This document shows, one piece after another, positions 1-64,000 of a stretch of DNA of 64,000 bases (position 1 is its first letter; each line of letters begins with the position of its first letter). Origin of the DNA: Lytechinus pictus (Eukaryota). The stretch lies in NCBI RefSeq assembly GCF_037042905.1, contig NC_087251.1, positions 29,204,001-29,268,000 of the forward strand, in the 5' to 3' direction. Below the pieces are notes generated by a model. The model had not been told where the DNA came from, made no database searches, and was given only the letters and a program-made list of their open reading frames with translations. The position numbers and the translations under genes were made by a program.

Positions 1-460
1 TACAGTGAATAAATTGCAAAAGACCCAAAGAATATCAGATTTTAGCATTTTTTGCATTTGTATTTGGTCCCATTTCCTTTGTAGTTTGATGAAAATAAAA
101 GATTTTAGTAATGTTTCCTTTAACTTAACAAGAAATAATCAATGGCTTAAAGGTGTACTTAAACAGATAATCTGACTTCCATAAATAGTTGTTGATTAAT
201 GACTGGCTGTTAGTACATAAAAATAGCATATAAACTTGATAGTAATCAGAAAAACAATTCTCATGTCTTTATCAAAGACTGATTTTCTTTTCTTATGATG
301 CCATAATCTTTTCTGGCTAGACTCTGGGAGAAAAGACTAGTGGAGACCTAGGCCCGGATAAATTGTTTTACTTAACCATACAAAGATTTATGACTTACAG
401 GACCAGGTTCACAGCCCAGAATTAATTTCAAACTTAAATATTTCATGGGAAAGGGGTTCT

Positions 461-627
461 GCATGTAAACAATCATTTTTATTTTTTATTCATTATTATT
501 ATTTTCCTTTAATCTTACTTCATTTTTTCATCTTATTTCCTTGTTTAATTTTCTTTATTTTTTCATTTTATTTATTCATTTATTTTTTATTTATTTATTT
601 TATTATTATATATATATTTTTTTTTTG
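461..627. repeat. T-rich low-complexity tract
   Basis: Runs of ttattt/ttcattt directly visible. Confidence 0.7.
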
Positions 628-1623
628 AGGGGGGGATATGCTGTGCGGCGAAACAGAGCAATGTGCATGTTTAGATGCAAAGCTCTGCCGCACTTGTGTC
701 TACAGTGAGGAAAGGCCAAACCAAGCTTTTCTTTTGCTGCGGCCGACACTTGCCTTCAGAGGTGGGCCAAATCATCAGCAATTTTTTGTTTTGATTACAT
801 AAATTGAATTTGGCAGAAGCTTTTTCCCTCTGTAAACAGGGTCCCAGTCTTCAACCACTCCCAAACTAGTCTCCAGAGCACTACCTTCACCGGTGAAGAC
901 TTAATTTTCTGTCAATTTAGTAAAACATCTTCCTGATCATCCTGGTATGAAAAAGTCCGCCAGAAAGAGAATTCCTTTGAGTTCATCCAACCAATTTTTT
1001 TTCCCATTTCACCTGCTTATTTTCAACAAGTCGTGGTAACTTGAGGGCATTGCATCCTCCCACGACACACTGAATTAGATGAATCATTTCAGGATGGTCC
1101 GGCTATCAGAGTTCATGTACAATAGTTTATGGTTACACCCTGAAGTACTCTTTGATTGTTACGGGTTAAGCATGAAAAATATAATTTACTCTGAGAAACG
1201 TGAAATTCACAATTCATGCACGATACAGGTCCCCATAAATATGCATAATTTGATGAATTTTCAGCAGAATTTTGTTTAGAAATACTTTCTATTGACAAAC
1301 AGACATGCCATGAAATTTAAATGAGTACAAATGACAGCATATTTGACATCTTAAATCCACACACAGATCATTCTGTTAGTCATACTGATATTGATTGCAT
1401 ATTGAATGTGTGTGTGTGTGCCTGGACCATCACGAGCCTCATGCATTCAAGGAAACTCCAAACCACCTTTCACTTCATCATGCATTACAGAATTAATGCA
1501 CACTGCTGGAAGAGAGGTATCAACAAACAAACACATCTGACATTTTCTTTCTAATTAAGATCTTTCAATGCATTGTAGGATATTTTAGTAGTTGAGGAAA
1601 ATATAAATGTTCCTACAAACTTA

Positions 1624-1772
1624 TACCTCAGTCACATTTGCTCTATGGCGGCCGTAAGGCAAGTCGAAAACAGCCGTTTTAACAACTACATATAGGTGGT
1701 TTGAATAAACATGAATAAAAATGAATAAAGCAGCTGTTTTCGACTCGCCATAGAGCAAATGTGACTGAGGTA
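1624..1772. mobile_element. PIF/Harbinger-like MITE
   Basis: TIR TACCTCAGTCACATTTGCTCTATGGCG at both ends; TTA duplicated on both flanks. Confidence 0.85.
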
Positions 1773-2370
1773 TTATTCTGAGTGAAAGATATTTAGCAAT
1801 ACCCTTGGACGTCCAAACTGGTCTTTTATCAGACTCACACTCCTCACATAATACAAGATTCTTATTACAGGTACAACATATTACATACAGGAATCATGAT
1901 ACATGTTTCTGCGGTCCCTATTTGACTACTGTGGTCTACATGTATATTAGTATATATTCTAATCTTAATAATTCTACCAGCTCCAACTATCGTACATGAC
2001 AAATCAAATATGACAAAAACCTGTTGCTTGTATCTGCATCTTCGTTCAGTGTTTAACTTCACTTTTTGTGGCACCTTATGCAAACAGGCATGGAGGTAGA
2101 AATGAAATGTAGGAAGCATGAGAGAGAGCGCAAGTCCTGCATATATTTCACTATTTTCTGATCGAGATTTGTTCAAAAGTTGTGTTAACAGCATAATTTT
2201 GCCAATTCTTCTTAAAATATGTGTGTTTTTTTAAGTTGAATTACTCAAGAGGAGAAGAAAGTAAGAATTCCTAAAACTCAAATTTTGTTTTCTTTTAAAC
2301 CCTGAATTGCTGGAAAAGGGTTGAGAAAGAAGAATTTTGTGGGAGTCTTTTAAGATTTTGTTTCAGTCAC

Positions 2371-2458
2371 CTCATATGAAAGTCCTTGATGGCTACGTTC
2401 TTGTAGGGCGCGGTTTTACGCTGACACCATAGTAAGAGGCCGTCTCTGGCGGTAGTAT
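2371..2458 (-). CDS. ACTN: Alpha-actinin alternative CH2-start exon B ([29 protein letters not shown])
   Basis: 88 nt, acceptor ...tctcatgcacag, donor AG|GTGACT, phase 1-2, open frame; paralog of 3023-3110. Confidence 0.93.
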
Positions 2459-5400
2459 CTGTGCATGAGATAACACAAACTTGAAAATCCAACATGAGGG
2501 GAACAAACAAACGAGCCATGCCATGCGTTAAATCTAGCACTTTCCTATTTGAATCTGCATACTAAAAGGTAGGAAAATGCTGTATGAAAAATAGGTTTGG
2601 GGTTAGATGACGAGTTAGACATACATTGTAATTGCAAAGATGTAGGAAAGAAAACATGCAGAAGAGACGATGACCCAGTGTGATGCATACACAGTAAAAA
2701 CGCTGTTTAAACATTTATACAATTACTCTACGAACCTCACAGAAGTTGTTTAAAGAACAATGCTTGATTAATCAAGAATTGAATATTAAATTTAATATTT
2801 TTTGCTTAAGATTTTAAACACTTGTTAAATATGTTTAAACCACTACTGTAATGTTCATATAGCAAATTGCATTAAAAAAAATTTAAACAGCAATTTTACT
2901 GTGTATTGTATGTTCAAATGGAAGTAACCTGGGGGGAAAAAAATGTTTAGGTTAGTGACACAGCAGTATCGTTTACCTCACGCAAATGTTTCCTTGTTGT
3001 TTTACAACAACAATTTGTTTACCTATTGTGGAAGTTCTGGATGTTGACGTTTCTGTAGGGGGCAGTCTTGCGCTTACACCACAGCAAAAGGCCATCCTTG
3101 GCAGAGTGATCTACATTGCAGGAGCGGCATACAGGGTTAAGAGTGAGCAAGGGTGGTGTGTGTGATAGAGAAGAGACAAGTGTTCAAGAAAAGATGATCT
3201 GACTAAGATAGACTAGTCGGATCAATGGAAGATTATCCCGGTTGAGATGAGTTTAGATGGTAAGTTACAAACACTTGCTTACCTTGGTATTAACTTAATT
3301 AATATAAAAAAATAATCCGTATCTTTTAAACAATGTACAACAAAACTTGGCTATGTTAAGATATTTTTGCACAACAGTTGTTCTTCTTTTCATCAGGGCC
3401 TATAGATACAAGGCATTGTGCTTTAAGTCTAAAAAGAATGTCAAAAGTATGAAGACAAGCTAATGACATCATAATGACTTAATTGTTAGGTCAAGAGTTG
3501 GTGAGTTCAACTCTGTACAAAATTTAATTATCACTAATATCTTTTGATAAAAATATATGATTTGTTGAGTATAAAGTACAGTAGTATGGCAAACTGACAA
3601 TAACAAGTTTTCCTGCCTCTCACATTTTTGACACCTCATATCTTATAGGCTTTGTACACTGAAATTACAGGGTTTTTTTAAACGGAGAGGCATTTACACA
3701 CTCAAAATCATCTGTTTTTGGGCAGAAAAAGAATCTGAACAAAGTGACTAAATAAGAAAAGTAGAAAGTTGGTCAGAAAGAAGGTCTTGACGGGTGAAAT
3801 GTATCCTCAGAAAAATGGTTACACAAGCCACTATAATCAAAGATGGAAGGTGACCATTTGTAGGAGAAATCAACTTGTATTAGGCTGACATTAAGAGACA
3901 TAGACAGATTATCAAGGAGTGACTATACAGGTTATACCTCATTCACATTTGGTTTACGTCTACGGCGGCCTATATGTAGCTATTGCAAAAAATGTTAAAA
4001 TGTCTGTTTTTGACTCGCCGTACGGCCGCCGTAGATCAAATGTGACTGAGGCATTAGTCACTACATAAGTTAGTCAGAGAAAGTGAGAACATAGAGATTA
4101 GTATCACACAATACCTCATCAGTTTTACTGACAATTAGTGATGACATCCATGAATCATATGATTTAGGGTTGAAATCCAAAATCTCCACATTGTATTTCC
4201 ATGTTGTATGTTTATTAGTGTGTACGTTCTTTGGATACATACTCACGTCTACAATATGTACAGTATTGCACAATCATATTATGAAAAAAATCTACCCAAT
4301 CCTGTGGCTCTTTCAATTATTAGCTCTCCTCAATTTTTCATCTACAATATTAAATAAATATAGGATGTGGACTACAGATAATGGTGAAGATGACATAAAA
4401 TAATACAAAATGAAATTAATGCACATAACATAGATAATAAAAATGCAAAAACAATAACTGACAAATTACCCTCCCCCAACACCCTAGCTGCATTTCATAT
4501 AAAATCCAAATGAACTCCTAGATGATCTGAAATATTCAAGTAGATTTATTTTGAGAATTTCAAAATGAGTTGATCCATGTAAGTTCTTCCTTTCATACAG
4601 TCCAAATCACAAAAACTGCAAATAACAAACAAACAAAAAATTGAAAAAAATGTGCCATTTCATACTTATTTAAATACTTTTCTGTTGGTCTATCCTTTGT
4701 TATGTGAAACTAATAGGAGATCAAAGTCACTGTGATTGTAACAGGGCAACTCCTCCAGGACAATGCCCCACATCCTGACATATCACACTTCGTCAGAGAT
4801 TACCTCACCCAAAAATGCAACTCATCTGAAGACAATCTGTAAGTCACCAGGGGGGGGGGGGAGTGACAATTGCTCCGGGCTTCATTTTGTCTAAGCTGTA
4901 GGGTTAGGGTTGGGTTGCATTCGGGTTTTATGTTAGGCTGAGGGTTAGGTTTAAGGTAGGGTAGCATTTAGTCTAAGGGTTGGAGTTAATAATTCGAATA
5001 GTGTGTGGAATTCAGAGCAGAGCAATTATCCCCCAAAGCAAATGTCATGTAACTCGAGGGGCTTTCTCCTGAGGGGGGGGGGGGGGGGGTCAATGGCATG
5101 GGTTATCGATGGCATGTCAGCAAACTTGCCATTTATAAGGTTTTATCAATTTTGTGAAAGACGGGCTGGGTGTTAATCTTGTTCATTTGATAATGGTTTT
5201 GGCTTTTGAAAAGGAAGATATCAAGGTCAAAGGTCAATTAGTGCTTCTCTAAGTTGATTGACCTTTCAGATATTTCTACAAAGCAAGGAAAGGAGCAATA
5301 GTAAATTATTAACACAATCACGAAAATACATTCAAAATATTCATCACAGCGTTATGACAATCACCATGCAACTGATTGACATACATGTATCTTTATTCTT

Positions 5401-8400
5401 TCTATTTACCGGTAAAAGAATAAAAAAATCAAAGAAAACTTTTCTTTTCTTTGACATTGTGAAACCAAGTTCAGCTCACACGACTGACAAAAGAGTTTCC
5501 ATTATGTTGCTTCAATGAAACTAAAAGGTAATGTATGTCATAGAGGAGCTACAATATGAACTTCCTTTTGAAAATGTGTTCTGCAATAATCTGTGGTTTT
5601 AAGTATGCAATCATTGTATGTATTTTTCAAGCCTTTTTTAATTTTTTACATTAGATAATGTTTAATGGAAACTGAAACTCATTGTCATCTTCAAGAAGTT
5701 TCAATTTGTTATTAATTGTATAATTTATGACATGCAAGCAATTTTGCAGTATATAAATCATGCTTAATTTGGAAGAAACCATGCAATGACATGCATTAAG
5801 ACAAATTGATTTCTCCTTCATCTCATAAAACCAAAAGGTAGTTAAGAGACAATTTTTTTAAAGCAATAGTAAAAGTCAAATATAAATGATCGAATTTTTC
5901 TTCCCAATGATTAATTTGGGTCTTTGGGATAAATTGAACACTGTATGAGGATAGAGCTTATTTCCAATATCTAAGTAATGGAAATACAGCACTTCCAAGC
6001 AGGGTGTGTACAATACAAAGATTTAATTTCAATAAATTCATATTTTGTAATGTTCACGACCCTGCAATCCAGGTAAAGGTACTAAATAGTCAGTAGAAGA
6101 ATTTCCTTCATCATAATAAACTTCTTTGACCGATTCCCAATCTCATGCTTATGAAACAGATGCTTCCATCCATACAGGGCCCCAATCGCACGGAACTAAG
6201 TTACTTTTATGGGAACTTTGCTATCAAACTACCATGGTAACAATGCCAAGCAGCCAATCAGAATCAAGGATTTCAAAGAAGTTACCATTGGAAGACAAAG
6301 TTACCACAACAGTAATTTTGATGCAATGTGGTCCTGATTTGGACTTGAAATGGAATGCATGTCACATATTGTCACCCAGTGATATTTCATAAGATCCATT
6401 GTTTGCTATAGATCTATAAGCTTCTTTGACCTTTGACCCCAATTTTTAATGTGCATACATAGATGCATTTCCCCCACCTTCTATTGAGATGTCCTGGATA
6501 GCAAATCGTAGGATGATGGTCCAGATCATACCCAAGATCATCTTTAGATTCTGATCCACAATTTCTGGTAGTGGGAAGAAAAAAAAAATTTGATATACAC
6601 ACAAAGAATTACAAACTAGCACAATAATACAGCATAAAATGGTATTTATAGGGGTGTGAATGGTCTGCAATTTCTCAGAATAAAAAAAAATTAAAGTACC
6701 AGAATGTTTAATAATATTTTCTTTTCCATAGCATAGACATCTGTACATATAATATCTCTAAAGGGGGTGTTGTAAGAAAATATTTGCAATCAATCGCAAA
6801 TATTCTGTTGCAATTTTACAATTGATTGATCACTTTTAACTGTAGTAAATCAGATTATACTCCTTGTTTCATGGAGCAGATTAGCAATCAATCGCAAATT
6901 TGCAATTAATTGCATGGCATATGCTTGATTTCGGGAATGAAAAATAGACTTGCAATTGATCGCAAGTTTCTTGCAATGCCCCATAAGTGTATTTTACCTC
7001 AGTGGTGAATTGCTTCTCTGATCCCAGGTGCTTAAGATTCCATTTATTTATTACAAATCAAATTAACATACCCTGAAACCTGAGCCGACAACTTTGCAAA
7101 TGTAAATTTTGGTTATTAATTGATAATTTAATCAATTATAGGACTGATGATGCTAGTATGTGGTATAGCGCCCTCTATCATTCATACCGATATAATTTTT
7201 CATTATCTGCTTATCCATTCATCCAAAGCTTTGGTAATTATGGGTCATTAAAGCTTCACTTTAGTTTTCATAAATTCCCCAATAACTGTATGTCATTGTT
7301 CCAATTCATTAATAGATGAATATACACGCTCTAGATGATAAGGACATAAAAAATTTGGTAAATTTGATAAATTTGGTGGTTTAATACAAAAATCTAATAT
7401 GATTGGGTCCCCAATGCCTCAATCAAAATATAATAACTGCATATTGTTGTCTTTATTATGTAAAACCACTTCTCCAGCATAGAATGAACTGAATATTTCT
7501 GTAAATAATCTTTGTAACTTTCTGTTATTCTATACTAAAACTGAAAGATATATCAAAGTTAAGAATCATACCTTCTGCACCAATGGATACAAGCTTCACT
7601 CCTTTTGAACTGATGTAGTCAAGAGCCTTGTTCACGTTTGCAATCTTGTGGACGCGCATCTTTCCGCGGTCTGGTTTCGGAAGTTTTTCACTTGAAATCA
7701 CTTCAAGGAGGGTCAGAAGTTTGAGACCATTGCAAAAGTCTTCTGAGATCTCTTTGATCTCGGCGTTGGCCTTCCTCAAGTGGGAGTTGCACCATGCTGT
7801 AAATGTCTGTATTCAGAGAGAATAAGAAATGCCCTGTTAGAGGTCACATCAGATTGAATAAGACCAAGATGATCAAAAGTTGAACATTTACATTTGATCA
7901 TATATTTTATATTGATACAAGCTACGCAAGCACCAAATCAGTGAGTCTACGTACTTGCATTGGCTGACCATTTTGAATTGATGAGTCTATACTGTTAATG
8001 TTAATTAATTTACATAAGGCTCATTAGTATAGTAACCTCAATTACAGGTATGAATTTAGTGCCATTACTTATGAAAGTCCACATTCATCATTGGACATTT
8101 TCTCAGTATACTTGCTCAAGATACACAAAATCTGCAGAAACCATGGTTTAAAACCAGATTTAATACCACCTTTTTGAATTTGGGCCATCATGTTTCATCA
8201 CTTCGAATAGATTTAATTGTTCGAGTACCAAAATGATAAATTGTACATCTATTTTTTACAGACACATGTACGTATTATATGCATCTCATTTTAATAGTTA
8301 TACACCGTTAAGACCGCTGATTTGTGCTACTGCTTTCATTATGGGCTTACACTGACATGGAATGATCTCTTCCTGCATGAAGCCATTAGAACATGTACAT

Positions 8401-11400
8401 GTACACTTGACTCGCTTTTCATATTCACTCCCATTTCACGCTGTGTTTCACCCAACAGTGTCAGACCTTGACATTCCATACTTTACAAATATAGAAATGG
8501 CTTTTAACCCTCAGCAGTTTCAGCATTTGAACTGGAAAAAAAACAAAGAGGGAGTGATTCATGCTCTACCCCCCCCCCCCCCCCGCCAAGAAAAAGAGAA
8601 TGCGGAAACATATGAATCATTTGTTCTTTTAAATGAAAGTAAACATTACAATAATTACAATAATCATGGATCTTCTTTCATACTTATTTTCCGGAAATAT
8701 TCATTTCCATAATGAAAGTCAAGGCTGAAAATAACCTATTGAATATCAAATATATGTACTATGGACAATACATGTTTAGTATGTGTATGTGAGTTATCCT
8801 GTTCTGAACATTATCTTACATGTATGTCTTTCTAACACATCTGATACAAATTTTCGGCTCCACAATCACAAAAGCTTTCTTTTTTCTTTTTAAATAACAC
8901 ACCTTTCCGCTTAAATTTACAGTCAATGTTTATACAAATACCAAATGAATGCTAGCATTTTGTGCTGAATGTGATTCAAAACACGTAACCGCCCCCCTAA
9001 CCCTCCTTCCTCCCTCTCCATTCGAGTATGAACACATCTGACATCACTGTAAGAAACCCCAATGATTAACTATGTCACTCCTCCTGGTCAATGACAAGGT
9101 TTGCGATCCTGATAATCATAATCATGGCATCCTTCACTGTCTTATCTTCTGACTTACAAAGTGCAGGATGTATTGGCTTAGCTTCACTGTCACTGACATC
9201 CGGTCACAATAGAGTGACTTCATGCATTGTTAGCAAGTATTGTTCTTTGATACCACACAACACAAGGGTGAGGAATGTCATTCATTGTCTTTTCCAAGAA
9301 GAATTGTTGGTTGAAAAAGAAATATGCTTTGTCTTGATTGAAGGGTTGGACATGCACATGTTTCTCTTGGTGGTGATACATGTACGTTAAAAGTGGACTA
9401 AGGCCAGTGTCGGAAGCGGTTCGACTTATGTGTAACACCCCCTTTATTAACCCATTGCCTACTGGAACCGGGTGATCCCTGTAAAAAGCCTATGGGAATG
9501 ACAGAATTCAGTAGTCAACTGGTTAAAGTCGGACGGACACTGGCTCAGACTGAGACCACTTCTGGATGTGGTTTGAAGCCCGCGTGGCGCCGCCCTCAGT
9601 CCTGCAATGAACACCCCCAAGTGAACTCTGGCCAGCTTGACCACTGAACTAGAATTAGCTAACAATAGTTATAGCTAACGAACTGTGCAAGAACAATAAC
9701 AATGTTTACAAAGTCAGGTGACTTGTGTCACGTGTATAGGCAAGTATAGATACACAATTGCAGGCACAGGACCTGTGTAATGGGGTGTAATGATCTCGAG
9801 GCAGCTTCAGATTGCAAGCATAACGGCAGTTCTAAAACCGGCATCGGAGCCAGCTTCAAACCTGACGCGTGCATATCAGGGGCCTAACAGAAAGATTCAA
9901 TAGCATTTTTTAGACACATAAATGTACAAAGTGCATTGCATTACTATAATGTCCGTGTTTAGCTTTTCTAAAGATAAAATATAGGCCTAGGTATATGCTA
10001 CTTTTATACCTACTAGTAATAGGCCTCCATTTATCAAAATCAGTAACACAATATGGCTGGGAAATCAACTAATTCCTCTTTCCAAAGATCTCATTCATTA
10101 TTCAATCAAGACTGGAAAGGATATTAGCTGAATAAATGAATACCTAATCATCACAGCCTTCAACATAAGGCCTATACAGTATGTAGGCCCTATACTATGC
10201 TAATGTGCTCCTATTAATATTGAATTTATAAGCAGCTTAAACACTGATCTACTCCTACCATCTGTGATTAATGGTCATTAAAGTGATACCAATCATTCAC
10301 AGCCTGCTTTGATTAGAAGCGAACACAGACAGGCTACTGCAATCTGGAAACCCTACAGAAATAATTGCTTTTGCAAATGCAACTTTATCAAAACATTTGC
10401 AAGTACCAAATGCACATGTACATGTACTGTATGACCCTGTTCTCATCTACTTGCTTAAACCAGTTTAATGGAAACTACTTTAACGTGCAATGGGAACACT
10501 CAAGGCATTCGTGGAATCAATCTTATGTGGTTTTCAAGACTGTTTTGCCTCATTAAGCTCATTTTAAACATAGGTGAGGACACAAACAATATTTTGGAAG
10601 CGATCTCTGCACTGTAGTAAGAGCGTGTGTGCATGTTGGACACGCTACTCTGTACACACTGTGTGTAGCATGCCTACGCTTCGGTTTCAAATTCCGCACA
10701 AAACATCATAATCCCACTGAGAGCATTCCCATAGCAACAAGATCGCTTTACATGAAGTGGTTCTGGAAACCAGTTCAGGAGATAGTGATGAGAATGCTAG
10801 CAAATCGATCGTCTAAACAGGTTGCTTGAAGTGGTTCAACGGAAACCAGTTCAAGAAAGTAGATGAAAACGGGGTCTATGATTGGTTGCAGCTTGAAGAT
10901 CAGGTTGCCTTTGATTCTATTGAATTTAAAATTGATTGTAATGATCACAATATAAAAACAAGCTCATCTGCCAATTCACACCGGATGGGCTAATTATGAA
11001 CTGCATGCACCAAGCCACCAAATGGTCATATTACATTTTTTTCCCATTACCTGGATTTCCAATTCTAAGAAAATAACTGCAAAATGAGTAACATCTTTGA
11101 TGTATTCTTTCACACATATTTTACCTATACCTCTGGGCATTGGTTATTGTTATTCATACTCCCTGCCATGTCAGTTCTGATTCACCTCTCATTCAATTAT
11201 GCTGTAGCATAAAAAACTTATTGAATGAACACCAATCATACAATTTATGAATGTGAGCGTCTCTTTTCATTTAGGCCACACTGCCTTCAATACCATTTTC
11301 TCACGTTTTCTAAACCCTGGACTATCGTAACCCCAGACTATAGGTGGGGCTAACTTGCCATTTAGCCCTGCCTTTACTACAGGGTTAAAGAAAATTTTGC

Positions 11401-14400
11401 CTGTGAGAAAAGGTTTAATATGCCTGCATTTTATACCCCTTTCATAAACCCAATAAAACACAATTATGCGGCTAATAGCAGCATAATTTGGTCATAAAAT
11501 CAGAGGAGGACAAGAGTTATCCGCATTATTCTGATGCTGCTATTATCCGCATAATAGCGGCATCGGGACAAGATTTTGAGTTTATGAACGTATTTCCAAA
11601 TAATGCGGATAATTGCCATGGTGCGGTCACAAGGTCACCCTTTTCCAACACAACCGCATTGGAGGGGGCGTGTCCAGTTGTCATGACGATTATCCGCCTT
11701 TTTCAGGAAGGGCACTCGTAAAAATAATTTATGGAGTTTGTGAACGCAATTTTTATTGAATTATCCGCATTACTCTTAGGCGGCTAATTGGAGGATATGT
11801 TTTATTGGGTTTATGAAAGGGGTATAACAAGCTTTCTGTAGTTTTGGGGGAAAAAAGGCTAGGTAAATTGACATTTTGCCTTGTAAATATATGCTGGTAA
11901 GATACTATCAGATTTTTTTTTTCATAAACATCCTTCCCTTTAGCCTTGGCACAATGTAAAGTAATACAAATGTTTAGCACAACATCATTCTACCACTTTT
12001 GCCAAATCCCAAAGGAAACAAGGTTAACAGCAATAGCAATATTTCAGTTTATTTTTTTTCCTGGTTCATCACATGAGAGGGGCGGGGCAGGGAAGAGGGG
12101 TGGAAAGGGGAAGGGGGGAGTGGCAAGGAGATGCAACCAAAACCAAACTCCTCAGAAGGTTATCACTGAAGTGAATCCATAAACAACGGAGTCATATGGC
12201 TATTTGTAGCAGCAGGAGGTTTCAACAACCAGTTTACCTTGCCTGTTTTCTCATACCATACTTTTAAAGGGGAGGTAGTAACTGAATTTTGGGGTTGATG
12301 ATACTATCACCATATATTGCATCCAAAGAAAGGATAAGAGTCTTGAAGATTTTATCTGTTTTTACAACTATCCGCCTGTCTCTGCATCTTGGATATACTC
12401 CAGAGCTTTGGAAAAAAACATTGACTGTCCACACATTTTAGCATTTAGGAAATTAGAAAAGACATGAACAAAACAAGCACATATTCCAAAGGGTGATGGT
12501 ACTGCAGTCCCATCAACTTGACCAACTCCAAACCGATTGATAGTAATTGAAAATAATGCAAAAAGATTTGGTTGGTATAGACTCAGTAGACAATTTCAGA
12601 CTGACTCGATTACCAGAGTACCCGTTCAATTATGAGAATATGTCCAGGCCCTGAAATATCTGATAATTACTTTCTGCATTCACACCGAGCAGAAGCAGAC
12701 ATTTCGGTATAAGTTCTAAAAGTAACAAGCACGCGCAGTATGGTCTCATTAGCAGACGAGGCCAAAGTGCTTGCTGAGTTGAGAAAGTTCCTGTACTTTG
12801 CTTTCACACTGCCAAAATACCAAGACCTTGAAAAATCCCAGCGAATGTTCTTGCAACCAAATACAAACTATTTAGCACATACATGTATTTTCTTTCACAC
12901 TGGCAAAAACACCTGGTATTTTCTGATCAGGGTAACTATCTCAGAGCAGAAAATACCTGGTATTCTTAAACTTTGAGGTGGTCTGAACACTCCTATTTAC
13001 GATAGTGTGACTGCGGCATACAGAGAGACAGGAAATCCTGTTACACTTCAATGGCATAAAAGCTTTTAAACTTGGAAATAAGCAAAGTAGAAAATCCAAT
13101 TGATTACGTACACTCGGACTGACAGACGGGTTAAATGGGTTGTATGGGATAATGAATAAATAAGATAAGAAAATTTCATTTGATTACTATCAAGTGAGTT
13201 AAAAAAAACCTTTACACTTCATAAATTTTCTGATTTAACAAAGGGTCCTTATAAAAAACACATAACTATTTTTCATGTTCTGCAAGAGCATTTTCACCAA
13301 AATTATTTTATATCATTCTTAATGTGGTATATATCATGCATAATCAGGAGGGATTTTTTTTAACGTAAACTTAGATTTGTGCTAAAGTAAACTATGACTG
13401 CAATGAATGAATCCTGATGCCATTGAATTTATAATCCAACATGAGTTGCAGTAAACTTCATAGCAGAATATCTTTTCCATGAATGAATCCAAGAAAAGTT
13501 ATCAAAAGGTATTTTGCGGTGAAATTTTACTTACCTAATATTACTATTATAGCATTATAAATTCATGGACATCTGGAATGTACACTACTTTGGCATGAAC
13601 AGAATTTTCATTGGTGCAAGAATGCCTCCTGAATACCAAAATGTAAAAATTCAATTATATTATTTGGAAGAAAATAATGTTCCCTTCAGGACATTATGTA
13701 ATATTTAGTGTTGTGTTAATAATGAGGTTTTCCCTTAAATTGGCAATTTTTAGGGGTTAACTTTCTTTCTTTTCAAACTCACATAGTAGAGTTTTACCTA
13801 ATCATTTTAGACCTCAAAAGGGCCTCAAAACAAATGAATAGTCAATTGATTCTTGACCTAATTTCATGGACTCTGCATGCATGAGTGCATGACCGTCACC
13901 AATCATGGTTGTGTCATTCTTGAGATTAAAACAAATGAAATTATGATTTCTAACACTGACCGACCAGGGGCAAATTTCCATAGGCCAGGTCATTGGCCCA
14001 GTTTCAGCAATTGACTGAAATTCACAGGGAATGAGTTAAATCAGATGACCTATTTACTCAAGACAAAATAATTTGACACTATGGTATATTCGACTTTCAC
14101 ATATTCTTCATCAAATATTCTTCGTCTTGTGCATAAAAAATTACCTGTTATAAACAAAAACTGAGAGAAAGTTATATGCTGAGTGAGATTGATTCAATGA
14201 TCCCTTGTAGATTATCATTATCCATAAATAGGCCAGAAACTGATCCCAAGTTAAATATAAAAAAAGGCTTAATGAACTCTTCAAAAGTACTCATGATCCT
14301 ACCAGAGTAATGAGACCGTGTTGAGTACATGTTAATTTTCAGTTTGTCCTTAGTCATTAATCATTGTTTATTATGCTAATGAGGGTGCCTAAACAGGACC

Positions 14401-17400
14401 ATATAAGGGCACAAAGGATTCATTCATGGATGAGCAGTGCGCGAAGGAATTGTACAAGAGGATGGTTTCGTAAACACCTATGTGACTATACATATGACCC
14501 ATAAAAATTGACACACCTATCATAATACCACACTTCATGGTACTTTGGTGCCGGATCCTAAGGTACTTGATATGTGCACTGAAGTCATGAAATACATGAA
14601 TATTGTTTTTTAGAAACAGAGATATTGAGTCAAAGTTAACTACACTAAATATCATGAAATTATGACAGCATATCTGGTTATGTCAACCAACCATCCCTTG
14701 AATTTGGAAGGCGACCAAATAAAGAAAAAAATAATGCAAGATTTTTGGAGAGATGCAATCAAGTTCTTACGCATGTATGAAACATACATTAGACACGTAA
14801 TTGATATAATTCTATAACTTCCAAAGGGTATCTAACCCTGCAGAATCGAGTCAGGCATGAATAATATTTTCATTCATTCTGATTCATTCGTCCCAAAATG
14901 GAACTGAGTCGTACATCAGACTATGCTCGAGCAGACAGCATGAATGCTGAATTCTATCAGTATTGAAAGCAGAATATAACTATTGCCATTATCCCTGAAT
15001 TAAAAACAGCGTCTGGTGGGAAACCATAACTGTAGAATAGAGAGTCTGAGTTGAGGTTGCTGGCTGTTGTTCTCCAGTGCATGTACAGACTACAGAATCA
15101 ATGTCGGTTTTCAATCTTTAGTTGGTGCTCTTTATTGACAGGAATACTACAAGCCCCTGTTGCATCATTTTATAAAATCAAGGCTCACTCTTACCAATGA
15201 TAATGTAGTCTCAAATAAAAATGAAATTTAAGAATCAAGTTATGATAGTAGTCTTCACATGTCCCCACATGTCCCCACTGGTGTTATCATACAGCCATAT
15301 ATCCATAGAATATGTATACCCTCATCTCATTTAAAGTGGGAGGGGCACATTCTTGGATTTGTTTACAAACCACTTACAGGATAGGGCCTACAGGTATCTT
15401 TGTTATGCTAAATCTCTCTGACTTTGACAATAAACATATTTTGACTTTAAACAAGCATAAATGACTAGAGACAATCAATGTTATGATTGATTATCAAATT
15501 GCAAGTCTTACAGCAAGGTTTATCAGCAATGGTGCAAAGTTTGAATGAGGGCAATTAAATTTGACAATGGAAGGTCACTTATGAAGAAGTTTCATAATAA
15601 ATAGGCTACATATATGCCTATGTCCATGTAGCCTGTGTCATATGGGGAGGGTACGATTTATATTCCCCCCTCCCTTGATTCGAAGAAGCAGTGTATAGCT
15701 TGACAGTAGATCTTGACGACATTCCATGACTCATCCTGCACATTGTCAAGCTTGAAATAGATGGCACATGATGAGGAAACCTTTCACTTCCTGTTGATGG
15801 TGGGTAATCCTATAACTCGGTTAGACTGCAGTGTGCTACCACCGTCTACAAGTGATGAGAAATGACAACATTCTACCTTGTACTGAATCACAATGAAGGA
15901 CTTCATGTCTCTTTTGACTGCACATTACAGACCTACATATAATGAACAAGTAGGCTAATGCATACTGTAGTGATGGAGTCCTGGGAACCTGTGTCCCGCC
16001 CAAAAACTTTGGGACCTGGATGCAAACAAAAAATAATGGCTGATGCCTGAAACAACTTTCTCCAGAGAGCTACATGTAATTGTGTGACATTCTGTATTCT
16101 ATTCATTCCTAATGCCTATCTAGCCACTCCTTCAAAATGAATGAAAAAGACATTACAGTGCTTGTCCTGCATAAAAGAATATGCACACCTAGAAATCCTT
16201 CAAATGAAATATTGGTAAGCAATCTCCAAAATATATTTGGTACTGTGTAAATGACTTTCAGAGAATATTTCGCTCTCTCTAATAGGCATATTCAGACCGC
16301 CTCAAAAACAGGTACTCTGGTGATCAAGGTGGTCTGAATACACCTTATGAAGAAACAACTGATCAGCAAAGTAAATTGATATCCATCAAAGGATCATGTC
16401 AATATAGCAGTCTAAAGATTATGACCCAGATTATTAATGCAAACAAATGAACATCAAACATCATGATGGGGCAGTCCCTCAAAAGCTCAATACTCCAGGA
16501 AGAAATTCCATTATGCCGTCAACAAAAGAAGTTTTTTCTTCATATTTTTCTAGCTCTCACCATGGCTAATTCAATATGAATTGCAGTATTGAATGTGTGA
16601 AGACATTGGAATGTACAAACAACTATTTTACACTCGACAATTAGGCCTTCATTTGACTCCACAACCATTTTGGTCTACATGTACACCTATAAAAGCCTTT
16701 GGATTGTGATTTTTATGCTATTAATAGGGCCGTCTGCACCAGCCCGACTTTTCAAATTAGCGCGCTTTTTCTGATCCGGCAAATTATCCCGATCTGAACA
16801 TTCTCAAGATTATTTGTAGTGGAGACGCAATTATTGCGCTAGTTCGCTAGATTAATCTTGAGTCAACTAGGGATTATTTGCAAAATAGCGCGCTATTTTT
16901 TTATAAATCATCCCGCTAATTTGCAGGTGCAGAAGCACTCGGGATTATTTATTCACGGCGTCAGACCATAATGCATCGATGCCATGCTCCAGCAGGAATC
17001 ACTCTTCTTGTGATAATGGAGACAGGGTTTCTTGAATATCAAGATTAATCGCGAGGAGAGCCGATAAGGCTAAAATCTCGATATTGAGCAAACTCAGGCT
17101 GGTGCAGCACCGCCTAATGAGAAGGCCTAATGACTAGGTCTTATGACTAGACCTAATGATTTGAAATTTATTAATTCAATTTCAATTATAATATACACCG
17201 TAAATATTCAGACATGAATAGTCACTTCTAGCAAATGTTGAGCATTGCAATCGTGTAGCTATTATTCATGATCACATAATTTTGAACTGGTGGGTGTTTC
17301 ATAAAACTGATCGTAAGTTAAGAGCGACTTTAAGAACGACTCGTGATCCCGTCTTGTTGTAAATGGTATATTGGCGATGGTTTAGCGCATAAGAAAGGAT

Positions 17401-20400
17401 CACCAGTCGTTCTTAAAGTCGCTCATAACTTACGAACAGCTTTATGAAACGGCCCCCTGGAAATAAGGGCCTTTAGTCTACTACAGCCTATTATGATTTT
17501 TCTCTAACATGTAGGCCTTACATGTACATGCATCTGTATTTTAGATTTTCCCATTTCCAATGAATAGCTTCAGATGTCAACTTATTTCTTTAACTCCTCA
17601 ACACACTGGCAAAATCGAATAAAAGAAAATAATTACCAACCAACCTACAACTACAGGTAATACATGAAAGTTTCTTTTCCATCTCAAAATATGCTCTCAT
17701 AAAATAGATCAACCAAAGAATAATAAATTGTGCAATTCAGGATATTCATGATATCAATGTGTACAATGTAGGCCTACATTATCTGAAATAATATAATTTG
17801 GTGCAATAATTCTCATTATAATACATTTTAAATCAATATTTGTGAGGGTTTCCATGTATATGCACAATACTGTACCATGAAGGCCCCTACATGCTAAACA
17901 AGGGTAAAATTGTGCAATGAACAAATGGTATAGTGTGTAGCAATGGTGATAAGTGATGGTTCATAATCTGTCTACCTGTTCAGACAAGTAAAAGTTTATT
18001 GAAAAATTAAACATCATGTACATAGAGAAAGTAGAATGAATAGCCTGAACATTTAACACAATACAAAATTGTGTATCTAACCATCAGTTCATTAGGTAGC
18101 ATTGCAATGAAGGCAGGGATTGCTTGATATGCATGTCCATGTATGCATTATCATCATTACTACTGACCAATCGGATGTTCATGTTTTGTGTTCATTAACG
18201 CATCAAATATACATGTACTCTACATGCCCATGGCTAGAGAAGATTTTTGTTTCGTACAAAATGATGTTAAATACGATTGATCATGGAGAGTTCACACACT
18301 GGAAATGAAATATTGTCAAACACTAGACGTGTACAGTACAATATACCATGGACCTAGTAGGTCCATGGATATACATGCATTGTAACATATTAATAGTGTG
18401 AATGAAGGGCAGGTGAATACCAGGGATGTCACACAGCAAATAACCTTTGAGCATCACAAAGAATTCCTTCTATCTGCAGAGCAAATAGGAGAGAGAGCAT
18501 GGTGATCACAGGTTAGCTTCTCTAATGGCAGTCAATCTCTTCTCTATCATGTATCTGTTCACATGAATCACACCATGGTTTTATTTATAGCATGATACCA
18601 TACACACGAGTGCAAAACCCATCCCCATTTTTCACATCTATAATCACTGTCGGTAATTAAAAAAGGTCTATTTAAGAAAAATACAAGCTACAGTGGTATT
18701 AAATAGTTGAACCCCACCAGAAAATAAACATATTTCAAAAGTTTGGCAATGTTTTAGATATTTACATTCAATAGTTTCTTTCTCTGGACTTACAGAGCAT
18801 TGTAGTGTTGTTGTCTGCATTCAACGCTCAGCATGAATGAGTGCATTTTCTGGTGGGGTTCACAAACTTTTTAGCACCACTATATATTAATGACAAGAAG
18901 GTAACTATTGCTGAACATCTTTATTGGAATGACAAGGTAGAGGAGCTGTTTCATAAAGCTTTGTAAGTTAGTTACACACAATCTTATGCTCAAATTTACT
19001 CGCAACTGGTGACCCTTCCAAGGTTGCGCTAAATGATACTCCCAAATTTCCCTTTTTAACATTTTCGGAGAGCATTTCCTTACCATACCCTCATCAAACT
19101 AAGATACTTTTCACAAATTAGTATAATAATCTATAATAATCTCCTTCCCCAGTACCATCGCTGCATGGGGGGGGGGGTGTATTACAGAACACCACTATTT
19201 AATGGCATTTAAATGGCACTTCGCTGTAGTGAGTGTATTTCCTCAAATTCAAGCTACAACGTAGAACATATCAGCCATTAAAGTAAACAAGGCATCCCAC
19301 AAATGTTTATTTTGTTTTGCTCATAAAGCCCCGAAATAATACAAGCCCACCATGCTTCATGTATTTTATTTTCAATCAATATCTTTTCAGTAACAACTAT
19401 GCAATCCATGCCACGCAGAGAGAAAATGTTCATTTTGAAGGAAGTACAAAAGCTTGATTATTGCTCTGTGACTGTGGGTAAAACATACCACCCTACTTCA
19501 GAAAACCATCTCCTAAAATGGAAGCATCCATGACCATACATCTCTGTGTCATCTGAATTTCGGGGAGGGATGTACATGTAATAAAAAACAATTTTGAAAC
19601 TTTGTTTTTCACCAACAGGTCTATTAAAATAAAAAATATTCAGCTGAAATCACATTTTAAATCTTGAAAAAAATAAACACCCTAAAGCACAGACTTGTCT
19701 CTAGGTATCATGGGTATTGTCACAAACATCAATGATCCATCTAGTCTGATAGTGTCGATGTCATTATTATACTCTCTATTTTGTATAGGAACCGCAAGTA
19801 TTACAATACTGCATGCATTTTCTCCACAAGTTTTCAACATTCGATAAAGCCTTATAATAATATATTATAGACAGTGATATCTCTTTGGTAAACCATTCTC
19901 TGGAGCCAAATACAGCTTGTTATACAACATGTAGTCTGCTTTTCAGACAGTTGTGCCTACTTTTTTTTTTACTGTGCAGGCCTAGAAACTAACTCCACAG
20001 AGGCCTGTACACAGTCAGTGTGTTTCTCAACCAAGCTTTCATCATGTTCTTCAACTTGACTTATTAGATGCCCCCATTATTGAATTAGCACCAAGTCTGT
20101 GTCGCCCTCTCTTATTAGGTGATGAGAAAATCATATTGCTTGTCAAAATGCAGATGATAATGCACTACCGCTTCAATTCAATACAAAGTATGTCGCCTCC
20201 TACTCCATGGGCCTACGTGTAAAAACAGACTGGATCCAGTTCAAGACTAGAAGGATTATCTTCAAACATGAAACATGATTACTATCTGCTTGAATCTTGT
20301 CACCAGCCCAGGTGTACAAAATAAACAAGATGGCAAGATAGGATCTTTATTCATCACTGTTTAGTAGGAAATCTAGTATTTACCTATATGCCTAAAGCCC

Positions 20401-23400
20401 ATGCACAAAGGTCTATAAAACTAAAAGCAGCCTATAATAACTGTATAACTGTCTATGTGCAGTAAAAGATTTTACAAAGAGCAAGTTTAATCCACAATAC
20501 TTCAATGATTTTCGTTAATGTTGGTCTTACTGTTTCATTTACATGCAGACTTGAGGAAAATGCATATTTTCTAACATAAGTGTAACCAAAAAACTTTGAC
20601 TTGTCAACCCTGCTTCAAAAATGGCAAACTCTGTTGCTGTCCACTAGAGTGCATGGATGCGCAAATCAAAAGCTTGCTACATGTGTTATGTAACCATGGC
20701 CAGACCCTACAAATAATGAACTGAGCATGAACAGGCCCTTGACCCTAATTCTAGGCCGGGGTATTTTGGGAGTTCATATGGCCGGGGAGGGCTCCCAGGC
20801 CCCCCTTAAGATCTCGTCCGTCGATCGCGCCGAAAATTGGCACGCAGGTTGTCTGGGATATAATTTACCAAATTGTATAGTAATTTATTTAATGCGAATT
20901 GTTTAGAAGTAATTATGCTAATTTATGCGTAATTAGTATGCGAAATCATACTTTTTCCTCTAACTCCCTAAATAAAGCTCCAAATGTTCTAATTTTTGGC
21001 ACAAAAACTTGTTGTGGTGTTCTTAGCAAGTTTACATGAAAAAAATTGTGATATCAGATCAATTTCTTATGTATTATATTGTTTTTTGCAATTTCTTATG
21101 TATTTCTTTGTTTTTGGACCCTTTGTTTTTCATTGTTTTTTCAATGAAATTCTTTGGGGACTCTTCCAAGATCATAAAAAGCATATTAGATACATACATT
21201 TAGACCAGCAAAACTAAAAATAATCATACATTTATGATTTTTGGTTGAAAACACAATTTACATTGACTTTGTACACGAAATCACGTTTTTGAGCAATTTT
21301 TGGTCTGACAAGCACTAACATAACGTTGCGTAATTTCAGAACCGCGTACCCGGGTGACGCAAAATTGGTCTCAAAAGTTGCACAAGACTTGAAAGTAAAA
21401 AGTCAGTGAGCAGCACGGTAAAAAAAATTGCGCGGCGAAAATATAGCGCAACTCGTTGAAGGGGGGGCCTCAGAGGCCCCCCCCCCCCCCGGCCTAGATA
21501 GGTTAAAGATCACTGACATTTCATTTTATCTTCTTGCAAAAAGTTTGCCAATGAATACATGCACATCTAGCCCAACTCTAGGCCTATCAGACAAGGCAAC
21601 AACTTACATGTCGCAAGATTGATTCAATCTGTATAGTGCTTTTTACAGAAAAGGTGAATTATAAAATAAATGTTGTGCCAGCTTTATCTGGATCACATTA
21701 GCATGGCTTGGTCATGTATATCATTTAATATCTCTCCATTTTTTTTTTTTCTAAACTCTGTCTATAACCTCCCTTTTTTTCCTTGGCCTGCCCTGGGATA
21801 AACTGAAAAATTCACTGTTTCGGAGGAATTTTATAACATTTTTTTTTTGGTAGGTAGGGCAAAAAAAAGAAACTGCATTTCTACTAGAAAGCATTACCTT
21901 AATATATTCTTTATTAGCATTATTATCACAGAAATTGCTCTTAATATCCGTTCTCTTGTAAGAGCCCTTTGGCCTTGGGCATGGCTGAGCACAATGTACG
22001 CCATTCTTAACAATGAAAAACACTTTCAGTGTCAACTTGACGCTCCCCTATGACCAGCGTCAAATATGTTACCCTATTTGACGCTCCAGTAACCATACCT
22101 AACGATCCAGTAAAAAGTTGACGCTCCTGCTGGAGCGTCAACTTTTTATGAAATGCGCTGCAGCGTCAAATATTAAATTTTTAACGCTGCAAGTGAAAAT
22201 TTGACGCTGTTTTGGGACTTGACGCTGACGCTGTACCTTTATGAAATGGGCCCCAGGTCACGTGCTGGTTATTAAACAGCGGAGGGGTCAAAACCACTAT
22301 CTCGGCGCAATTGCGTCAAATTCGTGTCCCGCATGTTATGGGTCCAATTAAAAATAAAATCGATATAGAATGGTCGAGTTAAGCTATTCTATTTATTATA
22401 TGAGATCCATTCTTTAAAAAGAAAGTCATATTATTGACCTTCTTTTGGTATATAATGAGAAATTAGCAAACCCATCCGTTGTAATAGTGAAAAACAGCGT
22501 GTCGCCGGTCATATATTTTCTAAATTTCTGTATCTTGCCAAAATAAAGTAAAAAGCAACTGCCCTAAAACTAAATTAATATGCATATAAGTGATCCCTCC
22601 ACAAAATACAATCAAAAGTTTTTGATAAAAATGTTTTGTTTTCACATGCGGATAAAACCAAATGTGTCGCCAAATGTAGTGAAACTTACGTTACCGTATT
22701 TTAGATCAATAATTAATTACTTTTTGTCATCGTAAATATGTTTATTTTTATTTATTTGACACCTCGGGTATATGATAAGAAATGATACTTATGTACTCCC
22801 ATTCCTAAGTAAGAATAATCTTATCAAAACCAAACTAAATGCAATTTATAGAAACGTAGCGTTAAGAGATGAAACTTACGTTACCGTTTTGGGGTAATGT
22901 GTATAGACCTTAGATGCTGATATGTATATCAGCAGTTAGCATTGATAAAAGGAAAGTCAGAGGGCCAACGAAATCATACTTGCAAAGAGCAATTTTGGAT
23001 CAGCAACTATTTATTTACCCCATCATGTAATTTACGTTATGAAACTTACGTTACCGTATATGCAGACCTCGGCCTTTTTGGCGTTAAAAGAATTTTTCTC
23101 GATATATAACAAAGATGAGCCATCTACGATCATTCTCAGAAAGCCTAGCAACAACTTTTTCAAGTCTATGGTGGATCTCGTCCCATTTTTCTAATCCCTT
23201 GCATCAGAGGCTGACTAGTAAGTATTCAATTTAATCAAATTTTTTAAAGGTTGTACTCCCCTAAATATTTGAGTGTATTTTAGGTGCAACCATTAGTCAA
23301 GGGCTTCTTAAGAAGTGCTAGAAAATCAAACAAAAGTTTAAGAATGTGAAATTACTCTTCAATCAATTTTTTATACCTTGATAGCTAGTAATAATAATGT

Positions 23401-26400
23401 AACGTACGTTTCAACTCTAGTAACGTATGTTTCAAAATAGAAGTTGTCCCATACATAGATGATATAAGGGGATTTAATCTTGCTAATCGTAACTTTATGT
23501 TTATAATAAGCTAGTACTACATTCAATTTCATTACCAGTGGAATTTCGGGAACAAAAAAAAAAGAAAAAAGTACAATTACTATCACTTCAAGCATTGTTT
23601 ATGTTCCGTTCAACTTTTATTTTCATGAAATATTTAAAGATAAAACTAGCCCTTTAAAAGATTCGGTATTTTGTTACACTGTCTATACCTTTCTTACATT
23701 AATACTTGCCAATATTCTTCATAAATAAGATCTCTCTCAATTGGTTGAATTAAGGTATATAACAAAGTTCATATGCTAATATTTTATCCACCTCATTATA
23801 GTAACGTAGGTTTCAAATTATAATAACGTAGGTTTCAGGATTTGGTACCGAGTTTTGAATACTAGTTAAGATTTTTCCCAAGCCCATGATCAAATTCTAT
23901 TTTTCGCAATATAAAGGAGGGGCGTATATCGGTTTATCGAATGTATTATTGTTGATTTCCTTCCCCCAAATTTCTTTTATATATATCAATTTTATATAAT
24001 TGCCTTCTTAAAAAAATAAATATATATATATACCTTAATATTTTTGTAATGAAAGAGAAAAAAACTATAAATAGCAGTATAAGGCATATTTGTGTAAAGA
24101 AGTTGTTGATATCAATTGATAAACGCGACACCTTTTAATAAGATTTGGAATATAATAATGGCATTTCCCCTGCCCAAAATGGTAACGTATGTTTCAAGAT
24201 TTCATAATTGAAAACATAACATACAATATAACCTTTCTCTTTTTATTTTCCCTAAAGGAATGGCTAGGAGCAGGGCTGAAATTCAGGCTGCTTACAGGCA
24301 AAGGAAGCGGCAAAAGATGGGGGAAAATGCTTACTTACAAGCGGAGAGGCAGAGGGTGAAAAAATACTACAAACCGGTGGATACGCTCACAAAGAAGAGG
24401 GTCCAAGAGAGAAGAACGCAAGTAAATAGAAGAGTACGAAAGCATAGAGATCGAGTTCGTCGGGTAAGACAGGAAATGGAACAAAGAAGAAACATGAACA
24501 TAGATGACGTCGGATATACTGCGGATGACGATTCTGCTATCTCGGACATATCCCCTGACATATCTAACCAGTTAGGCCTTACTATCAAAATGCCATTCCA
24601 AAAGCCAAGAAGAAAACGAGTGAGTAGGTGTTTGAGCAAGGCTCATAGAAACATTGAACAGCTCACACTGAAACTACAGGCGGCAAAGAAAGACAAGACA
24701 AGACTAAAGAAAAGGTGTGAGAGGCTGCAGAATAAAGTCATGACTTCAATGCCAACAAGAAAAGAAGTTAAGAATACACCGCGATCCCGTACAAACTCTC
24801 AGCTAGAAGATGAAGGAATAGATCCAAGCCGTGTTCCTTCAATCAGAAAACGATTGTTATTCTCCAATGCAATGATGGAAGAGATTCAAGGTTCTTCTAA
24901 CACAAGCAGAAAGATGTCTGATCGCCGGATTCTTCACCAGCTGGTAGCTGGATCAAAGGTTCTGAAGAAATACCGCCTATTAAAGTTGCTCCGGACGGAA
25001 ACTGGATTGGGGAGACGTAACCTTTCGAAGGCAAACAAACATACCAAATCAACTCAACAATCACGACCAACCTGGACTTCTCTCCATCTGGAAGTAGTAG
25101 AATTTCTGCACAGAGATGATGTATCACGTATGTGTCCGGGAAAAAAGGATTCAAGCAAGGGCAAAGACGGAACCAAGTGTCAGAAGAGGTATTTGACTGA
25201 TTATCTGTCTAATCTTCATGAAAGGTATCTGGCAGAGACCGATGGGAAAAGAAAGATATCATTGTCAGCATTCAACCGCGTGCGACGAACCCTATGTCCT
25301 CACATTAAGCCTGTCCAGTTCGCCTCGAGAGATCTTTGCCTTTGTCAAAAGCATCAGAATGTTGCATTGAAGCTCAAAGCACTACAATCACTAGGGGGAA
25401 CTGTAAATGACAACCCAGATGAGTTCATTAAAGAACATAATGAAGCTCAGGTAGATATTCTCCTCAACAACTTGCAGTCAGAGCAGATCCAATTTGATGA
25501 GTGGTCAAGGGTTGAGGTAGATGGGAGAAAGAAAATCAAAATCATCCGCATATCTCAAAGTAAACCTGACTTTATCAAGCGCTTTCAGAAGGAGATCCAA
25601 GAATTCAGGCAACATGTTGTCAGAATCAAAAACCAATTCAGAGCTTTGCTAGATTGCAAGAATTCTTTGAAGCCAGATGAGTGCATTATCCAGATGGATT
25701 TTGCCGAAAACTATGTCTGTGTTCCACTTGAAGAGGTCCAAAGCGCCTACTGGTGTCAGGATGGGGTGACACTTCACCCAATTGTCGTGTACTTCCGCAA
25801 CGACGGGAATGAACTAGTTCATCAAAGTTTTGCAGCTGTGTCTGATGACAGAAATCACAACACTTCCACAATACTGGCAATACTCAAAGAGCTGATACCC
25901 CATCTCCACAAGGTTCACTACTGGACCGACAGTCCTACATCGCAATATAGGAACAAAACAATGTTTTCGTTGGTGAGTGAGCATGCTGATATCTTCGACG
26001 GCATACATGCTCAATGGAACTATTTCGAGAGTGGCCACGGGAAGGGTCCGTGCGATGGGATCGGGGGTACCATCAAACGTCTTGCAGACACTGCAGTGAA
26101 GAGACGGGCAGCAGTTATCCAAGATGCCTACGACTTTTTCGCCTGGGCCTCACAAGAACGCCACGAATGCTCAGGTTCAAAGATCAACTTCTTCTTTGTA
26201 GCCAAGGGAGACTGTGCTGCAGGAAGTCTTCTCATTGCGGAGAGGTGGTCCAGTGTGAAAACCTTTCCTGGGACAATGCAGATGCACGCAGTGATTGGCC
26301 ATGACAATGGAGTTCTTCTCAGAAAGTTGTCCTGCTACTGTCAAAGCTGCTATGGCAGTCGGGAAGAAGGCCAAGTTGAAACGATGTGCGAAGGGTGGAA

Positions 26401-29400
26401 ACACAATCGTCTCCTTTATCGATCGACTACCATGTCAACAACAGGTGCTTCTGTTACACCACAGAGTCCAAGCAACACAAGCATGTCTGAAAATGATGAG
26501 TCCTCACCAACAACCAACGAAGCGTCCTCGGGTACATATGGTGTTGACGACTGGGTTGCTGCAGTTTATGATAAGCAGTGGTACATTGGCAAAGTCCTCA
26601 AATTTGACTCTTCTGATATTCATATTGACTTCATGGCAAAATGTTCTGGTACCCATACAGGGGGGAAATACAAATGGCCTGTAAAAAAAGATGCAATATG
26701 GGTGGCATGGGACAAAGTGTTGTGTCACATTACACCATGCTTTTGTGATACTTCTCAAAGAATTGTCACTTTATCTCCAGAGCAGAAAGCTCTGATCGAA
26801 GAAGCCTTCAAGGCCGTTGTCTGACTTCATAGATCTTTACTGGAATGATTCAAAAGGGGTTTTAATTTTTATGGGTTAATTGATTAATTGATTTCCATAT
26901 AAATCATTGGCCATATGTTTATTGTAAGAGCTATAAGAAATTAATATCACACATGCAAAACTAGAGTTTGGCCTATGTGATTAAGTTGTAGGGATATCAG
27001 ATTGATCTGCTTCCAGTCTTAGGGAATTAATATTCAAGCATAAATAATTGATATGTGAGTTATCTTCAACTCCCTATTATGTTCCTCATCATATCATGGG
27101 GGGTTCATTTCTTCTTGTTTTTCATCTTGTGTCTACTTACTGCAATCTCCCTTTTCCTCATTTCATCTCTCTCTTTCAACATTAGGTTTTATGGTTCATC
27201 CACAATTTCAAATCTTAAATGTTAGCTGAGTTAAAATAATTGTTTTACATTGTCAGATATTGAAGTTAAAATACGTTACTCTTTTTAAAATAATTTTATT
27301 ACAAATTTTCGCTATGTAAACGTAATCAAAATTTGCTAACAGAAAATGGGGGATTGATATAAAAGTCATCGGGAAAATAAAGGTAACCACGTTTTGATGA
27401 TCAATCACATTTCCATATGTTTGACGTATAGTTGATCTATAAGTGTTATAGTTTATTCACAATTTCAAATTGGTGTTATAGTTCTTTCACACTTTCAGTA
27501 TTTCATACCTTGGTAAAGTTCAAAAAGACAAATTGTTAAATTTTAAAGTTGCAATTTCTTGGTACATTGGTGTTATATTTCATCCAAGCTAGCAGATTTT
27601 TAATGTTAGTTGTGGTAGGACAATTGTTTAGCATTGTCAGATATTAAAGTAACATACGTTACTATTTTCAAAGTAACTTTATTTCTACTTTTCACTCTTT
27701 ACATTTAATTAAAATTGCAAACAGAACGAGGGAGTTGATATAAATACCATTATCTGAAAACACAACTGACCCCGCGTTTTGATTATCACTCACACTTCCA
27801 CACGTCTGGCACTTTACATTTGAATATAAAATGCCCATATTCTGAGCACCGTGTAATCTAAATTTCCCGTGGATTAAAACCATTTTGTGATAATAGTTGG
27901 TCCATTTTGTTTCATGATATTATTTGAGAATGTAACCAATCAACTTTCAGTTATTTTCGTGCATACAATTCTAAACCTTCGTAGTTATTTTCAGATTTTT
28001 AGAACATGTAATTTACGTTACCTTTCATGAAACCTACGTTACCATATTTAATGAGACAATTACATATTACATGCTGCCCGTTCGTTGAATTTGATGAACA
28101 TCCTGTAAACTTAATCATTACATGACTTTATAAATGTTTAAATCTTACCTTTATCTTTCAGATTTATTGTTCGAAGTAAAAAGATACGATTCGTGATTTT
28201 GACAGTCAAATTTCTTTATAGAAATTAATGTTTTCAAACTTCAATTCCCCTCAGTGGTTTTCGCAATCAAACTCAAGGGAAGTAATAGACCATTATCGTA
28301 CAATTTTTGGCACCAAATTGATTATTTCAGAAGTGGCAAATTAGTTCTACTCAATAGAAATAGATTTCACCACGACTATTAAAGGTGTAATGCTCTGTAA
28401 CGTAGGTTTCACACTGAATTATACATGTCATTACGAAAACGTGAAAATTTAGTCAATCAGCAAAATTCAAAAGCCAATAATCAACGGATATTAACTTGAC
28501 AATACATGCATTCTTTTCATAATAAAATGATATGTGTTGAACAAAGTTTATTTTTCTGATTTGTTGAGTTTCCAATTGCGCCGAGATAGTGGTTTTGACC
28601 CCTAGGCATCTTTAATCACATGATGGAAACAGGGGCTATATGTACATGTATAGACCATATTTCAAGTCAAGTTTTTTTTTTTAATAAGTTGAAGTGTGGA
28701 CATTTAGTTGACACATTTGGAAATTATTTTATCAATAAATTGATAGAAAATGCAAATGCACACAACAGATTCAAACTTGACAGAGCTCTAGCGCTAATTT
28801 TAAAATAGATGATGTTGAAATCAATATTTTGAAAAAGTAGTACTACCGAATTTATAATGAAATTTAATTTGAACTTTTGCCCTTGTTAAAACATTGTCTG
28901 CTGGGTCAAACTACCTCTGATTCACATACACATACAGATGGCAGGAGTGATGGTGGTCATCATTGGATCAAAGAACATCACATGTGCATTTGTTGCATAA
29001 TATCATTGGGAATTATGCAAAAGTGATGAGAAAGAGCACTGGACAAGAGCAAAGTAACTGTGTTACCTGCCTTCCTTCAGTTTGTTATCATCCATTTGTT
29101 AAAAAGGTCCATACTGCTGGTAAAAATTCTATATATGTTCAGATTTGTATCTTTTAATCACATCTCCTTTACTTGATAATGATAATAACTTATGATAATA
29201 GATACTTGGAAAGCACTGAATTATAGGCCTACGTGTATCGGCCCTACTTTTGTGTATAATATTGCTGGTCTGAAGGCATCAAGGCACAATATTCAAAAGT
29301 ACGTCAATTGCTTGATGAAGGTGTGTCATCCCATTGTGGTTTTGTTACAGATGAATAAACCACACCTTGGGATCTACTGTAGTGAAGTATAATTCCTTTG

Positions 29401-32400
29401 AATCATGCTATGCTTACAATAGGCTCTGGCATCACAGCCTTGCATTCCTTTCATTCCAAATCCAATGCAAACAAAGAATGAGAGTTTGAAATGAAGGATG
29501 GTTTACCAATGGGCAATCCCACTCCCCATCCTATACACCATTCAGTATGAATGGGACCATGATAACAAATTCATAATGGCAGATTAAGCCTTACATGTAT
29601 TGGCATAGGTACAAGTTCATAATCATGCTCTTATGATTTATATATGGTGGGGGTGGTCTGTCCCATCTGCCCCCCCCCCAAAAAAAAAAATGGTTCCGGG
29701 CATGGGGCAGCCAAATGCAAGTGATAGCACAGGGGGAGTTATTTTGCTTTCACCTAAAGCTTTAGGAGCTTCAGTTGGGAAGGACATTTTTATCCTGTTT
29801 TAAAAATGAGGTCATTTCAATTACTGATGAGCTGGTAATAAAATTTATATAAATTGGGTAATCAAAAATACCATACTACTAAAGAGCCCTGGGCCAAAGT
29901 TTTTATACATTGGGCTAAATGATAGTGGGTTAGACCATAGAGCTATTACAGCTCTATGGTTAGACATTCTCTTGGTCTACAAGTACATATTATCAGAATT
30001 GCAATTGGAACTTATTATGTTATGTAGGTTTAGGTGTACATGTACATGTAGGAGAGGGTATTATTGTTAAATACAGGGTTAAAGTTGGCTATTCCATCTT
30101 AGTGTGTAGAATTTACAAAGCAACGATTTGTTGCCGGAGCAAATGTCATTTGCCCGTATTAACTACATAAAGCAAATCAATTTAGATTTTATCATTTTAC
30201 CAATGACATGTCTACAACATGTGTTGGCTACATGATATAATGCCAGAGTTGCAATGACAACTTTTAACATTACATTTGAGAAACTGGGTCAGAGTAAAAA
30301 CATTTCGCAGGTCACAAAGAAACCAGTTATGAGCTAGCAATGGAAACAAACTAATTGGGAACTTTACATGGGAAGTTCTCACCTGTAAATAAGTGACAAT
30401 TGCTTTGTGTTCACACTGGCAAAATAATTTGAGTAAAATTCCCAATCACAAAATAATATTTACTGTGATCAGCATGTAATAGGCCTACTGCTACACTACA
30501 CATACCATCAAAATCAATTTTAAAATAAAAATAAATTGTAGAGTATGCTTGCGTCCATCCCTACAGAGATAAATGTACATACAGAATATTTGTTGATTTG
30601 CTATCTTTCATTGAACCTTCAGTACGTGCAGAGTATACATTCAAACAGAAACCAAAACTATAATCTACTCTCATTATAATTCTGTGAGTTATCAGTTGAA
30701 TCACATTACAACTAAAACATTAACACAAGAGTTTCAATTGATTTTTCTTCTGTACTAAGAGTTGATCAAAATATAAACAAAAATATTAATTTAGAAGTAG
30801 ATCTATTTTCTAATTTCCGGTGGATGCCAGATGATTTGAGGAGGCCTATCAAATTTTGCTTTTGTTTAAAAAGAGCATACAGAGTTTGCCATTATTATTT
30901 TATTAGGCAACTTTTCCATTGGCCATCTTTCGAAGAAGAGCATGTTATGTACAGTACAGACTATTACATTTTATGAAGATCGATTCAGCGAGCAGGAGCT
31001 TGAAGACTCTGTTCTCACTACCGTCCTAAAACTAGTTTTAATAGTGGAAACTAGTTTAATGTGTAATGAGAACGGTCAAAGCGGTCTCGGAAGCAATCTT
31101 CAAAATCGTTTCAGAAAACCACATTGCGATGTAGTTTTGAAGATCGCTTTGCCTCGTTAAACTGGTTTTAGCGTGAGGACACAACCATTCTTCGGGAAGC
31201 GAACTTCGCACATTTTGAGCGCGCTACTCCACACCACCGGTGTAGAATGCCTACGATGTGGTTCAGAATTTTGCGCGAAATGTTTCAACCCATTGAGAGC
31301 GTTCCCATTCCCATAGCAACAAGATGGCTTTACGTGAAGTGATTTTGAAAAACACTTTTGGGTGATCAAATGGGAATGCTAGCTAAGCGATCTTCCAAAC
31401 TGGTTTCCTGAACCGGTTTCCTGTAAACTAGTTGTAGAAAGCGTAATGAGAATGGGGTAAACTAGTTTTAGGAAGGTAGTGAGAACAAGGTCTAAGATGA
31501 TTACATTATATGAACCTCGAATCAACCAGCAGGAGCTGAAATTTGTATTTTCTAGATGTACATTTACGTGCACAAATAAAATACATTTAATCCAGGGTCA
31601 TGGTGACTGATTCATGAGGTTCCTACATGTACATAATACACTATGTATTAGTTTGAGAGAATACATGTATGCACAATGAAGATCATACATGTATCTGCCA
31701 TGGTCTTCCCCTGATAACCAATTAATAACCAAACAACCAAATACATGTAATAAATAAAATATGATATATTACGTCTTCTTGTATGATTCACGTCTGATAT
31801 CAGTATGCTATAGTGCATGTACATGTACATTAAGACAATCTTAGGTTCATAACATACAGTGACTCACTTGAGATTCCCTAATAAAACCTGTATGAGTCAG
31901 GAAGTAATCGATGAACGTTTCCTTAAAGATGAGCTCATCACAAAATCACAAACTTTTCAAGCTTTTAATTTCCTTACAGTAAACATGAAGTTCTGTTGAG
32001 GTAGATTTTTTGTTTTTGTATTGAAGTAAAAAGGCATGCTCAAAGATTTTTTGACTTGCAATTCTAAAGAGCTTTTGCAATGATGCACAATTGTACCTGT
32101 ACATGTATTGTAGGCTACGTGTACAGATTATCATCCTTCCCAAGTCCAAACTACATAATCCTGTGTTTGTACTTTGTACGTGTGTAGCATAAATCAAAAT
32201 CACAAAATAAAACAAAAAGTTAAGTTCACTCTATTATTGAGGAATTGCAGAGCCTTCTAACAAATAGATTTTAGGAAACTTGTTCATGTGACCCTGAGTT
32301 TCTGTCTGAAATTAAAACTGATTTTGCAATAATCTGAATGGATTTCAAATCGTGTAATTATTAAAACAGAGTTAGGTTGAATAGCGCAAATTTTCCCTGA

Positions 32401-35400
32401 AACTGTGCTCATAGTATAAGCTTGATAAATGTTGGGATAGACATCACACAGCATACAACTTGAATGGGCAATTAATAATAATCGACTACATAACTTGAAA
32501 ATACACCCACAAAAGAATTTGCACAAAACAAATTCCAAGATGACTTGAGACTTTTAAATGTGACAAGTCTGTTCCAATCTGCACTGTCTGTGCTAATTCA
32601 TGCATGAACCATTTTAAGTGAGTTTTAATTGGTAATTGTAAATGTACATTTACAGTAGGAATATGAAATCTTGCTCAATCCCCATTTTGGAAAAAAAAAA
32701 GTTATGCAAACGTGATTTGCGTAGGGGTCTTATAGGTATGTGTCATTACGCTGTTTGTATAGTGGGTAAAATAATTTTATCCACTATACAAACAGCGTAA
32801 ACAGTTGGTGAAAATATAAGCCTTGAATGTTTTGTGTAAGAGTTGAGACTCAAAAGAGACTGCATTATACAGACTGGTATTATAGTGTAAACTGTTATTA
32901 TACTGAGGTTTGTTGGATTGAGTCACAAATGATTGATGAAAAACAACTTTTGAATAGTTTGCACGACTGCACTGCAATACCAATGCCCTCTTCTGCCATC
33001 GCAGTAATTGCAGTTGTCATGGCAACCCTAAAGGCAGGTGTAGGAAATCCATGATTTGATTGTTGATTAGTACTGAATAGCAGGCAATAAGCACCTGTTT
33101 CGGGTGTTTTTACCATGCTGTTTCTACAAATAACTCTCTTGCAATCGCATTATGAAAATGTAGGATCCCAACACTTATCTAATGGAAATGATAGCTTGAT
33201 CTACATGCAGGTTTACACCTTTATATACTACCTGTACAGCATCTTAACTGGATTGATATTGTGCTACAGTAGGCCTACAATATATATAAACCAAAGTGCT
33301 CAAACACTATGACATCGAGGGGGAGTGGGCTGACCAACAATGTTTTACAAGGCCTATGTATAATAATGAGTCTTAAATTAAAACATACCTTTTGAGATAA
33401 CTATTAGTAACTATTAGTACCGGGTAATACAGAGACTACACTATAAACTATAATTTTATCTGTGTTAAAGGAAAGTACCTGTGTTCCTACTTGGGGTTTG
33501 TTCAATGTCCATTTTCAAATTTAAACAGCAATATGAATCATGATTGAAACTCAATTCCAAAACACCAAACACAAACACTATCAGTGGTGCACCGTTCAGT
33601 GTCGAAAATATAAAGCCGTTTATATGTTGATCGTCTTTAAATTCCCTGCTTTCGTTAGCACAAAGGTCAGTTCTGGCACCTGTTTGTGTAGGCTTCCACT
33701 GCAAGAGCAAATTTAAAGACGTTTCAAAAGTCAAAACGCAATTGTGTTCAATGTCGCCTTCGTGATGCTCAAGGTTGTAAATTTGAGCTGATTGCATTTT
33801 AAATTTTCCTCTGAATCGTGATTTGGAAGACGTTTACTTTTACGACCAGGAATAGTGGACATTGAACACACCCTTTGTTTCTCATTAAATCTGCGTTTTG
33901 TAATCACGTTTTCAATCATGATGCATGTTGCCGTTTAAATTTGGAAACCAACATTGAACACACCCTACGTAACAGACATGTAATAAATGCATTGAATAGT
34001 GAATTACTGAATTGGTGGTTATCATTCCAGGGGCCTCCTGTATGTATATTAAAGCCTTCATAGAATGTTGCATAAAGTATGTATGAATAGTTGATGACAC
34101 GAGGTACATGTGGGGCTATTACAGCTGCACATTCGTATTTGCTCTTTAAACTTTAAGCTTACAAAATTGTCACGTGAACTTGACAAGTACCTTTAAAATT
34201 AGATCCATATGGGCCCACACAAACCCATTCTCATATTATTCTATCCTATATCTCCTCATGCCGAGTTTCTACTAGCTAGCTCAGCAGGGGCATTCCAGAA
34301 GCCTTCTCTGGTTGCCCCATCCAACACACAAGTACATCAAAAGAACATGCCAAGTGCATATACACGGGCCCAGTCGAGACAAAATATCTGAGATGCCTCG
34401 ACGACCAACTGAGCGGATACCTTTTTAGGTCAGTGACCACCATTCTGCAGTCCTTTATTCTTTTATCAATTAGTGAAAATTACCACTTGTACACAGGAAA
34501 TGGTACAGCCAAAGTCAGGGGTTATTTTCAACTTCACATGTAGGTCTACATGTAGTTCTTCATATTAAAGCTGACTTTGCAATAGATTAAAGTTCGGTAC
34601 CAAAATTTTGTGCTAATAAGTGTTTAATGAGATACTCTTATTTAAAAAAAATCGGTCAGTTTTCACACAATTTAATTCAAATATGTTGCCCTGAAAACAT
34701 GTTTCATTGATAACATAATAATTAATTATATTTATAATCAAATTTTAATTAATAGGTGGTTAAAAACTTAATTCAACTTGACCTAATGTGAATTATGACA
34801 CACAATTGACTTGCCAATTTCCAGTCATTTGTAGATTTGTAATACTGCAAACATACTACAGTAACAGTTTATAAAATAGCCCTCTTCCTTTCTGAAGTGC
34901 AGCTTGTTCACTCTATTTGTATTTCATTTATTTCAACCGTGATTTTAATAAAACACAAATACAAATACAGGAAAGTGGCTGCATATCAGAAAGGAAGAAG
35001 GAAACTGAAACATCTTGAAGAATAGGATGGCATACGCTCAAGCCATCCAGCCAGGGGACAGGGGGAAGTTGAAATAAACTTGGTGGGGTGGGGCGGTGCG
35101 GAGGGGGTGGCTGGGAGAGTATTATTTACTTGGCAGCAATGCCCTTATGACATTTCACTTCCTCAGATTCCTGTCTGGGGTCATGACCTGTGTAGTATGA
35201 CTTCACCAATATATAGAGTTCTCCTGTCCAAACACGCATGCACATTACACCTGTAGTATACTGAATCATACATGCATGACACTATGGCCTACTTTCATTC
35301 ATAATCAGCCATCCATTCATAAATTTGATTCCTGGACAGTATAACCCTATAAAACATTTAGGCCTACATACATAGTACATGTACTTTTAGACCAGACTTT

Positions 35401-38400
35401 TGATGGGGGTGTGCCTCAAGAAACCCTGAAATGGGGTCTAAGGAACTGACCAGACTGGCAAAATATGGGGTCTTGGGAACTAAAATATACTGGGCGCTGT
35501 GAAAAACAGGGTCTACGGAACAGGATCTCGGTACAGTATACGGTGCATGCTTTCGCTGTGCATAGTACTAGTATATGTGGGCGCTAGCGTGCATTGAGCT
35601 GCTAGCTGAGGGAGTTGTGAAGCCGAGCGTGCACCTCTCGCTCGCATGCCCAGCTCACGCTGGACAAATTTGGCAGGGCTTGGGAACGGAGATGTTTCGA
35701 AACGGGGGTCTTGCAAGCGGGGGGGGGGCTGCTTCTGAACCTAACTTTTGTCATTGGGAGTATCTAGAGAACTGAAAATTAGCTCTGAAAAAGGGGGTCA
35801 TCAAAGTGACACGTCCCCGTACCACCAATATAAGTGAGTGCCCCCCCCCGGCTTAAAGTAAACAAAGGCCTAGGCCTGTATTTAGCCCAAAGAGTTGAAA
35901 CATGTTCAAAATTGGCCTATGTGAATCAAACCACAATTGCAAGTCAATTCTAATTTTTGAATGTCTCTGTATATTGATATCATAATCTTACACATAAAAA
36001 TATTTAGAGAAAAAAAAATACTCTACCTACAAGTAATTGGCAATTTTTTTCTAGGATTGCACACAAAGAAAGAGATGGACCCTACAGTCAATTGAAGATT
36101 TAATCCAATTTCATATTGGGAATATGATTGCAGCATTTAATAAGACTAGAACATAACAAAAAAATGGATCATGAAACAAGAACATACACTGTATAGAGTC
36201 ACAGACAATGCTCAAGGCCTGCAGTAATCTGTGCAGGATCCCTGCGACTAATGCATTTACCGTGCTCTCTGTCTCCGTTCCCAAATGGCCAATATGATTC
36301 ATTAATTTGTGATTTTTCCTTATAGCTGGATGAATGCATTTCCAAGCATTAGCCCAGGGGTCCTTTGACAGTTTTACCATTGCTAAAGCACAGTGATATC
36401 ACTCCCATCTGTTAGGGAACATAATGGAAATAGATATAAATTGTACACAGTGGCATTGACTCTCACAGTATAAGCCCTACATACATGTAAAGAATGAGAA
36501 CAATGGGCAAAATTTTCCGCATAATTTCCCAATAAATGCCCCCATCTTTAAAAGGACAAGTCCAACCCAACAAAAAATAGAAATGAATAAAAAGAGGAGA
36601 ATCCAACAAGCACAACACTGAAAATTTCATCAAAATCGGATGTAAAATAAAGTTTTGCTTAATTTCACAAAACAGTTATATATTCACATCCTGGTCAGTA
36701 TACAAATGAGGAGACTGATGACGTCATCCATTCACTATTTCTTTTGTATTTTATTATATGAAATATTATTGAATATTCTAAATTTCTCCTCATTGCCAAG
36801 TGAAACAATGATGAATTCCTCCCTGTACATGTGGCATTAGCATTGTTTAATACTATATGGTTCAGTCAAGTTGGTCCTTATTGTCAAATATGTAAAAAAT
36901 GAAATATTGTATAATTCAAACAATAAAAACAAAAGAAATAGTGAGTGAGGGACTTCATCTGTCTCATTTGTATTTCACTGAGTTGTGCATATCAATGCTT
37001 TGTGAAAAATAAGCGAAACTTCAAAATGTAATAACTTTCTTATTTTACATCAGATTTTGATGAAATTTTCAGCGTTATGCTGGTTTTATTTTTCTCTATT
37101 CATTCAGATCAACATTTTTCTGGGGTGGACTTGACCTTTAACATTTTATCGAAGCAATGATAATATGATAATTGATATATAATTTTTGAATAGTTACCCA
37201 GGATTGCCATTCAATGCAGTCAAACTAAGCTTTAAGTGGCAACCCCTGAAACATTTTTTATACATGTATATTAGAAATACTATTTTGTTCATTGCTTTGC
37301 TTGTAATTAGATTTTTTTTAAAATCAAAATATACATGTATGTAGAAACAAATGGCAGAAATCAATAAATTAATGGAGTGAAATATCGTGGCCATTTATAG
37401 GCCTACATGTTTTGTGGTAATGAATTTCCACGAGAATCAAACAAACTGATGAATGGATGTACATACACTGACATCCAAGTGACTTGGGCAGAAAATTAGT
37501 ACACATGTGGGCTAATAATTGATCAGAAAGTTAAAGACCAAAATATTGCCATAAAACAGAGCTTTTGTCAAAGTGTAAGACTACAAGTCGCTTATGTGTA
37601 CAATCATTCATGTTGCTGTTTTGTCACATCGCATGGATAATTGACAGCCTAGTACACTACTTGAGAATCCTGTTGATGAATGAACTACAGTAGTACTGTG
37701 TGGACCAATTCCTCCTTATAGCAGTGTTATTATAGTATAGTCCAGACTACTCTAGTCCTTGACCTTCCATGATACATGTAGGCCATTTATAAGAGGGATA
37801 TAAACTATTCTTTATTTTTATACATTTGTTGGTGTAAGAACTTGATGTTTGTATTCTGATATTAGTGCATTTTTTAGAATAACACACACAAGGGCACATA
37901 TCAAGGGAATCTACCAGCTCCTAAAATCTATCCACTACATGTACATGTAGTTTGAGGAAGATCCTTATCTGCAGGTTAAGAATGTGTATCTTGGTAAGCT
38001 CGAGCATGCAACAGCTCTCATATTTATCTGAACCATCAGTCAATCGATGAGGGGAAGCAAACTTGTAGAAGGCGTCTGCCCAACTTGAAGTTTTTGATCT
38101 ACATGTACATTGTACATGTAATTCATAACTGACGACATCAATGTCTCAAAATTGGCAAGATGAATTCTCAACCACATACTGTAGGCCTACATTCAACATT
38201 TGTACAAAGCCTCCTACCATGTCAGATTCAGATCAGATATTGCTTACAAACTGTTTTTTTACAATAAGAAATATGGATTACGAATTTATTCAAGTATTCA
38301 ATATCACTCTAAAAAATACTGGTTATTGAAAACTATTGTATATTGTCCTTGCAGGTGATAATGATAAGCTCCCTGAAAAGATGAGAAATGTCTGTACACG

Positions 38401-41400
38401 TATGAAGGCCCTACAGGAAAATAGGTCTATACATACACAAGGTTCCAAAGATTTTTTTCAAAGCGCAAGATCATCTTCAAAATGACCTCTGTGACCTTTC
38501 CACAAATGACTGTACAGTAGACAAATTCACAAGATTTAATTTAATATACATGTATGTATCAAATTGCTTTGGAGTAAAATCTATGAGAGGTTATTTTATA
38601 AAGTGGAACGCCTCTGGCAGTCTCACCTGCATTACGCGATTCGATATAGCAGCAGTGCTGACTTTGAAAACAGCTATTACATAATTATTCACAAAAGAAA
38701 ACACTCATATGATAATAAAATACTATGTCCAATGACCCAACATGACCTTTGACCATGATCATGTGTCCTAAGACATGTGCAAAAGAATCATTCATACTTG
38801 ATTACCCTTATGTCTATGTTTCATGAACTATATTTGTAGATCTATCCATAAACTTTCTAAGTTATGATACCAATTCAACAAATACCCCAACACGGCCAAA
38901 GTTCATTGACCCTAAATTACCTTTGATTTTGGTCATGTGACCTGAAACACCACAAGATATTCAGGGATACATGGTTACTCTTATGTCTGAAGGTTCATGA
39001 ACTACATGTAGATCTATAAACTTTTAAAGTTATGACATTTCCACAAATACCCCCAAATATTATCAAAGTTTGCTGACCCTAAATGACCTTTGACCTTGAT
39101 CATGTGACCTGAAACTCACACAATACGTTCAGGGATACTTTTAAAGTTATGACATTGCTCTTATGTCTACGTTTCATGAAATACAATGTAGATCCATAAA
39201 ATTTCAAAGTTATGACAATCCCACAAATACCCCCAACATGGTCAAAGTTTGTTGACCCCAAGTTACCTTTGACCTTGGTCATGTGACCAGGCAGGATGTG
39301 CAGTAATACTTGATTACCCTTATGTCCAGGTTTCATGAACTAGATCCATATACTTTCTAAGTTATGATGACATTTCAAGATTTCAATGTTGATGACGCAG
39401 CCGCCGTCGGAAAAGCGGCCCTATAGTCTCGCTCTGCTATGCAGGCGAGACAATGATGCAATTTAACCTTTGACTCTTGACCCTAGGAGGTAGGAAGGCC
39501 CATTGCTTGACCTCATAAGACAAATTAAAGAGAATAATTTCCAATAACTGATGATAAAAGAGGAATTACTTGGAGGAAATAATTATTAGTTTGTGGGGGC
39601 GCTGTGGTTACAAGACTCTTGTCTTTCAATATGAGGGACGTGGCCTTGGGTTCAATTCCAAGCCATGGTGTGTTTATCTTTAGCAAGAAATTTACCCACA
39701 ATGTGCTGAACTCAACCCAGGTAAAGTAAATGGGTACCAGCAGGAAGTATTCCTCAAAAAGCTGTGAGCACCAGAATTGGTAGACTAGCTCAGTCACGGT
39801 AATATAGGAGTGCCTTGAGCACCTGACAAGGTGGATACGTATGCTACATAAATCCTCTATTATTATTTATTTTGTCCTCAAAAGAACTTAAAGAAAGCAA
39901 AATATAATTGGTATAATTGCGAAGCTTCTTGACAAGGAATATTCAACATATTTCTAACCCAGTCTAGCTCTAGACAAAAAAGTTTAAACTGTCTTTAGAG
40001 CACTAAATGTATAACTCATGGCAGCAATAATTGGGGGCTTCCTTAGAAAAATAAAAGCATTTTTATTGGATCATGCAATCATCCAGGGTGTGTTGCTATG
40101 TCAGTGAATGAACTACCTTCTGCTAGGAATACTTGAAACCCCCCAGGTGAACATAACCATTAACAAGCGGAACGCCTCTGGCAGTCTCGCCTGCATCACA
40201 CAATTTAATATAACAAGTTGCTGACTTTGAAATCAATTATTCACAAAAAACACACATACAAAAATAAAATGTTCATTGACCTTAAAATGCCTAAATGACC
40301 TTTGACCCTGATCATAAGAATTAAGACTCCTGCAAAATGATCAGTGCTACTTTGTTACCCTCATGTCCACATTTAATGAACTAGATCAATAAACTTTCAA
40401 TTAGATTGTTATGATGCCAATTCAGCAAATATCCCTAACATAGCCAAAGTGTGCTGAACTTAAATGACCTTTGACCTTCTTCATATGACCTGAAACTCGT
40501 ACAGGATGTTCAGTGATACTTGATTGCTCTTATGTCTAAGTTTCATGAACTAGATCCATAAACTTTTAAAGTTATGATGGCAAAACAGGAAATGCCCCCA
40601 ACATGGCCAAAGTTCATTGACCCTAAATGACCTTTGACCTTTTTCATGTGACCTGAAAGTCACTCAGGCAGGATGTTCATTAATACTTAGTAATATCTAT
40701 AGTATGGCTGTGCTATTCAGGCAAGACAAAAACAGCATCAAACCAAATTTGCCTATAGATTCATTGAGCAGTTTTGTTACCAATAAATGAGATTTTTTTT
40801 ATTTTTGAATGAAACTACATCTCCATTCATACTTGACCTTAAATTCAGCACTGAGCCAGAACCTGACAGTAACACGATTATTGGCTTGTGAATTGAGTGC
40901 ACTTAAAGAACATTTGAGGCATTTGCAGAAGGCCCAATTGGTTAATCTGGACTTCATGAGATTGATCTTGAAACCAGCAATACAGTAGGCCTATATGTTC
41001 AGCAAATGAACTTGGATTTTCGGAATATAGAAAGAAAAATCAAAGTACTGCCAGAAGCTATAGATGCCAGGATTGTTAGATGCAACATTTATTCTTGGAT
41101 CGTTCATCATTAATTTCATCAAAAATCTAGGCAAGCTATTTAACTTTGTGTATAATTCTCAACTAGAGTTTTACTCATATTTTGGAGAACACAGGAGAAT
41201 CTGTTTATCAGCATTGTCATTGGTCATCCTCCGGACATTTGTGCATCATTTAATTGAATCTTCTAAGCTATGATTTTAATAAGTAGGCCTATACATGTAG
41301 TTATTTAACATCATCATCAAAGACAACTTCGAGTGCACATTGTGTACAAGAACTTTACCTGGATTTTGTACTATGAATCTAACACATTCTTAATCATTTG

Positions 41401-44400
41401 GACTGTTTGTTTACATTTTGTTGGACCCATCAAGAATTTATGAAATTGTAAGGTAATCTTGTATGTAATCTCTATTATCCCCCCAAAAGTTCAAGAAAGA
41501 CAATTGCACATTACCAATAACTTTCTGTTGTGAGGACATACAATGTACATTGTAAATGTAAGGCCTCCATCTTAGACTACACGTACATGTATGTACTACA
41601 TGTATGAACAGGGTATACTACAGAGCGTATAAAATAAAAGTATACACTTTGAAATATTAAATGTTTCTAATATCCTGAAGCTTTTTCCAGGTTTATATGT
41701 TCGTATAGGTGACTTTGAGGGAATGACGATAGGAATTCAACAAATCTTTCCACTATAGTGAGCACCATTTACTTTTTTAAAAAATTGTGAAAAATGATCA
41801 GTGCAAAACTATGAAATATGGATAAAAGTAGATGTTAATGACAAAGGGCACATGGGCATTAGCTAAAAAATAACAATTTGAAGGTATCTTTTTCCTTTCT
41901 AACTTGTTTTCTTGGCCAAAACTCCCTCAAGCCCCACCGTCCCCATACACAGACCATCACAATATATGTAGCACTGATCCACATGAAATAATATGCTTGA
42001 TTGTTCTTGTAATTCCATGTATTCCTTATTAATATTATACCTGGGGAAAGTATGGAGAAACAAGTATGAAATGTTAACACCTTCAAATGACAAACTTACA
42101 TGTAACTAAAGAAAAATGCTGGAGATGTCTGAAATGAACTTTTGTATAAATTTGGCTTATTTGTTTCTTTTTATGTCCCCAGATCAAGCTGACACAAACA
42201 ACATAAACACAATAATGTTTAGCTTGGAGCTTGGCCCTTGGGTAAAGTATTTATTCAGGTAGGGAAGAGAGAAATGGACAGCACAGTTACTTCATTTTTG
42301 CACGCTTTACAGAAATAGACAGTGCTCATTCAAACACTCTGTCAAAATTAAACTTTCATCTGATAGATGAGATCAAAGCCCAAGAATATATATGAAAAAA
42401 TTATCCCATTGTCATTTTTTTTCCAATTTGGGGGTCTTTTTCAAAGTGTATTGTAAACTTTTTTATTGATACACACTGTAGTCTGTAGACCCTAGCCTAG
42501 GCTATATAGATCTAAAAAAAGTTAGACTTAATATAATAATGCAGTTTTGAGTGGATGATTAAGATGAGAAAAGGAGAGATCTGAGCTGGATGCACATAAT
42601 TCAATGGGCTACTATGTCAGGCAAGCAAAGACACGACTTTTAATGACAAACCTCTTAACCATTTTTTTTTTTTTTTGTAAGGTTGAGGAACATATAACTA
42701 TAACTACCCAGCGGGCTGCGCTGCTGACGGTGCATGCACGGGGACAGGTCCCCGGGGTGTACACCTACCTTTCGCTGTTGTCTTTCCCAAGCTGGATCCA
42801 AAACTTCATCACGATCCCATTCTTCCTCCTGTTTCATATAATCATCTTCGTCGTCATCGTAGGCATAATGGTCTTGGTTGCCATAGTACGCCATTTTGCC
42901 GGTGGTTACAAGATTTTCCCTCTACAGAACTAAAAGTTTATACAAAAATCGGTGATCGTCCGACGTCTACGAGCGCGGACCCCGGCGGTCGACGATCGTC
43001 GATTTCAACTTTCAAAGGTCACACAATAAGTATTCAACTCGAACCGGCCCCAATACATGTACCATGTGACCCGGAAGTGAGTATGGAGAATTTAGAAATG
43101 ATCATAATTAGTGTTCTTGAACATAAATCGGAAGGGGAAAAAAACATCTCCAAAATATTGACGACTCGGGTGACATGATTGATGTCTAAATGAAGAAATA
43201 AATTTGAACCAATGACCATCAGGCACAAAAAAAAGAATTCAAATCCAGCTATGAACTTTTGTTTTATTCTATACACCTGATATTGTTTTTTGTATATATG
43301 ATCAACTCGTTTACTTCATTAAATAAAAAATAAAAAAAAGAAATCACGTTCGAACCCCCAAATTGTCGGTTGTAAAAAGAAAAAAGAACTAGGCGGATGC
43401 GGTAACAAAAAAGAGCTCAAATTCCTGTAAATCTTTTGTTATTGGACGAGTCAGTCGTATCATAATACCTAAAGCCATTCACCCGATTGAAAAAGGGTAT
43501 TACGAGTAAAGAATTGATTTTCTTCCACGTTTTAGCCTACGCAGTGCGGGATTAAAAAGCAAAATCTACGGTAAAAAAAATCGAAAGCCCCGCGCCCGTT
43601 ACAGAATTGCAGTCAGACTCGAACTCCGAGCCATGTAAACAAACCGACACTCAAATATATTCTCCCAACCTCTCCGCACTCCGTAATATGTAATTCAAGA
43701 GCCATATTTGGCAAGCCCGCTCTATCGCGTTAGCCAAGTGTGTGTATTATAACTGCACTGGCTTCGCATTCCGAACCTTTCATAGTACACCCCGGGAGGA
43801 ATGCGAATAGCATATAGGCTATAGGTATAGCGATTGCCTCGCCGTGTGTATACCCAGTTCAGTCAAGTATATGTACCGGATCCTTTGAATCATCAAATAT
43901 TTTACTTCCAGCCCGAAAGTACAGTAAAACACGAACAGTTAAATTCGAAATATACATATTTCACAAACTATTATTCTAGAGAAACTGATAAATCTTTATC
44001 TCATTTGCTTTATAAAAGTCTTTTAGGCTTTGGGGTTAAATTGATATTTGTTTAAAGTCGTGAATTGAAGGAAGTTACCTAAACAGAAACAGAAACAAAG
44101 GAAGTTAATTTCATTTCTCCAGGAGAAAATCACAAGTCACGGGTGTCAGGCTTAATATCATTGGATAATGAACGATTTGACACATTGCATACATATTCAA
44201 TTAACGTATGTTCATTTAAATACCATGGAACTATATCCATTGTAAGACAATATACTGAACAGAGCTCAAGTCTGGAAAAGTGGGCGGGGTCGTTACACCA
44301 CATGGCTTGCTTCAGCTCAGTCAATAGAGCTCATAATATACACTGTAAAGTTGAAGTTTCGTTGCCGGAAGTTGGTGTGTGGCTTCGACCTATCGCGCGC

Positions 44401-47400
44401 TCATGTGCGTACCGTTCTCTCGATTCGCTCTGACTGTAGTGTTCCCACAGAAATATAACAATTCGTTGAGTGTTCCTGGATTGTCTTTACAGCGCCAGCT
44501 AAAGTTCAAAGCCTACACATTGTTGTCAAATCAATCCGAATCGCATGATTGATTATGTGAAATTTGTAAAGTTTCATCGTTCGCCTGATATAACTCATAA
44601 TGATTCATAATTCACGCATACATGTAGGTGAGAAAAAACAAGTTGAAGAAAGGATACCAAAAAATCAATTTTTTGGCGGACAGTAATTGAGTTTCAAAAA
44701 GAAAATCACGCCTACGTTCCAAAGCTGTTCTTTGAATTGATACCTCAATCACAGAAAATTGTCAAAAAATAACAAAGTTCTGTTATTTCAAATACGCTTG
44801 AATTCCAGTTATTTTATGAAATGAAGAGATTTTACAGTCTATAGCCGTCAGATTTACCCTGCGTTTTGTTGACGATAAGTCAGCCATGCATGAAGTTTTT
44901 TGTTAAAGGGATGGTCCGGGCTGAAAGTATTTATAGCTTAATAAATAGAGTAGAATTCACTGAGCAAAATGCCGAAAATTTCATCAAAATCGGATAACAA
45001 ATAATAAAGTTATTGAAGTTTAAAGTTGAGCAATATTTTGTGAAAACAGTCGTCATGAATATTAATTAGGTGGGCTGATGATGTCACATCTCCACTTTCC
45101 GTTTTCTTATGTTATTACATAAAATCATAATTTTTTCATTATTTCATACTTGTGTGAAAAATATGTCTCCTTATAATGAAATAAGTTGCAGCAATAAATA
45201 TCTAATGCACTAAATCAGTTGTCATTCCAATTTTTTTACTTCTTGGAGGAAAAATTTGAATAAACCTAATTTCATATAATAAAATACAAAAGAACAAGTG
45301 GAGATGTGACATCATCAGCCCACCTAATGAATATTCATGACGACTGTTTTCCCCAAATATTGCTAAAATTTAAAATTCAATAACTATGTTATTTGTTATC
45401 CGATTTTGATGAAATTTTTGGCATTTTGCTCAGTGAATTCTACTTTATTTATTAAGCTATAAATACTTTCAGCCCGGACCATCCCTTTAACCGTGCGACA
45501 TGGCTCCGGTGGGGAATCCGTAATTTACACGTTTGGTTATAATGAAATTATGGAAATACAATTAGCATCAATTCAAAGAAACATAATTTATCATACAATT
45601 TTTCTGTGATTGAAGTATCAGATTAAAGACCAGATATTGACAGTTTTAAACAAGTGACTTTTTTGTATTCTTTTTCAAATCGTGTTCACTCACTCATACG
45701 TGAAGAAGGAAACTCCTAAATGTAGCTGATTTGGATGTATACAATAATTTATACCAGATGAAAGACAAGACTAAGCTTTACAATAATAGGTCATTTGTCT
45801 ATTGTTTTGTGATAAAGTTATGATAAACCAATAAAACCATCGATAATTCTCGGTTTCGTTTTATTTGGGACGCGCTGTATCGAAATAATTTTTTCTGTTT
45901 ACTTTATATCCACGATGCTATCGGCACGTTTGCCTGTTGAACGACCATAGTTCCTTTTCTAGTGGTAGGACACTATTGGCAAATAAACTTGTCCATTTCT
46001 GTTTTTTAATACTTAAGCTCTTAGGAGGTTATACTGATAAAAAATGTTGTATTTATTTATTACAAATAATGCTTTCAACAATATTTGTTAGGATGAATAT
46101 CATGAAGATGTAACATAATAATACTGTACACACACACAATCATGTGGGCTTACACTTATTTTCTCTTCTGTTTCCCACACGCACAATTTCTTAATCATTA
46201 TGTACATGTTCAATTCTTACATTTTTATTTTTTTTTAAATAATGGACTTTGTGGGCCTATATGAAACTTAGAATGTCTCTTTGAATAATGACAGAGATTA
46301 ACATATTATATTTCCATCTTTAAGTCCATTAGCCTCAAGATACACAGGTGACAGGGGGTTTCGTACCATATACAGCGAAAAAGCCTCTTTTCAATTGTTA
46401 TCACTTTGTGAAAATTTGATTTTTCATGGGGGTCTATCACACTCTCTTGGACTTGCTAATGATTTTATTTTTCTAATGGCCATCTTAGCACTAATCTTAC
46501 AAGCTAAATTACTGGATATCAAAAAGATAGAAACACATTATATTCTTCAACTTTCACACTACTCTAAATTCTACACTTGAATAAATAATTTCATTTCAAT
46601 AACTGATTAAGGGCATATTACGATGTCCATTCATATAAATATTTGAATAAATTTGAACATTTGGTGGGATTTGCTAGGATTTTGTATACAAACAACCCTG
46701 AAAAATATACTTCCATTTCTTATGGAGAATCATTGAATAAAAATTTAAGTGTACAAGTTTGCAGCTAAATTGATCAAATGCATCTCATGTGAAGAAGGAA
46801 TACATAGAGCAAAATATATCGGTATTTATGAAGCAGAGCAGAACCATGATAAATTACTAAACTTGATCACACAGCATGATTTCATATAAAAAGGGAGTAC
46901 ACTTTATATTGGTTCCTTCACAATACAGGAAAGGCAATTTAGAAAACCATCAAGTAATCTGAAGTTCCACTTTGTACTAACACTTGAACTTTACAGTTTA
47001 GAGTATTCTTTTGGTTAAATTTAATTATGTACATTTTTAGAGATAATAATAAGTCTTGTACAATATACCAGCATGTTGGATGATGATATGACCAAGGAAA
47101 GGACTAGATTCATTGCTATATACACAATGTATCTATGAGGTTTTTAATTATTACAAATGGAAATAAAACCACTAACAGTGAACATTTGATCCCCATTCAA
47201 AGAGAAAAGCACTCAAACATTGATTTCCCATGCATGATTATGTGCAATATAACCAGCATGTAGATATAGAAATGAACACCATCACCATATATCAATTAAT
47301 TTTATTTCCATGATATCCTTTGGAAATGTATGTGAAACTTCAAGTACTTTTACTTCTCATTGGAATAGTACCAATTCAATGAATTCAATCTTTTTGTTTT

Positions 47401-50400
47401 AAAACCAAAATATTTTCAAAACAATTACATTTTACTTCATATTTATGGGGTTATTTTTTATTTTATTTAGGCCTACCCTGTTGTACTGTACATGTACATT
47501 GTATGTCTCTTTGAAAGGGAAATTCATACAAAGCAAGATCACTTTTCAAGTGAGCCTACATGTATGTAGACTGTGTAGTAAACCATCTGTGTGCTTGTAC
47601 TTGTCAGTCTATCTTTCTACAATAGTATATATACAATTAGTTTCCACAATAAAAAAATGTTTAGATCTCTCCATTCTGGGAATAAACTTCACAGTCTAAC
47701 AGGAATTGTGGGACCACATGTACAACTAAACAAAGATTAAAGACGTGGAACTAATTTGACTTGGTCCATTTCCTAATAGTTAAGCATTGCCAGTAATCAT
47801 TTCAATGATAGTCTACAAAGGTACATGTAATACACAATGAACCAACGATAGAAGAATTCACAGAAATGAATAGCTGCCTTCGATCTAAGTTCACATTCTG
47901 TAACCGCCCCATTTGCATCTTGGGGTTATCAGTGAACTATTGTACAGTAGTGAACACAAGCTTGATGTGTCAACATACCAGTAGTATGCAAACAGTGGAT
48001 TGTCTGATCATTGCCCATTCCTTAATATGTTGTATGCTAGTTTGTTTATGATCTATAAAAACTAATTCTATCTACTCAATGTAACATATATACATATGTT
48101 GTGTGTACATGAAAGTAGTATTCCAATCAAACTGCCTTTTATCATCACAATCCATGTGTACTACAGTACTTTTGTTCTAACAATAATTCAATGTCTTTAT
48201 GATCTGATAAGCAAGGATAAAATCATAAAACCTGTACTTTAGTCAAACAAATGGACATTGGCAACTCTGTACATCTACATAGCATAATGATTTAAAAAAA
48301 CCTCATGCAATGGATCTAACAAAATTGCAGTATGCTACTATGCTAGAACGTGCTTTATCTTCCTTTATCTAGACCACATTCATGTCATCTAAATTATCGT
48401 CTACAATGGGATTTGGATTATGGAAGAGAGAGCTTCAAAGTGATTGGAGTGTTAATATTAAGAATTATGATACACCTTAGAATGTAGTGTATGCTGTGAA
48501 TTATTGGAAACAATTAGGCCTATAAGAAAACAAGATAGTCTAGTCTGCCAAGTCACACACACTGCAAGCTACAACAAATACTGAAATCAGAATGTCAGTT
48601 CATAACATATCCGGCAACTTCATTCCTAAACCCTTTTCACAAAGAGCCTTTCTACATAGGTATACATCTCTTTATAATTGATACTACCAGCAAAACAAGC
48701 TAAGACATATCAAATTCAACAAAACTGAATTTCTAAAGGATCAGGAAATAAGAATTATTAGTATTGAAAATAATAGCAGAATAGATGAAATATACATTAA
48801 ACCAGGGAGTTGGGATCCAAAAACACATGTGAAAATTTGAAATTTGATTTACATATCTAGTGCCCTCTCTTGGTTAAATTTTTTTTCCTTAAAATATGAC
48901 CCTTTGAGCATTTAATGTATTTTTTTTAAATACACAAATGGATAAGGCGTACATGTACGAGTAGAAATTTTCAACCCAATTCAAGTTTGAAAAGAGGAAT
49001 TATGTAAGAATAGAAAAAAGAAATATTTGATCAGGCACTTGATAAAAATATTATTTTCCTTTTTTCTAAAACAAATTTTCATGCCAAATTGCAAATTCAT
49101 CCAACACAATTTCACTCCATAACCTAGTGCATAACAATGTAGTAATGAACTGAAACAGTGCCATTCACTTTATGAGGGATTAACTAAAACTAAAAAAAAA
49201 AAAAAAAAGATTTGATGATGGCTGGGCATTAATAATCACTTTGTAATTCGGTAGTTAAATGAACAACTTTCGAAATACATCCCCAGAAAAGGACTATATT
49301 AATTTCTTGTATAGTAGTGGATCATATTACCAAACACATTTCACGAATTTTTAATCATATCATTCAAACACAATAAACAAAATATAAAGACGTACATTTT
49401 ATTGCCTTAAACAATTTTCTTTAACTAGATCTATACTTAATAGTTATTATAGCTAGATTTCATCCAAGTACATGATCAACACATGAATGCTATTGCAGGC
49501 CTGGCTATTGACAGTGAGACTATCGCTTCTTATCTCCGAAGAGCGGAGGATCAAAACTGAGAGATATCAGCTTCCAAACGTACCACTCTTTGTATGTGAA
49601 ATGTTTTGGTCACAAGTTTGAGAAGTGTACCAGATTATACCAAAGATGCGTCTTCTGTGAGACAAGTTGGAAAATTAAAATAACATAGCTGCTATTTTTA
49701 CCATATTTAGAGAAAATGACAGAAAATTGGCACACTGGCACAAATTATTTTAGATGGAGATAACATCAGTGACAGACCTGGAAACTCGACAGCATAATTG
49801 CATTTTTCCAGTACTGGCAGTAGATCCAGTACCCCTTTTCATCATCTTTCTAGTTAAATTTGATTTGGAAGGATACTGCGTAGTTTATAAAGCACACAGC
49901 ATAATTTACAAATATTTATTATAGGCTAGTCGGTAGTAGAGAGACTGACATGTAGATCTACATGGCCAAATTATTTTTCTTTTTTAATGGCACTGTCAGT
50001 AAGAGTAGGTAGGCTACCTCAAATAATCATGGGCCATCTATTCTAGGCTCTAGATCATGTAGATCTAGAGTCTAGTCCTGCTACCGGCCTAGTTACTTCG
50101 CATGGTTAAGTGATTAGGGCAGGGCCTAGGGCATGTCGGGCCTTGGCTAAAATCATTGTGAACTGTGAAGCCATCGATTATCAGGTTTAATGACGAGACT
50201 GTCCTTTTTTCCTCAATCAAGAAATTCTTACATCATTACATGCATATGGACCGACTCTTAATTGTTAACCACCTGAGTGATGGATTCACCGGGAAGTAGA
50301 AAAGCCGGTATAAACAACGTTTTAATGTTAGCCTGTCCTCCGGGTGTCCTCGATCTCGAGTTGGCGCCGACCGTCTCACTTTGTCAGCGAGGCTCTGCCC

Positions 50401-50519
50401 GATAACATGGCTAAATAAGAAAACGCCTACCGTACCTTTTTTTGCTGTCTTTCCCAATCCGGATCCAAAAGACCTTTATGATCCCATTCTTCTTCTTGCT
50501 TCATATATTCCCCGGCCAT
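2371..50519 (-). CDS. ACTN: Alpha-actinin gene, 5' portion (N-terminal extension, CH1, start of CH2); spliced, continues beyond position 1
   Basis: Exons join in frame with GT-AG boundaries to give ...YMKQEEEWD...WERQQ(R/K)K / [12 protein letters not shown]...KLVSIGAE / [29 protein letters not shown] / D..A(K/R)DGLLLWC.RKTAPY.NV.I..FH, the hallmark alpha-actinin actin-binding domain. Confidence 0.97.
2690..2903. mobile_element. MITE with CACAGTAAAA termini and TA flanks, between the two alternative actinin exons
   Basis: ta|cacagtaaaaacgctgtttaaa ... tttaaacagcaattttactgtg|ta. Confidence 0.8.
3023..3110 (-). CDS. ACTN: Alpha-actinin alternative CH2-start exon A ([29 protein letters not shown])
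   Basis: 88 nt, acceptor ...tgcaatgtag, donor AG|GTAAAC, phase 1-2, open frame. Confidence 0.93.
3935..4053. mobile_element. Second, diverged copy of the 1624-1772 MITE family
   Basis: tacctcattcacatttg ... caaatgtgactgaggca with TTA on both flanks. Confidence 0.8.
4862..5056. repeat. Non-autonomous element with degenerate TTAGGG-like internal repeats; related copy at about 30000-30150
   Basis: tgacaattgctcc ... gcaaatgtcatg ends; internal gggttagggttgggtt/agggttaggttt; similar 3' end at 30130-30150. Confidence 0.55.
6177..6334. mobile_element. Degenerate Harbinger-like MITE
   Basis: cag|ggccccaatcgca ... tgcaatgtggtc|ctg; internal ccatggtaac/agccaatcag motifs shared with elements at about 56130-56285 and 62750-62915. 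Confidence 0.5.
6478..6564 (-). CDS. ACTN: Alpha-actinin exon ending CH1 ([29 protein letters not shown])
   Basis: Poly-T tract plus CAG acceptor, donor G|GTGGGG, 87 nt, phase 1-1. Confidence 0.97.
6763..6982. mobile_element. Harbinger-like MITE rich in ttgcaatcaat motifs; inverted copy at 60975-61187
   Basis: ggggtgttgtaagaaa ... tttcttgcaatgcccc imperfect TIRs; matches the reverse complement of 60975-61187. Confidence 0.7.
7572..7806 (-). CDS. ACTN: Alpha-actinin CH1 exon ([78 protein letters not shown])
   Basis: Acceptor ...ctctctgaatacag, donor G|GTATGA, 235 nt; conserved CH1 sequence. Confidence 0.97.
9447..9526. mobile_element. Miniature TTAA-flanked (piggyBac-like) element
   Basis: ttaa|cccattgcctactg ... 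cagtagtcaactgg|ttaa imperfect inverted ends. Confidence 0.55.
10555..10878. mobile_element. Diverged partial copy of the 31005-31492 MITE family
   Basis: Shares gtgaggacaca, cgctactc, tgcctacg, ttcccatagcaacaagat.gctttac.tgaagtg and aatgctagc blocks in the same order. Confidence 0.7.
11434..11824. mobile_element. Harbinger-like MITE
   Basis: Perfect TIR TACCCCTTTCATAAACCCAATAAAACA; flanks TTA/TAA; internal ttatccgcat repeats. Confidence 0.85.
16284..16346. mobile_element. Minimal MITE, essentially two TIRs; same terminus ends a longer element at about 12975-12995
   Basis: aggcatattcagaccgcct ... aggtggtctgaatacacct. Confidence 0.6.
16726..17115. mobile_element. Harbinger-like MITE
   Basis: agggccgtctgcaccagcc ... 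ggctggtgcagcaccgcct; internal tagcgcgcta and gggattattt repeats. Confidence 0.7.
17290..17456. mobile_element. Palindromic MITE with about 60-bp arms and CTG target duplication; fragment at about 18940-19030
   Basis: gtttcataaaactgatcgtaagttaagagcgactttaagaacgact ... agtcgttcttaaagtcgctcataacttacgaacagctttatgaaac; CTG on both flanks. Confidence 0.85.
18691..18882. mobile_element. Tc1/mariner-like MITE
   Basis: ta|cagtggtattaaatagttgaaccccaccagaaaat ... attttctggtggggttcacaaactttttagcaccacta|ta. Confidence 0.75.
20743..21502. mobile_element. Non-autonomous piggyBac-like element
   Basis: ttga|ccctaattctaggccgggg ... ccccggcctagatagg|ttaa; GC-rich subterminal blocks. Confidence 0.75.
22035..22256. 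repeat. MITE fragment with clustered TGACGCT/AGCGTCA motifs abutting the Sola2-like left end
   Basis: About eight tgacgct/agcgtca copies ending in ttatgaaatgggccccag, a terminus like the other CWG-flanked MITEs; no partner TIR seen. Confidence 0.55.
22283..28603 (+). mobile_element. Autonomous-looking Sola2-like cut-and-paste DNA transposon, antisense within actinin intron 1
   Basis: Perfect 31-bp TIRs AGGGGTCAAAACCACTATCTCGGCGCAATTG (22283-22313 and 28573-28603); internal transposase ORF; repeated subterminal motifs; left end reads GAG (Sola2 ends are GRG). No clear TSD. Confidence 0.88.
24260..26824 (+). CDS. 854-aa DDD-type transposase, Sola2-like
   Basis: Uninterrupted ORF; motifs MDFAENY (D480)...EVQSAYW...[11 protein letters not shown] (D557)...[18 protein letters not shown] (D599); CLCQKH and CYCQSC Cys motifs; basic, coiled-coil-like N-terminus. 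Family assignment is from recalled motifs. Confidence 0.85.
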   Translation: MARSRAEIQAAYRQRKRQKMGENAYLQAERQRVKKYYKPVDTLTKKRVQERRTQVNRRVRKHRDRVRRVRQEMEQRRNMNIDDVGYTADDDSAISDISPDISNQLGLTIKMPFQKPRRKRVSRCLSKAHRNIEQLTLKLQAAKKDKTRLKKRCERLQNKVMTSMPTRKEVKNTPRSRTNSQLEDEGIDPSRVPSIRKRLLFSNAMMEEIQGSSNTSRKMSDRRILHQLVAGSKVLKKYRLLKLLRTETGLGRRNLSKANKHTKSTQQSRPTWTSLHLEVVEFLHRDDVSRMCPGKKDSSKGKDGTKCQKRYLTDYLSNLHERYLAETDGKRKISLSAFNRVRRTLCPHIKPVQFASRDLCLCQKHQNVALKLKALQSLGGTVNDNPDEFIKEHNEAQVDILLNNLQSEQIQFDEWSRVEVDGRKKIKIIRISQSKPDFIKRFQKEIQEFRQHVVRIKNQFRALLDCKNSLKPDECIIQMDFAENYVCVPLEEVQSAYWCQDGVTLHPIVVYFRNDGNELVHQSFAAVSDDRNHNTSTILAILKELIPHLHKVHYWTDSPTSQYRNKTMFSLVSEHADIFDGIHAQWNYFESGHGKGPCDGIGGTIKRLADTAVKRRAAVIQDAYDFFAWASQERHECSGSKINFFFVAKGDCAAGSLLIAERWSSVKTFPGTMQMHAVIGHDNGVLLRKLSCYCQSCYGSREEGQVETMCEGWKHNRLLYRSTTMSTTGASVTPQSPSNTSMSENDESSPTTNEASSGTYGVDDWVAAVYDKQWYIGKVLKFDSSDIHIDFMAKCSGTHTGGKYKWPVKKDAIWVAWDKVLCHITPCFCDTSQRIVTLSPEQKALIEEAFKAVV
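31005..31492. mobile_element. Harbinger-like MITE
   Basis: About 35-bp TIR gactctgttctcactaccgtcctaaaactagttt / aaactagttttaggaaggtagtgagaacaaggtc. Confidence 0.8.
33480..33980. mobile_element. Old inverted-repeat element with about 70-bp imperfect arms
   Basis: 33480-33550 (gttcaatgtccattttcaaatttaaacagcaatatgaatcatgattgaaa) is approximately the reverse complement of 33910-33978. Confidence 0.6.
35390..35851. repeat. Truncated non-autonomous DNA element with repeated GGGGTCT..GGAAC motifs
   Basis: ggggtctaaggaact-like motif recurs about five times; ends in gagtgcccccccccgg; GC-rich against its background. Confidence 0.55.
36553..37137. mobile_element. Kolobok-like MITE
   Basis: aggacaagtcca.ccc ... 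gggtggacttgacct|ttaa; long imperfect arms containing gaaaatttcatcaaaatc.gatgtaaaataag. Confidence 0.8.
38600..39453. mobile_element. Helentron-associated (HINE/DINE-like) element with about four 165-180-bp internal tandem units
   Basis: Subterminal inverted repeat gtctc(a/g)cctgcat (38620) / atgcaggcgagac (39439); terminal hairpin gtctcgc...gcgagac; tgacctttgacc units at about 38743, 38917, 39084 and 39263. Confidence 0.75.
39596..39870 (+). mobile_element. tRNA-derived SINE
   Basis: tRNA-like head with B-box gggttcaattcc, central ctcaacccaggt...aaatgggtacc block, tail ending ataaat...tattattatt. Confidence 0.8.
40162..40730. mobile_element. Second copy of the same Helentron-like family (about three units)
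   Basis: aacaagcggaacgcctctggcagtctcgcctgcat start; units at about 40296, 40465 and 40628; degenerate end ctatagt...caggcaagacaa. Confidence 0.75.
41621..42478. mobile_element. Tc1/mariner-like non-autonomous element just downstream of actinin exon 1b
   Basis: ta|cagagcgtataaaataaaagtatacactttgaaa ... tttcaaagtgta...ttttttattgatacacactg|ta. Confidence 0.75.
42769..42894 (-). CDS. ACTN: Alpha-actinin proximal first coding exon (1b), [42 protein letters not shown]
   Basis: Matches the actinin N-terminal motif [20 protein letters not shown]; 126 nt, phase-0 donor AAG|GTAGGT. Confidence 0.95.
42895..43860 (-). promoter_or_regulatory. Putative promoter/5' UTR of actinin exon 1b
   Basis: CpG-rich against a CpG-poor background; ETS-type CCGGAAGTG at 43071-43079; perfect CArG box CCATATTTGG at 43702-43711. 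Confidence 0.55.
44640..45878. mobile_element. Older Tc1/mariner-like element interrupted by the 44907-45486 MITE
   Basis: Right end ggtttcgttttatttgggacgcgctg|ta; internal inverted match tgatacctcaatcacagaaaatt (44738) / aatttttctgtgattgaagtatca (45597); left terminus not seen. Confidence 0.6.
44907..45486. mobile_element. Young Kolobok-like MITE with about 190-bp near-perfect inverted arms and TTAA duplication
   Basis: ttaa|agggatggtccgggctgaaagtatttatagcttaataaat ... atttattaagctataaatactttcagcccggaccatccct|ttaa. Confidence 0.92.
50436..50519 (-). CDS. ACTN: Alpha-actinin distal first coding exon (1a), [28 protein letters not shown]
   Basis: 84-nt open frame from ATG at 50519 to phase-0 donor AAG|GTACGG; clear homolog of the exon at 42769-42894; lies in a CpG-rich region. 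Not in the ORF track. Confidence 0.85.
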
Positions 50520-51200
50520 TTCGCCCTAAATGACTTCTGAGAGATTATTTCCAAAAAAATTGCCAAAGTTCGAGGATGTTGACAAGTTAATCCAAAACGT
50601 GTAACAATTTATGTAAATTCCAGGCGAGCAGATAATTGTTACAGAATTCACAGATATCAGTATAAAACTCCTACTCGATTTGACTATGCACGGATTGCGC
50701 GCGCGCAAACGGCGGGTTCTCTTTGCATTCGAATGTACGGTAGTTGCAGTTGCAATATCGTAAAGTCAACAGGTGGTCATGGATGCAATGGTGGTGGTAT
50801 GCGCTAATTATTGCACGGCGGAGTACAAATCATTATAACCGCACCCCTGCTCGTGTCAGAAAAGCCAATCAAAATCCCGAATGCTCAATGAATGACGCTC
50901 TGTATAAATAGCGAATAAATAGACTAATAATAGGCAAGAGCGTGATGGTATGGGAGTTCGAATGAGGTGAAAAACGCGGAAAAGGGGGTGTTTTTCGTGG
51001 GTTGTAGGCCTCGGAACGTGAATACAAAACATGCACACACAAAAAAATGAGAAAAAGCCCCTTGAATCACGATAACCTAAAACCCGGGCCTAAAACACGA
51101 TGTACTTTAATTTGCACCGACGGGACCGACTGCGGGGCCGACGATATGCCCTTCCAGCTAGACCCGAATCCCGCGGCCCCAATCCACAACAAACAAGGAA
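50520..51200 (-). promoter_or_regulatory. Putative promoter/5' UTR of actinin exon 1a
   Basis: CpG-rich stretch (gcgcgcgcgc at about 50697); AGCCAATC CCAAT box at 50863-50870. Confidence 0.5.
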
Positions 51201-51426
51201 CAAATTAAATAAAACCATAAAAAACTCAGCTCAAGTTTGAGCGTGCAAAAATTGGTAGGGTAGTGGAGGGGGAGGGGGTGGGGGCAATGACAAGCATGTC
51301 CTTCCATACACTTTCTGACTATATATAATACATGTCAAACATATTGCTAGTTCGGTTGTTTTTGTTTTTCTTGTTCAGTATTAAAAGATTAAGGGGATCC
51401 CTTCATTTGTACTTTGGGGGTAATTT

Positions 51427-51585
51427 CATTGGCGGCGGAAGCCAAAACTTTTAGGGAAGTCCACCTGAATTTAGGGGGGATCGACGTAGGAAACAAAATT
51501 GACATGCAAAAAAAAAAGTTACCAACAAAAAAAATAGGGGGGACAGGACCCCCCCCCCCCCCCCCCCCCCGCTTCGCCGCCTATG
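51427..51585. mobile_element. hAT-like MITE
   Basis: cattggcggcggaagc ... gcttcgccgcctatg with 8-bp flanks ggtaattt / gataattt (7/8 match). Confidence 0.75.
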
Positions 51586-52351
51586 GATAATTTGATACAT
51601 CAACTGTTTGCACAATTCACCGCCCGTCATCTGCCACAAAATTATGCGAGACGCGACTTCCGGGTTCAGGGAAATGTCCCCATTAACCCATTACGAAATT
51701 TCAATTATATTTGTTTTTCTTTCGTGCGTTGTTTATACCCAAGACATTTGAAATATACTACTCAATACTATAGTATAGGCCTATGTAGGATAACATTTAT
51801 CAAACTATGTCGGCTCCCAATCGGGGGGGGGGGAGCCCGGTGAGTATTCCTGGGGGTGACAGAATAGATGGTGCCAGGTCTGCCTCTTAGGGCCCCTGGG
51901 AACGATTTTTATGTGGGGGTACTGATGTAAATTTGAAAAGCAAAAAAAAAGGGGGGGTCACAACTAAATGAGCACCCCCGCTTCCCAGGGCCATGCTGCC
52001 TCTTTACTGATTTGTTATTTTCGGTTAAGAAATAAACTTGGACACAAATCACCCGAACACTTTTTCATGTCGTAAGGCTGTATAACACTCTGTATACTCT
52101 TTATTTTGGACAGAACGGTATCGACTCGAGCGCATTTTCTTCAGGGGAAACCTGATTTAATACTAAAATTATACTGCCATTTTCCTTTTTGGAAATAGTT
52201 TTCAGATGTAGAATATAATACAAATAATCAGTTCTTGATTTCCGATGGAGATACAAACACACTTCCTCAGCAAGCTGGATGTACACGCCCCGTACACGCT
52301 TCGGAAAGAGAGTTATAATACTTGAGACAGATCGCCCATCAGCTCACCAGT

Positions 52352-54060
52352 CAGGGCCGTCTAAACTGGAGGGGGTGGGGTAATTAAGCCCCCCCCCCCC
52401 ACTAATTTGGATATTGTCGGGAACTCAGCGCTGCAGTCGGGGGAAAATGAAGAAAAGGGGAAAGAGGAAAAAAGGGAGAAAGAGGAATAAAGAAGGGAGA
52501 AAGCGGAAAAGGAAGGGAGAAAGAGGAAAGAAAAGGGGGGAAAAGAGAAAGAGACAAAAAAAGAAAAAAAATGAAAGAAAAAAGAGAGGAAGGAAGGAAT
52601 AAATAAGGGACAAAGAGAAAGAGGGAAACAAACTGAAGGAGAAAAATCAGAGAGAGAAGAGAACGGGGTAGACAAGGTTTTAATTAGGTAAACCTGTGTG
52701 TCGGTGTAATTAAAGATGAGGAGTCACAGATTGCTGGACCATGGACCTGTCGGGAAAATGACAAACGCAGGTCTGTTCAACTGTTCCATATAGGCTACCT
52801 TGTTTTTGCTTGGTGTTTGACCAGTTTCATTATCTTTGTCGGTAGAATGATGTCTGTCACATTGCATACTGCTATCGTTAAATTGTGATATTTTTTTTCG
52901 CAATGCGAACGTGGGAGCTCTTTGTACCGATAATGATAATCATCCTGGTTTAAGTTCTAAATCTCAAAAGAAAAAAAAATCAGCTCGCGCTTCGCACTCG
53001 CATTATATATCTATTGAGATCCATATCCTCTCCAAAATTTTCTTTCATGTTGGCCAGTGCTTAAATTTCCCTCAGAATAGGCCTATAAAAAATTTCATCT
53101 CTTGCTTCGCATACATCCAGTTTATTAAATTGCATATGCCACATTTTTTTTCTTATATAAAACGTGTGATGATATTCAGTTTTTAAATCAAAATGTTAAG
53201 TTTTTAAGTCAAAATATCAAAAATTTGTACCGACAGTGATAAGAATGCACCGGCTTAACCCTCTCACGTCCCTGGTCTAAATCAATTTTTTTAAATCAGC
53301 TCGCGCTCGCATAATTATATTAAGGGAGATCGATATTCCCTCAACAATTTCCTGCATGTTGGGCAGTGCTTAAAATTTCCCTTTGGATCAGTACTACACC
53401 AACAATTTCAGCTCGCGCTTCGCATGTTTTTTGATATACACATCTTGTTCAATTACAGATGCAGAAACTTATTTTTTTTTTAATGTAAAACGTGTAAAAA
53501 TGTTAGTTTTCAAATTAAAATTTTCAGCTCGAATCATTTAGTGATACCTTTCTTTTTCATGATAACATAAACTGCATGGAATGTTCGATTTTTAGTCTGA
53601 ATTTGATTAGATACCAACCGTGTTCATTATTGCAAAAAGTGTTAAGAATGTCATATTTTCAGGTTGTAAAATAAAAAAAAAAGCTCGCACTTCGCGATTG
53701 TTTACTGTGTTCGTTGTTTAAAACGTGCTTAAGCCTACCCAGTCCAGGTTTCAGCTCGGACACCTTTTTTTTCAGCTCGCGCTTTGCACTCGCTCTATTT
53801 GATAAGTGATAAATGTATTCTATTTATGAGTAACGGCAAACAGATAATTAACATGTCCTTTTTCAGAACAATTAATCAAAAGTTTCAGCCCGCGCTCGCA
53901 TGCATTGTTATGTACGCACATTCCACTTTTCTAGTCGGAAATGAAAAAAAAAATCAGCTCGCATCAAAATGTTTGGTGAATATATCAATCCTCTTCATGA
54001 TATTTTTTTTTTGATGTCCTTTTTAGTTCTAAATCTGCAAAAATTCAGCTGTTTTTTTTA
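52352..54060. repeat. Composite repeat: cagggccgtc start, purine (GA) tract 52440-52670, then degenerate tandem units anchored by cagctcgcgcttcgc
   Basis: cagctcgc(gcttcgc) recurs about ten times between 52980 and 54050. Confidence 0.65.
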
Positions 54061-54160
54061 AATAAAAAAATGTGCTTACTTAGTCAAGTTTTCAGGGCTT
54101 GGTGGTAAACTGTAAACATTTCTTGATTCTCTTTATCTCCTCCCTTTTGATGTTGATTCC

Positions 54161-54403
54161 CTCAACATGGTCTAAGTTCATTGACCCTAAATGACCTTAG
54201 CGCTTGGTAATGTAACATGGAACTCAGACAGGATGTTCAGTAATACTTGATTAACCTTATGTCCAAGTTTCATGAACTAGGTCCATATACTTTCTAAGTT
54301 ACATTGTCTATTAAAAAACTTAACCTTCGGTCAAGATTTGATGTTGACGCCGCCGTCGAGAAAGTGGCGCCTATAGTCTCGCTCTGCTATGCAGGCGAGA
54401 CAA
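54161..54403. mobile_element. Third, truncated copy of the Helentron-like family
   Basis: One unit plus the end gccgccgtcg...cctatagtctcgctctgctatgcaggcgagacaa, identical to 39420-39453. Confidence 0.75.
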
Positions 54404-54935
54404 TAAAATGACATTAATAAAATAACAAAATAAATTCAAACTTATATTGAAAATCTGCAACAGGTCAAGAATATAAAACAATGAACAAAAATTGAAAAAA
54501 ACTGTGTTAAATAAACTTTATTATCAATATTTCGCCCAAAACAATTCTTCAGAATGATATAATGATACAAAGCATGTTACTTTGAGAGCATTAACGTATA
54601 TACGTGTATATACATACACTCCCATAAAAATATGGTTAAAGTTTACAAGCAAGAATGTTTATCAGCATGAGAAAGAGGAATCCCTCTTGACCAAAGTAAC
54701 TTGAGAAAATGGGGAGAATTCACTGTTATAAGATGCCTTTTCTTTAATTCATTGATTCTACATGTTATCATTTTAATTCAACAGAATTAATCTACATTTA
54801 TTGTGTGTCATGGATAACCTCAACAATGAAGAAAGTTTCATTGACATTATGTAGTTTGGAACTTTGGATGTCTGATTTTATTTTTTTAACTCTCAACATA
54901 ATTTTTTTGCAAAGCTTGAAAATGACCAGTGATTT

Positions 54936-55182
54936 AACAAGTGTCGCTAAGGTGAGCACATAATACGCCCGCCTGTAACGCGGAAAATTGAGTTATTGGT
55001 CAAGCAAGAAAAGTGGAAGGTGGTGACTTCACCTTTAACCTCAAAATTAATAGGCTTCCTGGGATCCATGCTAGTATCATACACATCAAATTAAATGAGC
55101 CTGGGTGAAGTCAAACTGAAATTATCCTGTTTACAAGGAAAAGTTAACGGACGGAGGAACGGACACCGAGCGTGATACCATA
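54936..55182. repeat. Probable second Helentron-type non-autonomous family
   Basis: aacaag start, ataatacgccc motif, acggacgga microsatellite near the other end. Confidence 0.45.
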
Positions 55183-57292
55183 AAAAAATTCACTCCCTCC
55201 CTCGCAACCTCATTGAAAATGGAAGGGGTTTAAATTTACTCAATTTTGTATGAATTTTGAATGTAACAAGATAGCTTTAAAGACTTCCAATTGAACTGAA
55301 ATAGTTTGCATTACAAGAACATGAAGGCACATGAATATTTTCCTCTAATAAAAAGGAATGACCAGCAGTCAATGAATGACCAACCATAAACTAATAAATG
55401 AAATATTCAATGCCATAAAAGTGAAAGTCAAGCCACAAATGATTAAATTTGAGCAGAAGCAGAAAATATGTGAATAGCCAATCCGGGGTTACCTTTAGCA
55501 AATTTCAATGAAAGAATATGAATTTGAAAGTTATTATAGAAAATTGGCAACATAATTCACCTCCAAACTGCACCCCATAAATAAAATTTCATAGTTTTTT
55601 ATTCCTTGTTCTGTTAAAAAAAAATTAACCCATGAAGGAATGGGGTATGAATAAAAATACATTTTCAAATATCATAATCACATAAGGAACATGTATGATT
55701 GAAATAAAGAAAAACGAATTACTAGTAGTGCATTCTGTGTGGGCATGTTTTTTTTTTTAGTACTGAGCTAATGAGATGTTATTTTGAATCCCCGGGCTTT
55801 GAATGATGAGTTGCAAATTTTTGCTTTGCTAAAATGATAACTGTAACACTTAACTTTCAATACTCATTCTCAGAATTGCTCAAAATTTGCCTGAAATTAT
55901 ATACTGCTACAAATATATATTATCTGTATATTATGATCAAATATGTATGTATGTGTATATTTGTGGGTAATGCCAACAAAACAATTTCTTTGCAGAATAA
56001 TTAATTCATCTGCAATCTACAAATGACTTGTTCCTCCAGAATCTCCCGGAAAATAGGAATTACTGGTTTAATCACAAATCACTAAAAAAGTAGAAATACC
56101 TGTAGAGTATCTGACAAGAAGGTAGCCTGTGGGACAGTTTCATAAAAGTTGTCAGTGCTGACAAGTTGCCATATTTCCAACAATTACCATAGTAACAGTC
56201 AGACACATGCGCTTAAATGTGAACTAAGTAAATTTGTCATATTTGACAACTGTCCAGACAAAAAATGTTGATGAACTGCCCCCTGGAAGCTTCACGTTCA
56301 TCAGTATAAATCTTCATATACTTGGGGTAAAGGTTATTGAAAAAAAAAGGAAAATGACCACATCGTTGCAATTTTGTACAAAATCAAACATCTATTCAAG
56401 AGAAATTCCTTTTCAAAGTTTTCATGACATAATAATGATTTGTCAACTATGTGACATTGTGGAATACATATACTACTTGAACACTAATAGTTCTTGTATA
56501 GTGCGTATCACTCAAATTTCTCAAATAAACTTGAATACCTTCAGGGTGATTCTCTTTTGCATGTTTTCAGAGGGATCTAGAATGACTGCTCTCCTAAAAA
56601 TTCCCAATATGGAAGAGCAAAAAAATTCTTCATAAAGCTGATGGAGAATAGTGATTCTACTGACATCACATAGTTGACAACTCAAGAGGGTGGAATCTAT
56701 AAACTTTCAAAAATCATATCTCCAGAACAGTTATTCAATTTTGTCAACATTTTTATTGACTGCTTTTTGAACGCGAAGTTCAGTATGGCTTAGTTGACCT
56801 TCTATAAGTCAAATAACTGGCTGTGTGGAAGCAATTTTTCAGACAACGTACAAATCATGTACTGTTTACATAATCATCTTCAAGGGTGAATATCACTTGA
56901 AATGAAGAGGGTCTAGTTTCACAAAACTTATAACAAATTTTCAGTAACAGTTTAAAGCTACTGAAATCATCCAATTTGATTGGCCTATACTTAACTTGTT
57001 ATAGAAATAGTGCACTTGTTAATACAACAAGTCTTTTTTGAAAAAGGACCTAGATTTCTGTGGTCCAAAAAGATTTGACTTAGGCAGATTAATGATTCGT
57101 GTGTACGTGTTTCCTTTGTTAAATCCTCATTTTCTGATGAATGAGGATTGGTTATAATAATAGTAATGTGACTTACAAAGTGCCAAATCCACTCTGTTGA
57201 GTGCTCCAGGAGCATAAAGAAGTAAATTAAAAAGGTTTTTGGAAAAGATTGTTTCCCATACAAAGAAAAGCAAAAACACTTTTGCAAAGTTT

Positions 57293-58753
57293 CTAATCAG
57301 AATCACTGTCTTTTTGTCTTGAGTAACAGTTTGTGCTGCGATAATGTCTCTTTTTACCTGAACTGTTCAATTTAAACTTCTTAAAGCCATTCTTACTGCC
57401 ATCCTTGGTTTGACTTGATGCTTCAGTGTCCTTGCTACACCCAGCCGCTTCTACATTATTTGAACAAGCATGATTACTTCCCTTCGATGTGCTGGCCAGG
57501 TTTGAATTTGAAATGCTTTGACTTGATTTTGACTTTGGTGGCTTACTTTTCGTTTTCTTGGAACTAGTAGATGGTTTAGCACTAGTTTTTGAACTGCAGG
57601 ATGCTTCAGAGCCTGTGGCAGTAAGTTTTGGGACTCTCTTGGGCGAGTTTGAAGGTGAGGAAAGGTTGGACGGTGCTAATCTATTCATTAATGAAGCTGC
57701 AGGAGGCTCTCTCTGAGGACTCCTTGATGAAGGCAAAGATGAGGATGTTGCAGATCTACTAAATCCACCTGTTAAACTAGATATCTCCTCTAATGCTCGC
57801 ATCCTATGGCGGCGTAGTGAGGCAGCTCGCTGACGGGCAGAGTCTGTCCTTTGCCTGAGCTGGCCAACAATCGCAAGAAACTGTTCATTGTCATCAGACA
57901 TGCTAGAATCGCTGTCACTCACTGTCGTAATCCGTTCCTTCATCACACGGCTGAAGGCCAAACGCTGCTGCAAGCTTGATAGTCTATCCTTTTCCACCTG
58001 CGACGGGGAATTTCCCATAGATTTTCCAACCAAAGACCCATCCTTCCCTTTCTTACTCTTCTGACGCATGATGCGGCGTAATAGACGACTGCGATATCTC
58101 ATCACCAAGAAGTCCTCTGATTCATCACTACTACTAGAGGAATCACTAGAGCTCCTGCTCTGTTGTCTTCCTCTCCGCCTGCTGTCACTTGATTCATGAC
58201 TGGCCTGACTTGTGCTGCCTCTATCAACAGCATCCGATGTACTTGTCCTACTCCTGTCTTTCTGACCTCTCTTCTGCAATGATGGCCCACCAACACTCAA
58301 TCCAGGAGTATCGCTGCTGGTGCTCACATTCCTCTCTTTACGAGCCTTGGGCTTCACCTCAGCATTACTCAATTCACAATTTGTTGGATCACTGTCACTA
58401 TCACTGATCATTCCAAGTTCCGGAGGCAACAGTGATGGCATGACAGGACCATCCCTGTCAGAACTGTTCCCGTCATCACTGTGATCACGTACAAAGTGGA
58501 GGTACAAGCTATCTGGGCTCAAGGCACTATTATCTGAGGAATCGCTGCTGAAGCTGTGGTCAACCTCTCGCTGGATAAAGGAATCAAAGAAGGCAAGCAT
58601 CCTTGGGTCCTCATCTTTGGATTTGTCAGAGTAGTCATGGGAGAGAGCTGATCCTGAGCTTATCATCAAGTTGAAGTACTGCTGGCGGGTGAACATCTTC
58701 CTTGGGGATTCATTGCCATCAGACATCCCTGGCAATTTAATTGCACTCCAAAG
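57293..58753 (-). CDS. DCAF5: DCAF5 last coding exon: conserved EDPRMLAFFDS motif followed by a long Ser-rich low-complexity tail
   Basis: Acceptor tctctgtatattggcag at 58754-58756, in frame with the 480-aa ORF; stop at 57293. Confidence 0.93.
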   Translation of the reverse strand, partial: LWSAIKLPGMSDGNESPRKMFTRQQYFNLMISSGSALSHDYSDKSKDEDPRMLAFFDSFIQREVDHSFSSDSSDNSALSPDSLYLHFVRDHSDDGNSSDRDGPVMPSLLPPELGMISDSDSDPTNCELSNAEVKPKARKERNVSTSSDTPGLSVGGPSLQKRGQKDRSRTSTSDAVDRGSTSQASHESSDSRRRGRQQSRSSSDSSSSSDESEDFLVMRYRSRLLRRIMRQKSKKGKDGSLVGKSMGNSPSQVEKDRLSSLQQRLAFSRVMKERITTVSDSDSSMSDDNEQFLAIVGQLRQRTDSARQRAASLRRHRMRALEEISSLTGGFSRSATSSSLPSSRSPQREPPAASLMNRLAPSNLSSPSNSPKRVPKLTATGSEASCSSKTSAKPSTSSKKTKSKPPKSKSSQSISNSNLASTSKGSNHACSNNVEAAGCSKDTEASSQTKDGSKNGFKKFKLNSSGKKRHYRSTNCYSRQKDSDSD

Positions 58754-61700
58754 CTGCCAATATACAGAGAGAACAAGGTATTAACATCACATATAATATC
58801 AACTAACTAAGCAAACCACTCTACTTGTAAGTATAGTCAATCTTCAATTAGAAACAAAACATCTGTAGAATTCATTAATATGTTCAACCTAAAACATGTA
58901 TAGACATACTATGCACAGCGACACTTCATTTTTAAATATATTGTACAAGTAAGGTCTAGATTTTCATATCATTTCTGAGTGGTATATGTTTCTGCTAGGA
59001 TACTCAAGAGGTTTTTTTTTCTTTTGATATAAAATTTGATTTGTGCCAAAGAAAGGTTTGACTGCAAGGAATGTATCCATGAAACCATTATTCTACAAGA
59101 GTTGCAGTCATATCTGACTTTGGCACAAGATTAATTTTATATCAAAGCAAAAAATACCTCCTTATTATCCAAGCGCAAACTTAATACACAAAAATGTTAT
59201 CAACCTTAATGGGAAAAGATACTCTTTCAGGAGATAAATAATAGTTTTGTGTTCATTATATACTTGATGTGTCAAGTTTTTTTTACTCATGCATTGGCAA
59301 GGATATCATGTACAAGTAGCTTATGCATGCAATGACACATGCGATCATAGTTTTATAATCCAAAGTAAGCCCAGTTCAAATCCTGTGAACTTGAATTACA
59401 GACTCCTTTGAAGATATCCATATTTTACAATCAAGTTTTAATAAAATCTTACCTTGATGACTTTCTCCACTCCAGACGATGCAATGAGGAAATTTCTTGA
59501 ACTAAACCTGACTTGATTGACAATCTGACGATGTCCTTTTAACACATGGGATGCTTCATTCACTTGTTGAACTAAGAGAGCAAATAAAAAAACCAAAATT
59601 GCTAAAACTGTAACAGTAGAAACTCAGTACAAAGTAACAGCCATAATATATTTCTCGACTATTTGCACACATTCTTATGAACGCTCGACATCACTTGACC
59701 GTCTTTCATAATCTTCACCCCATAATAACATTGGTCTCATCTGCACATCCATCCTACAAGTTTGGTTACTTATCAATCCAAAAAAGAAAGTTGCTAGCCC
59801 CACAAGAGTTTCGACCCCTGTTAATGAACTCGACTTTGCTAGGACTGACTGTAAAAGGTGGCAAAAAATCCCCAACATAAATACTACCTAGATTGGTAAT
59901 TCAACCAAGCAGTGGTTCTGCTCTGCAAATATTCAAAGTTCTCATCAATTTACTTTTCTCATTAATCCATATTACTATTTGGGACCCTTTCCCTACTTTT
60001 TTTTCTTTGTTTCAAATCATATAAATATAACGAGGCACCACTAAATTCACAAAAGGTTACCAGTAATGAATTTTCAATTTAAGATCCAATGCCATCTGAA
60101 AGAAGAGATTCTCGTCTTTTCCCACCATTTATTTCCATTTCAAATCATACAAATATAACAAGGCACAGGAGGTCACCAGAAATTATTTTTTTAAGTTAAA
60201 GATCCCATCTGAAAGAGCAGATGCGCCTCGGAATAGTTTACTAGATAGATGGCGCATAATAAATGCTGTGTATTATTATTATTCTCATCTTTTAAAATGA
60301 TGCCAAATGTGCTACCATAGGATAACTCCACTTTACAAAGAGAAGAAATTCACTACCATTACTTTTGGTAATCAAGGGACTATTATAAGTTTTCTTGTCT
60401 ACAGATACACGCTTGTCCTTCCACTATTGTTCAGAGCTGACAAGTGGATTAGCAATTAATTTGGTCTTCATAGGAGTCATGAAATCCCTCCCAAAATTGG
60501 CAAACTGATTAGGCACATCCTGTTCATTATTATGAACAAGAACAAATGCAAAAGCCAACCTGGTTCTAATTTCATTGTAGTTAAAATTGAGGGGAATGTT
60601 TTTATTTCAGGAAGAAAACTAATTTCAAAGAAATTCAAAAAGAGATAAAGTATGGGTATTATAACTCTAAAAAATAGCCCTTTGGATTAGCGCTTGGGTA
60701 ACTGAACTATAATCATGAGGTCAGAGCAAATTGGGAAAAGGTTGGAAGCGGGCATTTCTCATTTGTTTTATGAATGAATAACAACAATAGAGTATTCATC
60801 TTTCATTAGTCTGAATACTTAAGATTAGTTTTGAGGAAAAAAAAAACAGTTGATTAGTTTAACATTTTCCTTGCTACTCCCTCACTGAAATAAATTGTGT
60901 TCATCTGTTATTGTGGTCTCAAAAAAGTGGAACTGGCATTTAAGACTGATTTGAAATCAATCACAACCTCTGATGGGATGTTGCTAGAAACTTGCAATCA
61001 ATTGAAATCTATTTGGGTTCCCTTATCAATCATATGCTTGCAATTAATTGCAAATTTGCAATTGCTTGGTTTGGTTCTTGCAACATGGAGTGTAACCGAA
61101 TTTCCTATAGCTAAAATTTATCTATCAGTTGTAAGGTTGCAAGAGAACATTGCACTTGATTGCAAATATTTTCTTGCAAACATCACCTTATATGGGGCAC
61201 AGATGAACAACAGTGAGACAAATAAACATCTTTGGTATCTTGTACATATGACTTACTTCCTTCACATGGATCTGGAACTCTCCAAATATAGAGGTTGAAA
61301 TCATCAGAACCGGATAAGACAAACTAGGGAAAAAGAAACATAAGAGCACTATGAAACACAGTTGGGCGAATTCTCAGATAGTCTAATACCACATGGGCAA
61401 TACCCATTTGGTCTACACTACACTTGGTCTAATGCTCAGTAATAGTCCAAAGGCCAGTTGGTCTAATTTCCACTTCAACTATTGGACCAAGTCAAGTGGA
61501 TATCAATAAAAAAAAACCTAACTGGAAATTAGACAAAATGGCAAATGAGCTAAATGCAATTACACCAAATGATTAATAGACAAACTAGGATTAGACCATG
61601 TGAGATGAGACGTATTGAAAAGCAGACAATACAGGTGTAAACCAATCAGCAATTAACATAAAAACAACACTATTAAAATACAATAATAAAATTGTCCTCA

Positions 61701-63776
61701 AATATCCACCTCCTAATATTCAGATGTAACAAACAATGAAGATAGACTCTTCTTCAAAGGAGTCATATGCACGGTGTAATTATGATTGATAGACCTTTGA
61801 TCTTGTTTTGAAACAACAATGTATTTTGGAGCTCTATAATCCTTTGATAAAGAACTCCAATTGTATTTTGGGATTCTGTAACATATAAGTGCTGTGCAGA
61901 TATTGGAAAAAGTGATGGAATTAGTTTACATCACTGTTATCATTACTGATGGTTCTATAAAGTGTGTCCCACAAAAAAGGAAACCCATTTTCAGAGATAC
62001 AGTAGATTTCATAATTATTATCAATGTTTTTACTATAAATTTGATACTCATGGCAAGAGTGGAATCTCATCTCTAATTAGAAACGAACAGCTTGGCAAAT
62101 CGTTCACGCATGGCAGATTACAAATAGTAAATACTGAGACATATCGGAAACGACTTGCGCAGAAACTCACGGGTGAATCTCAACTCGTCCTTATTTCAGG
62201 GATCAGTTGAATCAAAGAATACAAAAGAAATAATAATGAGCCAATCGTCGAATAAGCATGTTTGTCAACCAATCTTGACCAATTTTTCTTCGCAACCTGG
62301 TTTTTGACATTGAAATCTCAAACTCATTTTGCTCATTAATGCGTGAAGTGTTCGTCACATATTAGGTATCAAAATAAAGAGGAATAATTGAATTATATAA
62401 TTCTGTATATTAGATATAATAATTCATTTGCCTTTGAAGAAAAAAAAAGACATGGGAATCCCAGTTTTCTTTTTTCTGGGACGCGCTGTAAAACAAGAAT
62501 GTGCAATCAAAATGTTGCCATCTAGGTTAGAAATTGGGTTGGGAGTATCATCTGTATGAATATTGCAGGACAAGAGCTGGTGGTATTCAATGTGGCTATG
62601 AAACTTCGCTTTTTAAAAGGAAACCAAATTCCGAGGAGCTTTTCTAGCACAAATAGAATATCCTTCCATAGGCTCATGTGCGATGGTATAGTTTTGATGA
62701 TGATAATAACATGCATATTATGTTTCGAAACGCTCTGTATACTATTATTCTGAGGATTATTTCGTCAACATTTCCGTCCGATAAGCTTTTTGATCTGACA
62801 ACTTTCCTTGATTATGATTGGCTGAGGAGCAATGTTACTATGGTATTAAACTGTTGGATAAAATGGACTTGGTGGATAAAACGTCCAACAATTTCCTTTC
62901 ATGAAACGCCCCCTGGCTTTAGTACTGCAACCATGATCAGGCACTTGAGCATTCATGAAATTTATTCCATCCAGGCACTCATTTATTACACCAGGGTAGA
63001 GAGTAGTAAATGTAGGGAAACGCCTTGCCAAAGGACCCAGGTGTTGTGGTGGGATTCGAACCCTGTACCTCATAATTCAAAGTCCAGAGACTTTTCCACT
63101 GAGCCAACACATCTCTACAAGTACATACATGTATAATCTTTCATAAAACAAGAGGAAATAACTTGAATTTTTGATAAAGAAATATAATGGTTATTGGTTG
63201 TCATTGAAAAAAGGGATATGGTTGAAAGCATACTAGTATAAATATTTTATTTATATTAGAAAATGACTCAATATTCTAGAGGTTACATACATTATATCAA
63301 AAGACAACATGATCAAAATCTGCATCCTGTGTAAAGAAGCCAAAACTGTTTGAGTAGCCAAGGTTCAAAGTGAACATGGACCTTACTCACTGACATCATC
63401 GTGCTACCATCTTAAAGACTGAAGCCACTGCCTTGAATGCAATGGTGATCTGCAGTTGGCGCATCTCTGACAACTCCGTTTAAAAATCCTGTATCCTCTG
63501 AGGGAGGTCCCTATGAGATTATGACATCATGCGCATAAGGTCTACTTAAAAGGACCACAAACCTGATCTCTGTCACCTCCAAAGCAGCAGCTCTTCATGG
63601 TACAAGAGTTATAATAGCCATCGTGGTTGAACTCCACAGACGGCACTGAACTGTGGATATCGTAGAGCACCGCCGGTAGCCTTCTCCGCAACGCAAGCAA
63701 CTGGCTACCGCTCTGGTTAAAACGCACACTCATTGCATTCATCTGGGTGTAGGCACTTCCGTATTGTAAAAGGCAA
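57293..63776 (-). CDS. DCAF5: DDB1- and CUL4-associated factor 5 (WD40 protein), 3' four coding exons; 5' part lies beyond the window
   Basis: Spliced translation gives AMSVRFN..G.QLLALRRRLP.VLYDIHS...GYYNSCTMKSCCF.GDRDQ / FVLSGSDDFNLYIWR / VLKGHRQIVNQVRF...SSGVEKVIK / LWS...SHDYS...EDPRMLAFFDS, recognisable DCAF5 motifs. Confidence 0.95.
59453..59571 (-). CDS. DCAF5: DCAF5 penultimate coding exon (QQVNEASHVLKGHRQIVNQVRFSSRNFLIASSGVEKVIK)
   Basis: Acceptor ctctcttag, donor AAG|GTAAGA, 119 nt; phases fit both neighbours. Confidence 0.94.
60220..60283 (+). repeat. SINE/LINE 3' tail remnant
   Basis: gcgcctcggaata...atggcgcataataaatgctgtgtattattattatt. Confidence 0.5.
60975..61187. mobile_element. 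Copy of the 6763-6982 MITE family in a DCAF5 intron
   Basis: gggatgttgctagaaacttgcaatcaattg ... ttgcaaatattttcttgcaaacatcacc. Confidence 0.7.
61257..61323 (-). CDS. DCAF5: DCAF5 internal exon (FVLSGSDDFNLYIWRVPDPCEG)
   Basis: Acceptor ttttttccctag, donor A|GTAAGT, 67 nt; WD40 SGSDD motif. Confidence 0.93.
61960..62488. mobile_element. Tc1/mariner-like MITE in a DCAF5 intron
   Basis: ta|aagtgtgtcccacaaaaaagg ... ttttttctgggacgcgctg|ta; same terminus as 45851-45878. Confidence 0.7.
62920..63106 (-). mobile_element. tRNA-derived SINE, 5' part
   Basis: Minus strand reads TGGCTCAGTGG (A-box) ... GGGTTCGAATCCC (B-box), then a central block similar to the 39596 SINE. Confidence 0.75.
63563..63776 (-). 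CDS. DCAF5: DCAF5 internal exon (CLLQYGSAYTQMNAMSVRFNQ...CFGGDRDQ)
   Basis: Acceptor tttcttcatctcag, donor CAG|GTTTGT, 214 nt. Confidence 0.93.
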
Positions 63777-64000
63777 CTGAGATGAAGAAATAAATGAAGA
63801 GGTACAGGTTGGTTTTAAAAACTCTATGTCTATGCGTGAGGAAAACAGCTTTGCCCAGTTCCAGTAAGGAAGTGTAAAATCCAACCATAAATAAAACTCT
63901 TAAAAACTACTGATATTCTGTAGAATAGAATTTAAATTGATAATGACAAATAATGTAAATGTACATTAAAGGTAAATATAGTTTGCTTTGACTAACAGTA

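Follow-up and report, generated by a model that had tools for sequence, protein, structure and literature searches.

Two alternative copies of exon 4 at the start of CH2 in the alpha-actinin gene of the sea urchin Lytechinus pictus, probable members of an echinoderm-wide tandem cluster

Introduction

In Z-discs, dense bodies and adhesion sites, actin is cross-linked mainly by alpha-actinin. Vertebrates met the problem of supplying actinin to muscle and to non-muscle cells by gene duplication. In flies, a single actinin gene serves both kinds of cells through alternative exons that encode the end of CH2. The gene structure and the splicing of actinins across animals are reportedly treated by Lek et al. 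2010 (Mol Biol Evol 27:773). Among titles and abstracts, the text of the latter work lying outside this scope, we found no paper describing the echinoderm exon event considered here.

Several duplicated exons of actinin genes can be compared with this event. The 'exon 8' event of ACTN2, ACTN4 and Drosophila Actn is, according to an excerpt of PMC8373072, a mutually exclusive pair located in the actin-binding domain and common to human and fly. It resembles the echinoderm event in being a tandem exon duplication in CH2 of the same protein that gives alternative actin-binding domains. However, arthropod pairs vary at residues 228-254, i.e. at the end of CH2 (three of three equal-length pairs), whereas the echinoderm pair covers residues 150-178 (numbering of human ACTN2), at the start of CH2. 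Exons 19a and 19b of ACTN1 and ACTN4 are also duplicated mutually exclusive exons of actinin genes; they are tissue-specific and encode a Ca-sensitive or a Ca-insensitive EF-hand. They differ from the echinoderm exon, to which they are unrelated, by belonging to the EF-hand domain and by an origin said to be chordate (excerpt of PMC4550062). In molluscs, annotated isoform pairs of equal length from Ostrea edulis, Ruditapes philippinarum, Gigantopelta aegis and Sinanodonta woodiana vary only in one short segment of CH2, which points to another, putative tandem exon pair in this domain. These pairs show four to seven differences and differ from the echinoderm one in affecting the neighbouring exon (residues ~170-197, corresponding to exon 5 here). 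A different CH2 exon is therefore duplicated in each group: residues 150-178 in echinoderms (two or three copies), ~170-197 in molluscs and 228-254 in arthropods and vertebrates. CH2, which forms the regulatory half of the actin-binding domain, thus seems to have been targeted repeatedly for isoform tuning.

The closest system of all is found in echinoderm RefSeq actinin models, which are automatic predictions and represent the very same event, with an identical structure. The exon pair of Lytechinus pictus is thus already present in public gene models; it is not a discovery and changes no concept. Here, we describe its structure, its distribution, the residues that it alters and its use in RNA.

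Results and discussion

The exon pair and its gene

The window, i.e. the whole stretch of DNA that was analysed, comprises 64,000 nucleotides of L. pictus (assembly GCF_037042905.1, contig NC_087251.1, positions 29,204,001 to 29,268,000), and the coordinates given below are positions within it. The preliminary description, made from the sequence of the window, had assigned the gene to alpha-actinin, and the assignment holds on three grounds. The window exons match L. pictus proteins at 100% (tblastn). The Pfam domains of the L. variegatus orthologue P0241, which shares 99% identity with the L. pictus models and served as stand-in for the domain test, succeed each other as CH (two stretches), Spectrin (four), EF-hand_7 and EFhand_Ca_insen. 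Finally, the closest solved structure, 4d1e, is that of human alpha-actinin-2, with an alignment that covers residues 19-895. A candidate second actinin gene at C7:20.11 Mb was rejected, its sequence reading like that of a protein that we take to be beta-spectrin.

The exons in the window lie on the minus strand. Two homologous first coding exons are present: exon 1b (42769..42894) ends in ERQQRK and provides an N-terminus as in L. variegatus X1/X2 and S. purpuratus X1/X2, and the alternative exon 1a (50436..50519) provides an N-terminus as in S. purpuratus X3. The L. pictus models begin at a Met located in exon 2 and include neither of these exons. Exons 2 (7572..7806, 235 nt) and 3 (6564..6478, 87 nt, 100% identity by tblastn) are constitutive; they are joined in RNA (6564/7572), and the exon 3 donor at 6478 is confirmed by spliced reads. 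Exon 5 (G000:C7:29199654-29199576) is located outside the window.

Exon 4 is present in two copies. Exon 4A (3110..3023, A-type copy) and exon 4B (2458..2371, B-type copy), both of 88 nt with AG/GT borders, are 100% identical to RefSeq isoforms X2 (P0001) and X1 (P0125), respectively, and are separated by a 564-nt intron (3022..2459) with ordinary GT..AG ends. They share the same phase: the first two nucleotides of each copy complete a codon (G+AT = D), and the AG with which each ends gives S with the first base of exon 5. The two copies are therefore homologous neighbours that have the same length and phase and whose splice sites are intact. The paralogous pair proposed in the preliminary description is recovered in its coordinates, borders and translations.

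Exons 4A and 4B share 61 of their 88 nucleotides and 19 of 28 amino acids. By the Nei-Gojobori method, 15.0 of the 17.5 synonymous sites differ, i.e. they are saturated (pS 0.86), against 12.0 of the 66.5 non-synonymous sites (pN 0.18). These values support the old duplication put forward earlier, held under purifying selection. The 60-nt flanks of the two copies display chance identity (15/60 upstream and 22/60 downstream), hence the likeness between 4A and 4B, which is far above chance, is limited to the coding units. A tblastn search with 12 variant peptides over the 18 kb extending from exon 6 to exon 2 revealed no third copy of exon 4 in L. pictus. The next-best match ('KPYRKVHI', E ~0.2) was rejected, being surrounded by stops and showing no further likeness. 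Both the exon 8 equivalent and the mollusc-type exon (the exon 5 equivalent) are single copy in the 18 kb searched.

Distribution among echinoderms

Exons 4A and 4B are probably members of an old, echinoderm-wide tandem cluster of mutually exclusive copies of alpha-actinin exon 4. The possibility that the duplication was already on record, raised in the preliminary description, proved right: RefSeq models of six named echinoderm species include two or three isoforms that differ only in the 29 residues of this exon. The two L. pictus isoforms, X2 and X1, are both 804 aa long and are distinguished by nine residues, all within positions 60-87. Isoforms X1 and X2 show eight differences in L. variegatus, seven in S. 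purpuratus and nine in Diadema setosum. Three isoforms (X1/X2/X3) are found in D. antillarum, with eight to nine differences per pair, and in the sea cucumber Apostichopus japonicus, with seven to nine. Furthermore, sea-cucumber contigs of 4.0-5.1 kb encode full-length proteins of 892 aa carrying an A-like, a B-like and a third form (P0246, P0379 and P0378), one member of their cluster being named Holothuria. Since they carry uninterrupted ORFs on contigs of this size, these must be spliced mRNA.

Each type of exon is conserved between species. The L. pictus 4A peptide is identical to its A-type counterparts at 28 of 29 positions in L. variegatus, 27 in S. purpuratus, 25 in D. antillarum and 24 in the sea star Asterias rubens. 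The 4B peptide shares 28 of 29 positions with the B-type exon of L. variegatus and 24 of 29 with that of S. purpuratus. Urchins, sea star and sea cucumbers all retain residues specific to each type, namely R169 together with NFH in the A-type, and KDFHM in most B-type exons. In a tree of exon types built on 29 columns, the A and B families are recovered with modest support (89/78 and 74/83, respectively). Outside echinoderms, the segment 155-177 shows next to no variation in 115 of the 116 proteins listed from a scan of 123. The echinoderm copies have thus departed repeatably from a strongly constrained consensus. In hemichordates, a single copy is suggested by the one annotated actinin protein found in each of three species.

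Residues altered by the exon switch

The exon had been placed at the start of CH2, in a region overlapping the one implicated in PIP2 binding, and both statements stand. The second CH stretch detected by Pfam covers residues 153-257, compared with 150-178 for the exon. The PIP2 site of ACTN2, as given in an excerpt of PMC4259493, consists of residues 165-181 with R163 and R169; the exon takes in both arginines and part of the 165-181 loop.

The nine positions that distinguish 4A from 4B correspond to surface-loop and helix-cap residues, and five of them lie in the published PIP2 loop (165-181). Residue 169 is R in 4A and K in 4B. R163 and the core LLLWC..RKTAPY motif are the same in both copies. 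The switch would be likely to affect PIP2 regulation, or the way in which the actin-binding domain opens, instead of a direct contact with actin. Tissue-specific tuning of actin affinity, as suggested in the preliminary description, would be one conceivable outcome. Since the echinoderm variation falls on a mapped PIP2 site, the two copies provide a natural sequence pair for probing the lipid regulation of this loop, and exon-specific knock-outs are feasible in L. pictus, which is kept as a laboratory urchin.

These elements can be combined into a broader, and at this stage speculative, reading. Neither the L. pictus gene nor the annotated isoforms of the other echinoderm species show the exon-8-type pair, which would be ancient in bilaterians. 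Echinoderms may have built their own cluster of two or three exons at the start of CH2 instead, thereby reaching a convergent muscle/non-muscle solution through a PIP2 switch set by GCAUG motifs. The A-type, with R169 as in vertebrate muscle ACTN2, might then be the muscle form, and the B-type, with K at this position in Lytechinus as in non-muscle ACTN1, the general form. The switch might retune the PIP2-controlled opening of the actin-binding domain, the choice being set by Rbfox-type GCAUG upstream of 4B. If true, this would be a lineage-specific, convergent answer to the problem of muscle versus non-muscle actinin.

Alternatively, partitioning of expression (subfunctionalisation) might by itself account for the retention of the two copies; these would then show no meaningful biochemical difference, their substitutions being near-neutral surface changes. 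In favour of this reading, all nine differences are conservative or polar and, as mentioned above, spare the core motif and R163. However, the type-specific residues are the same in urchins, sea star and sea cucumbers, and the copies repeatably left a consensus that hardly varies in other animals. In view of these data, we consider that partitioning alone is possible but unlikely.

Use of the two copies in L. pictus RNA

The RNA sample consists of four runs from three studies, the two raw ones being read at about 6 in 100. The joint from 6478 to 2458 (GT..AG, minus strand), which links exon 3 to exon 4B, is present in all four of them: it is covered by two reads in run X20, by 14 reads in run X21, by one contig of depth 457 in run X1 and by one contig of depth 9.3 in run X5. 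The control joint between exons 2 and 3 is covered by eight reads in each of runs X20 and X21 and at a depth of 329 in run X1, with nothing in run X5. Conversely, depth over exon 4A (bin 2964-3154) is zero in the four runs, and none of them contains a joint to 3110 (exon 3 to exon 4A). Exon 4B is therefore the copy that these samples use. The 16 reads crossing the 4B junction limit the use of 4A to less than roughly one sixth, a bound that applies to those samples. Most likely, 4A is limited to a tissue or a stage outside this sample, plausibly muscle. Since isoform models in RefSeq may be derived from protein homology, those that include 4A are no proof of its splicing in urchins.

The choice between 4A and 4B could instead be coupled to promoters or first exons, with 1a (at 50.5 kb) and 1b (at 42.8 kb) each having its own form. 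The existence of two homologous first coding exons makes such coupling conceivable. In run X1, one contig shows exon 1a spliced to exon 2 (the loose end at 7808 reads into 1a), and this run uses 4B; likewise, S. purpuratus X3 combines a 1a-type start with a B-type exon. However, S. purpuratus X1 (A-type) and X2 (B-type) both have a 1b-type start, so that 1b goes with either copy, at least as far as the models show, and we regard this coupling as improbable. It is even far less probable that 4A is an unused relic, modelled by annotation homology in a gene that effectively makes only the 4B form: its silence in the four runs from three studies, all of which join 4B, would fit, but its frame is intact, its AG/GT borders are present and its phase is correct, its peptide is kept (25-28/29 in three other urchins, 24/29 in sea star) while synonymous sites are saturated between copies, an A-like copy is found in mRNA-sized sea-cucumber contigs, and a neutral 88-nt stretch would not remain open and so similar over such distances.

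Exclusivity and splice signals

The reading frame sets limits on how the two copies can be combined. When the exons are joined in silico, the frame stays open with 4A alone or with 4B alone. With both copies, a stop occurs 14 codons into 4B; with neither, a stop occurs nine codons into exon 5. Since 88 nt is not a multiple of three, transcripts with both copies or with none receive an early stop, in line with the frame shift that had been anticipated for the two cases. One copy would thus be spliced between exon 3 and exon 5, as is seen for 4B. Exclusivity is set by the reading frame, with transcripts containing both or neither copy probably removed by nonsense-mediated decay. Since 4A is silent in the runs, the missing 4A-4B joint is uninformative on exclusivity, which rests on the frame.

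Regulated choice of splice sites would decide which copy, 4A or 4B, enters the mRNA. The pyrimidine tracts of the 4A and 4B acceptors (12/20, i.e. weak, and 13/20, respectively) are both weaker than those of their constitutive neighbours (18/20 for exon 3). Moreover, three Rbfox-type GCATG motifs (minus strand, starts at 2659, 2526 and 2521) are located within 250 nt upstream of 4B, where ~0.28 would be expected; 25 of 2550 sliding windows of 250 nt reach three, in a post hoc count made after the motifs had been noticed. About 200 nt upstream of 4B can be aligned, as translation, to a contig whose B exon equals that of S. purpuratus. The apparently conserved block at 2517..2660 is a candidate regulatory block, and its three GCATG motifs may steer the choice of copy.

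Exclusivity would not appear to come from a short intron, from incompatible types of splice sites or from a recognisable docking/selector RNA pairing. Steric hindrance involves a very short intron between the copies, as in exons 2 and 3 of alpha-tropomyosin; this mechanism was rejected for the 4A-4B intron, whose length is 564 nt, or ~340 nt without an inserted repeat. Incompatibility between U2 and U12 splice sites is another known mechanism of exon exclusion. It was rejected as well, the donors (GTAAAC and GTGACT) and the acceptors (both AG) being all ordinary GT-AG. Dscam-type docking/selector systems are characterised by conserved complementary elements in introns, with a single common element and a further one upstream of every variant. 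The 4A-4B intron has a strong predicted fold (z = -6.0), which was rejected as a selector/docking structure because it is caused by an inserted MITE-like inverted-repeat element (2687..2906, no strand) with 30-nt arms that are 87% complementary. Apart from this dispersed repeat, two palindromes are the only inverted repeats of notable size in 2200-6600. The element is found genome-wide: a first look gave 1169 candidates in the genome, and the 40 that were scored are 73-78% identical and lie on many contigs.

Structure and coding capacity of the exon 4 pair

The two copies of alpha-actinin exon 4, 4A (3110..3023, minus strand) and 4B (2458..2371, minus strand), are a real, conserved and frame-coupled alternative exon pair. 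Each is 88 nt long and bordered by AG upstream and GT downstream, with 564 nt of window sequence between the two. In both, the first two bases finish an Asp codon begun in the preceding exon, and the terminal AG is completed by the first base of the following one. The preliminary description of two 88-nt exons 564 nt apart holds in all respects, and the peptides that it gave are those translated here. 4A and 4B share 61 of 88 nucleotides and 19 of 28 amino acids. Synonymous sites are saturated (15.0 of 17.5 differ), 12.0 of the 66.5 non-synonymous sites differ, and the 60-nt flanks show chance identity (15/60 and 22/60).

In computed transcripts, exon 3 joined to a single copy and to exon 5 gives an open frame. 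Joining 4A to 4B leads to a stop 14 codons into 4B and skipping both leads to a stop nine codons into exon 5, confirming the proposal that inclusion of both or neither shifts the frame, with an early stop in either case.

In protein searches, the stop-to-stop frame around 4A matched 'alpha-actinin-like isoform X2 [Lytechinus pictus]' (100% over the exon) and that around 4B matched alpha-actinin-like isoform X1 from L. pictus. These isoforms (804 aa each) differ at nine positions, all within residues 60-87. According to Pfam, the L. variegatus orthologue (99% identical) harbors two CH stretches, four spectrin repeats and an EF-hand tail, and the closest solved structure is that of human alpha-actinin-2. 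The L. pictus matches, this architecture and the likeness to human alpha-actinin-2 support the initial identification of the gene as an alpha-actinin.

Expression of 4A and 4B

The RNA aligned to window positions 2200-7900 comprised raw RNA-seq reads from X20 and X21, two runs of a single study sampled at about 6 of every 100 reads, and contigs of runs X1 and X5 (two further studies, RNA status guessed). The joint from exon 3 to 4B (6478 to 2458, GT..AG on the minus strand) is present in all four runs: two reads in X20, 14 in X21, one contig of depth 457 in X1 and one of depth 9.3 in X5. The control joint between exons 2 and 3 is covered by eight reads in X20, eight in X21 and a depth of 329 in X1, with none in X5. 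In every junction read the first mate lies on the plus strand, which is what a minus-strand gene should give in a stranded library. The 4A bin (2964-3154) has a depth of 0 in the four runs, which contain no joint to 3110. Hence, of the junctions 6478>3110 and 6478>2458 that had been proposed as a check, the second alone was seen, indicating that 4B is the form used in these samples, 4A being unseen. The 16 raw B-junction reads cap the use of 4A at less than about one sixth in those samples, and contigs cannot show absence. For L. pictus, 4A thus appears in the automatic models and in none of the four RNA runs.

In each of the four runs, two intronic segments (6593-7165 and 3919-4109) are covered very deeply by RNA from either strand, and variant letters and loose ends are numerous there. 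This is the behavior of dispersed repeats that are expressed separately from the actinin message.

Control of exon choice

Exclusivity follows from the frame rule, shown by the computed products, together with a probable decay of out-of-frame products and a presumably regulated choice between 4A and 4B. All splice sites of both exons are ordinary GT-AG. Their pyrimidine tracts (12/20 for 4A and 13/20 for 4B) are weaker than those of exon 3 (18/20) and exon 2 (15/20). Counted post hoc, GCATG occurs three times within 250 nt upstream of 4B versus about 0.28 expected, and at least three copies are reached in 25 of 2550 sliding windows. Furthermore, a 1.9-kb contig whose B exon is the same as in S. 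purpuratus X2 can be aligned to some 200 nt of sequence upstream of 4B, GCATG blocks included, in an alignment made as translation, where third codon positions are invisible. Flanks conserved in this way are usual for regulated exons.

Steric exclusion is ruled out since the intervening intron is 564 nt long. From exon 3 to 4B there is a single large inverted repeat (2687-2716/2877-2906), a MITE-like element with 30-nt arms inside the 4A-4B intron, which is responsible for the strong predicted fold of this intron. Its dispersed family has many copies, found on all large contigs (1169 first-look genome candidates; 40 scored, with 73-78% identity).

Encoded segment and possible function

Since L. 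variegatus and human ACTN2 numbering coincide here, the exon covers residues 150-178. Its proposed position at the beginning of CH2 agrees with the second Pfam CH stretch (153-257). Overlap with the PIP2-binding region was also anticipated, and the site is mapped to residues 165-181, in the loop joining helices one and two of CH2, with R163, R169 and R192 as binding platform (Ribeiro et al. 2014, PMC4259493). In a modelling study of 2026 (PMC13055992), CH1 is presented as the chief actin binder and CH2 as its steric regulator, and I153-T172 is given as an actin-binding site of ACTN3.

4A and 4B differ at residues 151, 152, 154, 162, 169, 172, 174, 175 and 178, five of which fall in 165-181. 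At position 169, 4A has R, as does ACTN2 among the search-returned peptides, and 4B has K, as does ACTN1. Owing to this likeness, 4A matched ACTN2 and 4B matched ACTN1/4 in protein searches. As a single residue is involved, this at most hints at 4A being the muscle-type form.

Distribution and age of the pair in echinoderms

Comparison of cluster members showed that equal-length isoforms of other echinoderms differ solely in the 29 residues that exon 4 encodes: eight differences between X1 and X2 in L. variegatus, seven in S. purpuratus and nine in Diadema setosum, 8-9 per pair among X1, X2 and X3 in D. antillarum and 7-9 per pair among the same three isoforms in Apostichopus japonicus. A sea-cucumber cluster (one member named Holothuria) includes three 892-aa proteins with three exon forms. 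Their ORFs, uninterrupted on contigs of 4.0-5.1 kb, must derive from spliced mRNA. An A-like form is found in Asterias rubens X3 and A. amurensis X2 (one isoform compared per species). Each of three hemichordate species has a single annotated protein, carrying the usual animal consensus. Echinoderm forms deviate from the peptide at residues 155-177, which is nearly invariant in 115 of the 116 listed non-echinoderm proteins (123 proteins scanned).

Identity to L. pictus 4A is 28/29 in L. variegatus, 27/29 in S. purpuratus, 25/29 in D. antillarum X2 and 24/29 in A. rubens; identity to 4B is 28/29 in L. variegatus, 24/29 in S. purpuratus and 23/29 in D. antillarum X1. In a maximum-likelihood tree built from 28 exon peptides, with 29 columns only, A-like forms from urchins, the sea star and sea cucumbers group together (support 89/78), as do, less strongly, the B-like forms (74/83). 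Moderate evidence from these peptides points to an A/B split older than the separation of the urchin, sea-star and sea-cucumber classes. A search with 12 variant peptides across the 18 kb between exons 6 and 2 revealed no third copy in L. pictus.

In D. antillarum, the three exon 4 forms recur on a second contig, in a partial actinin of 219 aa (proteins P0363, P0364 and P0367). This contig probably represents either a haplotype left unmerged or a partial duplicate of the locus.

Comparison with known actinin exon events

Reported alpha-actinin isoform differences include a peptide across the domain end and the first repeat (PMC2289344; PMC4550062), one event being reported as common to ACTN2, ACTN4 and Drosophila (PMC8373072). 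Exon 19a/b is an EF-hand event said to originate in chordates (PMC4550062). We compared equal-length isoform pairs among the search matches, leaving out a spider pair of unequal lengths. Differences lie at residues 228-254 in three of three arthropod pairs and at about 170-197 in four of four mollusc pairs, whereas the echinoderm pair occupies 150-178, these being different CH2 exons. Since, in addition, the arthropod-type and mollusc-type exons are single-copy in L. pictus (18 kb searched), the echinoderm event is a separate duplication. Our literature search, which did not extend to Lek et al. 2010, found no published description of it. As the preliminary description had suspected, the duplication is already on record, in the form of gene models predicted automatically for six echinoderm species. 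The type of feature is conventional, and its position is undescribed for other animals.

The mollusc pairs (proteins P0261/P0265, P0285/P0292, P0327/P0328 and P0264/P0268) vary only in the exon adjoining the one studied here, which suggests, from protein comparison, that molluscs may have an independent alternative exon pair. In the nemertean Tubulanus polymorphus, annotated isoform X2 (P0121, 912 aa) has two complete actin-binding domains in tandem, which reflects either an artefact of the model or assembly or a gene duplicated locally.

Other features of the locus

The window corresponds to C7:29204001-29268000. The remaining exons also lie on the minus strand: first coding exons 1a (50519..50436) and 1b (42894..42769), exon 2 (7806..7572), exon 3 (6564..6478) and, beyond the window, exon 5 (C7:29199654-29199576) and later exons reaching C7:29176097. 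Exons 1a and 1b are homologous and about 7.6 kb apart, each with its own ATG and GT donor, and exon 2 follows about 35-43 kb downstream; the 1b peptide reads ...ERQQRK. S. purpuratus X3 has a 1a-type start, and X1/X2 a 1b-type start. The loose end at 7808 of the contig from run X1 continues into the end of exon 1a, demonstrating splicing of 1a to exon 2. The L. pictus RefSeq models, P0001 (isoform X2) and P0125 (isoform X1), begin at a Met within exon 2 (MRVHK...), without about 91 N-terminal residues that are encoded in the genome and present in L. variegatus models (895 aa). These public models look truncated at their 5' end.

A genome search (812 Mb) found no second actinin gene. Another CH-domain gene is located 9 Mb away (C7:20109495-20120487, minus strand), where one uninterrupted exon (locus 1480-1788) corresponds to exons 3 to 5 of actinin; its peptide presumably resembles beta-spectrin. 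Upstream of the actinin gene and on the same strand, a Ser/Asp/Arg-rich open frame of 495 aa (57296-58780, minus strand) is probably a large exon of an adjacent gene.

Follow-up and report, generated by a model that had tools for sequence, protein, structure and literature searches.

Two homologous first coding exons, differing at a predicted actin contact, in the single alpha-actinin gene of Lytechinus pictus

The window analysed here is a stretch of 64,000 nucleotides of the Lytechinus pictus genome (RefSeq assembly GCF_037042905.1, contig NC_087251.1, positions 29,204,001 to 29,268,000), and all positions are given relative to its first nucleotide. It includes the 5′ part of an alpha-actinin gene on the minus strand. 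Residues 1-895 of the Lytechinus variegatus actinin map colinearly from 42894 to 27.9 kb past the window's start, and in clean alignments the downstream exons are 95-100 % identical to the RefSeq proteins of L. pictus. Precomputed Pfam assignments for the actinins of relatives list CH, spectrin and EF-hand domains, and the tandem CH domains, spectrin-repeat rod and EF hands that characterize alpha-actinin are found in one gene. The exons at the actin-binding end are listed below.

50436..50519, minus strand: first coding exon 1a (84 nt, 28 aa, short), with a 5′ UTR extending to at least 50539
42769..42894, minus strand: first coding exon 1b (126 nt, 42 aa), encoding 15 acidic residues and 5 Tyr
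7572..7806, minus strand: common exon 2 (CH1 domain), acceptor at 7806
6478..6564, minus strand: exon 3, with joints in 4 of 4 RNA runs
3023..3110, minus strand: alternative exon 4A (start of CH2), with no joint among those listed
2371..2458, minus strand: alternative exon 4B, used in 4 of 4 RNA runs and with both first exons

The alpha-actinin of L. pictus is a single gene with two homologous first coding exons. In both 1a and 1b the ATG is preceded by A at -3 and followed by G at +4, and both exons are closed by a GT donor after a whole codon. Exon 2 starts in phase 0 at 7806, right after a CAG, and both first exons are in phase with it. The coordinates, frames and donors, and the acceptor compatible with both exons, were right in a preliminary description of this DNA, which was made from the sequence alone. 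The two exons share 62 of 78 nucleotides (E 2e-15, pairwise search of 1.2 x 1.4 kb) and 18 of the 25 residues in their protein cores, with silent differences in 6 of the 15 codons that can be compared. Duplicated promoters had also been proposed, but this part was not borne out. A search for promoter homology between 1a and 1b found no match beyond the 78 coding nucleotides (best E 0.017 in the same search), and the two upstream regions have no detectable homology.

When a profile of the first-exon core was run against the 6022 stop-free stretches in 134 kb, 1a and 1b were the sole copies (E ~1e-17 each, next-best stretch 0.73), and no third first exon or third exon 4 was found by profile in this region. 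Genome-wide, there were two matches to exon 1 and one actinin-grade match to exon 2, the next-best exon 2 match having 35-49 % identity, and no other actinin exons were found between 1a and 1b. This agrees with the earlier argument against a second gene. By tblastn and profile, only exons 1 and 4 occur in two copies, and all others have a single match. This includes the exon type that we take to be exon 8 of other actinins (one profile match here), and a duplicated internal exon like those in the known exon 8 and exon 19 switches was not found at this gene. An exon-8-type pair is present in arthropod and nemertean models. A pattern scan of metagenome contigs for 1a returned 0 matches.

RNA evidence was drawn from 4 of 21 runs (X1, X19, X20 and X21), with about 6 % of each run sampled. 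X19, X20 and X21 are stranded raw runs from a single study. The X1 contig was taken as RNA by an automatic guess, and it is spliced. This contig (3418 nt, depth 74.4) places bases 1-104 on exon 1a (50539-50436), 103-339 on exon 2, 340-426 on exon 3 and 427-514 on exon 4B. The 1a-exon 2 junction is demonstrated by this one contig, which joins 1a-2-3-4B, and the predicted 50436>7806 junction is thereby present; contig depth in X1 was zero on the 1b bin. The stranded depths in the 434-bp bins of 1b and 1a, respectively, were 2.31 and 0 in X19, 0.15 and 3.41 in X20, and 0.21 and 3.66 in X21. All of this depth lies on the strand expected for actinin, whereas most repeat bins have depth on both strands. 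Minimum read counts (1b/1a) were 7/0 versus 2/21, giving a Fisher p of 2e-5, or 0.006 when halved for mates. Thus use of the two exons differs between samples, at low counts: one of the three raw runs contains 1b only (X19), and two of the three (X20 and X21, few reads) contain about 95 % 1a.

One reading is that 1a was left over from a second gene, or that it is a pseudo-exon or arose by duplication in the assembly, and 1a is indeed missing from the RefSeq proteins found for both Lytechinus species. However, 1a is present in RNA and joined there to exon 2, it is conserved in Strongylocentrotus, a single exon 2 occurs in the genome, and the unrelated flanks and the silent differences at 6 of 15 codons are unlike those of a haplotype copy. 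We consider this reading largely refuted and scarcely credible.

None of the joints listed is a 1b-exon 2 junction (42769>7806). That 1b joins exon 2 is inferred from X19, which contains 1b together with exons 2, 3 and 4B without 1a, and from the protein models of relatives, as RefSeq proteins of L. variegatus and Strongylocentrotus purpuratus have 1b joined to exon 2. Alternatively, 1b could be an internal exon, reached from 1a or from an unseen non-coding upstream exon, and the choice would then be one of splicing. Two candidate acceptors precede the 1b ATG, one at a distance of 27 nt, which is in frame with the 1a donor, and one at 35 nt, and truncated RefSeq models in L. pictus hint at unexplained 5′ structure. 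Against this, the 1b reads in X19 are accompanied by zero depth on 1a and at 43236-44537, the X1 contig passes from 1a directly to exon 2, no reads for the candidate acceptors are among those listed, tandem N-termini occur in none of the fetched echinoderm proteins, and a CpG island covers 1b (see below). An internal 1b is thus improbable.

Exon 3-4B joints were found in the raw runs (2, 14 and 14 reads) and in the X1 contig. In the four runs there were no exon 4A joints among those listed, and depth in the bin 3048-3234, which overlaps exon 4A, was 0 in all three raw runs. The preliminary description had envisaged up to four isoforms and suggested that first-exon choice be examined for coupling to the exon 4 pair. 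The combination 1a+4B is seen here, and 1b+4A and 1b+4B are modelled in relatives, but 1a+4A was found nowhere. As to coupling, 4B is used with both first exons, and no 4A joint is among those listed. Strict 1b-4A coupling was rejected, as X19 uses 1b and yet its sole listed exon 3 joint leads to 4B (2 reads). Partial coupling may still be compatible with these two reads.

The urchin exon 4 pair (2371-3110, minus strand) looks like a reduced form of an echinoderm cassette. Three exon 4 variants occur among the models of Diadema, Apostichopus, Patiria, Acanthaster, Asterias rubens and two crinoids. Lytechinus and Strongylocentrotus have two, and the hemichordate and protostome models seen have one. 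At position 3075, exon 4A has a Lys codon where most relatives have Gln (in the motif LLLWC-x-RK). X1 contig sequence has T>G at this position, and the site may therefore be a polymorphism or a species difference.

The features around the two starts are as follows.

42895..44894: CpG-rich island upstream of 1b, likely an internal promoter (CpG observed/expected 1.21)
50520..54000: CpG-rich intergenic region above 1a, presumed distal promoter (observed/expected 0.7-1.15)
43702..43711: CArG-box match, a weak lead, about 810 bp upstream of the 1b ATG

Each first exon had been credited with its own CpG-rich upstream region. This holds for 1b, where observed/expected CpG is 1.21-1.34 within a depleted gene body (mostly 0.2-0.6), falling to 0.16-0.22 between the exons (46001-49000) and 0.27 in the intron below 1b (36000-42500). 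At 1a the ratio is also high (0.86-1.02), but these values equal the intergenic background and do not rise above it. DNA outside genes has a ratio of about 1, and 25 of 133 1-kb bins reach at least 0.9. Because values near 1 are common outside genes, only the 1b island, which lies inside the depleted gene body, is informative. A CpG content that is low in gene bodies and about 1 outside them is the pattern of invertebrate gene-body methylation. Germ-line transcription from a distal 1a start would run through 46-49 kb and keep this stretch methylated, and 1b would be an internal promoter protected from methylation. Independent expression and the CpG island at 1b suggest that 1a and 1b each start at their own promoter. 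A muscle identity for 1b was considered and rejected, as there is one CArG match near either start and 15 in 134 kb, which is not significant.

We note some repeats in this region. A MITE-like palindromic element of 600 bp (81 % self-complementary) lies between 1a and 1b at 44902-45491, and has high read depth on both strands that derives from copies elsewhere. A diverged related palindrome is found at 36551-37139. Tandem repeats of one family (unit length about 150-170 bp) occupy 54145-54403, 38601-39454 and 40165-40688, and related copies are heavily transcribed from one strand, at a depth of 630-870 in all three raw runs.

Exon 1b is 95 % identical to the alpha-actinin of L. variegatus and 84 % to that of S. 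purpuratus. In S. purpuratus, automatic RefSeq models X1, X2 and X3 (XP_797562.1, XP_011684038.1 and XP_003728056.1) already hold both first exons and the 4A/4B pair. X3 carries 1a, X1 and X2 carry 1b, and the combinations are 1b+4A, 1b+4B and 1a+4B. What the L. pictus analysis adds to these models is the switch between samples and the change at a contact residue. The core of 1a is identical in Lytechinus and Strongylocentrotus (25/25), compared with 23/25 for 1b and 678/804 for the rest of the protein. The naive p for 1a versus the rest is 0.014, but the match is less striking than this value because the N-terminal core is conserved in all actinins. The preliminary description was to be abandoned if 1a had neither transcripts nor conservation in related species; it has both. 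The 1a extension in S. purpuratus is 10 residues longer than in Lytechinus and retains an upstream Tyr.

The RefSeq models for L. variegatus have 1b alone. The two L. pictus RefSeq proteins (P0134 and P0135, both 804 aa) begin with a Met that lies within exon 2 and contain neither 1a nor 1b, which may reflect an annotation error or a third, non-coding first exon. Clones or guides designed from these L. pictus proteins would miss both first exons and the first half of CH1. No second N-terminus was found in the fetched models of 10 named non-camarodont echinoderm species, and in the fetched models of three hemichordates and several protostomes each gene has a single homologous N-terminus. Models that were truncated or unrelated (P0012, P0015, P0249 and P0256) were set aside from this survey. 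The absence of 1a elsewhere is weak evidence, as the Lytechinus annotations miss it too.

The duplication is no younger than the split between Lytechinus and Strongylocentrotus. Exon 1b had been likened to muscle ACTN2, but the resemblance is not specific, as Tyr-rich and acidic extensions are also found in the single first exons of hemichordates, molluscs and nemerteans. For this reason, 1b looks like the general ancestral type and Lytechinus 1a like a trimmed one. Exon 1a has Gly-Leu-Leu as in hemichordates and protostomes, Val stands at that place in 1b and in every other echinoderm first exon seen, and a Lys in 1a is common to echinoids and Apostichopus. In the best tree (22 rows, 25 sites), 1a falls outside 1b and the other echinoderm exons, and a duplication in the echinoderm stem fits best. 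With the same 25 sites, four younger placements of the duplication are rejected by AU (p 0.02-0.03) and not by KH and SH (p 0.10-0.12). The values for a camarodont-only duplication are AU p 0.03 and KH and SH p 0.12, and a tree joining 1a with the Diadema exon was not rejected. Dating the duplication by tree was therefore set aside, as there are 25 sites and the AU test disagrees with KH and SH.

In a cryo-EM structure of ACTN4 on actin, described in a preprint (PMC13001351), the N-terminal extension becomes ordered from Y31 onwards in the strong-binding state, with actin contacts at Y31, M32, W38 and R40. Ala mutants of M32, W38 and R40 are reported to bind actin more weakly, phosphorylation of Y31 to inhibit binding, and the N-terminal segment to contain autoinhibitory elements (PMC13001351). 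The contact spacing of 0/+1/+7/+9 fits exon 1b at all four positions (Y19-M20-W26-R28) and exon 1a at three of four (Y5-M6-W12-H14), with His for Arg. The relevant residues are listed below.

50436..50519, minus strand: exon 1a, His at the ACTN4 R40-equivalent and Asp at the A47-equivalent
42769..42894, minus strand: exon 1b, Arg at the ACTN4 R40-equivalent

The urchin first exon would thus encode the segment that clamps actin in the ACTN4 structure, a link that is new here. From 289 proteins, 263 with the 24-residue core yielded 64 distinct cores, of which 4 were out of register and were dropped, leaving 60 in a sample that is rich in vertebrate ACTN2 and protostomes. Among these 60, the R40-equivalent is Arg in 57 and Tyr in 2 (Tyr occurs in a nemertean), and His is found in 1a only. 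Exon 1a is also alone in having Asp at the A47-equivalent. It has His-Lys where other actinins have Arg followed by a mostly acidic residue. The Arg-to-His change at a predicted actin contact, which the preliminary description missed, appears to be the most telling difference between 1a and 1b. The two exons also differ in acidic residues (15 in 1b and 8 in 1a), in total Tyr (5 and 1) and in net charge (-10 and -3).

A difference in phosphorylatable tyrosines had been suggested. The Y31-type Tyr is present in both exons, and it is the extra upstream Tyr that differ, with a total of 1 in 1a versus 5 in 1b. We take Y12 of ACTN1 to be the equivalent of this shared tyrosine. Actin binding by ACTN1 and ACTN4 is under the control of tyrosines in the N-terminus; phosphorylation of ACTN1 Tyr12 is reported to inhibit it, and Tyr4 of ACTN4 to gate phosphorylation of Tyr31 (PMC8431150).

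The explanation that we favour, and consider probable, is a single gene with two first exons used almost in an either-or manner, likely arising from an old tandem duplication and having separate promoters, that likely yields two cross-linkers with different grips on actin. The exon-switch architecture itself is highly likely. A real difference in actin binding between the 1a and 1b proteins, which is predicted from residues, is credible with moderate confidence. Exon 1b has the residues of all four named contacts (Y, M, W and R) and a 14-residue acidic, Tyr-rich tail, and this tail would give control by phosphorylation and autoinhibition. In Lytechinus, 1a lacks the tail, and its His-Lys pair would retune the strong-state contact with actin. 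A promoter switch would then exchange an intact clamp with a regulatory tail (1b) for a retuned clamp without one (1a). The direction of any change in affinity is not predictable, because the missing Arg and the missing acidic tail would act in opposite directions.

If the two N-termini were functionally alike, the promoters would set only where and when the gene is expressed, and the His would be tolerated or compensated by the next residue. Both exons retain the Y, M and W contacts, 2 of 60 cores tolerate a Tyr at the R40-equivalent, and the Lytechinus 1a extension, which is 10 residues shorter than that in Strongylocentrotus, seems free to change. The Lys beside the 1a His may compensate for the lost Arg. 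However, the 1a-specific residues are unchanged across two genera while the 1b cores differ at 2 of 25 positions, the charge gap is 7 units, and R40A is reported to impair ACTN4 binding (PMC13001351). Equivalent N-termini are accordingly unlikely.

A more elaborate version of the preferred reading, with two differently gripping cross-linkers, is that the two forms are a natural pair of catch-bond variants, in which one promoter switch swaps the segment of the strong, force-activated state, the duplication perhaps dating from the echinoderm stem and 1a having been lost or left unannotated in other classes. This is tentative and rather doubtful. The role of the N-terminal segment in the weak-to-strong (catch-bond) transition is named as open in PMC13001351, and the urchin N-termini are a ready natural pair for testing it. 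A further speculation, that the His acts as a pH switch at fertilization, was not retained; egg actinin of unspecified isoform gels actin at pH 6-7.5 (PMC2113424). Actinin moves to the egg cortex at fertilization and to the cleavage furrow (PMC2113424; PMC11467475).

The architecture is of an already known kind, and both exons are already in S. purpuratus RefSeq. Lytechinus is a genetically tractable genus. As proposed for the urchin gene, alternative first coding exons of plectin are joined to one shared exon 2 and precede a tandem-CH actin-binding domain, and in plectin their use is tissue-specific (PMC8466646). The short N-termini of plectin number at least nine and direct the protein to sites in the cell (PMC8466646), and the urchin gene has two, each carrying the predicted actin-contacting segment. 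The two urchin exons are clear homologues. The UGT1A and protocadherin loci are many-copy arrays in which the variable exon encodes most of a domain, whereas the urchin gene has two copies encoding 28-42 residues; no array of many first exons of that type was found by the 134 kb profile or the genome search. What would be shared with these loci is the joining of homologous 5′ exons, thought to be chosen by promoter, to shared 3′ exons (PMC4465641).

The alternative exons known in actinins are an exon of the actin-binding domain in Drosophila and exon 19a/b in chordates (PMC4550062). For the actinins this review lists internal-exon splicing and gene duplication, and the term 'first exon' is absent (PMC4550062). 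In common with the Drosophila case, one invertebrate gene would vary its actin-binding end between tissues. However, the known actinin events are internal, and vertebrates vary the N-terminus by whole-gene duplication (ACTN1-4), whereas the urchin does so by first exons. First-exon switching would therefore be a third route to actinin diversity, beside internal-exon switching and whole-gene duplication. No description of twin first exons in an echinoderm actinin was found in the literature searched.

Two neighbouring features were recorded. An intact ORF of 870 aa (24212-26824, plus strand) lies inside intron 1, antisense to actinin, and adjoins a CpG-rich patch at 22-24 kb. It matched no Pfam family above the cut-off, and its Atlas neighbours are unnamed eukaryotic clusters (0.91-0.94). 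From its motifs, it presumably resembles a DNA-transposon transposase. The last exon of a DCAF5-like gene (57293-58780, minus strand; E 1e-14 to PDB 8tl6_B) has the same orientation as 1a and is about 6.8 kb upstream of it, and the 50520..54000 region is between this gene and actinin. As Dcaf5 maps close to the 5′ end of Actn1 in the mouse (PMC3493592), the DCAF5-actinin gene pair appears to be conserved between urchin and mammal.
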